Source: Welwitschia mirabilis (lineage: Eukaryota). Taken from it: a DNA stretch of 64,000 nucleotides. Position 1 is the stretch's first letter; each line of letters begins with the position of its first letter. A model generated the notes under the pieces. It was given only the letters and a program-made list of their open reading frames with translations, did not search any database and had not been told where the DNA came from. The position numbers were made by a program, and so were the translations under genes. Positions 1 through 64,000 of the stretch are shown in pieces. The stretch is from positions 20,492,059-20,556,058 of the forward strand of contig JBOZIK010000001.1 of NCBI GenBank assembly GCA_051453625.1, read 5' to 3'.

Positions 1-1075
1 CCATAACAGAGGAGTTGGGGGGAGGGGGGGTCACAGAGGACAGGACATCAGAAATCACAGAGAGATGAAGATAGAAGAGGACGGCAGAAACGCCAAGGCA
101 CAAAGCGAAGAGGATAAGACACATTACAGCACATAGGAGGAACGCCATTACGGCTAAAGACACAAAAACCATAAAACGCTTAACAGACACATAGAGGGGA
201 AGGCAGAGACTAGCGGAGGCAGATGCAGGGATGAGTACATCATCAGGGATGCAAGGCGAAACAGAGGATCAGAAGGCACAGACCAACAGAACTAGAACAC
301 GCATCGAATCACTGAGGAAAGCATCCAGAGAAGGGGGCACCATAGCGCAAACACCAAAGAGAGGCCATTCACGAGATAAAAACATAGAGAACATAGTGAA
401 CAGAGGCAATTTTTAGAGAAGGAACAACGCAACACAAAAAAAAAGAAGGAGACCAACGCAGTGAGAAATACCAGTAAAAAAAGACACATCGAAATAGTAG
501 AAAAGGGAATCGGCCAGAGAGAGGAGACACGTTCATAGAGAACGCACAGCAATAATTGCCCACCCAGAGGTGAGATAAGACGCATCAGGAAGAAGACCAC
601 CAAAAATGCGGATCAGCAGAAGATTAGAAATGCATAACGGTGAATGACATCAAAATGCCAACAAGGACAGAAATGAAGAACAGTGAGAGGAACGACGCAG
701 AAGAATGCTAATGAAATGGTGAGTGGACAACAATGGACGAGTGCAACAAAAGGCGTGCATCAAATAGCAGAGACACAGAGTTAAAAAAAAGGGAAAATCC
801 AATATGCAAGGCATCAGGGGGAATAGATCGCATGCACAGGAGGAACGACACGGAGGAATGACGGGTAAAGTCCAAAAGACGCAGGGGATCTAGAAGCAGG
901 CACCGGGAGAACGCCCAGCGAAAAAGGGCCAACGATAGAGAAACGCCCATCAAGAAGAGAAAACGCAAAGCACACCGCAGTAAGGCAGTCAATGTCACGC
1001 CGCTAGAACAGCAGCAAATCGGTAGACAAGAAATAACACACACCAGCAAGAGAAAAGTTAACAGTAAGCAAAAGC
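1..1075. other. Purine-rich, T-poor, CpG-retaining block of unknown nature (possibly low-quality assembly sequence)
   Basis: Strongly A/G-biased plus strand with no clear period and no credible ORF. Composition switches abruptly to AT-rich at about 1080. Confidence 0.5.
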
Positions 1076-2919
1076 ACCTTAGGTTTCTTTATTTTCTAGG
1101 TTCTAAAACCTTTTGTTCTTTTTTTTTTTTTTTGTCGTCTGCATTGTTTTACATTATTCCCACTTCCAAATGGCCAAATAAATCTCAAATTAGAAGCAAA
1201 TCATTTTTGTCATTTCCTTCATCTCACGACGATCTAGCGGCGTTTTATTGCTCTGCAAATTTCGAATTACATTCACATCTTTCTTAATCTCAGCCGGATC
1301 TCTGAAAATGTAGACCCATTCATTTCAATTGCAATTCGATCAATTACTTGTAGCAATTGTTATTATATAGTTCTTTTTGCTTACCCTTGCACACGCGAAT
1401 TACTATTTTCAAAGTATCTCTATTAAACTAAAAGATTTTACATGTTCTTCTCCCCTATAAAATCCAACCTATTTTATTATTTAATTTTATTTGCTTCATG
1501 CAACAAGATTCATAAAAAAAAAAAAAAGATATATTAGATTTAAATTTCCTTTTTAATGTCTCTAAAGAAAGCATTCTTTCTTAATTCATAAACTTTGGCA
1601 TCTTGTTTTGTTGGAAGATTTGATGATCCAAATTTCACGTCGTATAACGACAACATTCATATAAAGATATATTCATAATCTATATTTTTCATTTGGATAT
1701 AGTTTTCCTTTGGGTACTTCAGCTATCTCAAAAAATACTTGTTATAGAGGCATTATTATTGTATATCCTCATAACCTTCCAAACTTATAGGTTTAATTAA
1801 AGATTCAAAATTCTTATGTGAGTTTTTTGGGTGCACATTAAGTATTAGTTTATTTTTTATTTATTTTCTATTTTAAAAAAAGGTCTTTATTTTCCCTTAT
1901 CGTAGAATGTCTATGTTTTCCCATATTAAGGAATATTTTATTGCCCATTAATAAGGCACACATGTTAGGAATATCTTCATCCTATATGAAGGATATGATT
2001 CTTTTCATTACGATCATTTAATTCATTCTTTAATTGTTTTTAATACAATTGTAAGTCTATATTTTTTATTTATCCTTTCTTTCATTCTCTTTACATGCAT
2101 TTTTACCTTCTAATCAAGCTAGTAATAGTGATTATATGTTTTTACCTTAAAGATAAAGAAGACAATACTTGGAAATCTCAAGTCTTTAGAGAAATCAAAC
2201 TATAAAATATTAAGTTGTGTAAGTATGCCTTTCATCTCATCTAGATGAAGGTTTAAGTAACCACATTCTTTTAACTTACAACTAAGAGTCTTATTTAGAA
2301 TATAGAACATATTCATACAAGAGGGTTTATCATGCCATGATTATAAAGGGTATAATAATGATATTAAAGTTAATATGGTATAAAATCTTATAATTCTAGA
2401 AAGGGCATTACTATAAGATGAATAATAAAATATTAGAAATAGTATGATTGTCATGAAAAATACATAAAATTAAATTGGTCATTAATGTTATAATAAAATG
2501 GTTTTGGTGTCAAATTTAGTAATACCCCTATTTTGTTCTAATAAGGCATCTGCTATGTCACTCTAGTTTGTATTAAAAATAAGGTAGAGTCATATCATAT
2601 CATTTCGTAGCTCATAATATTTCTTGCAGAAAATACTTTTTTTTTTTTTTTGGAGTTAGTCTCCATGAAATATCCTTAATTTTTCTTTAGATTTTGATTC
2701 TACAATTTTCTCTAGCAATTTAAAAATGTTTATATGTTTGGGCTTCATTTGCTATAATACATTTGTTTTTTTCTTAATCATCAAAATTAAAAAGGAGGGC
2801 GTACTATTCTTATGGTTCAAAGCTTATAGCTTTTGAGAATATCAATATGTATAATTCTATATCCTCATTAGCCACTGTGTCTTTTTACTTGAAATTTTCT
2901 AATTTCAACTAGTTCACAA

Positions 2920-3800
2920 ATTTGAAACCATATGTTTGCAGCTCATGGGGTTATGTCTATCAAGATCATATAAGAATTATTTTTCTATGAACTATTGCCT
3001 ATTATTATGTTTACTTTATTCATGCATTAATACTAGTATATCTTCAAAATAATTTAGCCTCACCTTTTTATAGCTTGTGGCTCATAGCATTTTTAATACT
3101 GATCCTTGTTAATAGACTTATCTCTCCTAGTCACAGTGCTCTTTTTGCTAACATCATGAATATTTTAATCTAAGAAATGGAGCCCATACATTAATGGCCC
3201 ATGACTCATGGAATCCTCAACATAGTAGTATATGCAAGACCTTATTCCTATTGGCCATCATTTTTATTTAAGAAATGGAGCTTATTTTTATGGCTTATGG
3301 TGTGCAGCATTTGATATATCGACTATCATCTATAGTTTTATACCTGTCATCCACTGTGCTATTCTAGTGTTATGAATATAATAATTTCAGGAATTGAGCC
3401 CATGAATTCATGACTCGTAGCTCACAACATCTTGAATAGAGGAGCTTATAAAATATCCTATCCCCACCATCTACCATTTATTACCACTTCTATAAGTTAT
3501 TTGGTAAATCAGGCTTACACCTTCATAGCTTACCCCTTGTAGCATTTGGTATATTAAATATCATCTATAATCTTGACCTATCACTCGTCACATGGATTAA
3601 ATAAATTAGGTTCCTATCCTTAGGCTTGTGGCTATTGGTATTTGAGTTGTAAAATCAACTATATATGTTATCTTTCATGACCCACTACTTCTATCTTTAA
3701 TTTAAGGAATCTTAGACTTTTGTACTAATCTTATATCATGCCTCATGGCCTACAACTTTTATTAAGATAATCAATCCCTACACATATTTTTCCTTCATCC
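2920..3800 (+). repeat. Degenerate tandem array, unit about 100-120 bp
   Basis: A recurring motif like agaaatggagcc...tcatg(a/g)ct(c/t)(a/g)tggc..(a/g)gcattt appears near 3050, 3172, 3270, 3390, 3505, 3602 and 3705. Confidence 0.55.
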
Positions 3801-4099
3801 ATGATATACTTGAGAATTCATTTAAACTATTCCATTTATGAATTTCTAAAGATGACTATCATTCTTTTAAAGTATAATAGTTTTATTTAAATTAACCCTT
3901 ATTAATGTTAAAGGACTAATTAAATGAGCTTAACTTATCATATCAATTTGGATTATTTCTATCTAGTTAATTCAAGACAAAACTATTATCCTAAGCTAGG
4001 AAATTTAAATTCAAAACTATAGGCAGGTTAAAATATATTTAATGCTTTTCTTTTTACAAACCGTTGCTAGAATCAGAATCTCATTTTTCATTTTTAGCT

Positions 4100-7050
4100 C
4101 ACAGAATTATTCTTGATGGTTTCTAAGGATGTTTTACAAAGGCCCATGCATAAGTATGTAGAATTAGATAACCATCTATTAAAAATGCATTTTTTTCCTA
4201 GAATCATTTTCAAGAATGTGTTGCTAGTCAAAGAAATGTATGAGCTTCAATTTCCTCACTCTCATTCTTCAAATTCTGATCTTCTTCCCTCTTTGATTTT
4301 AGGATTTGAAGAAGCTCAGAAAATTAAAACTGCTAAAGAGTTCAAAGCTTTAATTACAGAAAATGATTTATAGTTACTAGTCTTTCACTAGTTCCCTAAT
4401 TTTTACTATGAATTTTTCTATAATCTGGAAAGAAATTTAATATACTTATCTTCTAAAGCTATGGTTCATTTTATTACAACTACTACATATTAAATCTATG
4501 ATGTTCTAATTCCTTTAGAAATCGATGAGTTTTCCATTGATAATGCTCACTATCACTAAGGGACTTTCCCAAAGAAATCTAGAATTTTAATGGATCCTAT
4601 TTAAAAATTTGGGGTTTTAAAGGTAAAGACTTCAAACAGCACCCCAGGTAGCAAGCTATGTATCTTGGAATGCTGTGTTATTTACATGGCCTATCAATAA
4701 CCATGGATAGTTAGATGATCTATGATTGATTTTCTATGAATAATGGGCTACCTTTTCACCTCACATAAGCACTCAACTATAGGCTTTTCCAAGAATTCCA
4801 ATAGTAATATGGGGTAGGCCCACAATATAAGTTTGGTCTCACATCCTGAATTATCAATTATATTTTATTTCCTTAAAGGATAATTGTATCAAAGAATGTA
4901 CCAAACTACATTTAACTACTGCTTGCTTCTTAGGGATAATTGTCTTGGATTGAGGAGATTTTTCTTATTACATATACAATGAACTTTTTTGATTTCTAGG
5001 TAAATGAACTTAACATGAATTTTTTTAACCTATATCTATTTTTTTTTTAATTTTCAATAAAAAGAAGTCTAGATTAGCACTAGAAATTATAGATAGAATA
5101 CAAAGCAATTTCTTTTTTGGTTGTGTTTATTTCCACTTTAATTTTATTGTAATTCATGTTACTAGGGTCAAAATTCCATCCAAAATGATGCCCATATTTG
5201 TTACATCATATCTTTGCATGTTGGATGCATTCAAACTATGATAGAATGTTAGAAATAAGTTATCACAATAAAATACTATGATATTAACCTAGTCTTCTCA
5301 TATTAGAGATTGGTTTTGTAGTGGTATAGTAATGATGGATAGATATCTAAAAAAGCTACATATCTAGCTTATCCATTCTATGCCAGCAAGGTCTTTAATG
5401 GAGGCACTCAAATTAAATTGCCTAAGCCTGATTTCATACATAACAAATATATTGACGACGAGCTCTATTTTGGATATAGAGATGATTTGGAAGTAGAAAG
5501 AAAGAAATGAGCATTTGTAAATTCAAATCCTTCTCTAGGAGCTGAAGTCTCTAAGCCCGTCAATTATTCACATCCACAAGCCCTGAAGCCGATAGAAGTT
5601 TCGAAATCAATTCTCTAGTTTCCAATGAGTGAATAAATTTACTAATTCAAGGAGATCATTTAAGGGCTATTACATTAACAAATCAAGCTTAATGTCCCTT
5701 TACTAATAGTTCATCTTTAGTAGCCAAATTTCAAGAAGAAGGTCTAGATTTATACCTTTTAGTTTTTCTAAAAAGAAGTCTAAAGGAAATCAGACAACAA
5801 ATACCACTGCCTGCTATAGAGGAAGTGGGGACTTACTCCTTGCAAATTTAAACATCAATGGAGTTTCCTCCTCCTCTGCCCCTTATTGATTTAAAGAAGG
5901 GTTTAGTTAAAATTACAATAAGAGGATTATATTTTTTAATTAAAGACCTAATGTCCTTGATTTTGAAGCAAAAATAAGATAGATGTAACTCTAAAAAAGT
6001 CTTATATAGATGTAAGAAACAAAGGTCCAATTGTTCATGGTAATTCGTTGATGACCTATTATCTTATATAAAGAATTCTTGTTAATTGTTCTCTATGATA
6101 CTAAGAATATCATAGAAGAATGATCTAAGGATAAGACAGACCAATAATGGCTACATGTTATGCTAGAGGCTGAAAGAATAGACCTGCATGCCATCTCCTT
6201 AGAACTCCCAGCATTAAAAGGTAACATAAAAGTAATGGATGTTGAGATTAATAAATTAAAGCTAAAATCATAGTAAAAAAAGAATTAAAAGCTAAGTATC
6301 CATATTATTTAAATATACAAAAAGATATTTTGAGGTGGTTTATCTTTGAAGTAGAAAATAGCAAGTCTGAGTTAATGTTTCTTAAAGAACAACTTAGTCA
6401 TAAGGGTACAAAGATCTTATCCCTAAAGATTCAATCCAACTCCTTTGTAAATTAAATAATGATCTTTGGGAGTAGCTTTAAAAAAAGGAGCAATATATTA
6501 AAACTCTTATAATCTTATGCCTCAATTTGAATCAAATTTTGAGTAATTGGTAAAAGTTACACTCACATCTCATTTCGTTATCTGATCAGTTACATACCTT
6601 TTCAGCAAACATTAGTTTGTAGCTTAATACTATAAAATCAATCATTGAAAAAGCTAAGTTAATATTAGAAATTATTATTTAATCTTTAAAAATGATTATG
6701 GTTGGCACCACTGAGGGTCATAATAAAAGGATAATCTCCTTATTTAAATAGTTTAATGAAAAGATAATTGTCAAATTAGTCCTAACAAATGTAGATATCA
6801 CAAATTCCAATCATTTATTAGAGGCATTTAAATGTTGTCTTAATTTATAAACTTCAATTCTTGATATAAAGGCTTAATTCTTAATGTCAGTACTTTGCCT
6901 CTAGAATATTTGCAAGATATAAGGAATGTGGTTAAAGACATTACTACCTAGCTTCATGAAGTTATTATATAAGCATAAAAAAATTTGAAGGACCTTTAAC
7001 AAATTAATTTTGATAAATTTAAAGAAGATGAATTGATTTTTCTTAATCAA
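4100..7050 (+). pseudogene. Decayed extra ORF of a Tat-like retroelement (N-terminus resembling plant retroelement accessory ORFs, C-terminus coiled-coil-like)
   Basis: ORF 4113-4373 continues through a stop into FPNFYYEFFYNL, which resembles the EFY.NL motif. The region 6150-7000 is K/E/L-rich and heptad-like (ELPALKGNIKVMDVEINKLKLK). Many stops and frameshifts. Confidence 0.45.
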
Positions 7051-7194
7051 GTATAACAATGACTTTTATTTAATTTTATATACTAAATGAACCCCAAATA
7101 ATTATATCTATAATTGGTTACACAATTGTCAACTAGTTCTTAACCAATTTTGCCTATTACAAATATATATTATAATGACATTAAAAAAATGGAA

Positions 7195-7785
7195 TGAAGA
7201 TTTTTTTAGAGAACTATCATAATGAAAATATTTCTCATTTTTTTGAATAATCTAATTAAGTGCTTACATAAATTTTTGGGCATTTGGTCTTGCTAATAAA
7301 ACTATCATTATAAAAGTTTTGTAAGTTTTCTAAACAAGCTTTTAAACTACTACTTAGGTTAATTGAATTGTCTACTATTTTAATTTTAATGGTTCTTTAT
7401 TACTTGCATAATGATTAATTTTTTAAAGTGAAAAAAAATCTTATCTATCACTAGTATATAACTCTAAGACTCATTAAAATTGTAGTTAAATGAATTTTGT
7501 GTTTTATTAGATTTATTTACTCTATGAAAGTTTTATAGTTTAAGATCCTCCTATTATTACTAGAGTCAAATTAGTTATTTAAATTATTATTAATTATCTT
7601 TAATACATCTTGGATATAATTCTTTAGGATTTATTAATCTTAATCATTAGTTCTACCAAGCTATTAGAAAAGTTACTTGTACTTTAGGTTCTAACCTATG
7701 AAACCACCATTGTGAACTTTAAAATAGTGATCATTGTTGATCATTTAGTGTTATAATTAAAGAATGAAAATTTCATGAACAAACA
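7195..7785 (+). repeat. Probable Tat-element LTR (TG...CA)
   Basis: Starts tgaaga after the purine tract aaaaaaatggaa and ends aacaaaca immediately before a PBS-like motif. The left boundary is inferred because no partner LTR was found. Confidence 0.5.
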
Positions 7786-7789
7786 TTTT

Positions 7790-7807
7790 TGGCACTAGAA
7801 CAAGGAT
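7790..7807 (+). promoter_or_regulatory. Primer-binding site, Tat type (degenerate TGGCGCTAGAAGGAGG)
   Basis: ...aaaca tttt tggcactagaacaagga, followed about 200 bp later by gag-like coding sequence. Confidence 0.6.
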
Positions 7808-8188
7808 GGGATTTTGTTTTCTTAGTGTATGTTTTTTGCCTCTTCAAATTCATAATTAATACAAAAAGATATATACCAAAATTCTTAGATACCTTTTACC
7901 CTAAATATTTTTTTGAATGCCCCTAACCAAATTATTACCTATAGAATATCTAACAAGTTAAATCTCCCTATTGACCAAAAGTCTCTTTTAACTCATAAAT
8001 ATCAAGGAAGAAGGGTCATGGCTAATCCCCTTCCTCTTGTTGGAATGGTACTTTAAATTTTCAAACCTTTAATCCTATTCCTAAGAGTGTAAAACATTTC
8101 CTTCTTGAACTATTCTATCCTACCAAGTTTATCATTCTAAAAGAATTTATGAAGGCTTTTAAATCTTAATTTAGTTCTTAATAACTAC

Positions 8189-9776
8189 TGTCACATCTAG
8201 ATTTTTAAGATCCAATATTCTAAATAATTCTTAATGTTATAAAGCCTCTAGCTAATTTAATTATTGCATGTATTTATGTTTTGACGTAAGTCATGTAATT
8301 TTATCTTTAAAATTTTGTGCTATAATTCCTCACATTTTGTACTAGTCATAATATTACCTTTGTTGAAAATTCTTAGTGATCCAATTATGATTCTATAGTT
8401 GTTAAATTATTGTAACTATCACACTTATATCTATTTAATCTAGAAAATATCTTTTATGTGATTTTTGTACATTACTTATTATTATTGCATGATAAGCATT
8501 GTTATTTACTGCTAAGATATTAATGCACCCAGTGGCCTGGTAAGGAATTGAATAAGGGTGTTACAAAATTCCTACCACTTTCAGCACCATAACCACCCTC
8601 CTTTATGATGAGATCTTTTCATATTCTTATGTCCTTTCATATTCCATGTCCTCAACTATAAATAAGATCCTCTTCTCCTTTCATTTGATATCTTGAGAAG
8701 CCTTTGCTATCAAACCTTGGAGCTTCAATAAGCCTTGAAACCTTAGAGCCTTAGAATTTTTAGAGTATTATGGTTTTATAATCTTCATTTTATTCTTGTC
8801 TTGTTCTTGATTTTTCATTTGTTTTCTTACATGGTTCTTATCTTGTGCATCTCAAATAACCTTTATTTTTGAATGATTTTAGTATTCATGTAATTCTTAT
8901 AAAGTTCTTGCATATTGATAAAGTTTGCATTCAGACTACATACACCCCATGTTAGTATTATCTTAGGTACTTTACATCATAATCATTCCCATCTTGTCTA
9001 AGTATTATGATGATTTGTTGATTTGACTTGTTTGGTTTTCGACCTTGGCTAATGATTTTTAGATAAAACTAAAACTGGCTAAGGTAACCAGTTATTTGAA
9101 CTTTAGAGAGTGATACTCTCTAAAGAAAGTCCTAAGGCCATGGGACCAAACTTCTAGGATGAATAGAAAAAATGCGACTAATTTACCATTTGTCCCTCCT
9201 GGATTATGTGCAACTGGATTACCAAATCTGTTATGGAGTAATAATTAGAAAAGTGATAAGCTCAAAATGGAGTCTTAATCATTGCTGATTTATTTTCATT
9301 ATCCCTTCTTTACTTGAGAATCCCTTTTCATTCCATACCTTATCATGGATCATACTAAGAACTATGTAGGTTACAGTTCTCACACCATGTTATTTATGTT
9401 TAGTAAGTGACTGAGTGGAACATAGTAAAAGCTAATTTACCTTACCAAGGAAGGCATTTTAAATGTTGATTTTCTAGCTTATGCATTAGAATTTATTAAA
9501 ATGGAGAGATTTTTCATCATTATAACTTATAATTTATTATATCTTGTAGTTGGTCTTTGACATATAATGATTCTTGAATTATCTTGGAAATAAGAAGTAT
9601 TTATTTTCTTGTGTATTTAAACATTATGTAACTTATTTATATCCTTTACCTATAAAAGTTACTTATAAATGTATTTTGTATGCATTTAGATTGATTTAAG
9701 AATTGTTGGCTTAAATATTTAATAAAAGTATTCATGAAAGTTTAAGCTTTAAGTTATGGAAAACTAGAATGTTACA
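8189..9776 (+). repeat. 5' LTR of Tekay-like element
   Basis: tgtcacatct...gaatgttaca, colinear with 14869-16576. Confidence 0.92.
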
Positions 9777-9779
9777 TTT

Positions 9780-9791
9780 TGATATCAGAGC
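9780..9791 (+). promoter_or_regulatory. PBS (initiator tRNA-Met type, degenerate TGGTATCAGAGC)
   Basis: tgatatcagagc, 3 nt after the LTR end. Confidence 0.85.
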
Positions 9792-10489
9792 ACCCTAGGT
9801 TACAAATTCACTAAGAGTAATCATTGTAAGGACATATACATTTCAACATTAAAGCCTAGGTTGTGGTTTCACTGGGTATAATTGTTGTAAATCTATTATA
9901 AGTCTTAGCATTAAGATTAAGAATTCATAATGTGTGCTTATTGAATTAGTAGAATTAGTAGAGTTACATAGGTAATAAGATCCTTCTCTTCTATTTTGGA
10001 TAGAAATTCAACATATTCTTGTCTTCCACATGGATGTCCATTAATTTGATATTTTAGTTTTATATCTAAAATTAAGTCCTCAAACGTATGAAGGAACTAA
10101 TAGCCGTGTTACAGATCTTGATATAGAGAGGCTAATAATAATTTGAAGGTTGATACATTTTACCATTGACTAGGATTTGCACAAGATAGTTTTCATTAAA
10201 AAACGTTAAAAAGATAAGAGTGAGACTCTAAAGTTTTTATGATTTAGCATTATTTGTCTTTGCAATAAGTGATTTTTATAAATAAGAAGTATAATGAGAA
10301 AGGCTAATATCAAAGGAGTTGCAAATAGCATGTGTGTGAATAACAAAAAAATCTTTGGAAGTTTTATAAAGTTTATACAATTTAAAAAATAACTATAAAA
10401 ATGAGAAACAAGGATCGCTTAGAGGAAACAAAGTCACAGCATGTAACTTACATCATTAGCATTACCAGTCAATGAGCTAAAATAAGGCT

Positions 10490-10970
10490 TCAACCTCTGC
10501 GACTTAATCCAGATGGCATTAAGCTCATCCTTACCATCATATAAAAACTGAACAGAATTTTCTACTGTCCTATTATAGTAAGCCATAACATCTTTCATTA
10601 CCTTAACTAATCTTCTCTTGATGTAACCTCTTTTTATAGTTTTAACTATTGTATCAATAAGCTCTTCTTGGCCTTCCATGGTATGGAAGAAGAACTCCTA
10701 CAAAGTAAGCTCTTTAGAATTTTTCAATAAATCCTCAGCTCTCTGAATCCTTATTATCTTAGATGAAATGGAAGATTCTTATCATGAAAACCATAGTGAA
10801 TTCATTTCCCTTTAATGTTTTATTAACTGATATAGGTTGTCATCTGAGATTCATTGATGAAACTTCTTTGGAATCTACTGTAATCATTGCCCTTAGATTA
10901 CACTTGTCCAACAAGCTTTTCTATGCAAAGTTCGTACATTATCTCGAGCCTTATTCAAAAACCTACTCAC
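10490..10970 (-). pseudogene. NRPB1: Captured fragment of RNA polymerase II largest subunit (funnel to bridge-helix region), decayed
   Basis: The minus strand reads VSRFLNKARDN..KSLLDKCNLRAMITVDSK..SFINESQMT..NIKGK*IHYGF..ES*GFIENS..LTL*EFFFHTMEGQEELIDTIVKTIKRGYIKRRLVKVMKDVMAYYNRTVENSVQFLYDGKDELNAIWIKSQRL. This is colinear with RPB1 [88 protein letters not shown]. Confidence 0.93.
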
Positions 10971-11129
10971 AAAGAAGCCCTAAAAGTAGATTTATAGTTA
11001 TAAGATCCATCTAAATATAATGTCCAACATTTTGCCATTTGTTTTTAATCGCTCAAGTTATTAAGAGAAATAATGGTAAAGATTGAAAGAGAGTGATTTT
11101 AATCAAGGAAAGAAAATAGGGCCATTTTT

Positions 11130-11700
11130 TATTTTAAGTAACAGTTCAAACAATTCAAGCCTTCCACCACATCCCATGTAAACTTCTGTTGCTAGCGATA
11201 ACCTTTACCAGCAAAGTCTTCTTAGGAATTCTAGCCTCCTTAACATAAAATTCTCTAATAGTTTTGAGCTCTATGATGAAATTCTTAAGAGTGGAATTAA
11301 ACCCAATGTCAGAACTTCTAGGACTATGATAAATGCCTATTGCAATAAAGAAAACATTGATAATGCTGCAAAACTATTTGAAGAATGGATATCATAGGTT
11401 ATTCACTCAATGTAGTGGCTTTTAACATTCTGATTAATGGTCCTTACAAAAAGATTTTTCTTAAGAAGGCATTGGAATTAAAGAAAACACAAAATGTGTG
11501 TATTAAGGTTTTTACCTAGTACTTTCACTTACATCATTATAATTAATGCTTTTCGTAAAGGTAAGAGATCTTAAGAATACAAGTTTACTAATTTAGAACA
11601 TGTCATCTAGAGAATTGACTTTTCATGTTGTTACCTTTAATTCTTAATTGAAGGCTTTATAGAAAAGGTGATATGGACAATGCTTTATAGATAGATGAGC
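11130..11700 (+). pseudogene. Captured pentatricopeptide-repeat (P-class PPR) gene fragment, about 4 repeats, decayed
   Basis: FELYDEILKSGIKPNVRTSRTMINAYCNKENIDNAAKLFEE / GYSLNVVAFNILINGPYKK..ALEL / STFTYIIIINAFRKGK / HVVTFNS-LIEGF..KGDMDNAL, with frameshifts and about 35-aa spacing. Confidence 0.88.
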
Positions 11701-14700
11701 AGGGCCCTTTTCTCTTGTGATAATCCTAGATATCCATCATGATGAGTTACTAGAAGATCCTTTTTAAAAAGATTCTATAATAATCCTTGCAATACCTCCT
11801 ATTGGTATTGACTTATTTCTTGTTCTGATAAGTTTCCCTATTTTATAAATGAGGTGTTGGAAATGTCAGTTATCATTTAATTTCCTTGATCTGTCTGCTC
11901 TTTATGTAGTAAACAATTCTTTAGCTGGGTAGTACAATTTTTAAGTATTTATTCATGCATGCGATTGATTCCCTTCGGTAGTTAGAAATAGCCATTTCCG
12001 CCTCCCCTCCATTCCCCACCCCCCTTTGGAACTATGCATATCTATGTAGCCTTCTTACTTGTTTATAATTTACCTTGCTTACATTGCTACTCTTCAGATG
12101 CTTGAATTATAGAAGGATTTTCATCTCTTTTGGCCTTTTTCTCTATTTATCCTCCCTCTTCTCTCCCGCTCTTGCTTTCTCAGTGCCTGTGCTTCCTACT
12201 TTTTCTGCTATTTAGAGATAGTAATCCAATGCACCAATAGCCAGATTTCTTTTTTCTTTCTTTTAGAAATCAAACTAGAGTGTCTTAAGCCTAAAGAATT
12301 GAGGGTCAATCCCAAAGTGCCACTATTATAAGTCCTAAAATATTCTACTCTGAGGAACTCTTTCCTCTCCAAATTGAAACAATCAATCCTTCTTTACATT
12401 TAGGGTAAATAAGTTTGAATGAAGAACATATCTTCGATTAGAAAATATGCTAGCACAAAGAGATTAGTAGATACCTAACTATAATTTAATGCATTAGGCA
12501 CAGAAGTTTGGCTACATTTGAAGCATGATTGAGAAGCATGTTTAGCTAAATGATACGTCATGCTTACTTAATAGTAGGTTAAATGACCTTCACAGATTAT
12601 GAAAATTATTAGCTCATCTAATACTAGTTTTGGCTAAGATCTAGCTATACAAAGGGTCAATGGTTTAAAATGGTACATCCATAATGACTTTAAAGATGGT
12701 TGAACTAGCTAATGGTAAACCTAGTCCCAGTTTTACTCCTATTGATCCTTTAAACTATTTAATATAAAGGTGTTATAAGTAGTGGTATATGTCTTTGGAA
12801 AAGGATGATTTTCATAATTTATAAAGAGAAGAATGTTGCATCTAAAATTTATAGATGTTGAAGGACATTTGAATTTAGAAGGAAAAGTTATTTAATTACT
12901 CATCTTTACAACAAGTTAGTTTCCAAGTAATACTTTATGCAAGGTGATGACTTGGCTTTTTAAAAAATAAAAGATTACCTTCTTGTTAATATGTGTGACT
13001 CATGTATTCTCAATGTTTTTTGTAATGTAAGTAGAAACTAACATTTAGATTTTATTTTTGGATGTTTCTTATCAATGAATATTTATTTACTAAATGTCAT
13101 TTCCACTAATAAGATATTACATTCCTATTTAATTTTCTTTCAATTTAAGAACAATTAGAACCTAGATGGTCAGACCAACAAAGGGTAAAATTTTAATTTA
13201 TTATGTCTTAGTTCATAGGTAAAAATAATTATCTTATTACATTTCATCTCCTAGAATAAGATTTAGCTATCTATGCTTCTAAATAATGCACTTCTAGAGC
13301 ACAAAGTAATGGGTCATTCAACCATTTCTAATCACTTAACATCTAAATAAATGAGTGTTGAAGATTCTTCTACTATTTTTTAATACCTTAGCATTTTAGA
13401 TCCTGTTTTATATATTAGGAAGTTTGAGCATTATGAACAGAAAGCTAATACCCTTACATAAAGGTCCAGAATCAATAGCAAACCTTTGTTGACTAATACA
13501 CAATAAAATTATGTCATTAAATGTATTTAAATGGGATGATAAGGGTTTAACATAAATCTAATATTTAATTAAATGATTAGGATTGCAATGTATCTTGATC
13601 ATTAAGAGAGTCTTTCAGCCAAGCTAAATAAATCATAGAATATATGATGCCTTTTTCCATGTTCTTGAAGGTTCCTAATTAGTATGCCTTAGATGATCAT
13701 GTAATGCTAATGTGTTTGACTTTGCATTTTCCTTTCACTTTATCTTACTTCACTTTAACATAGATTTGCATTTCAAGTATTCATTTGAAACTTCTATATC
13801 AAGTCCAACTTATCACCAATTAGAGCACTATTGATCTTTTTAAGAGAGGAAGGTTAATGATCACTTTAGCAATGTAGGATACACAAATCCTTGACTTCCT
13901 AATTATGTAGTTATGATTCAATCTAAAATGTTTTGATTCTTGAATCTAAATGATTACTCTCTGTCTAGTATTCATAACATAAAATGATTATAGTATATGA
14001 GTTTTTGAGCTTCTTGAAAGTATTATAGAATTAAAACTAGCATAGGAAGGATTCGACTCTTTTAAATTATAGCTCTCTATAATTTTGTACTAGCTACTTT
14101 TATAGGTTTACTTTCATTTCCTATATAATTTGTTTGGTTTGAAATTGCATGATGATCTAAGCAGCAAGAGGCTTAAGCACAACGCTCAAAATAAAAGAGT
14201 GTAGACTGAAAGAGAATCACAATTTATAAGCTTAGGTTTGAAGAATTTATACATAACATCTTAAAAGGATGAGCGTCATGATCTAGAGTAAGAGATTGTT
14301 GTGTTACAATATCTGATTTTTTCAATTTGGATTTAATAGGCCAAGCGTATTTTGATTTTGGTCGAAGCAAGAAGATTGTTAAGATATTTTGTCTTTCAAT
14401 CATCTAGAAGCATATTCAACTATGTTCTTAAAAATTCCTTGCAAAATCAATTATGTGGTCTTAATCCAACCTCCCATGAATATATGCTAGTTCATAACAT
14501 TTTCCATAATCAAGTAAGCTTTATAACCTTAGAAAATGGGAAAGATTAAAAGTTCATGTATAGAAAAATCACTTTCATAAACTTTGACGTTGATATACAT
14601 ATATAATACAACTTTTAGAGCACTTAATATGAAGTAAAGTGAAGGGTAGAGAAATAATAATTTCCAGAGGCTTCCTCATTCCAAATACAAGAGATGATTT

Positions 14701-14854
14701 GTGTTATCATGATGACTAATTAGCAAGCCTTTATATAAATTTTCCAACAATTTAATTTGCGTTGAAGGAAGATAATTTCAACTTGGTAAGTACAACGATT
14801 AGGGGAATATAAAATAGATGTATTGTAGCTTAAGTTTCAAGGATGAAACCTCTT

Positions 14855-14868
14855 AAGGAGTGGAGTAA
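14855..14868 (+). promoter_or_regulatory. Polypurine tract of Tekay-like element
   Basis: aaggagtggagtaa immediately before the 3' LTR. Confidence 0.8.
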
Positions 14869-16576
14869 TATCACGTCTATATTTTTAAGGTCCAAGATTC
14901 TAAATAATAATTAATGTTATAGAGCCTTTAGCTAGTTTAATTATTGCATGTATTTATTTTCTGATGTAAGNNNNNNNNNNNNNNNNNNNNNNNNNNNNNN
15001 NNNNNNNNNNNNNNNNNNNNNNNNNNNNNNNNNNNNNNNNNNNNNNNNNNNNNNNNNNNNNNNNNNNNNNTCTAAATAATAATTAATGTTATAGAGCCTT
15101 TAGCTAGTTTAATTATTGCATGTATTTATTTTCTGATGTAAGTGTGTAATTTTATCTTAAAAATTTTGTGCTATAATTCCTCACATCTTGTACTAGTCAT
15201 CATATTACCTTTGTTAAAAATTATTAGTGAACTAATTATGATTCTTTTGTAGTTAAATTATTGTAACTATCGCACTTATATCTATTTAATTTGAAAAATA
15301 TCTTTTATGTGATTTTTGGAAATTACTTGTTATCGTTGCATTATGAGTGCTAAGATATTAACTTTTACCATCATAACCACCCTCCTTTGTGATGGATCCT
15401 TTTCATGTCCTTATGTCCTTTAACATTCCACATTCTCAACTATAAATAAGACACTCTTTTCTTTTCATTTGGTATCTTGAGAATCCTTCTCTACTAAATG
15501 TTGGAGCTTGGATAAGCCTTGGAACCTTGATGCCTTGGAATTTTCATAGTCTTTGAATCTTCATTTGTATTCAGGTATGATTTTATAGTATTCATTTCAT
15601 TCTTGTATGGTTCTTGGCTTTTCATTTATTTTCTTACATGACCCTTATCTTGTGCATCTTGAATAATATTTATTTTTGGATGACTTTTGTATTCATGTAA
15701 TTCTTGTAAAGTTGTTCTTACATATCAATGAAGTTTGCATTTATACTACATACATTATCTTAGGTACATTACATTGTAACCCTTTCCATCTTGTCTAAGT
15801 ATTGTGATGATCTGTCGACTTGACTTGTTTGGTTTTTGACCTTGATTGATGACTTTTAAATAAAAAAACTAAAACTGACTAGGATAATCAATTTTTTAGA
15901 CTTCAGGAAGTGATACTCTCTGAAGGGAGTCTTGAGGCCATGGGACCGAACTTCCAAGATGAATAGGAAAAATGTGACTAATTTACCATTTATCCCTCCT
16001 AGATTGTATGCAACTAGATTACCAAAATCTATTATGGAGTAATAGTAAAAGAAGATAAACTCAAAATGGAGTCTTGGCCATTTTCATTTATTATTGTTAT
16101 TCCTTCTTCACTTGATAACCCCTTTTCATTTCATACCTTATCATGGACCATACTAGGAACTGTTAAGATTAAAGTTCTCATACCATGCTATTTGTGTTTA
16201 ATAGGTAGTTGAGTGGAGCATAGAAAAAGCTAATTTATCTTGCCAAGAAGGGCATTTGAAATGTTGATTTTCTAGCTTGTACATGAGAATTTGTTAAAAT
16301 GGAGAGATTTGTTCATCATTGTAACCTGTAATTTATTATATCTTATAGTTGACCTTTGATATATGATGATTTTTAAGTTATCTTGGAAATAATAAGTATT
16401 TATTTCCTTATGTATTTTCACATTATGTGAGTTATTTATCTCTTTTACCTATAAAAGTTACTTATAAATGTATTTTTGTATGCATCTAGATTTATTTAAT
16501 AATTGTTGGCTTAAATATTTAATAAAAGCATTTGTAAAAGTTTAAGCTTTTAGTTGTGAAAAACTAGGATGTTACA
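14869..16576 (+). repeat. 3' LTR of Tekay-like element (contains a 100-N gap with duplicated flanks)
   Basis: tatcacgtct...ggatgttaca, colinear with 8189-9776. Confidence 0.92.
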
Positions 16577-18444
16577 ACTACCTATGAACATGTTGTGTGT
16601 AGATGTTTCAGTCTTTTATTGAAAGTAGAAGCTGGTTATTAGTTTTTTTAATCTTCTAAGTGGTTGTATTTCCTTTTATAGCAAATTTAAGTCTAAGTTT
16701 TTTCATAGATATGATGGCTAATATAATTCACAAGATTTGTTAACTTTCCTATTAACTTTGAGGCATAACCCTCAAGAACATGTAAAAATTCACAATTATA
16801 GATTTCTTAGACTATTCAATCTGATAAACAACATCCTAGAATCTACTGACTGAGCTCTTTAAATTATCTACTTAAATTCATTAGTACTATAGCTTTTAGT
16901 TTTAGTGAGAAATGATAATTTAGTAATTCCCTTAATAACTACAATGAAATTTCTTCAAGGGATTATACTTAGATATATCCATTTAAGGTTTTATTAATCT
17001 TTTTCATAGTACTATAATAATTTATCTTGAATACCAAACCAAACATTAAGTATTTACCTTTAACATCATCTATTCCCTCTTCATCGTCTGATACAAAAAT
17101 ACTTCCATTGCTTAAAAATATATCAAACCAACTATAAAAATTAAATCTTAATAAAAAGTTTTATTCTATTAAGAAGATTGGAGAAAAATCTATTGAAAAG
17201 GCAGTTATCATGAATACTAAAAGTTGTCTTTTATAAGAATATTCAACAAAATAAGATTTTAAAGAAGAAAAATGTTGTGCTTATTTTGATGATATTTGAT
17301 TCATATTATGAATTAGATAGTGATGTATTAGAAAGAGAAAATTCTAACTCATTTATTTCCTATTCTTATCAACTTAGTTATGGTTTCTTTGAAATTTAAA
17401 GTGAATTAGACTCAGATTCTAATAATTAAAGAAATGTTACTAAACCCATCATTAGCTAAGTGTAATTCTAACAACTATGAACTTAGATCAAAGAAAGAAG
17501 AACCAGTTACATACCCCATCCCATCTAATATTATTTCATCATCAAGCATTATTAAGAAGCCTTTTGAACCTAAAAAAAATACTACATCAATGAAGAACAA
17601 AAAAATAAGTAAGTGTTAGTTTAATGCCTCAAAATAATATTAAAAATAACTCAAGAAAAGAAGAGGGTAAACAAATAACACCCTATTATATTTGAAAGTA
17701 TATCTTAAAGCCTAAGGCGTATTATGTACTAGATGGAGGTTCTAAATATGACATCAGAGAATACCTAAAAAAAGTTAGGGCTAATATTAGCTTTTATTAA
17801 TTGCTTAGTATGATAAGATAAAAGAAAAAATTACTCAATGCTCTGAATTACTTAGAATGTAAGTTACACATGAATCAAATAGAAAATCATACTATTACTA
17901 TTACAACTTCTAAATCCACTTTAGATAATCAGAAGCCAAACAAGATGAATCTCTTCTTATTGACATTATTAATGGGGAAGATTTTCCTTCATAATTGTAT
18001 TCTAGATGCTAAAGCTTTAGCAACTCTTATGCTCTTTTCAGTTTTTTAGAAAATAGGACTAGCCCTAGAAAACTCCCCATATAATGTAAATTAGATCAAT
18101 AAATCTAAAGTTAAAATTATAAGCCAGATTAATAATGTTGTCTTGGAAATGGTAAAAGATCCTAGAATTTCTAGTATAATGAACATTTAAGTCATTGATT
18201 TCCCAGTTGTGTATAGTCTAATTTTAAGTAGAAATTAAATGAAAACTATTAATGGATATTTAGCCATAGATCTTTCTAATATGTGGATTTATTTTAACCA
18301 AATACTAAATGAAATATTAATACATAATAAGCCTTATATAAAATACTTAGTTGTTAACTCTGTTAATTCATTTAATGGCATCTGTACTATCACTGAAGAA
18401 TTATATGAATTTGGACTAATTCCATTTTATCCCTTTCTGAGGCA

Positions 18445-18820
18445 TGGAAATTACATTTTGATGGAGCACATTCATAGCAATGTTCTCCAACCAAGATTTA
18501 TCTAGAGTTACAATATGTTAGATCCTTTGCTTGTGTCTATCATTATAATTTTTCAGTTATAATAATGAAGTCAAATACAAATATCTATGCCTTAATCTTA
18601 AGTTTATACTTTTAAGAATAATTAAGTTTTTATCAATGTTCAAAGACTTCCAATTAGTTATTAAATAGATTAAGAACAAATACACAATTAATAATAAGCT
18701 ATTAAAAGCTTATTGTTATGTGGTTAAATAACTCTTGAATAAAGTTTTAGTCTTTAATCTTATCATAATAATAAGACTAGAGAATTAAAAGGCTCATAAT
18801 TTAGCTTAGTTAGCATCTTC
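18445..18820 (+). pseudogene. Additional (archaeal-type) RNase H domain located between protease and RT
   Basis: WKLHFDGAHS...NEVKY...KDFQLVIK*IKNKY...LKAYCYVVK*LL...FNLIIIIRLEN*KAHNLA*LAS matches the aRH motifs FDG, NNxAEY, GDSxLV and RxxNxxADxLA. Confidence 0.85.
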
Positions 18821-20454
18821 AAATATGGAGCAAGATATACATTCTTATTCTAAACTATTTTTAGGGGGGAAAAATCTATGAACTATCAGCTTTAGATAAT
18901 ATATAACATTCATAGGTTTTCAATTTATAATATCAAATATAATAGTTTCTCAATAACTCACATGTATTTGAAGATCAATGTTTGGAAGAATCAGATCATA
19001 GTCAAAATAATATCTTTAATGATGTTTCAATATCTTCAGTTTTAAATACAATTCCAATATGACTATTAAACCTCGAGTATGATTTCTTTTAGAAAAATTT
19101 TACAAGTACTCTAGAGATTTAATCATAAATTTCTATTGATACAAATAAGGTTAACTTATTATATGGTCCACAAAAATGAAAGGAATTTAACATTAACACT
19201 TCTACATCATTAACATTTTAAGTTCATTTAGTTGAATTACTACAATAGTATAGAGATGTATTTGCTTAAACAGATAAGGATCTTAAAACCTTCAATCATA
19301 AAACTATAATCCATTAGATTTTGATTAATCTAGGACTTGAACCATTCATCTAGAAGTTAAGAGTTATTAATCCTAAGATAGAGCTTGTTATGTATGAATA
19401 ACTTAAAAAACTTATTTAGTCTAGCATAACATATGCTATCAATTATACCATGTGGTTTGTAAACCTTTTTATAGTATGTAAAAAGAGTGGTAATATTTGG
19501 TTTTATGTCAATTTTAGAAACTTAAACCAATCCTTCATCGAAGATTAATATCTATTACCTAGAATTGATGAAATTATCTAAAGAGTTTTAGGATGTGAAA
19601 TCTTTTCTTTTTTAGATGTATTTTTAGGATACAACTAGATATTAATACATAAGGAAGATCAGATTAAGATTGCTATTATTACAAAATGAGGAATGTTCAC
19701 TTACAAAAGTATGCCTTTTGAATTATCAAATGTTAGGATAAATTTTCAAAGAGTTATGCGCAAAACTTTTTAAGATATTGTAAATTTCTTTATAATAGTT
19801 TATTTGGATGATATAACTATATACTCACAAAAGAAAACTAATCATGTTTCACATCTTAAAATAGTGTTTAACCACTATAGAGATTTTGGGATATCTCTTA
19901 ACCCAAAAAAAAGTATCTTAAACTTAAAGTTAGATATCATACTTAAGCATTGCATTTTCATATTTGGAGCAATCATAAATCCATATAGAATTAAGATGAT
20001 AAGATAATTACAATTTATAAACTCAAAGAAAGCTTTAAGATCATTTTTGAAAAAATTAACTTTGTCAAGAAATTCATCCCTGAAGTAACCAAACTATTAT
20101 AATAAATGATCAAACAAAATCAAAAGGTTAAGAAAAATCTAGAAGCATATGCTATCTTTATATCATTTATTAGGTTTATTAATCAAGCTCCTATTTTATT
20201 AGCCCATGATTTTATCAAGGATTTTTTCTTACATGCTGTTGGTTCTTATGATTCAATTACGTCACTACATATATTAAAGCAAGTAGAATAAGACTTCTAA
20301 TTTCGTTTTTTAGTACAATACTTAAAGAAGCATAGTTAAAGTATATTAAATTAGAAAAACACACATGACTTCATAAAATATGTTCAATATTTTAAATATT
20401 ATATTTATTCAAACAAAATATTTTTAATAGTATTTCACCCTATGATCAAGAAAA

Positions 20455-21893
20455 TGATAGGATCGAGAACCCTAGGGGTGGAGCTGAATAGGTTCTTTTA
20501 AAAAGATGCAACACAATATTCTAAATGAATCCAATCTTAAATAAAACTTGCATACAATAATTAACTAATTTAAAATATGCATGAAAATAGGAAAATAATG
20601 GAAGTAAAGAAATAATGACTGAAAGTACAAAAATACCAAATGGATGCAAGCCAGATTTATAGTGGTTCAGGAAATCCCCTACTTCACTCTCAACAATTAG
20701 CTTATTTCCAAGCAAGATCTTGGATCTTCATTACTCCACCAGGTATTTCAAGTTTACCTGTAACCTTTACAAACAGACTTTTCTAGGCTTAGTCTCAACA
20801 TTTGAATAGATTTTTCAAGGCTTAGTCTCAATCTTTCACAAATCAAAGTAGTGATGGAATAATGCCAACAAAGCATGGATATCACTCATTCTTAATTGAG
20901 TATATTTGGTGGAGCTCTTCTCCTATGGATGTAATGAATAAAGCATAGGATCTAACCTTAAATGTACAGATGATACACATGATAGATCTTCTTTGATCAG
21001 AAGTATAGATACCAAGATAAAATAGTAAAAGTTACAAGATTACAATGCTTGATCCTTCAGATCCAATATATTCACCCAATTAAAAATATTCCAAAAGATT
21101 CTTGGGTTATCTATGCCTTAGCTATCTATATTGGAAGGCTTTTAGGGTTTATTACATTTGAAATGCGCTTCTAGCGATTATAAACAGCTAGAAAATGGCT
21201 ACTTAATGACTAAATAATGGATACATAACAATTAGAAAATTTTACTTCTGTTTGGTTTGGTCGACCTCTCAAAAGTCCGATCGACCCCTCAAAAGTTCAG
21301 TTGACCCCATCTGGTGTCGTGACTTACACAGGTCGCTCGAGTGAGAAATTCAATCACCCAAATTTCTTACGGTTCCTTGTCCGACCAACTCCATCTAGGT
21401 CTAGTTAACCCCAATCTAGATCCCTTTAAATGTCCAATCAACCCCATGATGATTGGCTCAGGTCAACTACATAGTGCTTAGGTCCGATTAACTCCATCAT
21501 AGGTCTAGTTAACCCCTTGACAATTAGTTCAAGAGTAATATTCCTTAGTTCATAGATCTAGTCGACCCCATCATAGGTTCGGTTGACCCCTTGTTATTTA
21601 GTCTAGGGATACTATTTATCAGGTCCTCAAATCTAGTCAACCCCATAAAGATCTAGTTGATCCTTGTCATTCAATTTAAGGATACTAGTTCTTGAGGTTA
21701 CAAGTCTTGTTCACCCCTTGAAAATTTAGTCGACTCCTTAAGAGGTTAAAAGAAATAACAGGTTCTAGTGTTCAGAAGTTGATGATTTTTGTTCCATCTT
21801 TCGACCTACAAGTAATTTAACATCTTCTTCATAAGATACACAAAATTTGCTATATAAAAAACATTAGTTTGACATCAATTGACAAAACATAAT
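20455..21893 (-). repeat. 3' LTR of SIRE-like element (its inner end recurs at 24060-24119)
   Basis: tgataggatcgagaacc...gatgcaacacaatatt is colinear with 29398 onward. Confidence 0.85.
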
Positions 21894-22590
21894 ACAATAG
21901 AGAAAACCTATCTCTACACTCATGAAAATAAATGACAAGATTAATATTAATTTAAATGACAAGGATGTAGATACAAAGCTATATAGAAGCATGATTAATA
22001 GTCTCCTATACCTCATAGCAAGTATGTGAACATTACCTTTGTTGTTAAATTATGAGTTAGGTACCAAGCTAAACCAAAGGAATCTCATTTATGTGCTATG
22101 AAAAGGATGTTAAGTTATGTAAATTCTATTCTAGACTATGGAATTTGGTTTTATAAAGATTTTAATTTACATTTATTAGCATATTATGATGCCAATTGGA
22201 TTGGCTCTAGAAATGATAGAAAACATAATAGTGGAAATTATTGCTTTCAAGGCTCATGTTTTTTAATTAGGCTTGTAAGAAAAAAATATCTATTTTTTTA
22301 TTCATTACTAAAGCTAAATATGTATTAGTCAATAGTTATAGAGCATATGTTTATGATTCATTATGCATTAAAGGATCTAAATATTAATGAATTAAATACT
22401 TTCATCTCTTATGATGACTTTAGTGCTATTAACATCGTTATAAGGCTAGTCTGGCACTATATAACTAAACACGTAGACATCAAACATCATTTCATTCATG
22501 GTCATGTAGAAAATCATGACATCCATGTTGAATTTATCCCTTATAAACAACAAATTTTTGGAATTTTTATCATTAATTTTTTATGAAAAA
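21894..22590 (+). pseudogene. Second copia RT C-terminus/RNase H fragment in opposite orientation
   Basis: VDTKLYRSMINSLLYL, YQAKPKESHL, AYYDANWIGSRNDRKHNSGNYCF, TKHVDIKHHFIHGHVEN. Confidence 0.88.
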
Positions 22591-24739
22591 TATAAGGTAT
22601 TTTGAGTTGTTTTTAAACCATTATTTTCTCTATTTTTCTTCTTTTAATAAATTTTTAACTTAGTAATGCTTAGAAGATAAAGTTTCTACATCGATTTTAC
22701 TAAGTATACATGGAATGAAGTGAAATTTTTATTACATTTCTCATATTCCAAATTGAATTATGATGATTGTGCATGTACTTATGGTTATGGTTCTTTATCT
22801 ACTATTAAAAATTACATAACTTAACTCTTTTCTTTATTTATTGTCTTAAGTTTCATATCCTTCAATCTCCATTTCCTTAATGATTTGAAATTTTACCTTA
22901 TTAAACTACATTTCTCCATATTCAAATTTTACCTTGTCTAGGTTATAAACCAATTATTTGACAAAATATCCTCCCTATTTATTCATTTATCTCTTTAAAA
23001 TTTTGATGTATTTGATAATTTATTATGTTTATTTGCTTAAATTTATAATGATTTATACTTTATAGCATAGTTTCTTAGGCATTGTAATGTATTTTTTAAA
23101 TAAAATTTATACATGTGCTAAAATTTATTCTGATACTAATGACAAGTATTTGAGTATAAACCATGTTTCCTTGCACTAGAGGAGGAGTTGCACTTGATGT
23201 CATAACCCAGTTTTTTATTAGACCTAAGAAGATGATGTGGTAGAATATGACTTGAGAATATAATATGAAATGGGTGAGAAGCTTACTACATACAATAATC
23301 ATATAGTCTATATGTATAGTCTATATGGCTACCTATTGGTAAATGGAACTGAAGTTGCATCAGTAGATCCTAAATGTTGTAGTCACCAAGAATGCAATAT
23401 ATGCTTTTCAACATACTGAAGGGTGAGATCATGAGGTTGAAAGGGCAAAGAGAGCAAATTATGTAAGATGTACTGTGCTAAAAATAGTATCATGAGTGGT
23501 CTAACTGTTGGCTAGGCTATGAAGCTCTAGGTTGTTCATCCAGTTCTTTCACGAGGCCCATCAGTGAACAATGATCCCAGCCTAATCCCTAGTGTTAATA
23601 GTGAACAATGACCTTAGTTTAACCCCCTTGATATGCCACCCTTTTCTATATAGAGTGATTATAAGTTACTAGGTATTTAATATGCGAAGCAAGGGAACTA
23701 CCAGCACATATATGTATGACTACTAGCTTTAGAGCTATTGCCTGTCGAGGTCGAGGTTCCATCTCAGGTGAGTTAAATTCTTCACTACTAGTAACATTAT
23801 GATATCTGTAGTGTCACTTGTTATCAACATATCATGGCACATTGTTAACATGCATCAAGAAGCTACTTCCATCTGCTCACCCTTATATATGCTTTGACTA
23901 TTGCTTATGTGCAAATAACTAATTCCACTCTTCCTATCCTATGGTATCCTAGTATACTGNNNNNNNNNNNNNNNNNNNNNNNNNNNNNNNNNNNNNNNNN
24001 NNNNNNNNNNNNNNNNNNNNNNNNNNNNNNNNNNNNNNNNNNNNNNNNNNNNNNNNNNNACAAAATTTGCTATATAACAAACATTAGTTTAACATCAATT
24101 GACAAAACATAATCTAAAAATCTCCTCCTTTGGCATTGATGACAAACAATACTTGGTTGTAAAAAGATTAGAACTTTATAAAACCTCTCCCTTACAAAAT
24201 GCCTATTGCACGATAATACTCCTTTTAAAACAAGTTAAGACATTTTAAACAATCAAATTTTGTTCTTTAAATAGAACAATTCAATATGCATATTTAAAAG
24301 TTTAAAAGAGGCACAACTTTATGATAAGCATAATTTATTTCTAATGATAGAAGACTTTAAACTTTTTAAGTTAAGTATATATAATATTAAAAGAAAAACA
24401 TGTTGAGCATATATGATTTGGAAAAATACAAAAATATTTGAGATACCAATTGAAATACAATTTTGTGCAATATAAAAAAACATTTAAACATTCAATAAAT
24501 AAATAACTAATTATCCCCCTTTTTGACATTAATGACAAAGAAGAGAATAAACGTTTAATGATAAAACAAAATTAGATTTTTGTACTTTTGCTGGGATAGC
24601 TACAAAACCTAGAGTGTCCAGGCGACCAAGTTTTATACTGATTAACTGACATCATCTGGTCAACCGAATCACAGATCCACTCGACCATCCTTTAATCAGC
24701 CACAGGACGATGAGAGAAGCCCCAGTTCATTTTTGACCT

Positions 24740-27700
24740 AAAAAAAAGTATCAAAATTTAGGGGTTTAGTAAAAATATCTACCAATTACTGGTCTGAAGT
24801 TGTAAAATTCATAGAGATGTATCCTTTTTCAACTTGGTCCTATAGGAAATGATGTCTTAGCTCAATATGCTTCATTCTTGAGTGTTGAACCAAATTTTTC
24901 CATATATTAATAGCACTTGTATTATCATAAAAAATAGGAAATTGCTCAAAATTAATACTAAAATCTTTTAACATTTCTTTTATCCATAAAAGGTGAGTGC
25001 GACAACTACCTGTTGTAATATATTTAGCTTCTACAGTAGAGAGAGAAATAGAGTTTTATTTCTTGCTTGCCCATCCCATTAAACATGAATCTAGTAGAAA
25101 GTAATTTTCACTTGTTCTTTTTCTATCATCTTTGCATTTAGCCCAATCCACATCACTAAAACTTACAAGTTCGAAAGATGTCTTGGTGACATACCATAAG
25201 CCATAATCACATGTGCCCTTTACATATCTAATTATTCTTTTTACTGCTTTAAGATGTGATTCTTTTGGTTGGGATTGATATCTTACACATACTCCAATAA
25301 TAAACATGATATTTGATCTACTTGTGATCAAATATAATAAACTACCAATCATACTTCTATAAATTTTTTGATCTACTGATTTGTCATTTTCATCCAAACT
25401 TACTTTACATGATGTAGATATAGGAGTGTCAATTGTTTTTGCATTTTCTAATCAAAGTGTTTGATTAAATTCTTTCATATTTGAATTGAGAAATAAATAT
25501 TTCATTTTTAGATTGCTTGATCTGAAGTTTAATAAACATCTTAATTTCACTGAGCATACTCATTTCAAATTGTTTTTTCATGAAATTTGCAAATTATTTT
25601 GATAGCTTTTTATTTGAGGCACTAAATATAATATCATCTACATATGTCTGTATAATAATGAAATTATTTTTTAGATTCTTTACAAATAAGGTTTTTTCTA
25701 CAGATCCTCGAATATATCCATTTTCATTTAAAAATGTATCTAGCTTCTCATAACAAGCTCTTGATTCTTGTTTTAGTCCATACAAGGCTTTCTTAAGTCT
25801 ATATACATGATCAATTTTATGAGGATCAATAAAACCTTGTGGTTGTTCTACATAGACTTCTTCAATTAACGTACCATTTAGAAAGGCATTTTTTACATCC
25901 ATTTGATATATTTTAAAATTCTTAAAATCTACAAAGGACAAAAACATTCTAATGCTGTCCACCCTTGCAACGGGAGCAAAAGTGTCTCCTACATTAATGC
26001 CTTCTATTTGATTGTATCCTTCAGCTACTAATCTTGCCTTGTTTTTAATTACATTATTTTCTTAATCACATTTGTTTTTAAAAATTCATTTAGTTCCAAT
26101 GACATTCTTATCTAATGATCTTTCTACTAACCTCCAAACATCATTTCTTTTAAGTTGTTATAGCTCATCTTATATTATCAACATCCATTTCTCATGAATT
26201 TCTGCTTCTTCAAATTTCTCTGGTTCTATCTTTAATACATAACAAATGTGAGTATACAAATTTTTCATGGAATGTATTATCTTTATTTTTGAGTTAACTT
26301 ATCTAATAATCGATTCTAAAGGATGATCTTTAAGAATTTGGGCTTTTTCGGTATGCCTTCTTTTATTTGAACTTCATTTCTTTTGGTAGAGTCTTCATTG
26401 GTTGTGGAAATACTTGTAGTCATGATTTTCTCCTAATTTGTGTAGTTTGGTCTTATGTCAATTTCATCAATTTGCATGTTTATTGACTTATCTACTGTTA
26501 AGCTTTTTTCATTAAAAGCATGATAGGCTCTATTTCTAGTTGAGTAACCCAAGAGGATAGCTTCATCTGCCTTCAACTCAAATTTGCTTAAATGTTCTCT
26601 ATCTTTTAGCATATAGCATTTACTTCTAAAGATTTTAAAGTATGACACATTTAGTTTTCTTCCTTTCCATAATTCATATGATGTTTTATCAGTACCAGGT
26701 CTAAGATAAACTCTATTAATAATATAGCATGTTCTGCTAGCTACCTTAGCCCAAAAGGATTTAGGAACTTCCTTATCATTTGGCATAGTTCGTGACATTT
26801 CTTGAAGGACTCCATTCTTTATTTCAGGTATACCATTTTGTTGTGGTATTTTTAGGGCTAAAAACTGATGATCAATTCCATTTTCAATGCAATATTTCTC
26901 AAAAAAATGATTTTCAAATTCACCACCATGATCACTTNNNNNNNNNNNNNNNNNNNNNNNNNNNNNNNNNNNNNNNNNNNNNNNNNNNNNNNNNNNNNNN
27001 NNNNNNNNNNNNNNNNNNNNNNNNNNNNNNNNNNNNNCAATATTTCTCAAAAAAATGATTTTCAAATTCACCACCATGATCACTTATTATTTTCTTTATG
27101 GTATACCCCTTTTGTTTTAAATCTTGTTGTAAATTTTAACCCAAAATTTATAAGCTTTATATTTGTTTGATAAAAAGGCTATCCAAGTATATCTATAAAA
27201 ATCATCAACCATGGTGAGAAAATAATGTTTTCCTCTTAGACTTTGAGTTTGAGTAGGTCCTACTAGATCCATATGAATAAGCTATAATGGCATAGATGTG
27301 GATGTTTGAAATTTTCTTTTATGGGAGGTCCTAATTTTTTTCCCCTTTTGGCATGCATTACATAAGCCTTTTTTTTCTACATTTATCTTAGAGATTCCTT
27401 TTACAATGTTTTTATGAATAATCATTTTTAACTGATTATAATTAACATGACCTAATAGTTTATGCCACAACTCTTCTTNNNNNNNNNNTGATCTATGCTA
27501 TAAACACTATATATTCTACCTGCTCTAAGAATTACATCATTCGATTTTCCATGTAAATTTTCACATTTTGATTTATCAAAAAATACTTTATGACCTTTAT
27601 TACAAATTTGGCTAATGCTTAATAAATTATGCTTAAACCATTTATATATAAAACTTCATTAAGTCTAGAAAGGTTACCTCCACCAATGCTTCCAATCCCT

Positions 27701-27790
27701 TCTATTTTTGCTCTTCCATTTTCCCCAAAAGTCACCCCTCCTCCATCAAAGTTGTTTAGTTATTTGAATCTAGATTTCTCTCTTGTCANN
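24740..27790 (-). pseudogene. Copia pol remnants (PR, integrase, RT, RNase H)
   Basis: [95 protein letters not shown]. Confidence 0.93.
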
Positions 27791-29384
27791 NNNNNNNNNN
27801 NNNNNNNNNNNNNNNNNNNNNNNNNNNNNNNNNNNNNNNNNNNNNNNNNNNNNNNNNNNNNNNNNNNNNNNNNNNNNNNNNNNNNNNNNNNNNNNNNNNN
27901 NNNNNNNNNNNNNNNNNNNNNNNNNNNNNNNNNNNNNNNNNNNNNNNNNNNNNNNNNNNNNNNNNNNNNNNNNNNNNNNNNNNNNNNNNNNNNNNNNNNN
28001 NNNNNNNNNNNNNNNNNNNNNNNNNNNNNNNNNNNNNNNNNNNNNNNNNNNNNNNNNNNNNNNNNNNNNNNNNNNNNNNNNNNNNNNNNNNNNNNNNNNN
28101 NNNNNNNNNNNNNNNNNNNNNNNNNNNNNNNNNNNNNNNNNNNNNNNNNNNNNNNNNNNNNNNNNNNNNNNNNNNNNNNNNNNNNNNNNNNNNNNNNNNN
28201 NNNNNNNNNNNNNNNNNNNNNNNNNNNNNNNNNNNNNNNNNNNNNNNNNNNNNNNNNNNNNNNNNNNNNNNNNNNNNNNNNNNNNNNNNNNNNNNNNNNN
28301 NNNNNNNNNNNNNNNNNNNNNNNNNNNNNNNNNNNNNNNNNNNNNNNNNNNNNNNNNNNNNNNNNNNNNNNNNNNNNNNNNNNNNNNNNNNNNNNNNNNN
28401 NNNNNNNNNNNNNNNNNNNNNNNNNNNNNNNNNNNNNNNNNNNNNNNNNNNNNNNNNNNNTTGACTCTAGAATTGTCTCTTACCATATATCTTGAACACT
28501 CATTATCGAGATACTAGCTTATGCTATTTGAGACCTCGAAAGTTATCTAAATTAAAAGGCTTTTAAGATCATTAGTTTTCACCCACATAATCTTTCTAGA
28601 CTTACGTGGTACACTTCCTTTAGGAATAAATTTAAATAGAAAAGTACTATCTGAGTTTGAAAACAACATTAATTTTCTAGCATTGCATATGAGTTTTGAA
28701 TGATCAATTCTTCTATAGAAATAACAAGTAACTTTTAAAAGGAACTTACCATCACTAGTTATCTAATTTTGTTGTCTTTGAGGCCTTTGAGGGATGAAGC
28801 CAATACCTGACTTGATATCAATAGATTTCTAAACTCCAAGCATCTGTTCCAATTTGGTAGATTCACTTGAAAATTCATTAATAAAATAAGTTAACTCTTT
28901 TACCTGTAGAGTGAGATTGAAATTTTTTGATTTGATTCTTTTGAAACTTGATTTCATTTCCTCCTTTTCCTTAGTGAGAGATTTTATAATCTTATTCAAA
29001 TCATTTATCCTTTTAGATAGCTTTTCACATTCCTGATATAGATCTTAATAGGTATCTTCTAACTCATCCTGTTCTTTATTATCCACATCAAGGTTATCAT
29101 GATCCAATGTATTAGGCATATTTCGTAATGGGGGCACAAGTGCCATAAAGGAAATTCTCCTTTATTTGTCATGTTTTTGAGTATTTCTTTTGTCTCTTCC
29201 ACTTGACTCCTGTGTATTCCCACTAATTTCAATCTATTTAAAAATATATCCATATGCTATCCAACATATTCAGATAAAAGAACAAGTATCGAGGAAGGGC
29301 ATATTTGAAAAATCATCAAGGTGAAAATTCATTGTGGGGTTCGAAAGTCTAGATTGGTTAAGATCTAAGAAAAGACTTAACCTA

Positions 29385-29395
29385 CTCTGATACCA
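29385..29395 (-). promoter_or_regulatory. PBS (tRNA-Met type)
   Basis: ctctgatacca is the reverse complement of TGGTATCAGAG, 2 nt from the LTR. Confidence 0.9.
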
Positions 29396-29397
29396 AA

Positions 29398-30593
29398 TAA
29401 TAGAATCAAGAACCATAGAGGTGGGATGAACAGGTTCTTTTAAGAAGATGCAACACAATATTCTAACTTAATTCAATCTTAAATAAAACTTACATACAAT
29501 AATTAACTAATTTAAAATGTGCATGAAAATAGAAAAATAATGAAAGTAAAGAAATAATGAATGAAAGCATAAGAATACCAAATGGATGTAAGTCGGATTT
29601 ATAGTGGTTCGGGAGATCCCCTACTCCACTCTCTATGATCAGCTTATTCCCCAGCTAGATCTCATATTTTTGTTACTCTACCAGGCATTCCAGATTTACC
29701 TATATCTTTACAAATGGACTTTTTCAGCTTAGTCTTAACTTCTAAATAGACTCTTCAAGGCTTAGTCGCAACTTTCACAGAGCAAAGTAGTGATGAAATG
29801 ATGCTAATAGAGCATGGATATCACTCATTCTTGATTCAGTAGATTTGATGGAGCTTTTCTCCTATAGATGTAAAACGAATGAAGCACAAAATCTGACCTT
29901 GAATGTAGAGATGATACAGATGGTAGATCTTCTTTTGTTAGAAGTATAAATGCCAAGATATAATAGTGAAAGTTATAAGATTACAATGCTTAATCCTTCA
30001 GATCTAATAGATTTACCTAATTAAAAATAGTTCCAAAAGATTCTTTGGTCATCTATGTTTAGTTATTTATATTAGAAAGATTTTAGGGTTTATTACATTT
30101 GACATCCACTTCTAATGGCTATAAATGGCTAGAAAATGGCTATCTAATGATTAGATAATAGGTACATAACAATTACAAAATTTTACTTCCATTCCATCTA
30201 GTTGACTCCTCAAAAGTTCGATCAACCCCATCTAGTACCATGACTTGTACAGGTCGCCCGAGTGAGAAATTTGGTTAACCAAATTTCTTATGTCTCCTTA
30301 TCCGTTTGAAACCATCTGGATCCAGTTGACCCCCGTCCGGTAACCTGCTACATTATCTAGTTACCCGCTCCTCCTGAATAAAATTATTTCTAGTTTTCAT
30401 AATCAAGTCTGATTGACTTCTTAAGGTATTCGATTAACCCATGATGATCATCTTAGGTGTATCAGTTGCACAGTGCTCAGGTCTAGTCGATCCCATCATA
30501 GGTTAAGTCAAGTCATTGATAATTAGTTCAACAGTACTATTTCTTGGTTCATATATTCAGTCGACCCCATCGTAGGTCCAGTCAACCCCTTGT
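29398..30593 (-). repeat. 5' LTR of SIRE-like element, truncated at its outer end by LINE sequence
   Basis: Colinear with 20455-21593; similarity stops after gtcaaccccttgt. Confidence 0.85.
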
Positions 30594-30594
30594 A

Positions 30595-32674
30595 CAGAGA
30601 CTGAACACTTGAACATGGAGAGTCCTATCTAAGGAGGCATCTCAGCCAAGCTCGTCAACAACTTATAAGCTTACACATTTTTTAGACTAATTCTACCAAA
30701 TAGATCCTTATAAAGAATATGGAAAATAGGATGGTTACAAGAAATATTGGAGTGGACAAGTTCCCAAAAAAATAAGTTTTTTTTGCTGGCTAAAAGACCA
30801 TCAGAGAATTTTGACATGAGATCAATTGCTTAAAAGGGGATTTCAAGTAGATCCTAACTATTTTATTTTCTAGTCTAATCTAGAAACAACATAGCATCTT
30901 TTTCATCAATGCGTTTGGAGCAAGAAATTAATCTCTATAATAACGAAGTAGTACCAAACCTGTAATGCCCCTAACATGCATTTATTAGATAGGATTTGTT
31001 TTACTTTTTAGCAGATTTGGTAGACTAGAAACAATATGATTTTTAATAATGTCCCCTTACCATTTCCTATATATACAGCCAGGAGGATTATCCACACTCA
31101 TTTCCAAATCAAAATTGTAATGGGTGTCATTCCTACAGTCGAGCCTTCTGATCCACACCTTTTCTAAGGATGCCCTGCTTTATGGAAGAAGATACAAGTA
31201 GTAGGGTGGAAACCTCTTTTACAAAAGCTGAGAGGAGAGAAGAAAGCTGATATTACCCCTTCTACAGGCGATGGAAAGGAGGACATACTACTTTCTGAAG
31301 AATTCCAATAGAAATCTCTGAAGAATCCTTCTCTAGACTGCTAAAGATCTTAGCATAAGGTGAGAAGATTTTGTTTATTAGTAGAGGCTAATGTGAAGCC
31401 CTCCATTTCTTCCCCAGTGGAGTTTTCAAACTCCCCAGTGGGCATATCAGTAGGAAGGAATTACCGCCCCTATAGGGACTAGGTGCAAAAGTTATGGACC
31501 ATTACTTCATTCAATTAGGAAATTGCTCCAAGCTCTCAGGTATTCATTTTACTTTCCTTAAAGTCCTAGATTTGGGACGTGAGGTAAACCTACCTTTCTT
31601 CTTTATTCAAGTTCTTAAAAGGAAGGATTTCTCAAGGCATTTAGGATTAATCCTGCCTCTCTAGAGAGTAACATAAGAAGCTAGGGCAAGAGAAGCCCCT
31701 CCCTCTACCCCCCCACCTGGTCATTGTCCTTATTAGAACCTCCCTAAAGAAGAACTTCTACGAAAATATCCTCTTATGATAAGAACCCCATTCTAGAGGA
31801 AAATACTGCACAATCCAACCCCAACAAGAGGGAGGCACCTTCGCCACCCAGTTATTCAGGGGAGTCGTTCTCGTCCTCAACCTAATAGAAGACTTCTGAG
31901 GAACACCTTTCTAGCTCAACCTGAGAGCCAACTCAAGCTCAACCATCTTCCATCCCTCAAGAATAAGGCAGGCATGCTCAACCCTCTCTAGTCTCAGGCC
32001 TAAGCTCTCCACAGAGCTCCACTTCTGATTCTTCTTTAGTAGAAATTTGACCTTAATCCCAGGAAGATATCGACATAAACACATCTAGACAGGAGGTGTT
32101 GTTGGCAATCATACAAGGGTTGAAACTGTGCCTCTTCATCACATTGAGGCTCTCACACAAAGCTTTACCCTAGGCCATAAAATTGACCTATAGGAAGAAA
32201 TCTCTCCTCCTTCATCTAGACAAAAACCCAGTAGGTGTTGAAGAATTTAAGGAGATAAATCAAGATTTTGAAGTCCTATTTGATGATTTAGGTGGATTTC
32301 TCCTTAAACATAACCATGGAAACGTGTTTCCATTCTGTAGAGGACTTTAATTTCCCCCCTTTGTGTTTTTTCCCTCTAATTCTGAGTTTTATGTAGCTTC
32401 TGGTCTTAAGGAGCATTTTTGCTTATCTAGCAGTAGTACTAGGCTTCCTTGTATTCGTTTTCTACATATGTTTGTGATACTAGATAGGCAAATTTATATG
32501 ACTACATCATCAAGGGATAGTTTTGCCCCCATTTTGGACTGCTGTTCAAGTTTATCTTTATCAGCTAGTAGATTACTAATCTCTTATGAATAGTTTAGTA
32601 TTTCTATTCTTCCTAGCCATTTTTGCCCCTTGATGTCTTATTTTAATATACAGACTTTTTTCCAAAAAAAAAAA
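30595..32674 (+). mobile_element. L1 LINE 3' relic (zf-RVT, long 3' region, poly(A))
   Basis: IWSGQVP-like motif, HQRILT*DQLLKRGFQVDPN, LETT*HLFHQCVW at about 30740-30920; tail ttttttcc(a)11 with the A run at 32664-32674. Confidence 0.72.
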
Positions 32675-32699
32675 TATCCTAGTGATTTACAGAGTGTGA

Positions 32700-34933
32700 A
32701 TTAAGCTAATAAATGGCTTTATAAGAAAGTGAGATTTAAAGTTTTAAAATACTTAAGTAGAGGGTTATTCCCTCACTTGAATATAACTATATTTAAATAA
32801 GCTATAAAAATACCTTAGGAAAACTAAAGTACATTTGGAAGTCAAGGAAGATAGAAGGACATTGGATAAAAATAGAGAAATTAAATGCAAAGGCCATCTT
32901 AATTAAAATATATAATACAAACAAGCCATTGAATAACACCTTGTGAAGAAGCATGGTGGGGAAGTATGAAGTATTGAAATGGATAATCCTATAAGGTAAA
33001 GTGGTTACTATGATTAATATAAGAAAAAAGAGACTTCAAAATAGAAGGTTATCAAGTTTTTGAACTGTCTAAAATGATATTACATCTTTCATGGGAATGT
33101 CCAATTATAAGCACAGTATGAAAAAATTTTAGGAGAGAAGCAAATTAGAGCATAATTCTAAATACAACAAATAATTTTTTTGAAGTTATGTTATGGTACA
33201 TTTAGATTGCCTATAATCATTTGATTTTTCCAAATATTAGATAGAGTGTAGAACAAATTATATCAAAAGTAACTTTCTAGGATTAAAGGCAATGGAAAGG
33301 CATGCACAGTATCAATTAATGGATAAAGTAGAATTCAGGAATAATATAGAGTTATGATAAAGAATAGATATAATAAGATGGAAAATCCTACTATATCTTA
33401 TAAAGTAGGTGAATTCCAAGTATAACCTAATGCTTGACAATGATAAAATCATATACAAAAGAAGGAACCATAATATCACAGCACAGCTGATAGTGCAACT
33501 GCTTGATCTGAGGAAGGAAGGAGAACTAATACTACCAACATTCATATGCTATAATAAGATGGATAAATTTTTCAAGAGAATAATCCCCAAATTAATGAAT
33601 AATATATGTAAAAGTCTAAATTATATCCCCCTTAGGATTTAGCAACAGAATTTATAGACTAATATCCAATACAAGATGGGAATTGCTTAAAAGTTTGAGG
33701 GATCTAATTTTTTTTAAGCCCCTAAGGGAGGCAGAAGAATAAATTTAAAACAATTCTTAATTGAGAAACTCAAGGATAAGATAGAAATAAAACATTTTAG
33801 TTTCATTAGGAAGCTAATGAACTTTTCATGTAATGGAGATGCTAGGATTAAGATAGATAGGAATCTAATGAGAGAGGAAAAATACTAGCACATCAGAGAT
33901 AGGGCATCTTAGTATTAGAGAGAAGATCTTCGAACCATTCATAAATGTAAATAAGTAAAAGAAGTCAAAGTTGAGGCCATAGTGTGATAGGCTTAAGCAA
34001 CTAGAGCAAAGATAAAGACAAAGGTAATGTGTTAAAGCAACAAGCATAGGGAACAATAGATTAAATGCAACATAAGTAACTTTCCTAGCTAGAATTAATG
34101 GAGTATCTAAGTTAGATGGAGTCAGAGTGACTATCATAGAAGCCATCCTAGATGATGATGTAAGAAGAGCTAGAAGTCATCATAGTTAGTTATGAGGATG
34201 AAAAATGTAATCCAAGTAAAAATAAGAAAGAAGTAATGAAATCTAAGAAGGAAAGTAGCTTTAATACTTTTGATACATCTGAGCAATAAGGGAATTTGAG
34301 AACTAGTTAAGAAGGGCCTTTTTACTATATCGCATATAAGTTTAATAGTGCTAAAGAGGAGGATGAATCAAATGAAAAGCATAGTATGACCAAATTTATT
34401 CAATAAATAAATGAAAAGATCTCTATTAAGTATTATATCTACAATCATAAATGACTCGAGACTAAATTGTTGAAGTACATAGGAACAAAATGCTACTATA
34501 TCCTTCTAATAAAAATAGAAACATTACTCAAGAAGAACTAGAAAATAACCAATATAAATAATGCCAAGGATGTCCTTGGATAATGAGAAAACTAGAGTAT
34601 TCTACCACTTTGTGCATAGGAAGAGCCTCTTAAGAAAGTATGGAATATGGATCTAAGAGTAGCTAATACCTCTTCATTTTGTCTTATCATCTATAGATGT
34701 ACTTCATCCTAGATCATGTTTTTTAGTAGTCTTTTTATTTCCTTTTGTAGTTAAGCATTGTCCCTTACCTCTTTTAACATTTCTTTTATAACATTGCATT
34801 TTTTGATTACTAGCAAACCATGCTTTTTGAGTGGGGGGAATTCCCTCCACCTCCATTTGTATGATTAGCAGTGTACGTAATACTACATTTCATAGAATAT
34901 TTCTAGAATCTATAGCCTTTTCTCCCAAAAAAA
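32700..34933 (+). mobile_element. L1 LINE 3' relic
   Basis: KYIWKS..HWIK, LHLSWECPIISTV*, LWYI*IAYNHLIF; tail ttttctccc(a)7 with the A run at 34927-34933. Confidence 0.6.
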
Positions 34934-35619
34934 TAATTATAAAATTTGAAGTTAACTAGTGATGAAAAATAACCAAACATAGATGAATTTTAATATTACA
35001 AATTGATTATAATTCTTATAATGTTATTAATAATGAACTTGACATATCATATGTAGTTGAGATGATAGAAAGATATGTGGTTAAACCAAAATATAATCAT
35101 TAGAATATGGAAGTCAAATCTTTAAAGGGAATAAAAGTGTTTGGTTTTCTACTTTAACAAGATGGTAACTTAAAAATTTCTTAAGTTCAGACTTTAATAA
35201 TTGTAGGATGTCCAAAAATCCATAATAGAATGCCTAAAATTCCTAGGATCTTTACAGTCTCTTAGAGATTAAAGTAATAAAAACTATAACAGAATTATTA
35301 GTAGAAGAAAAGTATGTAATAGAATATAAGATAATAAATAATATGGTCTAAATAAAAAAGCTATTATAGATTCTAAACATCCCATAATATGTGCTATAAA
35401 TCTATATGTAAATAGTCAATTTTTAATTAACATGATAAATTATCTCATGTTTCATAATAAAAAATATCACATTATAAGAATATTTTGCATGATATGAGAA
35501 CTAGTTTAGAATGATGTGATAAACATGCAATACATGACATCAATAAGTCATATTATGAATATTTGGATAAGTCCACTTAAAATAATTAAGTTTTAGGTAT
35601 TTTTGATAGTGTCTTCGAT

Positions 35620-38600
35620 GGTGGCTACAGCTTGCAGTGGTAACTTTTTGAGTGCATCTTCCATGCACTACTTATCCCCTCTAGCTTAGAGAATCAGTAG
35701 TGGTTGCAGCTAATTTATGATGATCAGGTGAGGCAGTTGCAGGTTCTCTACACATGTTCTAATGTTCCTTTGACTCCTTGATAGTGCTAATGTTGTAAAA
35801 ATATAAAAGGGTGCAATAGTAATGCTTAGGCCTTATGCTAGTTTTTCTACCCCAAAGAGGAGGTTTTTTAATCGATGCCTGACAAATCTCGAAAACCTGA
35901 AAATACGATCTCTAGTGGATCTGAGGCATCCAAGGTAGCACAATCATTTCTTCTTGGTGGACTATTAACTTCATGGCAGCAAAATCATCTAGGATCAAAT
36001 CCTACACAAAATCACTTAGGGGAAGCAAGCCTTAAAGCTTTTCTAATTTGGACTTCAGTTTCAGAAAAGATGGCAAGGTTAGTAGGGAAAAAATGCCAAA
36101 AAAATTACTCAAAGCACTTGGAATTCTGGTTTAGAAATAACTTGATCAAAAAAATTTAGTCCTTGAGAGGGATTCTATTTATTGAAAAGGTCAAGTTATG
36201 ATGTAATCAAAAATTTCCAACCAGTTGCAAGGTAATCCCTTTTAAAGAAGGCTTGCTACATTTTTTTTTTTATTTGAAGGAAGATATGAATAAGGTTCTA
36301 GTAGGAGAACTATATTTTTTTGGTATGAGGGGTTTAGCTATTACTTAATGGACACCTTTTATTTTAGATAAGGATAATATCTTTGAAAACATATCGGTCT
36401 ATATTCATATTTCAAATCCACACCCAGAGATCTAGCACTTGGAATTATTTAAATAGTTTAGAGACTTGATGAGAGAATTTGTCAGGTTAGACAGGAGTAC
36501 TGATGTAATGGCCAAAATGGTAATATCCAGAATATGTACCTACATGAAACTAGACAGTTTTAAAGTAAGAAATATTATTTTCGACACAGCTTAGGGAGAA
36601 ATAATCTTTAAGTTGGAGATTAAAAACATTCCCTTGCAATGTAACAAATGTGGGAAAATGTAAATCTAAAAGAAAAATGCAAAAACAAAGAAAAGAAAGA
36701 GGGGAAAAAGGAGGAAAGACAAATAAGAAATGATTGGTAAGAAGTGAATAAAAGGGAGAGAAAGAAAAGACCAATTTTAACACCAAACAATGAGCCATTA
36801 TCATAGGCTAACAAATTTAACATCCTTTCTAAAGAAGAGACAGAGCAGCTAAAAGAGAATCAAATGAAAACCCACGAAGCAGGACAAAAAGCATTAGAAT
36901 GGGAGCACATCCTCGACACGCCGATATAATCAACCCAACCCCTAGAAAAAATGGAGGAGAAAAAATAAAGAAGCATGTTAAAGATGCACCAACTCTATCT
37001 AGAGCTAGAAAAATGATGCAGATTGATAAGAAGATGCGAATGAATACCTAAAAAGTAGGTTTGAGAAAGAAATAAACTAGATTATCTGAGATGAAAATAA
37101 TCTCAACTCTCCTTCAAATGATTATTTCTTAAAATTGTAGAGGCCTCAAGAATGATTAGAAAATTTCCCACCTTTGGAGTTTATTGAAAAGTTATACAGT
37201 TCATCTTTATCTCCTTCAAGAAACAAAATTGTATTCCATTAAAGTTAGACACTTTTATCCTTACTTTAATTGGTTGGTGGTTTTAGTTCCAAGTATTAGA
37301 ACTAAGGGAGGGCTGATTATCCTTTAGAGGCATGGTCAGATTACCACTATTATCAAGAGTAGCAATCACATCATAGTTGATTAACATCATAATAATAGGA
37401 ACTAGTACATATCAAACTTTTATGGACCCAAAAAAATTGAATAAAAAATGATATATCTCTAGTAAATTGCTTCAAACTCTCTAGATATCATCATGGAAGA
37501 CTTCAATCAGATCCTTAACATTTAGGATAAATTAGATAACATACCTAATAATTATTCTATTAAGTAGTTTACAAATTTTATAAGAGTCTATGCTTATACA
37601 GATCTTCACCTACATGGGGCTAGTTACACTTAGAGTAATCTTACGGATTCCCCTAACTTGTTATGTCAAGAATTGATAGATGTCTTGTCAAGGACCCTAA
37701 CATATAATTATTTCTTAGAGCCAAAGCTAGATTTTATTCTAATCACAGGCCTATTATGCTCTCAATGGAATCCCCTCAAAGGAAATCTCTTTTTTGATTT
37801 GAGAATGCCTAGATAAAGGAACCAAGCCTTAAGGATATGCTTAAACAAATCTAGAACATTAAGGTTGAAGGTACTTCATCCTTTAAATTATTCCAAAATC
37901 TCAAGATTCTTAGACATGAATTAATTCTATGAAAAAGATAGTTAAATGATACCTTCAAAAATATCAAATATCAACTTTTAGAAGAGCTCAATAGCATACA
38001 AGAATAGAAGAAATTGTTCAAGATCATTTCTGATTATGAGAGGCAGCCTATATCGCATATCCATGATATCTCTTCTAAAGAAGAAGCTTATTGGAAGTAG
38101 AAATTGAGAATTTAGTGGCTAAAGAAAGGTGACCATAATACAAAATTTTTCTTCCACACAGCAAATAGATATAAACATCAAAATCAGATATAGTGGGATG
38201 CATCCACAACGTGCCTTTATACTAATTAATAAATGGCAAAAGCTTTTATTTAATACTTCTAAGATCTTTTCATAGAAAAATCAATTGACCTTGGAAATGA
38301 TCCAATCGGTCCTCCCATCACCGTGAAACATCTAAGTTACTTAAATCAAAGGGTCTCTATCAAAGTAGCTCATGGCTATTAAAGTAGCTTTTAATATTTC
38401 TATCATTTAATTTGCAAATGACATGCTTCTATGCTTAGACTCTAGTATTCTAGTCGCTCAGTAGATTCATGCTATTTTAAACAACTTTAAGTTATTTTCT
38501 GAGGTCACTATTAACTAGAAGAAATTTAAACTATTCATGTTAAATACTCCATAAGATAGAATAGCTAACATTTTGAATGTTTTAAATTGTTCTCAAGAAA

Positions 38601-40774
38601 CTATTCTAGATGTTTATCTTGGGATCCCTTTGGATTTAGAACAAAGTGCAAATAATATCTGGCATTCCTTTATTAGGAAAATTACTGTCAAGTTGACCAC
38701 ATGGAATAACAAATACCTCTCTAGTGTGGGTAAAATCCTTATTACTAAGTCTTGTCTAGCTAGTATGTTAATTTATACAACTAGTTACTTTTCTATCACC
38801 AATAAATAAGCTAATATTATTGATAATTTGATTAGAAAGTTCATATGGTTAAGATGTAAATCTCATAAGAGACTTTATCTTATTAGATATGATCAAATAG
38901 ACATGCTTAAAAAGGTAAGAGGGCTTGGTATCAAGAAAATAACCAAGATAAGTAAGTGTATTTTACTGAGCACTATTGCAAGTATGTCACAGACATAAAT
39001 ATTCCTTGGATGAACTTCTTTAACAAGGGATATAGAAATAAAGAAAACTACTCAATTTTTTGGAGAAAAATTATTCATTCTACTCAAGAGATATGGCCAC
39101 AAGTTTTTAACATTGAAAATCTTCCTCTTCATAATGGTAAGATAAGTACTACTAAAATGTATCACAATCTCTTTGAATTTGATAATACATGGAAAAATAT
39201 TTGGAATCTCTACATTCCAAAAAAAAAAATGTTTTGGTGGTATATGTTACTATGAATAAACTCATCTAGAGGAATTTGAGAGTTAATCAGGATTATCCCA
39301 TGTGCCATAAGGATAATAAGACTTAACAACATCTTTTTATTGATTTTCTTTTACTAAACATCTTTGGGCTAGCATTAATACAACCCATCTAAATAATATT
39401 AATTTGAAAAGTTTTTGTAGGTTTAAATANNNNNNNNNNNNNNNNNNNNNNNNNNNNNNNNNNNNNNNNNNNNNNNNNNNNNNNNNNNNNNNNNNNNNNN
39501 NNNNNNNNNNNNNNNNNNNNNNNNNNNNNNNNNNNNNNNNNNNNGAAGATATCATTGAAATATAGGGTATTAAAAGGGAAATGCATTCAAAACCTTAAAA
39601 TAGAGTTGTAGAAAGCAATTTGCAAACAAGACTATAGCAGAGAGCATCAAAACTACACCAGAGTAACAACTGAGCATTGAAAATATGCGAGGAGAGAACC
39701 AAAACTATGCCAAAAGACATGGGGAAAGCACTGCGCATAAAACCAGCCATGCATAACACTCTTATTAATCATGAATAGACTTAGGAAGCACTTCAAGTGA
39801 TAGGATGGAGTTCATATGTTCTTAGCTTGAGAGGTCATGATTCAGACTTATCAAAGGAATTCTTCAAAAACTAGAATGATAGATCATTAAGGATAACTAA
39901 CATCACCATTTTTATTGATATCACATCCATTAATGATGTTATTCCTATAGATCCCAAGGGCATTGAGTTAATAAGAGGAACACCAAAAGCTTCCATTATT
40001 CCTCAGTTTGAGAATCTGATTGGCAAACCTTTGAGGAAGAAAGGAGGAAGCTACAAAAGAAAGGATCTTCCTAAGCCATTTAACACTTGGGATACCATTA
40101 TCATGAAATGCTCTACCTTGGAGGCCACTTTAATAAAATCAGTGAACTAAAAATTTCACTTTTTGGCTATCATGATGGGAGAATTTCAGATAGATCTCCC
40201 TTTTTTCTTATCTCATTCACTTCATCCCTCATTAGAGAATTGCAAAGTTCATCATTAGGTTTTGATTTGGCTTCTTTACTAAAGAAAACTTCAGAATGAT
40301 GCTAGAGAACTAGATTGAAGAGATATCCCTAGGGCTCTTGTGCAGAAGCCCCTGTTATGGGTTCTCCCATAGTATACTAAGAATGAAGAGGAGTGCGGCC
40401 TTCTCGCACTAGCTAGACATACTACAAACATGCCAAAAGAGTCTGAACATGAACAAGAAGAAGAGATAGAGTAACAAATAAAGGAACATTAGGATTACAA
40501 CAAAAAAGAGGAAGCAGTGAAACCAATTCCTATGGCACAAATTCCACCTAAAACCTATGGCTCTAACAATTATTGTTTTGTTATTAATCCTTATGATTAT
40601 GCTAGCCTTGAATCTATATCTACTTAGAACAAGGAATCCAGGCTTACCGAATTAGATGTTAATGTATGGGGATTTGAATACCAATGCAATTACTACTGTG
40701 CTTGGAAATCCACCTTCTAAATAATTATACCATTAGTTTTAGTTGTCTAATATATTTACCATTTCTCAAAAAAA
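35620..40774 (+). mobile_element. Near full-length decayed L1 LINE (ORF1 DUF4283-like; ORF2 endonuclease, largely deleted RT, zf-RVT)
   Basis: ORF1 EDMNKVLVGELYFFGMRGLAIT*WTP..VRLDRST. ORF2 from about 37118: MIIS*NCRGL, LQETK, NFYGP, EDFNQIL, SYT*SN, NHRPIML, FRFENA*, WLKKGDHNTKFF, FANDMLL, YLGIPL, WNNKYLSSVGK. Tail tttctc(a)7 with the A run at 40768-40774. The 5' boundary is approximate. Confidence 0.88.
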
Positions 40775-40912
40775 TAACAATTAAGTTTTAACAATTCAAA
40801 GATTAAATGAAAATAAGCAACATCAAGTTCTCTTTTCTTTTCTTTTTTTTTAAATTTATCTATAAAATCATCAATATTTAGATCTTTTTCATTAGTTATA
40901 ATAAAACATACA

Positions 40913-40948
40913 CCTCTCTCTCTCACTCTCTCTCACTCACTCACTCAC

Positions 40949-41017
<69 letters not shown>
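40913..41017. repeat. (CT)n/(CACT)n compound microsatellite
   Basis: Directly visible. Confidence 0.97.
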
Positions 41018-41021
<4 letters not shown>

Positions 41022-42834
41022 GAAGAGATAGTGGGTAGGTAATTTTATGCTACACAAAATCCCAGTGACACTTGGGCTTATGAAATCTATTCCATTTCTT
41101 ATATTCCCTACCACTACTAGGGTTTAAATTCTAGACCTCTAAGTTCATGTGTCTGTGACCTCACCACTATAGTAAGTAGCTACTAACAGAACATTAAGTT
41201 CTCTCAAGTTAACAGGAGGAAGCTCATTAAAATATTAGCTATTTAGCATTTAATATTGTTTAAACCATATTTTAGTTTAGTATCGAGATTTCCCTCTAAA
41301 TACTTCTTTTTTTAAAAACATATTTTCCTTTTATATACTATTATTATTATCATGCTACTTATGTTGTTTATGTATCATAATTATAACCTTCCAAACTTAT
41401 GGAAGGATTAAAGTCATTTGGATTATAAAATTAAGTAGTAAGGTAATAATTACAATAATAAATGTAAATCTCAACTAGTTATAAAACATAAGCTTAAATA
41501 ATAAACTAACCAAGGAAATATCTTAAGATATTAAAGAGGTTTTATTCTAAATAATTATAGATGATTATTTAAAAGTTAAACTATGAACCAAATCTAAGTT
41601 AAGTGTAAAATAAATTTACAGATTAGTAATAAATTATTTGCTATAAATTTCAACTGCCTTGAAAGTAATAAGTTTAGAAATATTACACATATAATGAAAT
41701 GTAAAACTGGCTAGGATAGTATTACAGATGTCATAAATACTAACACATTAATCATGTAAACCCTAATAACACATTAAAGAAGAAAATTTAAATGATAAGT
41801 ATGAATGAATATTTAAAATGGGCCATTACATAACCATTAATCATAATTGTATTAATGATAGAATAACATATAACTTCAATCATAGATGAAAGTGCACTTG
41901 CTAATGATGCAAACACTATGGTAAATATTAATTTATCGCAAAACATATAGTTAGACTTAACAAGGTAAATGTCTCATAACATATTCATTTCCTCGTACTT
42001 AGGAAGGAAGAAAAGAGGTTTAGAACCTCATAATAAGATAAGATCTTATCAAACATAGAAAATATGAATTATAAATGATAAATTTCTAATAAAAAGATGG
42101 ATCTTCATGTGATGGAAAGATAATCCAGCTAGAAGAAGCTAATTAACCTTTAAGTAAGAATTTTCTTTTGTTGCCTTGAATACGATTACAATTACATTAG
42201 TGTGTATTGTTAATTTCATGTTAATAAAATTTGGTACAATTATAAATTTTCTAGACTTATGGATTTAGATATGTAATCCATTGTCTTATTAAGATGTGGT
42301 TTAGTACTTTGTTGCACTACCAATTTATGTTTATTTAATGGGTTTTATGAGTTATTTTACAGGACTTTTACACAGGTTTTAGTGCAAATTTGAGAATTTT
42401 GGAGTTACAAGAGGAAATCTCAGAAAAGTGCATTTACTATTCAAATTTGATGCATTTAAGACACTTTCCGGTGAGTAGAGATTTTTATGAATAAAACAAC
42501 TAAGTTTCTTCTTTAAAAAGACATTAAAGAAGATTGTCGTCCCCTTAATTATCTACATAACAAGACCAGATGATGACTGCTGACGTAGATTGTTAACTCA
42601 TCACTTTTGGAGATGACAAACCGAATGACACTGACATGTAACTACCACTGATAGATTCTCTCAGCCTTTTCATCTGTTTTCGAATGCTTAATGAGCATGT
42701 GTAACTGCATCTTCTGTTTATTGGTTTCGGAACTCTTAATGAGCGTGCATAACCGCATCTTCTGTCTGTCTGTTTCTATTGTATTTCATATAAATAAGGT
42801 CCTCCTTCTACGCTTTTCCATCTTCGATGCACCA

Positions 42835-44058
42835 TTTTTTAGCAAATTTTTAAATCTTGGCATAAAATTAAGCACCTTTTTCATAGGCACCCAGTTAATC
42901 TAAGCCATAACTAGTTAGATACTCATTCTCCTTGGTGGTTTCTAGCCTTTCAAATAGCAGATAATTCTTTGGCTTCCCATTCTCTAGCTAGATTTCATAG
43001 ATTGACTAAAGCAGGTCTTCTTCATTTAGATGAATTTGTTACTATTCAAGATAATTGCATCAAAATAAATTGGCCCTGTCTTAAAACCAAGTGAGAGGTT
43101 CAAAAATTAGATCTTCCTATCATCAGGCATATTAAAAAAGTGGTCTCAAAATTTCATTTGCATCATAATGATCTGAATTAGTGGGATGATTGGTTTTTGC
43201 TTGATGAAAAAAAAATTACTTATATTTCCCCCTTTTCCACCCATATTTAGTTCCAAGATTTCGACAGAATTATTAAGAAACTAAACTCTAAATGGCATCT
43301 CACTTGAATGGATGATAAATGGCAGCAATTTTTTAAGGAATTCTGGAGGATCAAAGATGCTCTTACTTTTTCTTTTTTTTCTTTTTAAAGGTGGGTTCCT
43401 TTCCATTCTTTTTTCGTTGTTGGAAAGAACTCAATTATTTTGGAGTTTGGAAAAACTTATGGGCTCATCCTAAAAATAAAATTTTATTTTGATGCTTCAT
43501 TTATCAAGGGCTTTCTATGGCTCATCGTCTTCAACTATTAGGAATTGCTCATCCCTTATGTCCCATTTGTAATAATCTAGAAACTTTCCAGCACATCTTT
43601 TGGGACTACTGCCTTGCTACTCAAATTTAGAAATTGATCAAAAATATTGGTAGATAGAGCATGCCCCTTCAATCTCCTAATTTCATTCTGTTACAAGATC
43701 CTCCGGATAGTTTGTCTAAGCATAGTTAGAATATTCTCATTCTAGAATGTGTTCACTTTATTTGGAAATCTCGATGTCATGCTTGATTTAATAAGGATGA
43801 TCCTCATAACTTTGTCATAAGCACCAAATATTCAATCATTTTGGCAGTTCTTCTTCAATATAAAGCTTCAGGTCTTCATGCAGATTACAAATTTCTAAAG
43901 CTTTATTATAAAAAATTCTTCTGAAGCTGTCTGTTCTCCATTCTATTTAGTCTCTAAGTGATAGTAATTGTCCTGGGGGTGTGGTTACTTTCTATTCTTT
44001 TTGGGCTCTACTAAGATATTCTCCTACATATTGATTATTCTCTACCTTAACAACCCCC
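42835..44058 (+). mobile_element. 5'-truncated LINE inserted in the Athila 5' LTR, 17-bp TSD
   Basis: ccatcttcgatgcacca at 42818-42834 and 44059-44075. The insert is absent from the 3' LTR. zf-RVT-like WKNLW..CPICNNLETFQHIFW..VHFIWKSRC. Confidence 0.9.
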
Positions 44059-44640
44059 CCATCTTCGATGCACCAGAGATTCTCATGACAGTAGAGCAAA
44101 GGATGAGAGATCCATCCTTGTGAGTTACAGAGAGATGAGCACTTAGTAGAGGGTTGAGTATCTTCTATTGAGGCCTGGCTATTTGACAACTAGGATGATT
44201 GTTACTTCTAATATAAAATCTTGGTTTTCTATTTATGTTTATATTTGTTTGCATTGGAGATTTCTTATGTCCCTTATAGTCTAATGTGTCTTAGATCTAG
44301 TGACAATCTTTAAGGTGATATAGATTATCAAGGGCAGCTCTTATTAGGGCTGAAGAGTAAAAGTAGAATTAGGATTCATTTGCATTACATGTTAGTTTAG
44401 AATGCAGATTGTACTTTGCATGATAGTTTAATTTCCTGCTTTGTTATCCATTATTTCTAGTTACCAGGATTATTTGCATAAGCAACCTAAGTTTCCTTAC
44501 GGATAGACTTCAACGAGATATGACATTTGGGTCACTCCCATTATTCTAGCGTATTGTATTATGCATAATATCTATTTTAATTATTGATGATAAAATCTAT
44601 TTGAATGTTAAGATATGCATAAATACATACCGCAATAAAT

Positions 44641-44658
44641 TAGTGTCATTACCGGGGA
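44641..44658 (+). promoter_or_regulatory. Athila-type PBS (degenerate TGGCGCCGTTGCCGGGGA)
   Basis: tagtgtcattaccgggga, 3 nt after the LTR end. Confidence 0.8.
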
Positions 44659-45259
44659 AGGCTATCAAAGAAGTACAAAGGTTATCATCATTCAGATAAG
44701 TATTCCGGTTATTTGTTTATTCGGCTTTGTAGTTTATTAGAAATTTAGGGATTTCTATAGCATTTTTTATGTGCTATAGTTTTGACTTTTTGAATTTTTA
44801 TTTTTTATTAAAAAAAGTGTGGTCATCCCCTGTGTTTTTCCCACGATAGATAAGATAACAGTCATTTTTTAGTTTTTGTTTTATTTTGTATTTTTTATTT
44901 TTTCTCCAATAAATTTGCCTCTGTCGTCCCTTATGACATCCAGACGACTGCATTTCAATTCTATTTTTGTTTTTCTATTTTCTAATAACATTGTCTCTTC
45001 TATCATCTAAATGATAGATAAGATGACAGTCTGTGATCTAATTTCTATTGTTTGTTGTTTGCAGGATGCTGTGCTATGGTAAATATGAAGAAGAAATATC
45101 TCAGAGAAAAGAAGCTAATAGAAGAGGACCTCAAAGAAGGACTAGCAATCTTAGAAAAAGAGATGGAAGAACAATCTCTAGGTGCACTCAATCCTCCTTC
45201 CAATTTTTTTTTTTTTTAAATTTGATTTCCTTAATGAAAAACCTATAGAAGAAGAAGAT

Positions 45260-47330
45260 CAACCTACAATGTCGAGTGCTTCCCAAAAACAAAAACAAGT
45301 CATAGGGTCTTCTACCCCTAATTTCAACCTCATCCTTAGAGAACTATTAGCCAACAAAAATAGAGAAATTCAAAATTCATTTAACCTACCTTTGGGAAAT
45401 GATGTAGAGCTTAAGAATATACATGCTTATCCAACTTTTAGTGGAGAAGAGGATGAGAATTCCATTCAACATATTGAAGATATTGAATAACTTATTCTCA
45501 CCTTAGAAAATGGGAAGAAAAGAATAAAATAGAACATATATGGTAATCTTTCCCATAACTTTAAAAGGTAGGGTAAAATTATGACTAAAAACATTACCCT
45601 ACAAGAGCCTCAAAACATGGGATCAAGTCTGGAAAACCTTTATAAAAAGATTTATGAGTGAAAAAACTATAAGAAAAAGAAAGAGGAAGGTAATAAATTT
45701 TCAACAAAATCCAAATGAAGACTATGCCTCCATATATGAGCATTTCTTTATCACAATCCACTCTAATCCAGTAGATGCTTTTTCAAAAGTAGAACAACTA
45801 AACTACTTTTATAGTGGATTGACTCCCCACACAAAACAACTTGTAGATTTTTCTTATGGAGGAAATCTTTTGAACCTTACCTTAGATGAAGCCTGGATAA
45901 AATTAGAAGAAATTGTGGAGGTTAGTAAAACTTGATTAACACTAAAAGAAAATTAAATGATAGGCCAAATTATCAAAGGGTTAAAACAAGTAAAGCAAAA
46001 AGAGGTAGAAGTCAACCCTACAGATCCTATGAGGGAATTTACAAAAACCTTAGAGAAGTATACAAAAATAATTTTGGATGCCAAAAATGCAACTGAAAGA
46101 AATGTTATGCAAACATGTGATTTATGTGAGGAAAACTATCATATCACCAAAAATTATCCTCTTCTACCAACTTATAAAGAGAAAATTATAGAGGAAGTTT
46201 TAGCTTTTAATCAACCATATCAAAACTTCCAAAATCAAAATCAAGCACAACCTAGGTTAAACCATCATTTCCAAAATAATCATTAACTTTTTAGAAACCG
46301 AAACACATATTACCAACCAAGTTCATCTAACTTTTAACATCCAAATAATCCTCTTGCAAATTCTATAGATGAAATAAGAAAAACACAAGAAGAAACAAAT
46401 GCCAAAATAGATAACTTGGTTAGTGTCCTTCAACAAACTTTATTGGAAAACCAAAGATCCTAAGGAAATTTAGCTATATAACCTTTACCCAACCCAAATA
46501 AATTAAGAAAATATTATAAGGTTGTAACAAGAAGTGGTTAAGAAATAAACCCTCTTCCATGTAAACCTTTCACCTCCCATAATAATGAAGAAAAATAGCA
46601 ATATGACATTAATATTTTAGATGATTACCACTTCCCTTCTCTTGGCAAGAAGAAAATGAAAAATCCAAATACCCCTTAGCTTGATAGACTTAATAATAAT
46701 TTAACTTTAAATGACCATTTAAAAGCCTTAATAAAAAATGTAAGCATAAGTCTTCCTTTTTAGAAAGTTTTACAAGAAAATTCGGGGTATGTAAAACTAT
46801 GGAAAGACTTAATTAGAAGAAAACAAAAAAGATTCATTCTTAATAAGGTCTTTCTTACCCAATCCCTTACAAATTTAGTATTACAAAAGTCACCAAAATT
46901 TAAAGATTCAGGAGTAGCAATGGTGGATATTATAGTAGAGGGAAATAAAAAGATAAGAAAAGCATTAATTTACATTGGAGCGAGCATTAACTTTATGTCA
47001 CTTTACATTTACAAGAGGCTTGGTTTAAAAGATAGAATAGAGCCTACTATAGTTGTCTTAAAACTAGCAGATATATCAATTAAAAAACCATTAGGCATAA
47101 TTAAAGATTTGGAAATCCAAATAGAAGAGGCTTACTACCCCCTTGATGTGATTATCATAAAAGTTGAGCATAACAGAGGATATTCTTTACTTCTAAGTAG
47201 AGTCTTTTGTGCAATAGCCCATTACATCATTGATATAAGAAAAGGAATAATGAAATGTTATTTTAGAAATAGAACTTTGACGATTAGAGTCTTTGATGCA
47301 GCTAAGAAAGATTTGGGTGATGATGATATG
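45260..47330 (+). pseudogene. Athila gag and aspartic protease remnants
   Basis: YPTFSGEEDENSIQHI; INFQQNPNE..YFYSGLTPHTKQLVDFSYGGNLL; CDLCEENYHITKNYP; ALIYIGASINFMSL..LKLADISIKKPLGIIKD. Confidence 0.9.
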
Positions 47331-50300
47331 AACATTAAAGATAATGTCAAACACACTTTATTTTTGCAACATTACCCACTTAAAAAAAGAGAAATCAAAC
47401 CAAGTGAGCATGTGCTTTATGAAGATCAACCTAAGAATAAAGAAGAAAAGAAACCTTGTGAGTATAAGGAATTCCAACTTATCAAGAAAAATCAAAAGGA
47501 AGATTGTCCATTTCATAAGTCAAAAAGTAAAAATCATAAAATGAATTTGAAAAAGAAAAATGTTTTCAAAGGTAATCTTCTTTGTAATGTTCCTCTTACA
47601 TTTCATGAAAATCTTTCACCCAAGTTACCTTTTCTCTTCCCTTTGACTTTCAAAATCTGTACTTTGATATGGAATCATAAAGTACTCTCCATTACTCCTC
47701 TCTTCATCCAATTGATTTTACATGAAAATAATTGTACATATCCTATGTTTTATTAATTGGTCAATTTCTGGTTTGGACCTTACTTCTTTAAAAGACTTAA
47801 GACCACCACAGATCCTTGATTTTCCTTTCTTTATTTTCATTAAAGTATGCTTTATGTTGAGGATTTAAATAAAAGTTTGCTTGCTTTGTTGTTTTCTTTT
47901 TAGTTTTTTATTTTTAGAATCTTTGTTTTTATTTTTTATTTTCTATTTTTGCTAACATAATTGGTCATCTTCTATGTTGTCCTCATGACAAGATGAATGA
48001 TAATCACCTTTGATAGATTTTTAGTTGTTCTGTTAATTTTCTATGTTTTGTTTATTTTTCCTATCTATGTCATCCTCTATGTCATCTAGAAGATGGCAAG
48101 ATGATTGTTAATAAAATGTTAATTTTTTTTGTTATTTTCAAAAAATAAATTTTTATTACTCTATTGAAATTTATAACTTAACTACCTAAGATTTATAGGA
48201 ATTAAATTGAAAAAATTAGAATTTCATAAGAAAATTGTCTAAATTTTCTCTTAGCTTTTTCTTTTAAAAGATTATTGTGGTATTACTTGATCATCTTTCA
48301 AACCTAACTTATGCATTTATTTTCATAACTAGTTTTTTGACTTGGGAATTTCAATGATAAGATTGGGTTCATCCAATCTTAGGACATTTACACATCAATG
48401 AACTTCATGAAAGGAAGATGCTTTATTTTTTATTCTTTCCTTAATGGTGAAAGGGTCTTAGATTGTTTAAGAGTATTCTTTTCTATCTTAATATTATAAC
48501 TTTTACCTTTGTATTTAGAGTGTTTGGTTATGTGAAATTTTGTTTATTTATTAAAAAAAAAGAATGAATAAATACCATGATGTTTCATGTTTCTATCTCA
48601 AAAGCATGGTCGTCATGATGTCCTACTGCTAGTATATTGAGACAAATATTTTTGAGAAGAGCCTTTGATAGTGTAATATGATACCTGTGGAAACTCTACT
48701 AGGAGGTTAGTTGGCCATGTTTCGCAGGTCCTCACTTCTCTGATAGTGGTTGCACTTTCCTCATCATGGATAATAAAGCTGTATTTAAACTTTGAGGCTA
48801 CTCGATTAGGGGTAATCCTAGTGTNNNNNNNNNNNNNNNNNNNNNNNNNNNNNNNNNNNNNNNNNNNNNNNNNNNNNNNNNNNNNNNNNNNNNNNNNNNN
48901 NNNNNNNNNNNNNNNNNNNNNNNNNNNNNNNNNNNNNNNNNNNNNNNNNNNNNNNNNNNNNNNNNNNNNNNNNNNNNNNNNNNNNNNNNNNNNNNNNNNN
49001 NNNNNNNNNNNNNNNNNNNNNNNNNNNNNNNNNNNNNNNNNNNNNNNNNNNNNNNNNNNNNNNNNNNNNNNNNNNNNNNNNNNNNNNNNNNNNNNNNNNN
49101 NNNNNNNNNNNNNNNNNNNNNNNNNNNNNNNNNNNNNNCACGATTAGAGTCTTTGATGCAGCTAAGAAGGATTTGGGTAATGATGAAATAAACACTAAAA
49201 ATAATGTCAAACTCGCTTTATTTTTGCAACATCACCCACTTGAAAAAAGAGAGATGAAATCAAGTGAGCATGTGCTTTGTGATGATTTACTTGAAAATAA
49301 AGAAGAAAAAAAACACTGTGAAGTCCAACCTTTTAAGAAAAATCATAAGGGAGATTGTCCATTTCATATGACAAAAAGTAAAAATCATAAAATGAATTTG
49401 AAAAAAAAAATATTTTCAATGGGCATAAAGGTAATTTTCTTTATAATATTCCTCTTGCAAATCTTTCATCCAAATTTCCTTTTCTCTCCCCTTTGCCTTC
49501 CAAAATCTGTACTTTGATATGGCATCATAAAGTACTCTCCATTACTCCTCTCTTTATCTAATCAATTTTACTTAGAAATAATTGCACATTACTTATGTTT
49601 TATTAATTAGTAAATTTTTGGTTTCGACCATTCTTCTTTAAAAATTCTAAAACCATAGAAAATCCTTAATTTTCTTTTCTTTCTTTTTAATAAAGTGTCC
49701 TTTAGATTTAGGATTTAGTTTGCTTGCTTTGATTATTTTCTTTTCAGTTTTTTGTTTTCTGTTTTCAAAGTCTCTGTTTTATTTCTGTTTACAAGTTTGC
49801 TTTCTCTGTTTTTGCTTAAATAATATGTTGTCTTCTATGTCGTCCACATGAGTAGGTGGATGACAATCACTCTTTCTATCTTTTTTGTTTTTTTTCCTTT
49901 TTTTTTATGTTCTATTTTCTTTTCTGTGTATGTTATCCATGTCATCTGGATAACTGTCAGGACAACCATTAATAAACTATTAATTATTTTTGAGAAAATA
50001 CATTTTTATGGCTCTATTAAGATTTCCAACTTGACTACTTCAGAATTGCAGAAAGTGAATGGATAAATATTAGAATTTCATGAGCAAACCATCTAAATTT
50101 TCTTTTAGCCATTTTCCTTTGAAATATTATTATGGCATTACCTGACCATCTTTCAAACTTGATTTATGTATTTACTTCCATGACTAGTCTTTTTGACTTG
50201 GGCATTTCAGTGATAAGATTGGATTTACCCAATCTTAGGACATTTAAAAGTCCATGAACTTTAATTGAAGGAAGATTCCTTTTTTTTAAAATGCTTTTCT

Positions 50301-50720
50301 CAATGGTAAAAGGGTCGTAAATTGTTTAAGAGTATTCTTTTCTATCCTAATCTTTTTGACTTTCACTTTTAGCTTTTAGAGTGATGTATCATGTAGAATG
50401 TTATTTATATTTATTTAAAAACAGAAGAAGAAGAAGAAGAAGAAGAAAAGAAGAGAGAGTGAATAAAGACCATGATGTTTTATATTTCTATCTCAAAAAA
50501 ATGGTCACATGATATCCTACCACAAGTACACCAGGGTAAATATTTCTAAAAGAAGCCTTTGGTAGTGTAATATGTAGCTGTGGGAACTCCACTGGAAGGT
50601 CAGTTGGCCATGCTTCACAGGTCTTTACTTTTCTGACAGTGGTTGAACTCCCCTCATCATGGGTAATAAAAGTTATATTTAAAACTTTGAGGCTATGAGA
50701 TCAGTGGTGTTCCTGGTGTC
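47279..50720 (+). repeat. Diverged direct duplication of about 1.55 kb (47279-48824 and 49139-50720) spanning an N gap
   Basis: Both copies start cgattagagtctttgatgcagctaaga and run colinearly to ...tttgaggcta...cct(a/g)gtgt, with many substitutions. Confidence 0.9.
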
Positions 50721-53700
50721 ATCAGAGGTATTGCTTATTTCCTAGACTCTTAGTATTTTTACATGGTCATTTCATTTCTTAATATTTTGGTGTTTGTTTT
50801 ATAGATGACAGTAGGAGAGTTCATTTTTGAGCAATTCTTTGATCTAATCATTCATTGTTTAAAGAATTTTTTTCTAGCATCATCATAATCACTGCCTTAT
50901 TAAATGGAATTTTTGTACACTAAGTCAAGCATTTTTCACATTAGGTAATGTTATGTTTAACTTCATTGGAAATTTCTAGGTTAAAATTTTAGAGTGGTGA
51001 GCTATCTTTTATTTATGTTATCTTATGCCCATTGTTTTTGTTTTTCTTTTGTGATTTGGTTAGTTATTTCAAAGTCATTAATGTATTTTATTACCATGAT
51101 TCCTTGTTTTTANNNNNNNNNNNNNNNNNNNNNNNNNNNNNNNNNNNNNNNNNNNNNNNNNNNNNNNNNNNNNNNNNNNNNNNNNNNNNNNNNNNNNNNN
51201 NNNNNNNNNNNNNNNNNNNNNNNNNNNNNNNNNNNNNNNNNNNNNNNNNNNNNNNNNNNNNNNNNNNNNNNNNNNNNNNNNNNNNNNNNNNNNNNNNNNN
51301 NNNNNNNNNNNNNNNNNNNNNNNNNNNNNNNNNNNNNNNNNNNNNNNNNNNNNNNNNNNNNNNNNNNNNNNNNNNNNNNNNNNNNNNNNNNNNNNNNNNT
51401 ATGACATAAATTTTCAAAATTTTTCAAACACATTGTGCATTACTTGTCATTTATCTATATGATGTGTTTTTATAAGCCTGTTTTATGATTTTCAAATTAT
51501 CTTTTAAAAAATAAATTGGCTCAAAATTATGGTTTTTCCACCTAGTTTTTATCAGGGATTGACAAAGGTTAAGTGGGAGGGCTATGTTGCACTGTCAATT
51601 TACAGTTATTTGATGGGTTTTATGAGTTTTTTTATAGGACTTTTATAAGGTTTTAGTGCAAATTTAAGGATTTTGGAGTTACAAGAGAAAATCTCGAAAA
51701 AGTGCATTATTATCCAAATTTGACGCATTTAAGGCACTTTCTAGTGAATAGAGCTTTTCATGAATAAAATGGCTAAGTTTCTCCTCAAGAAAGACATTAA
51801 AGAAGATTGTCATCCCCTTAGTCGTCCACACAATAAGACCGAATGATGACCGTTGACATGAACTATTGACTCATCAATTTCAAATATATTTTGTAATGTT
51901 TTGTCATCCCCAAGGTCGTCTGGACGATAGACCAGACGACACTGATATGTAACTGTCACTAACAGATTCTCTCAGCCATTTCGTCCATTTTCGAATGCTT
52001 AATAAGCATGCATAACTACACCTTTTATAAATAAGGTTCTCCTTCTACTCTCCTTTCCATCTTCGATGCATAGATATTCTCATGACAGGAGAGCAAAGGG
52101 TAAGAGATCNNNNNNNNNNNNNNNNNNNNNNNNNNNNNNNNNNNNNNNNNNNNNNNNNNNNNNNNNNNNNNNNNNNNNNNNNNNNNNNNNNNNNNNNNNN
52201 NNNNNNNNNNNNNNNNNNNNNNNNNNNNNNNNNNNNNNNNNNNNNNNNNNNNNNNNNNNNNNNNNNNNNNNNNNNNNNNNNNNNNNNNNNNNNNNNNNNN
52301 NNNNNNNNNNNNNNNNNNNNNNNNNNNNNNNNNNNNNNNNNNNNNNNNNNNNNNNNNNNNNNNNNNNNNNNNNNNNNNNNNNNNNNNNNNNNNNNNNNNN
52401 NNNNNNNNNNNNNNNNNNNNNNNNNNNNNNNNNNNNNNNNNNNNNNNNNNNNNNNNNNNNNNNNNNNNNNNNNNNNNNNNNNNNNNNNNNNNNNNNNNNN
52501 NNNNNNNNNNNNNNNNNNNNNNNNNNNTACAGAAAGATGAGCACTTGGTAGAGGGATAAGTATCTTTTATTAAGACCTAGCTATTTTGTAACCCTGATGA
52601 TTGTTACTTTTAATATAAAATCTTGGTTTTCTATTTATGTTTATATTTGTTTGCATTGTAAATTTCTTATGTCCCTTATAGTCTAATGTTGCCTTAGATC
52701 TAATGATAATTTCTAAGGTGACATAGGTTATCAAGGGCAGCTCTTTTTAGGGCTGAAGAGTAAAAGTAGGATTAGGATTCATTTGCATTGCATGTTAGTC
52801 TATAATGCATATTGCACTTTGCATGATAGTTTAATTTCCTAGTTACTAGGATTATTTGCAAAAGCAGCCTAAATTTCCTTACGGATAGACTTCAACGAGA
52901 TACGACATTTGGGTTACTTCCATTCTTCTAGCGTGTTGTATTATGCATAATATCTATTTTGATTACTAATGATAAAATCTGTTTGAATGTTAAGGTGTGT
53001 ATAAATACACACCGCAATATACTTCATTTGTTAGATTTACTTTTATCCCATGTTGTATAACTAATTTGTTAGTATATCCTCTATTTAACAATCTATTTCT
53101 TTTAGGACCTATTTCTCCTAAGAATGTTAGAAATACTAGTGNNNNNNNCAATAGCGGTGGTTCTATTTGACTATTTTTCTTTTATAAAATTTATATAGTT
53201 CAAAGGGACCCATAAATAAGAATCCAAGTATTAATGATTTTTAGTACCATTTTGAAGGTTATAAGAATAAAACTTAGTTAATGGTAATTCAATGATGCAC
53301 ATGACATTTATAGCTTTATAATATATTATTTACTAAAGTTTAAGGACAAAGTATGTCAAAATTCAAGTGTAAACACGCCTCTCAACTAGCCACTTACTAG
53401 TCCCTTAGCAAATATTATGTGAAAATTCAAGTGTAAACATACTCATCAACTATCCATTTTCGAGTCCCTTAGAAAATATTATATAAAAACTGATTGCAAA
53501 GCATACTTAAAAATTCTAAAATTAGCATATCATGAGTGAAAATGAATGAAAAAGTAAGCTTGAAAATGTTTTATTTACATTCAAATACATTTTAAATGTC
53601 AAATTAAATTAGATTGATCCATAAAATTGTAATTAAAGAAAATTTTTAAGTTTTTAACTGTAATTTCATTTGTAATTTAACAAATTTTCATCTTTCTCAA

Positions 53701-56599
53701 AATTTTACTAATCATAAAAAATGTGTGATTAAGATAAAAATTAATTATTATTTTTAAAGATTTATATTTTTGTAGAACCCTAATTAATTTTTGACACTAT
53801 CTCAATGTTAAAAGAAGTTATTAAAAAAATCTATGAAAAGTCAATTTTAAAGAAATAAAACATACATTTTTTATTACATAACTTTGCACAAGTATTAGAT
53901 AAGTAGAGAAAAATATAAAAGTAAAAAAAAAAGATAAATACGTTCAAAAAGAAGTGGATCTTCTAGAAGTATTCTCCTTTCATAACAGCCCTCTATTATA
54001 GGTATGATCCTTTGAAGTACATCAAATCTAGCTGTGATGTCATTTTTGTCTCTTTTCATACTTTCTTAAAGCCTTTAAATCCAACTCTAGTATCATATTA
54101 TCATCATTTTAAGCACCTATCTTTCCTCTTAGAAGGTAGTAGAATTAGGGGATCTTTGTCTTTGTTTTCGTTGCTCATGTTATTTTTCTTCTTATTCCTT
54201 TTATGCTTCATGACTTAAAGAGGATCTCAATTATCTTTTAAGAGCTTAAAATAGTTTATCATGCTTCTTTATTCTTATAATCAATGCATTTGTTAAAAAA
54301 ATATAATGATTTATTACCAATCTTCTATATGCAAGGGTTTATTATTACTAATAAACCTCAAAATATTGCTAACTAGAGTGGGAAGAGGGACATTCTTAGT
54401 TCTCCTTCTTGCCTTTTTTATTAAATTAAAGAAAAATTTATAAATTTTGATTTTTTCCCCACATTGAATGATAGAAATAAAAGCTAGGAAATTGGTATAT
54501 GCATCTCTAACATAAGTGGATGAACATACATTTCTAATAATATAAAGAGATAATTAATTTTGAAATAAAAATTTACAAGGTAAATATCCTTCTCTAAGAG
54601 GATCATATTGTACTTTTAAACTCTACAAATAACCTAGATAAATATTTTCTAAGTTAAATACATATAAATCAGGGTGATAGAGATAAATCCCTAGAAATTA
54701 AAAAGAGAGTAACAGAAATGGATACTTATCTTTGTAGAGAGATTCTAAGGATTTTCTTCCTTTTATTCTGAATTTTCATCTTCATGTAGGAGAAAAAAGT
54801 TCCTATAAAATACCTTAACCTTAGTTAGAAATCAGGAATTTCTTATTTATTAAATAAAAACTCTTCATTCTCTCTCCTCTGTCTTCTCTAAGTATATCCT
54901 AACGTACTACTACAATAAGTCATACAATGCCCTTTTTATAATAAACTCTCTGGTCATCCTATATGTTTTATTTAAAGTTCTTAATAATTTCTATGACAAA
55001 CATGATGGCATTAATTTGTTTTAAATAGGCTAAATTATTAAATGTGGATCTTATTACATAGTTCAAGGGGGTGAGTCAAGAACAGGTAGCTTTTAGGGTT
55101 TAAGCTTTATAGATATGAAAGTAAACTTTAACCATTAATTGTTTATTATGAATGGATGGTTTGAGATTTTTTATAATTTGAACCAAATTTGAGATGAAAT
55201 TTTATCTTTTCTCCATGTTTCTTTAACAATATATAACCTTTGATTAGGATTTGGAATATTATTTGTTATAAGAAAATTTATGAATGTTTGAAATAAATGC
55301 AAATCATAAGTTAAAAAAATGTAAAAATTACATTTTTTACCTAAGTTTTTGGCTTAATTATTTCATTTAATTTAAAATATTAGTGATTACCCATATAATT
55401 TCAAAGCTAATCATAAGGATTAATGATTTCTTATATTTATCTTTATGTATCCACTTCAATTTGTTAAAATAAGTCACTCATGATGTTATTCATTAAGTAT
55501 GGCTTTTAATTGACTTGATTCTTAAGGTGAAAGGTTTTATTCTACTAAATCTTAAAATAAAGATAATATGATATAAATTTAATTATATTAATGAACTTAG
55601 GTAAATTTATATTTTAGATGTTTTATCATAGCCAACACTTTAAAATAGTTATGATGAAATTTAATCACAATTCTTGGTATATATGCTAAGCATTGTATAA
55701 TCAGTGTTATGTTGCATCACCCTCTAGGCCCATCAGTAACATGAATGAAAGGTTTTCTCAAAGGAAGAGGATTCCCTCAAAAATTTCATTCAAATTTGTT
55801 ATATTTTTATATAAAGTACATATATCTTACACCATGGTCTAAGTGTCTTATAGATAATCAATTATTAGATCTTTAATTATTAATTTTTTAGATTTACATA
55901 TTAGATCAAAGCCAACATGTAGGAAAAACATATATGTTGTATGGCTTAATTGGTATTCATATAAACATAAATTCATGATAAAAATGATTTTAACATTTTT
56001 ATATCTTCATATATAGCTTAAACATTTTTCCATGCTAACAAGTCAATTTTCACAAGTTCTACGTTTCTAAAACTAGGAGAAATAGTGCATTTTGGCACTA
56101 GAAAACCTCTTTTCATAATTGCTATCAAGTAGAGATATTTTAATATGTATTCTCTTTATTATAATATTGTTATAATACATAAATCTTTGATAATAGATTT
56201 TTTTTTCAATTTCTAGAATTTGAATTTTTTTTCTAATGCACATTAGCAATTATATCAAAATTTGTTACATAATATCTCATATGCATAACATAGAGTGATG
56301 AAAAGTTAAAATTCTAGATTACGAATTTTCTCATCCTAGTCAATCCCTAGTTAGATAATCAATGTGATATATCTAAAATATTAATATATTATAATTAAAC
56401 TAATTGAATTATGTAATTATCATAACTGTAGGTTTAGCCAAGATAAACCCTAAGACTTTAAATTATATTAATGTAATTCTCATATGACATTAATTTTTAA
56501 CTTTATTTAAATGTTTCTATGTGAATGATAGAGGGTCAAAGTTACAACCCACAAGGAAAGATTTATGAAAAGTATTTATCTAATGACTTTGAATGAACA

Positions 56600-57321
56600 A
56601 TCATCCTTAAAGCTTAGAATCTTAACAATGCCATAAGAAAATACTTCTAAGATTGCAATGAAATATTCCACTTAGACATAATTTTTTCAAAGAATTTTTG
56701 TAGTTATAAATCATTTAGTAAAATGAAGGTAGTAGATATAAAACTTCTCCTAAATATATATTTATCATTATACATTTTCATTCTTTATGTTTTGATTCAG
56801 TAGTTTTCATAAGCTTCATTCCCTTTTTTAAGATTATTTAGGTCGATACTCCAAGATTCTAAAACTTTATTAATATTTTAATTAAGCTATTTAATGGCCC
56901 AAAAATTTTCATATTCAATTTTGACATGAACGTAATAAGATTCTCTAAAAACAATTCCATAAGGTAGCATTTCAATGGAGGTTTTATAGGTGGTTTAGTA
57001 GTTATAGAGAGCATTACTAAGTGGAAAAACTGATAAGTTCTACTTGACTTCATCACTTACTATAGGATTCTTTTCAACTCACCATTTGTAACCTTCACTT
57101 GATTATTAGTTTGTGAATTGTAAGAAGCTGCAACTTTGTACATGATTTCACATTTGTTTAAAAGACTAATAATTGCTTTATTATAAAGATGATTTTATTT
57201 GGCACTAATAATAACTCAAAGTAAGATTTAGATATATTTATATATATATGTATATATATATATATAGTTTATGGGGATTACATCACTAAGTAATGTAAAG
57301 TTATTCCAGCTAGAACAGGTG

Positions 57322-57376
<55 letters not shown>

Positions 57377-57488
57377 NNNNNNNNNNNNNNNNNNNNNNNN
57401 NNNNNNNNNNNNNNNNNNNNNNNNNNNNNNNNNNNNNNNNNNNNNNNNNNNNNNNNNNNNNNNNNNNNNNNNNNNNAACAGGTGATAT

Positions 57489-57554
<66 letters not shown>

Positions 57555-60500
57555 CAAAAATATGGAGGAAATATCCTAATGAAATATATATTTTAAATGT
57601 TAAATGGTTCAATCTTAAGAATGATAGGAAGGAACCCCATATCTCTATTTTGAATTATATCTAAATCTTGACATGTAATATAGGATTTATAGTTTTCACA
57701 AGCATCTTTAGAAAGGGTTGACCAATATAGTCCACATTGAAGGATTTTATGTGAGGTTTTCTTAACAAAAAAGTAATCCTCTATACACTCCAGCATATGT
57801 GAATTTTAAGACATTTAAGATTTCAAATTATAAGATGCACCTATGGATGGTTTATCAAAATAATATTTGAATGAATAAGAATCATCCCAAAGATATTCAT
57901 TCACTTCATGTAAGAATCACATTTTATCTTAGATATTCTAATGATCAAGTAGTTTACAAGTTACAAGATAATTGACCATGTTAATGTATCAAGGTTCGTT
58001 TTACAAAGCTAGACGATGTTATTTGAGAAATGTATCATGCACAGGTAATGAGTCTAAAATATATAAGAGTCTACTTATTCTTGATTTAAGATTGAATTCT
58101 TAGAATAATAAAATCTATCTCATTATTTTACCTTTGACCTTTTTTGATCCATTTATGATCTAAATTATTCTAAGGAAAAAGGTATTACTAATTCTTTATT
58201 TTAGTTATCCTATAATTTAAATAAGAAATTTGTAATAATTTATTTGCATTTCTTCTTTGTTCTAAAGTTACTTCTATGTCATAATCACTTGCGTGACAAA
58301 GTAATTCAAAAGAAAGTAAGTAATCATAGTGTCATAAAATAGAAGATGAAGTAAGAAGATATTTCACTATTTTAAATGAATTTTACATTTTAGAATTAAA
58401 TCAAAAAATTAATCTTATTAAGAAGATTGATTAATAAGTTTAAAATCTTGGGGAAGTCTTAGATATATCTTCTATAATATCTAAGATATCCAAAAAAAAT
58501 CTCATGTCTTTTAACACTTCAAGGGAAGATGAGTAATAAGTTAAATTTAGCAATATATATTTCTATCCCATTTTAGATATTACATTACCTAGAACAATAC
58601 CCTTAATAATCATGAAATGACATTTCTCCTAATTAAGAAAATAATTTTTCTTCTCATAATTTATGATAATTCCTATTTGCTTATATCCTAAATATTCATC
58701 TAAGAAATAATAATAAACCCTTTAATCTTTCTAAGATTTACTTCGTAAATGGTAAAGACAAATGGTTATTATTAGCTAGGATGTTGAGTTTTGTATAGTT
58801 AAAACACATTCTTCTTTCTACTTTTACTCTAGTTGAAACTAATTTATTATTTAAATTTTTAACTATAAGAATTTTAGACTTATACCAAGTAGTTTGTACA
58901 GGGCTTACCCCTTGAAAATTATAAATTGAACATGTGATACTAGCATTTAGTACTATAAGGATTTATTTCATTTCCACTTCTTTCAATGAGGATTAATTCT
59001 ATGTTAAGGCTCTTTATTAGGCTTAGCAACTTCTTTCAAGTGATTTTTGTACATCCCTCTTGTGGGACTTATACCTTTTAAATTGGAGATAGCCCATTGT
59101 ATAGCTTTTATATGTTGCTTTAGCACACAAATTAGAACTTCTTCTTATGAACTTGATAATTCTTATAGATAACTATAAGATAGAAATTGTTATCTCCCAA
59201 AAATGCATATTTTATATCTTTAGGAAGATGTTTAAAATTTACAATAATCTCTCTACTTGAAGGTTGCATTTGTGGTGCATGTGATAAAGCTTTAATTTAG
59301 CTTTCCCTTTGATGGCTTATGATTAAAATTCTTATGTATGGAAAGTGTTAATTCTTCATGATGTTCACTTAGCACATGATATAACAAGGCAGATAAAGAC
59401 TCAAAAAATTCATCTTCATTAACTTCAATCAAATTAAAATATTCTATGTCATCCATATAGTTATTTTTCATGGTGTTAAAAACTTTTAACTTTGTAGTAA
59501 TGTTTCTAAATAACACTCTCACTATGTCATTTCTACAACTAATCAAAGAGTTAAAGATCTATAAATGATATTTTTAATACAAGTAAAAATTTTCTTGGAT
59601 TATTTTCTATCTCCAAAACTACAAAGACAATTAGGTAGCATAACTTATCAACTTACACTAAGATGTATTCTACTATTCTCTTGGGGATTAGTTGAGTATT
59701 TAGCAAGTTTCAAAGTTATTCTACTTGTATTTATCCCTTATAATTCCATTCATTTTCACAATTATTATGGAATTAAGTTCATACTATCTCTCTAATATAA
59801 CAATGTTTTATCAACTCTCTTATTATCTATGACATATAAGATTGTTAGGAATCAAGATCTCTAAACTTTAACGGAAGTTTGTTTTGAAGTATAGCTCTTA
59901 CTGAGATAAGAGACGTTTTGCATTCAGGTTTCTCCTTACCATGCACATATCTTTAAGAAATTTTACATATGAAGGTACTTGTTTAATATCATCTAATAAA
60001 TAAATGTTAAGATTTACTTTCTTAAACATTTTGAGGTATTCTTCCTCAAGATATTTCTTTTCTAGAGGTGTACGACATCTGAGGCATGGAGCTTTTTAAG
60101 TTTTTTATACGTATGTTTTCATATATCATTTTAATCATCCCTTTTAAACACATGATCTAGTTCAATTTAGTGATTTAATGGATACTTGGAAGTTCAACAT
60201 TTTTGTTTAATTAAGTATTACTTCTAAGTGAGATAGTATTAACTCGCATAACTTCTTCTTATTCTTCAATCATATTAACTCCTTTTGGATTGGAAACAAG
60301 TCAAGTTGGAAGATTACTTTCTTTCTCTAGTTAAATTGAAGATTATAAGTATGATGTAGTTTTAAAAAGTTGATTTACTTGTTAAAGACATTGAAGAGTT
60401 TAAGTTATATAGTTATTGATTTAATTTTTTGCTATGACTGGCTATTTAAGTTTTGATAATTACTTTAAATTATTCTCTAATAATTTACTTTAATGTTAAC

Positions 60501-61450
60501 TAGTTTTTATAAAGTAGAGGCATTGTTTTATTAGGATCTATAAGAAATTATGGGATGAATTTTCCATTTCAAGTTATATGAATCTCCATATGGAAATGAC
60601 GATTATTGTTGTTGTTCTTCCCAAAAGCATTTTATAAATTATACACTATTCACTTAATCAATTATTATATATTTGTAAATTGGGATAAAAAGACATTCAT
60701 TTATTTCATATTCATTAGAATTAAATATAACTCATGTAACAACTTCCTTAGCCTTATGAGGTTTAAACAACTTACATTATTCTAAGAGTTTAACTATGGT
60801 GTCCAATTTCCTATTCATGTTTATTTCTTCATCTAGGTTGTACATTCATTATTCTATGGAGTTACTATGTTATTTTGTTTTCTTAGCTAAATATATAACT
60901 CTTGTAATCTTTCTTAATTATGAGCACTTTTAGCTATAATTTTGAAAGTATCCCTAGCTTCGTCTAGTTCTTTAGATGTGAAAGTTACATCACTTATCAT
61001 CTTAATTAATTAACTATTTTTTAATGTTAATTATCCATAGAAAAAGTTCATTAATTTCTAACTTTCAAAACCATGTTGAAGAAATTTCAATAATAGATCT
61101 TTAAAACATTCAAAATTTTTGTGAAAAGGCTCATTATATTATTATTGAAAGAATCCATAATGTTTCACTTCAATTTCTAAAGTTTGCATGCTAGAAAGTA
61201 CTTTTTCAAGAATTCATGATTAAAGTGTCTCCATAACCTAATTTAATATGGTTTTAAGGTATGTAACCATTCTTTAACTATTTATTTTGAAGAAAATAAA
61301 ACTAGCTTAATCTTAACTATGTTATTTTGATATCCTGTGGTTGACATTATAGCTTTAAAGTCATGCTAGTGTTTATAAGAATATTTAAAATAAAGGCCAT
61401 GAAATTTGGAAAACAAATTAATGATGCAAAGTTCTATTTTAAAACAATTT
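56600..61450 (-). pseudogene. Athila gag-pol remnants (gag, PR, partial RT/RH, integrase)
   Basis: FECFKDLLLKFLQHGFES*KLMNFFYG; LLDDIKQVPSYVKFLKDMC; VSPVQ; KCHFMIIKGIVLG; KILQCGLYWSTLSKDA..CQ; SYNSQTNNQVKVTNGELKRIL; FWAIK*LN. Confidence 0.88.
57232..57553. repeat. (TA)n/(TATG)n microsatellites interrupting the Athila integrase
   Basis: Directly visible; integrase motifs lie on both sides. Confidence 0.93.
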
Positions 61451-64000
61451 ATATAAGGGTATAAAGCCATACAAGAAGTTATGGCTAGACACACAAGTTG
61501 TCATATAGTTTGCAATATTCTTTTACAAAAACATGAATGTACACTATATTTATTAATATTAGAGATTGTGGATTTAGTTAGAAGGATCTCTAAAGAATTA
61601 TGTGTTAATATTTCACCTATCTAAAATGTAGATTTAGAGTGGTCTTTTCCTTATTTAAGAGTGGTTCACATTTTACCTGTTTTTCATTTAATTTTCTATG
61701 GACCAACCAAAAATAGTCCTAATATAATGATGCATGAGAGATCAAGACCAACAAAAGAATTCTCAAATAGAATGCTAGTTAAGATTGATGATAATTACCA
61801 AAATATATAATTTTCAATGTTAAATAACCAATTTTCTTTAAAAAGTATGGAAGTATTAGTGGAACAATCAGCATTATTTGTTAATTTTCAAAATTTGTAT
61901 CATAGAAAGTAAATACTAAATAGAATGCAAAATTATTCCCTTTGGCATAAAATAAATATCAAAAATGTTTTTAAGATTTTAAATTTTATGAAATACAGTA
62001 TAAATAAACTTTTTACTAGTGAATCACACAAAAACGATAGGAATTTTAGCAAACAATTTAGACCTAGCCCATCTACAACTAGTGAATTGAAAAATAAGCT
62101 AGAATACACTTGGATAAAAGTGAGATCCAACATAGCTAATTTGAGGTATATGTCTATACATTCAAGCTATTATGCTTTGGATGCTACTTTTCTATAAAAC
62201 AAAAAATATTTTTGTAATTTAAAAATGGTATATCTAAATAAGAAAAGATTTCTCAATAAGAAAATGAATCTTAACAAGATAAGGAATAATAATTGTAATC
62301 CCTCATAATGATGTCAAAAACTTGCTATAACTTGATTTTTGTAATACTTAATATTTTAAGCTTATGCCCTAGCAAGATAGCTTTAAGTAGTAGTCTTAAA
62401 TTTATAAAACTAGGGTATCTTATTATAGTATAGGCTATCTTAAATGTTGTTCTCTCTCTTGGACTATGACATACTTTCAATCTCATAAATGTATTACATA
62501 TTTGAAAAGGATTTTAATTGGTTTTGAATAAAAGAATTTGGAAAATGAAACAAAGAGATTAAAATATTACAGATATTTACACTTGGAAATTAAGAATTAT
62601 CATTTATAAGATAAGCCACCAAGTAATAGATTTATAGATAAACAATAAATTATTTAATATAAATTATGAATGTCATGAAAGCAATAAGTTTAGAAATGCT
62701 ATGCCTCGGAATAAAATGTAAGAAACATGAAGATAGTATAAAAGTTTTCATAAACACTAATACAGTAGTCATCTAAATCCTAACAATAAATTGAAGGAAC
62801 AAATTTAAATGATAAATTATGAAATAGTAGTTGAAATGTACTATTGCATGACCAAAAATTATAATTGTATTAATAATGAATGAAATACAAATCTAAATCA
62901 TGAACCAAAGTGCATTCATCAATGATGCAAACATTATAATAAATATTGGTTTAGCATAAAATAAAGAATTATAGTTGGTAAGATAGATGTTTTATGACAC
63001 AATAGTTCTCTTATACCTAGGGAGAGGAAAAAACACTTAGAACATTATAATAAGACAATTCCTCATCATAGTTATAGCAAATTTAGACTAGAAATGATAT
63101 AGCATCATGAATATTCAAATGATGGAAAGATAATCTAAGTAATCAAAGATGATTTACTCTTGAGCTAGGCTTTGCTTTTATAACCTTGAATAGGGATGTG
63201 AATTGCATTAGTATGTACTTATTACATTCATAATGACGTATGGTAATTTATCCTTAAGCTATAGGATTTAGGTATGTAATCCTTTATCTCAGTAAGATTT
63301 TTTTGCGTACTTTCGTTATTAAATCAAATTTTGTTCATGTTATAAAGTTAATTCATTAATACATCCTTATTAAGCAATTCATTTCTTCTAAGACTTATTT
63401 CTCCTAGAAACATTAGTAGCATAAATGATCTAGATGGTGAAATTAATCTTGTTGTGTTTTCAAGCATCCATTAAGACTAGAATCCTTAGAGAAATCTATA
63501 ATTAAATTTTCAATTACTAGTCTTTTTTAATAATATTTCAACAAGTATAAGGGTAAAACTTGGTTAATGAAAATTTAATACTAACATTGCATTTACACCT
63601 TAAAATATATGATTTACTAAATTTTAAAGAGTGAAATATGTAAAAATGAAAGTAGAAACATAGACCTTAGTAAAAATTTTTATATTAATATCAACAAAGT
63701 TAAATTTTAATATCAAATAAATAGCCTTTACATATTAGAAAGGAAGGACTAGGAATTTAAGCCTAAAAAGGATTACAAACTAGAACATAAAAATAATTAA
63801 TATATAAAAAATAATTAATTATGATTTATATCATTAGAATATGGATGAATAAGGAAATGCTTATAGAAAACTGAAGGGTTATCTACCCAATGCGAAAAAA
63901 AATTATAAGAGGTAGTTAACCTAAAAATGGACCTTCTCTACCTGCAAGCTTATTTTAAAAATAACATGATAAATAATATAAACCTTCTTTGTACAAAAGA

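Follow-up and report, generated by a model that had tools for sequence, protein, structure and literature searches.

A decayed LTR retrotransposon copy of Welwitschia mirabilis with pieces of two host genes in a locus-private interior

Fragments of unrelated host genes inside an LTR retrotransposon raise the question of how they came to lie there and whether the element went on to multiply with them. We analyzed a 64,000-nt stretch of Welwitschia mirabilis DNA (the window; assembly GCA_051453625.1, contig JBOZIK010000001.1, positions 20,492,059 to 20,556,058, forward strand; all coordinates below are window positions) in which an LTR element, delimited here to 8189-16576, had been suggested in an earlier note on this DNA to belong to a possible "pack-LTR" family carrying fragments of host genes. 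We conclude with high confidence that it is a single old and defunct copy from a highly abundant LTR family, in which a non-family patchwork of about 4.4 kb (approximately 9887-14260) is private to the locus, and not a member of an amplifying "pack-LTR" family.

Boundaries and coding capacity of the element

The LTR pair was delimited as direct repeats using blastn and MAFFT. The 5' LTR (8189-9776, plus strand) is 1,588 bp long with TG...CA ends, whereas the 3' LTR (14869-16576, plus strand) begins with TA, a G-to-A change, and is split by an assembly gap of 100 Ns (14971-15070), both sides of which carry the same 72 bp and thus represent an unmerged overlap. Read directly from the sequence, the target site duplication (TSD) ACTAC at 8184-8188 is identical to the one at 16577-16581, a match with a chance probability of about 1 in 1,024. 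A primer-binding-like site (PBS), TGATATCAGAGC (9780-9791, plus strand), starts 4 nt past the LTR end; with one mismatch to the usual tRNA-iMet motif, it is a putative tRNA-Met-type primer site. A polypurine tract (PPT), AAGGAGTGGAGTAA (14855-14868, plus strand), adjoins the 3' LTR. The locus therefore has the structural hallmarks of an LTR retrotransposon, namely, an LTR pair, a TSD of the 4- to 6-bp class, a PBS, and a PPT, and the description of a TSD-bounded LTR element in the earlier note is upheld.

Over 1,504 aligned sites (MAFFT), the two LTRs showed 85.6% identity, with a p-distance of 0.144 and a K2P distance of 0.163. All indels in this alignment were small, the longest being 54 bp, so nothing else at the locus points to rearrangements on the kilobase scale after the element inserted. 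Rfam searches of 7700-17100 at E ≤ 0.1 returned no matches, and exact LTR words of 22-23 nt had none in metagenome_contigs or in viral_contigs.

Between the LTRs (9777-14868), none of the 99 stop-to-stop ORFs of at least 24 aa had a Pfam match to gag, protease, RT, RNase H, or integrase. The matches obtained among these ORFs were to Rpb1_5 (one ORF), to PPR domains (three ORFs), and, at chance level, to MRP-L27 (E = 0.12) and DUF6487 (E = 0.05). By tblastx, the internal region had no hits in the remainder of the window, where pieces of copia and gypsy pol/gag occur, and the nearest RT fragment (RVT_1, 19774-20004) lies outside the LTR pair. The pol remnants previously placed between the LTRs were thus not recovered, and the element lacks the gag and pol of an autonomous retrotransposon. 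Assignment to the Tekay/Del chromovirus lineage (Ty3/gypsy) depends on RT/integrase phylogeny and on a chromodomain at the C-terminus of integrase. As this copy carries no pol, it is best annotated as a defective LTR element of unclassified lineage and not as Tekay.

A low-copy patchwork between high-copy ends

Depth along the element is given as the summed depth of Logan contigs at ≥80% identity from three public DNA data sets (X1, X5, and X9), with the longest pieces listed. The family parts (the LTRs and 14261-14970) reached summed depths of about 460 to 12,500, including 1,576-9,526 over the 5' LTR in X1. High depth continued into a family-shared leader (9777-9886, plus strand; 2,215/3,349/1,489 in X1/X5/X9 for the bin 9644-9886) and was found again in a family-shared 3' internal region (14261-14854, plus strand; 2,535-4,954 in X1, 3,287-4,375 in X5, and 1,898-3,214 in X9). 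The latter is non-coding here and had no Pfam match, and loose contig ends at 14394 and 14482 indicate that the sequence upstream differs in other copies. Inward of these parts lie two moderately repeated shoulders: the left, non-family shoulder (9887-10129) had depths of 122/163/57 (X1/X5/X9), with 9872-9954 skipped in other copies according to a joint present in all three data sets, and the right shoulder (13532-14260) had depths of 94-183 in X1, 86-286 in X5, and 25-96 in X9.

The cargo core (10130-13531, 14 bins) had depths of 7.5-45.9 in X1, 10.8-54.2 in X5, and 0-61 in X9, and the contigs of this locus itself ranged from 3.9 to 7.4. The core thus amounts to a few single-copy equivalents, which argues that the patchwork is private and not part of an amplifying family. 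The idea of a "pack-LTR" family that had moved with its cargo was not supported, as core depth was 0-61 versus about 460-12,500 for the family parts (contigs at ≥80% identity, longest listed). In an RNA-seq run (X16), the cargo bins had depths of 0 to 0.33; 48 reads were placed, 42 of them less than 90% alike, mostly on family parts. Among the public runs listed as containing this sequence, none was of RNA.

The patchwork (~9887-14260) consists of low-copy and moderately repeated DNA in at least six segments, with about 3.4 of the 4.4 kb non-coding or unassigned. The segment 10040-10385, which is non-coding and had no Pfam match, has a divergent look-alike (~83.5% identity) in a 1,573-nt X5 contig (record 11), positions 33-383 of which align to it with 57 mismatches and 7 gaps; the other 1,190 nt of that contig are unlike the window. 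The run AAAAAA at 10384-10389 lies at the right edge of this look-alike and is too short to be called a tail. Farther right, low-copy DNA at 11702-13531 (no Pfam match; X1 depth of 12.5-45.9) contains a CT-rich stretch near 11990-12200, and 12831-13627 has look-alikes at 82-83% identity in X1 records 6 and 8.

Two pieces of host genes lie within the core. A decayed coding piece of the Pol II largest subunit (Rpb1/NRPB1-type) occupies 10488-10979 on the minus strand (ends approximate), as located using Pfam, tblastn, and frame reading. RNA_pol_Rpb1_5 matched the minus-strand ORF 10437-10697 (E = 4.1e-16); tblastn with two full-length eukaryotic (non-plant) Rpb1 queries traced the fragment over 10488-10926 (HSPs 10709-10488, 10864-10757, and 10926-10723), and the frames read against P0001 carried Rpb1 homology out to about 10979. 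Apart from these two queries, the protein search yielded mostly archaeal A' subunits, and no named protein from a land plant. The piece corresponds to approximately aa 720-887 in P0001 numbering, is contiguous over about 490 bp with no intron-sized gap, and contains two frameshifts and at least six stops. Among solved structures, Pol II RPB1 scored best (E = 4.7e-15), followed by Pol III RPC1 (4.1e-12) and Pol I RPA1 (3.5e-9). Of 59 deeply conserved positions, at which P0001 and P0002 agree, 22 were altered in the fragment, and for 13 of these changes a single G-to-A or C-to-T step suffices. A candidate splice acceptor before the residues EFFFH (near 10700) was rejected, as tblastn homology was continuous there and a Q had become a stop.

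The second piece, at 11227-11701 on the plus strand, is a decayed P-type PPR gene piece of about 4.5 motifs in two frames with stops, identified by Pfam (PPR_2, E = 2.1e-11; PPR_1, 7.1e-9; PPR, 2.2e-6) and by look-alike contigs. Weaker PPR matches occurred in two further frames, including a weak PPR_2 match at 11482-11571. The look-alike contigs were 82-83% identical, and the three listed differed at 69 of 405, 84 of 475, and 58 of 345 sites (17-18%); two of the three begin exactly at 11227, and one also ends at 11701. Because two of these three, as well as the look-alike of 10040-10385, continue past the edge into sequence dissimilar to the window, they look like parents or paralogues and not like sibling elements. 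The antisense NRPB1 fragment and the sense PPR fragment named in the earlier note were both confirmed, as was their back-to-back position, in opposite orientation, between the LTRs; the spacer separating them (10980-11226; no Pfam match; X1 depth of 7.5-22) measures about 250 bp, not the roughly 160 bp reported.

No mobile-element signature above chance level was found at the cargo edges. The longest inverted pair (29 nt, 83%, 709 nt apart) lies away from the cargo edges, paired fragment edges had no 8-mers in common except in one of the pairs compared, where an AT-rich 9-mer was shared, and no A/T run of ≥8 was read at fragment edges. Helitrons, which insert between A and T, have a 5' TC and a 3' hairpin with CTRR after it; one weak candidate Helitron end (11825) was found, against 0.25 expected, and 22% of random sequences have at least one. 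That the fragments lack TIRs, TSDs, and poly(A) of their own, as had been stated earlier, is consistent with these checks, and the cargo is likewise without the combination of TIRs and a TSD that marks Pack-MULEs and Pack-CACTA elements.

The cargo has decayed at least as much as the LTRs, with look-alike differences of 17-18% versus an LTR-LTR p-distance of 14.4%. The fragments have a G+C content of 29-33% and a CpG observed/expected ratio of 0.10-0.25, similar to the LTR with its 28.5% and 0.09. This comparison suggests that the cargo is probably not younger than the insertion, but the timing is soft because methylated C is lost more rapidly from fresh gene DNA, with its higher G+C content, than from an LTR that is already AT-rich, and the look-alikes may be paralogues rather than true parents.

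Origin of the patchwork

We tentatively prefer to read the element as a single chimeric copy, non-autonomous, that arose through aberrant reverse transcription and had the patchwork aboard before insertion. The element keeps what would be needed in cis (two LTRs, a PBS, a PPT, and a 5-bp TSD), with gag and pol absent. The interior would have been supplied when reverse transcription switched, without homology, to foreign RNA packaged alongside, or by a recombinant formed through read-through, as happens in retroviral or Bs1-type transduction; a single integration would then have occurred via proteins provided in trans, with no propagation afterwards. The contiguous ~490 bp of Rpb1 coding sequence would fit a spliced RNA source, and transduction-like captures are described as present in one or few copies in the passages cited here from PMC7264820. 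However, the Rpb1 piece runs opposite to the element, an antisense orientation that the same passages treat as atypical of transduction (PMC7264820), and cargo that is mostly non-coding or unassigned and partly moderately repeated suits genomic DNA better than mRNAs. To join at least six segments would also take either numerous switches between non-homologous templates or a source RNA that was mosaic to begin with, and no mosaic source locus was found at ≥80% identity among the listed contigs of the three data sets. Furthermore, the low-copy core is joined to the high-copy ends by the window assembly alone, with the listed contigs breaking near 10040 and 14232. A close rival, which we regard as a serious possibility, is a patchwork formed at the DNA level after integration: the element would have inserted complete, with its gag-pol later lost and replaced by filler that double-strand break (DSB) repair copied from a number of ectopic sites, or by a decayed Helitron-like cargo transposon combined with deletions. 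The opposite fragment orientations, the antisense capture (atypical of transduction, as noted in PMC7264820), and the mostly non-coding cargo with moderately repeated bits would all suit such an origin, as would a cargo private to one locus and an element old enough (K2P distance of 0.163) to have allowed ample time. A carrier DNA transposon with an earlier capture would moreover explain why the cargo seems older than the LTR insertion. A DNA-level origin is nevertheless hard to reconcile with the lack of TIRs and flanking duplications, with a sole Helitron-like end at chance level, and with LTR indels of at most 54 bp. It would have to remove every gag/pol residue yet leave both cis ends clean, and a nested insertion would need two more deletions ending at its edges. 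Given that cargo decay equals or exceeds LTR decay, any replacement would also have to date from soon after insertion or to have drawn on DNA decayed beforehand.

The contig data also bear on further readings to which we assign little weight. It is improbable that a "pack-LTR" family or subfamily retrotransposes with the cargo, or keeps the shoulders at 9887-10129 and 13532-14260 and swaps the middle. The intermediate depth of the shoulders (~25-290) could mark a small non-autonomous subfamily, an X5 contig similar to 10040-10385 begins close to the same edge of the repeat before its sequence departs, and the cargo is probably no younger than the insertion. Against this, the depth of the core corresponds to no more than a few single-copy equivalents, two PPR look-alikes of the three listed begin exactly at 11227 and do not run into the spacer (one also ending at 11701), and no second copy of any cargo junction was seen among the joints and contigs listed (a further 38,354 pieces and 492 joints lie outside that listing). 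We likewise consider it unlikely that the shoulders mark a small non-autonomous subfamily of a few tens of copies with the same ends, whose middle was repeatedly exchanged for host DNA, with this copy as one product; if true, this would be a genuine Pack-LTR system whose cargo varies and extends to antisense captures, for which classical transduction does not account. Least probable, and very doubtful, is an assembly chimera in which the low-copy core is not truly adjacent to the high-copy ends. The window comes from a scaffold with gaps and contains 11 runs of Ns, the unmerged 72-bp overlap in the 3' LTR among them, and the breaks in the independent contigs listed fall at repeat edges, near 10040 and 14232. 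Yet 8189-14970 is free of Ns; orientation, PBS, PPT, and matching TSD are all coherent; and contigs from three studies with 0-3 differences cover stretches of the core at 10043-10612, 10279-10612, 10474-10917, 11251-11584, 11555-12024, 11557-12854, 12910-13433, 12916-13435, and 13927-14232. These core contigs bridge the edges at 10385-10488 and at 11701; none among those listed bridges 10979 or 11227.

Relation to known gene-carrying elements

The closest parallel to the solitary chimeric copy that we favor is the maize LTR retroelement Bs1, which is described in the cited parts of two reviews as carrying transduced pieces of three host genes (PMC13317346, PMC7264820). On those accounts, both elements are LTR-bounded and have more than one unrelated host-gene fragment in place of the normal coding capacity, with a low-copy cargo form, and the Rpb1 and PPR pieces here likewise lie inside a TSD-flanked element. 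The Bs1 pieces, however, are in sense orientation and form a hybrid ORF that is transcribed and translated, whereas in the Welwitschia copy one piece runs antisense and stop codons abound in both. Captures of the Bs1 type come from processed RNA and lie in sense orientation; here the PPR piece is sense and the Rpb1 piece antisense, and the lack of an intron-sized gap over the ~490 bp of the latter may reflect a processed source.

LTR elements that are intact in structure and enclose fragments of host genes, similar to this copy, have also been reported from a survey of maize B73, which counted 425 of them, derived from at least 189 captures (PMC2774510), and from rice and sorghum (PMC3726574), as far as the cited portions of these studies go. 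The maize figures imply that most captures are present in one or few copies. Under the criteria of that maize-wide survey, as given in its cited portion, no element had pieces of two host genes (PMC2774510), unlike the copy described here. The latter is accordingly a tidy example of an LTR element with pieces of two host genes, the principle having already been shown by Bs1 in the cited part of PMC13317346. Its import is mainly for annotation, and the cited parts of the reviews leave unsettled when plant LTR elements gain antisense or non-coding DNA, during or after reverse transcription (PMC13317346, PMC7264820). Gene-carrying LTR copies are already known, and this one has no sign of having multiplied.

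Back-to-back, unlinked gene fragments in either orientation within non-coding DNA also resemble the contents of Pack-MULEs, Pack-CACTA elements, and Helitrons; here, in contrast, there are no TIRs, edge duplications, or above-chance Helitron end, and the bounds are LTRs and a 5-bp TSD. Elements of the LARD, Dasheng, and BARE-2 type are non-autonomous LTR elements whose non-coding interior is common to many copies. They share with this element the LTRs, PBS, and PPT without gag/pol and the need for any mobilization to occur in trans, but the interior here is private and low-copy, unlike that of a LARD. In plants, filler DNA or "gap patching" at DSBs produces mosaics of short unlinked pieces, in any orientation and in single copy. 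The patchwork is alike in all three respects (mosaic, any orientation, single copy), although filler of 4.4 kb that takes the place of precisely the entire coding region would be exceptional in size. The Rpb1 and PPR pieces, both full of stops and C-to-T-type decay, have no function now; they are pseudogene scraps and should not be annotated as genes.

Structure and age of the element

The window consists of AT-rich, repeat-rich, plant-like DNA (GC per 2 kb, 0.21-0.39). A direct-repeat search paired 8186-9776 with 14866-16576, and reading of the sequence placed the 5' LTR at 8189-9776 (+, TG...CA ends) and the 3' LTR at 14869-16576 (+). Both element ends are flanked by the target-site duplication (TSD) ACTAC (8184-8188 and 16577-16581), a 5/5 match expected by chance about once in 1024. 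Four bases past the 5' LTR lies a primer-site-like TGATATCAGAGC (9780-9791, +), which departs at one base from the usual tRNA-iMet primer site, and the polypurine tract AAGGAGTGGAGTAA (14855-14868, +) adjoins the 3' LTR. The leader after the primer site (9794-9892) holds, by eye, two imperfect copies of a ~37-bp motif starting CCTAGGTT, ~61 bp apart. A 100-N gap inside the 3' LTR (14971-15070) has an identical 72 bp on each side (14899-14970 and 15071-15142), which is an unmerged contig overlap with no biological meaning; with 11 N runs in total, each 7-672 nt long, the window is a gapped scaffold.

After removal of the 72-bp overlap, the LTRs aligned over 1504 sites with 163 transitions and 53 transversions (p-distance 0.144, K2P 0.163), and the longest indel between them was 54 bp. 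At 1.3e-8 substitutions per site per year, a rate in common use for rice and here applied to another plant, this distance would date the insertion to about 6 million years ago. The 5' flank (7700-8185) is moderately repeated, with a depth of 109-202 in two public DNA data sets (X1 and X5), and the insertion site was therefore probably another repeat.

Coding content of the interior

Among 99 stop-to-stop ORFs of at least 24 aa in 9777-14868, Pfam revealed no gag or pol; the matches were to Rpb1_5 (1 ORF) and PPR (3 ORFs), with two more at chance level (MRP-L27, E 0.12; DUF6487, E 0.05). A tblastx comparison of the interior with the window gave 0 matches, and the element had none in Rfam. Elsewhere the window contains a copia RVT_2 (E 9e-44), a gag_pre-integrase, a gypsy gag, and an RVT_1 piece.

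The Rpb1 and PPR fragments inside the element are real. The ORF at 10437-10697 (-) matched RNA_pol_Rpb1_5 (E 4.1e-16), and its best solved-structure matches were to Pol II RPB1 (E 4.7e-15), followed by Pol III RPC1 (4.1e-12) and Pol I RPA1 (3.5e-9). The protein search yielded two full-length eukaryotic Rpb1 proteins (P0001 and P0002), the remainder being mostly archaeal A' subunits. With both as tblastn queries, Rpb1 residues 811-887 fell at 10709-10488 (-) and 757-792 at 10864-10757 (-), and P0002 placed residues 737-805 at 10926-10723 (-). Read in three frames against P0001, the homology reaches an 'LNKARD' motif near 10958-10941, perhaps 10979. The fragment thus covers aa ~720-887 in ~490 bp of uninterrupted coding sequence; it shows no gap of intron size and contains two frameshifts and six or more stops. 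A candidate splice acceptor before 'EFFFH' was rejected, as tblastn homology is continuous there and a Q has become a stop. Of 59 positions identical between P0001 and P0002, 22 are altered in the window, and 13 of these could each have arisen from one G>A or C>T transition.

The PPR fragment (+) was recognized in an ORF at 11182-11394 (PPR_2, E 2.1e-11; PPR_1, 7.1e-9; PPR, 2.2e-6) and, through weaker Pfam matches, within 11382-11516 and 11482-11571; it has ~4.5 motifs in two frames with many stops. Pfam, structure and tblastn matches thus bear out the antisense NRPB1-type and sense PPR fragments described in the earlier note. Two other points of that description did not hold: the fragments lie ~250 bp apart rather than ~160 bp, and the reported pol remnants are absent from the interior. 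The latter may stem from an RVT_1 fragment at 19774-20004 (+, E 2.8e-9), ~3 kb downstream of the element and beyond the LTR pair.

Repeated ends and a private core

A public-run search with 9777-14865 returned 12 runs containing it, from 3 studies and two organism labels, and four runs were mapped on 7700-14970 at ≥80% likeness. Summed contig depth, which is not copy number and is used as a contrast only, was 1576-9526, 2544-7763 and 460-2353 in LTR bins of X1, X5 and X9 (a third DNA data set), and 2535-7609, 3287-12509 and 1400-3214, respectively, over 14261-14970 (the terminal ~600 bp of the interior together with the beginning of the 3' LTR). The 14 bins of 10130-13531 had depths of 7.5-45.9, 10.8-54.2 and 0-61, with intermediate shoulders at 9887-10129 (122, 163 and 57) and 13532-14260 (94-183, 86-286 and 25-96). 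Contigs of this locus itself (0-3 differences) had depths of 3.9-7.4, and one to four other contigs overlapped at sites inside the fragments (2-3 at 11531-11554; 1-4 at 10620-10630). Within the interior, family sequence is confined to the first ~110 bp and the final ~600 bp, and the intervening ~4.4 kb is non-family. The stretch 9872-9954 is missing in other family copies (joint found in X1, X5 and X9).

Reads of one RNA-seq run (X16) on the family 3' internal region (14261-14746) reached depths of 3.5 and 1.9, almost all <90% alike. Other family copies are transcribed in that sample, and no expression of this copy was seen in the run.

Contig evidence comes from the longest among 38,378 pieces and from 15 of 507 joints. 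Look-alikes of the PPR region were an X1 contig of 924 nt aligning to 11227-11631 only (69 other letters, 4 gaps; unaligned flanks of 391 nt on the upstream and 130 nt on the downstream side), an X5 contig of 1709 nt aligning to 11227-11701 only (84 other letters, 5 gaps; 1085 and 152 nt unaligned), and an X9 contig covering 11267-11611 (58 other letters, 4 gaps). An X5 contig of 1573 nt matched 10040-10385 (57 other letters, 7 gaps), its further 1190 nt being unlike the window, and two short X1 contigs matched 12831-13293 and 13212-13627 at 82-83%. Unlike the siblings expected of a family, the look-alikes listed stop aligning at fragment edges and so behave as parents.

Origin of the patchwork

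PPR look-alikes, which may be paralogues, differ at 17-18% of aligned sites, compared with 14.4% between the LTRs. GC was 32.8%, 29.3% and 28.5% and CpG o/e 0.25, 0.10 and 0.09 in the Rpb1 piece, PPR piece and LTR, and the loss from each LTR would not exceed 16.8% of its G/C sites if every LTR transition were a GC-to-AT loss. Together these values indicate that the cargo has decayed at least as much as the LTRs and argue against a recent secondary insertion. Cargo age is compatible both with presence on board at integration and with arrival soon after, because gene DNA richer in methylatable C decays faster, look-alikes may not be true parents, and the fragments could already have resided in a carrier DNA transposon when it inserted here. 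As the earlier note had reported, the cargo fragments lack terminal inverted repeats, flanking duplications and poly(A) above chance: the longest inverted pair (29 nt at 83%) lies away from the cargo edges, no poly(A) was read at fragment edges, and paired edges share no 8-mers apart from two AT-rich exceptions consistent with chance (an 8-mer near 9881 and 14295; a 9-mer at 10362-10370/11841-11849).

These data show a single TSD-bounded, non-autonomous copy in which a private patchwork stands in place of the coding region. As to the route, which we infer, we tentatively favor reverse transcription, during which template switching or read-through recombination would have made a chimera that then integrated once. 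We do so because both cis ends are clean and pol residue is zero, because the LTRs carry only small indels with no other sign of kilobase-scale rearrangement, because the cargo is no younger than the insertion, and because the Rpb1 piece is intronless along its ~490 bp. Against this origin stand the antisense Rpb1 piece, transduced sequences being usually sense-oriented according to the available text of PMC7264820; the mostly non-coding cargo; and the at least six segments, which require many switches or an already-mosaic source RNA. Nearly as likely is that the patchwork was assembled at the DNA level once the element had integrated, either as filler DNA at a break or by way of a Helitron-like carrier, since decayed, together with deletions. 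Such a carrier would suit the cargo's age. A search for Helitron ends gave a single weak 3'-end candidate, at 11825, versus 0.25 expected by chance (at least one in 22% of random sequences).

The interpretation in the earlier note stands as far as a gene-fragment chimera inside a TSD-bounded LTR pair; an amplifying pack-LTR family that moved with its cargo is improbable, given core depths of 0-61 versus 460-12509 on family parts and the parent-like look-alikes listed. An assembly chimera is also unlikely. Contigs with 0-3 differences from three studies cover core stretches and span the edges at 10385-10488 and 11701 (none among those listed spans 10979 or 11227), and the inner mosaic is largely confirmed as real DNA. 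X5, which carries the second organism label, has pieces of the locus within 10279-13435 with 0-1 differences over 334-520 nt, so the chimeric copy is common to both labels. The listed contigs end at ~10040 and ~14232, and the join of core to element ends therefore depends on the window assembly, which is free of N in 8189-14970.

There is ample precedent for gene fragments within LTR retrotransposons: pieces of three genes occur in maize Bs1 (PMC13317346), reviews put such captures at 672 for rice and 1343 for sorghum (PMC13317346, PMC7264820), and a survey of maize B73 counted 425 intact elements carrying gene fragments, derived from 189 captures or more, and by its own criteria found no element with pieces of two or more genes (PMC2774510). 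The accessible portion of PMC3726574 yielded nothing on fragment orientation or introns. Our copy resembles a chimera of the Bs1 type but differs in its antisense fragment, lack of an ORF and lack of observed expression in the RNA-seq run; it lacks the defining features of Pack-MULEs, of LARD-type families and of the proposed pack-LTR family.

Other repeats were observed in the window. A second LTR-like pair (20485-21288 and 29427-30229; 81-87% identical, ~8.94 kb apart) encloses the minus-strand copia-type RVT_2 (25597-26061) and gag_pre-integrase (27285-27497), as well as a sub-threshold TMF_DNA_bd match (28832-29044; 26 bits versus a cut-off of 35) that could reflect a coiled-coil artifact or a further remnant of host sequence. 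Repeat pairs at 42434-42728/51707-52039 and 44126-44637/52528-53019 surround the gypsy-type gag (45585-45932). The region also contains an open frame of 330 aa (46764-47753) that belongs to no Pfam family, and a tandem duplication of 1.85 kb (47280-47867 and 49140-49717).

What the first reader, a model, noticed from the sequence alone, without database searches (positions are those of the whole stretch)
10490..10970. Antisense copy of the Pol II bridge-helix region inside a retroelement
Seen: about 160 contiguous codons matching RPB1 from VLNKARD to AVWIESQ, with stops, frameshifts, a short deletion after TVENS and no intron-sized interruption. It is antisense to the element's transcription direction. 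Inference: element transcripts or siRNAs could have targeted NRPB1, an essential gene, when the copy was young. The present divergence makes current targeting doubtful.
Basis: partly seen in the sequence, partly recalled or inferred. Interest (0 to 1): 0.7.

Follow-up and report, generated by a model that had tools for sequence, protein, structure and literature searches.

The report
Decayed RPB1 fragment inside LTR retrotransposon
A badly decayed 480-base piece of the plant gene for the largest subunit of RNA polymerase II lies backwards inside an old LTR retrotransposon that has no genes of its own, which is an ordinary case of a transposon carrying a scrap of a host gene.

Summary
Window 10491-10970 (minus strand) aligns to residues 157-322 of a plant RPB1 (VNQVLNKARD...WIESQKL). 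89 of 156 codon pairs are identical, with 5 stops, 5 frameshifts and a 4-residue deletion after TVENS (Pfam Rpb1_5, E 4e-16).

It lies antisense inside a true LTR retrotransposon on the plus strand. The element has LTRs at 8189-9776 and 14869-16576, TG..CA ends, a tRNA-Met-type PBS, a PPT and a 5-bp target duplication (ACTAC). Its internal region has no gag or pol. The only Pfam matches there are the RPB1 piece and a sense PPR-gene piece.

The source is Pol II of plant type, not Pol III, I, IV or V, by score. AU tests could not formally exclude the alternatives.

The parental interval is one exon in 19 of 19 plant-like RPB1 loci, so the missing introns say nothing about how it was captured.

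The fragment has decayed more than the LTRs (25% at conserved sites, mostly G>A and C>T). Related copies exist in the genome, so capture predates this insertion.

No RNA-seq read covers it, and it has no 21-mer with fewer than 2 mismatches to any RPB1 compared.

Verdict: a dead passenger fragment, and a new member of a known kind.

The parts
8184..8188 (.). Target-site duplication, left copy (ACTAC)
   Evidence: The same 5 bases directly flank both ends of the element.
8189..9776 (+). 5' LTR (1588 bp), starts TG and ends CA
   Evidence: Direct repeat of 14869-16576. 1288 of 1504 aligned positions are identical, K2P 0.163. Summed contig depth is in the thousands in two DNA runs, so this is a high-copy family.
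9780..9791 (+). Primer binding site TGATATCAGAGC
   Evidence: It lies 3 nt after the 5' LTR. 11 of 12 bases match TGGTATCAGAGC, given as the tRNA-Met PBS of plant copia elements in PMC3852365 (passage read).
9777..14868 (+). Internal region without gag or pol (non-autonomous)
   Evidence: Pfam on 33 ORFs and on all six frames read through with X at stops gives only Rpb1_5 (minus strand) and PPR (plus strand). Positions 10024-14035 have low depth (5-55) against thousands for the LTRs and for 14272-14865.
10491..10970 (-). Decayed fragment of plant RPB1 (residues about 157-322: end of domain 4, bridge helix, start of domain 5)
10437..10490 (-). Possible, marginal continuation of the RPB1 homology (..NANDVSYML against NWNPTSYML)
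   Evidence: tblastn with P0017. DP score 45 against a shuffled maximum of 45.
11182..11516 (+). Decayed pentatricopeptide-repeat (PPR) gene fragment, sense to the element; probably runs on to about 11720
   Evidence: Pfam PPR_2 at 2.1e-11 and PPR_1 at 7.1e-9. RNA reads of an expressed PPR gene lie partly on 11661-11701, and their loose end encodes a PPR-like motif.
14855..14868 (+). Polypurine tract AAGGAGTGGAGTAA
   Evidence: It lies directly upstream of the 3' LTR.
14869..16576 (+). 3' LTR (starts TA, mutated from TG; ends CA), holding a 100-N assembly gap at 14971-15070
16577..16581 (.). Target-site duplication, right copy (ACTAC)

Best explanation
The stretch is a dead passenger. It is a roughly 480-bp piece of one exon of the host's Pol II largest-subunit gene (NRPB1/RPB1). 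It sits in reverse orientation in the internal region of an old, non-autonomous LTR retrotransposon, next to a PPR-gene piece.

Shown: the element has two 1.6-kb LTRs, a PBS, a PPT and a 5-bp target duplication, and no gag or pol. Only its LTRs and the ends of its internal region belong to a high-copy family. The central 4 kb or so is low-copy.

Inferred: an ancestor of this copy lost its coding region and acquired host sequence. It was then copied a few times by the proteins of autonomous relatives. This copy inserted roughly 5-12 million years ago. The capture is at least about twice as old. The template was more likely genomic DNA or an unspliced, antisense read-through transcript than a spliced mRNA (about 60% against 20%). 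Since then the fragment has decayed neutrally with the G:C to A:T bias typical of methylated, silenced repeats. Today it encodes nothing, is not detectably transcribed, and is too diverged to guide small RNAs to NRPB1.
For: Fragment identity and decay:
- Pfam Rpb1_5 at E 4.1e-16.
- 89 of 156 codon pairs identical, 5 stops, 5 frameshifts.

Pol II and plant type:
- PDB phmmer gives Pol II 59 bits, Pol III 49.6 and 41.2, and Pol I 40.3 and 33.6. Pol IV and Pol V subunit 1 are absent from the best 60, so below 16.4 bits, although both are in the library.
- Frameshift-aware scores are 293-353 for 17 plant-like rows, 221-310 for 12 other Pol II rows, 207-227 for 9 Pol III-like rows and 176-184 for 3 archaeal rows.
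- The ML tree nests the fragment in an 18-row clade (SH-aLRT 92) with named Hibiscus, Oldenlandia and Calypogeia RPB1.
- 18 of the 19 best nucleotide hits among 80 loci are the plant-like loci.

The element:
- LTR pair, TG..CA ends, PBS 11 of 12, PPT and ACTAC duplication.
- No TE protein domain in six read-through frames. Pfam does find RVT_2 and gag in two other elements of the same window.

Family structure:
- Depth is in the thousands on the LTRs and on 14272-14970, but 9-55 on 10024-13563. Exact contigs have depth about 5.
- Several contigs differ from the window across the fragment. At 10820, for example, 3 contigs carry C out of a total depth of 33.8.

Age:
- LTR K2P is 0.163.
- The fragment differs at 79 of 317 positions that are conserved in at least 11 of 12 RPB1 loci. 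50 of the 79 are G>A or C>T. GC>AT changes are 55 of 140 sites and AT>GC 13 of 177.

Template:
- The intron sits exactly at ..VNQ|VLNK.. in 16 of 19 plant-like loci. None of the 19 has an intron in residues 160-372.
- Homology starts there, with ..GTAG directly before the exon-like GTTTT(T)GAATAAG.
- No upstream exon is detectable.
- Transduced genes are usually sense to gag-pol (PMC7264820, passage).

No present activity:
- 0 reads on 10496-11203 in two RNA-seq runs, each about a quarter read.
- Best 21-mer has 2-5 mismatches.
Against: - The host's own NRPB1 was not available. All comparisons use RPB1 from other plants and from unnamed metagenome contigs judged plant-like by tree position and identity.
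- AU tests on the 42-row set do not reject placing the fragment with the Pol III-like rows (delta lnL 12.0, p 0.267) or with non-plant Pol II (delta lnL 8.1, p 0.289).
- The fragment has a very long branch (1.08-1.83).
- The argument for an unspliced template rests on a few bases. The 9 nt upstream match the spliced VNQ codons about as well (4-5 of 9) as an intron end. The intron is only 75-105 nt in the loci seen, so a breakpoint inside it is itself unlikely.
- Summed contig depth is not a copy number.
- The RNA runs are polyA/cDNA libraries, not small-RNA libraries, and human-like reads are filtered.
- The dating uses a recalled substitution rate. It also compares sites of different base composition.
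Confidence: 0.85

Rival explanations
1. Bs1-like transduction of a spliced mRNA. Reverse transcriptase switched between element RNA and a co-packaged NRPB1 mRNA, so the fragment is a processed, RNA-derived copy.
For: LTR retrotransposons are known to transduce host gene pieces (Bs1, cited in PMC7264820; 425 maize elements with gene fragments, PMC2774510). The fragment has no intron. The three codons before the parental intron site (VSR against VNQ) match 4-5 of 9 nt.
Against: The parental interval has no intron in 19 of 19 loci, so lack of introns is uninformative. The orientation is antisense, whereas transduced genes are usually sense (PMC7264820). No homology to the upstream exon appears beyond those 9 nt: score 41 against shuffles of 34.4 +/- 5.4.
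Confidence: 0.2
2. The RPB1 and PPR pieces arrived together inside a DNA transposon that collects gene fragments (Pack-MULE, Helitron or CACTA). That transposon nested into the retrotransposon and has since decayed.
For: Two unrelated gene pieces in opposite orientations lie about 200 bp apart. This is typical of Pack-MULEs and Helitrons: 50-68% of those carry 2 or more fragments against 15% of capturing Sireviruses (10.1101/777037).
Against: No terminal inverted repeats bound the low-copy region. No gag-pol remnants flank it, as a simple nested insertion would leave. Bs1 and some Sireviruses also carry several fragments.
Confidence: 0.12
3. The antisense fragment is a working regulator. Element read-through or antisense transcripts give small RNAs that act on NRPB1 (epigenetic cross-talk).
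For: Cross-talk siRNAs between captured fragments and donor genes are documented in maize (10.1101/777037). At the time of capture the fragment was fully complementary to the mRNA (inference).
Against: The best 21-mer has 2-5 mismatches and the longest exact match is 9-14 nt against 11 RPB1 loci. Nucleotide identity is 61-67%. No RNA-seq read lies on it, and no NRPB1 mRNA read lies on it at 80% likeness or better. Decay at conserved sites looks neutral.
Confidence: 0.03
4. The fragment derives from another multisubunit polymerase gene (NRPC1, NRPA1, NRPD1 or NRPE1) or from a non-plant source.
For: AU tests do not reject grouping with Pol III-like rows (p 0.267) or non-plant Pol II rows (p 0.289). 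FHTM in the fragment resembles the Pol III motif, but that resemblance is recalled and was not tested.
Against: All score-based rankings favour plant Pol II. Nucleotide-level similarity to plant-like RPB1 loci reaches E 1.5e-50. The homology boundary coincides with the plant RPB1 intron site. Pol IV and Pol V subunits score below 16.4 bits.
Confidence: 0.03

Closest known systems
Bs1 of maize (LTR retrotransposon that transduced pieces of host genes)
   Same: An LTR element without normal coding capacity whose internal region carries pieces of more than one host gene (Bs1 as described in PMC7264820, passage read).
   Different: Here the RPB1 piece is antisense. No chimeric open frame survives. 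Spliced-mRNA origin is not shown. That Bs1's pieces are sense and intron-free is recalled, not read here.
Gene-fragment capture by Sirevirus and other LTR retrotransposons in maize, rice and sorghum
   Same: The same phenomenon. 204 maize Sireviruses (3%) hold exon fragments, and 15% of those hold 2 or more (10.1101/777037). 425 intact maize LTR elements hold gene fragments, 221 of them in unclassified families (PMC2774510).
   Different: Baucom et al. found no element with fragments of two genes, whereas this one has two. The donor here is an essential single-function housekeeping gene. The species is not maize.
Non-autonomous LTR retrotransposons (LARD-type derivatives of autonomous families)
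   Same: Intact LTRs, PBS, PPT and target duplication, with an internal region of about 5 kb lacking gag-pol. Only the LTRs and internal ends are shared with a high-copy family.
   Different: The internal region is not a conserved non-coding LARD core. It is a low-copy mosaic that includes host gene scraps. The autonomous partner was not identified.
Pack-MULE and Helitron transduplication with siRNA cross-talk (the 'epigenetic conflict' model)
   Same: A host exon fragment inside a silenced TE.
   Different: The carrier is a class I element. The fragment is far too diverged for cross-talk now.
Conserved antisense additional ORFs of plant LTR retrotransposons (Grande gene23, RIRE2, Retand)
   Same: Antisense sequence inside the internal region (PMC7264820).
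   Different: Those are open frames between pol and the 3' LTR with no host homologue. This is a broken host-gene fragment near the 5' end of an element without pol.

Membership tests
LTR retrotransposon | Two long direct terminal repeats | tested here: met
   8189-9776 and 14869-16576; 1288 of 1504 aligned positions identical.
LTR retrotransposon | LTR ends TG...CA and a short target-site duplication | tested here: met
   The 5' LTR runs TG..CA. The 3' LTR runs TA..CA, with one transition. ACTAC lies on both flanks.
LTR retrotransposon | PBS after the 5' LTR and PPT before the 3' LTR | tested here: met
   TGATATCAGAGC at 9780-9791, 11 of 12 to the tRNA-Met PBS quoted in PMC3852365. Purine run at 14855-14868.
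Autonomous LTR retrotransposon (Copia or Gypsy) | gag, protease, integrase, RT and RNase H coding region | tested here: not met
   No such Pfam family in 33 ORFs or in six read-through frames. Positive controls elsewhere in the window were found.
RPB1 (Pol II largest subunit) derived sequence | Significant match to the Rpb1 domain 5 / bridge-helix region | tested here: met
   PF04998 at E 4.1e-16. Yeast Rpb1 residues 812-884 at E 4.7e-15.
RPB1 (Pol II largest subunit) derived sequence | Closer to Pol II than to the Pol I, III, IV or V largest subunits | tested here: met
   By score. The AU test does not formally reject a Pol III placement (p 0.267).
RPB1 (Pol II largest subunit) derived sequence | Groups with land-plant RPB1 | tested here: inconclusive
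   The ML trees place it in the plant clade (SH-aLRT 92 and 94). The AU test does not reject non-plant Pol II (p 0.289). Nucleotide hits and the shared intron site favour plants.
Functional RPB1 gene or paralogue | Open reading frame covering the catalytic subunit | tested here: not met
   Only residues about 157-322 are present, with 5 stops and 5 frameshifts.
Processed (spliced-RNA-derived) gene copy | Loss of introns that the parent has in the copied interval | tested here: inconclusive
   The parent interval is intron-free in 19 of 19 plant-like loci. The nearest intron lies exactly at the fragment's 5' boundary.
TE-borne source of cross-talk siRNAs against the donor gene | Stretches of 21-24 nt identical or nearly identical to the donor | tested here: not met
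   Best 21-mer has 2-5 mismatches and the longest exact match is 9-14 nt against 11 surrogate RPB1 loci. The host's own gene was not available.
TE-borne source of cross-talk siRNAs against the donor gene | Small RNAs mapping to both fragment and donor | not testable with these tools
   No small-RNA run was offered. Logan contigs cannot show 21-24-nt RNAs.

The most novel reading that the evidence does not exclude
Younger sister copies of this element elsewhere in the genome may still carry an antisense NRPB1 exon close enough to the gene to feed 21-24-nt RNAs against Pol II's catalytic subunit. The retrotransposon family would then be locked in an 'epigenetic conflict' with an essential gene. 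Silencing the element would risk silencing Pol II, which could shield the family from full silencing. The copy in this window would be the fossil of that episode.
Probability: 0.04. Interest if true: 0.6.

Novelty: new member of a known kind. Interest (0 to 1): 0.2.

Why it matters
It matters little by itself. The finding is a well-documented anatomy of one more host-gene scrap carried by a non-autonomous LTR retrotransposon, a phenomenon counted in the hundreds per genome in maize, rice and sorghum.

Three modest points stand out:
1. The donor is an essential housekeeping gene and the piece is antisense. This is the configuration in which the epigenetic-conflict model predicts the strongest cost.
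2. The element carries pieces of two genes.
3. The case shows that 'no introns' must be checked against the donor's exon map before RNA-mediated capture is inferred.

For annotation, the stretch should be masked as TE-borne pseudogene sequence and not called as a polymerase gene.

Tried and rejected
- Whole-genome search of the window's own assembly: none is held.
It was repeated with ORFs and with X at stops.
- The search for homologous proteins, 'longer': 5 hits, none named. 'Near': no candidate. This gives no evidence of annotated protein copies of the fragment.
- Earlier findings of this scan: none for this genome.
- tRNA scan of the window to check the PBS against a local tRNA-Met: 0 genes.
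- Search for terminal inverted repeats around the low-copy core: only short, scattered pairs at chance level. A 19-nt direct repeat at 10446 and 11527 was judged chance.
- My first idea that GTAAGT at 10450-10455 (minus strand) marks a retained splice donor was dropped. It lies inside the marginal ..DVSYML homology.
- Upstream-exon search: not above shuffles.
- AU test on the 118-row tree: not finished after 570 s. On 42 rows it rejected neither alternative.
- RNA: no RNA holder was listed by the run index. Two RNA-seq runs were laid, and no small-RNA or bisulfite data could be laid.
- Literature: no paper holds NRPB1 + retrotransposon + 'gene fragment'. A search with RPB1 + pseudogene + transposable element + captured listed 8 of 11 papers, none relevant by title.
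- Structure prediction, complex prediction and the protein atlas were not used. They cannot bear on a broken 160-codon fragment of a known family.

Full report
**What is there.** On the minus strand of window 10491-10970 lies a broken copy of part of the gene for the largest subunit of RNA polymerase II.
- A frameshift-aware alignment to Hibiscus RPB1 (P0017, named) covers residues 157-322 (VNQVLNKARD ... AVWIESQKL).
- 89 of 156 codon pairs are identical and 117 are positive. There are 5 stops, 5 frameshifts, 10 deleted residues (including the four after TVENS) and 2 extra codons.
- The longest open piece (10437-10697, 87 aa) hits Pfam RNA_pol_Rpb1_5 at E 4.1e-16 and yeast Rpb1 812-884, the bridge-helix region, at E 4.7e-15.
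- tblastn with two full-length RPB1 proteins finds no other RPB1-like stretch in the 64 kb.
A continuation to 10437 is marginal.

**Which polymerase, which source.**
- PDB sequence search of the 87-aa piece ranks Pol II first (59 bits), then Pol III (49.6 and 41.2), Pol I (40.3 to 33.6) and archaeal subunits.
- The plant Pol IV and Pol V largest subunits are in the library. They are absent from the 34 hits at E <= 0.001 and from the best 60 at E <= 10, so they score under 16.4 bits.
- Of 1869 hits in the 1.84-billion-protein representative library, the four with the highest summed tblastn score on the fragment are all plant RPB1 entries: Oldenlandia, Tanacetum, Calypogeia and Hibiscus.
- Frameshift-aware scores separate the groups: 17 plant-like rows score 293-353, 12 other Pol II rows 221-310, 9 Pol III-like rows 207-227, and 3 archaeal rows 176-184. 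The Pol III-like rows are a well-supported clade that includes 3 long proteins lacking Rpb1_6 and Rpb1_7.
- A 118-row ML tree nests the fragment in an 18-row clade (SH-aLRT 92) with the named land-plant sequences and the metagenome loci L001-L019.
- Against this, the fragment's branch is very long. AU tests on a 42-row set reject neither a Pol III placement (p 0.267) nor a non-plant Pol II placement (p 0.289). The 118-row AU test did not finish.
- I therefore take 'plant Pol II' as well supported by score, by nucleotide similarity (E 1.5e-50, 65% over 494 nt to L012/L013) and by gene structure. It is not supported by the formal topology test.

**The carrier.** The fragment lies inside a genuine LTR retrotransposon on the plus strand.
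- The 1.6-kb direct repeats are at 8189-9776 and 14869-16576, with 1288 of 1504 aligned positions identical and K2P 0.163.
- They begin TG (TA in the 3' copy) and end CA, and are flanked on both sides by ACTAC.
- Three bases after the 5' LTR comes TGATATCAGAGC. This matches 11 of 12 bases of the tRNA-Met primer binding site quoted for plant copia elements (PMC3852365, passage read).
- A purine run directly precedes the 3' LTR.
- The 5.1-kb internal region has no gag, protease, integrase, RT or RNase H, in 33 ORFs and in six frames read through with X at stops. Pfam readily finds RVT_2 and gag in two other elements of the window.
- The only other recognisable content is a decayed PPR-gene piece on the plus strand (11182-11516, probably to about 11720).

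**Family structure and expression.** Contigs of two DNA runs and raw reads of two RNA-seq runs were laid at 80% likeness or better.
- The LTRs and the last 600 bp or so of the internal region (14272-14970) collect summed depths in the thousands.
- 9788-10023 collects about 300.
- The core 10024-13563 collects only 5-55, where contigs identical to the window have depth about 5.
- Across the RPB1 piece several contigs differ from the window. At 10820, for example, 3 contigs carry C out of a total depth of 33.8. At 10825, 4 contigs carry G.
- Listed pieces elsewhere in the core are 82-85% alike. Depth is not a copy number, but this points to a handful of diverged sister copies of the core within a very abundant LTR family.
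- The 128 and 48 RNA reads laid are almost all under 90% alike and lie on the LTR-family parts. None lies on 10496-11203.
- No NRPB1 mRNA read matched the fragment at 80%. The tool warns that human-like reads of conserved genes may be filtered.

**The intron question.** I fetched 80 RPB1 loci from metagenome contigs with a 232-residue stretch of P0017 and examined the 19 most plant-like.
- In 16 of 19 (L003-L016, L018, L019) an intron of roughly 75-105 nt sits exactly between ...ENRVNQ and VLNKARD.... The other three (L001, L002, L017) have none there.
- In 0 of 19 is there any intron between residue 160 and at least 372.
- The fragment is thus the 5' part of a single parental exon, so its lack of introns is expected whatever the capture route.
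- Homology begins within about 9 nt of that exon start. The window reads ...CTTCTTTGTGAGTAG directly before GTTTTTGAATAAGGC, against ...CTTTCCTTGTAG before GTTTTGAATAAAGC in L012. No upstream exon is detectable.
- This looks like a retained acceptor. However, the same 9 nt also match the spliced VNQ codons at 4-5 of 9, so the point is only a hint.
- Transduced genes are usually sense to gag-pol (PMC7264820). Together with the antisense orientation, this makes me favour a genomic or unspliced template at about 60%. One example would be antisense read-through from an element inserted in or near the gene, or DNA-level repair. The route is not settled.

**Age and decay.**
- At 317 alignment columns where at least 11 of 12 plant-like loci agree, the fragment differs at 79 (25%).
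- 50 of the 79 differences are G>A or C>T. GC>AT changes hit 55 of 140 G/C sites against AT>GC at 13 of 177 A/T sites.
- GC content is 33% against 43.5% in the loci. This is the pattern expected of a methylated, unconstrained repeat (established knowledge, not tested here).
- Each LTR has diverged about 0.08 from the ancestor since insertion (half of 0.163). Allowing for the richer G/C content of the conserved sites, the fragment has still changed at least about twice as much. Capture therefore predates this insertion, consistent with the sister copies.
- With a recalled rate of 0.7-1.3e-8 per site per year, the insertion is about 6-12 million years old. This is an inference.

**Function.** I find none at present.
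- The fragment is 61-67% identical at nucleotide level to RPB1 genes that are 74-98% identical among themselves.
- Its longest exact match to any of 11 loci is 9-14 nt, and its best 21-mer has 2-5 mismatches.
It may have applied when the copy was young. That cannot be tested with the data available here.

**Comparison and novelty.**
- Gene-fragment capture by LTR retrotransposons is well known. Examples are Bs1, 204 capturing Sireviruses in maize, 425 intact maize elements of which 221 are in unclassified families, and many in rice and sorghum.
- This element passes every structural test for an LTR retrotransposon and fails the coding test, so it is a non-autonomous member.
- The slightly unusual points are the antisense orientation, the two donors in one element, and the essential donor gene.
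- No paper in the library combines NRPB1, retrotransposon and 'gene fragment'.
- I file it as a new member of a known kind, of low interest.

Noticed in passing
window 11182-11720 (+): Decayed PPR-gene fragment, sense to the element, about 200 bp from the RPB1 piece. RNA reads of an expressed PPR gene lie partly on 11661-11701.
   Followed up: partly
window 14899-15142: A 100-N gap (14971-15070) is flanked by two 72-bp stretches that are 100% identical (14899-14970 = 15071-15142). It looks like an assembly or scaffolding artefact inside the 3' LTR, not a real duplication.
   Followed up: partly
window 25059-27083 (-): Copia-type retrotransposon remnants: RVT_2 at E 9e-44 (25597-26061) and a retroviral integrase SH3-like domain (26436-26936), interrupted by N gaps.
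   Followed up: partly
window 45182-47756 (+) and 49139-49517 (+): Ty3-like gag (45585-45932, Retrotrans_gag at E 1.3e-5) followed by a 330-aa frame with a weak aspartyl-protease match. A second, similar frame begins right after the N gap at 49139, suggesting two related copies or a duplicated stretch.
   Followed up: no
proteins P0007, P0017, P0024, P0131: The best plant hits in the representative library are themselves truncated or odd RPB1 annotations. One is a 360-aa liverwort protein and one a 400-aa Tanacetum protein with an unrelated N-terminus. Hibiscus 'isoform 4' lacks internal blocks, and the Oldenlandia entry lacks VLNKARDDAG. RPB1-derived partial copies may be common in plant genomes.
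   Followed up: no
window 7900-8135: The sequence just left of the insertion site has summed contig depth of about 200 against about 5 for single-copy pieces, so the element appears to be nested in another repeat.
   Followed up: no
window 57228-57654: Long AT-rich microsatellite-like tract around an N gap; its translations read as YIYIYI runs.
   Followed up: no
runs X1-X4 (organism A) and X5-X8 (organism B): Runs under two different coded organism labels both hold contigs identical or nearly identical to the element's low-copy core. The insertion is therefore shared by two labels, which may be the same or very close taxa.
   Followed up: no
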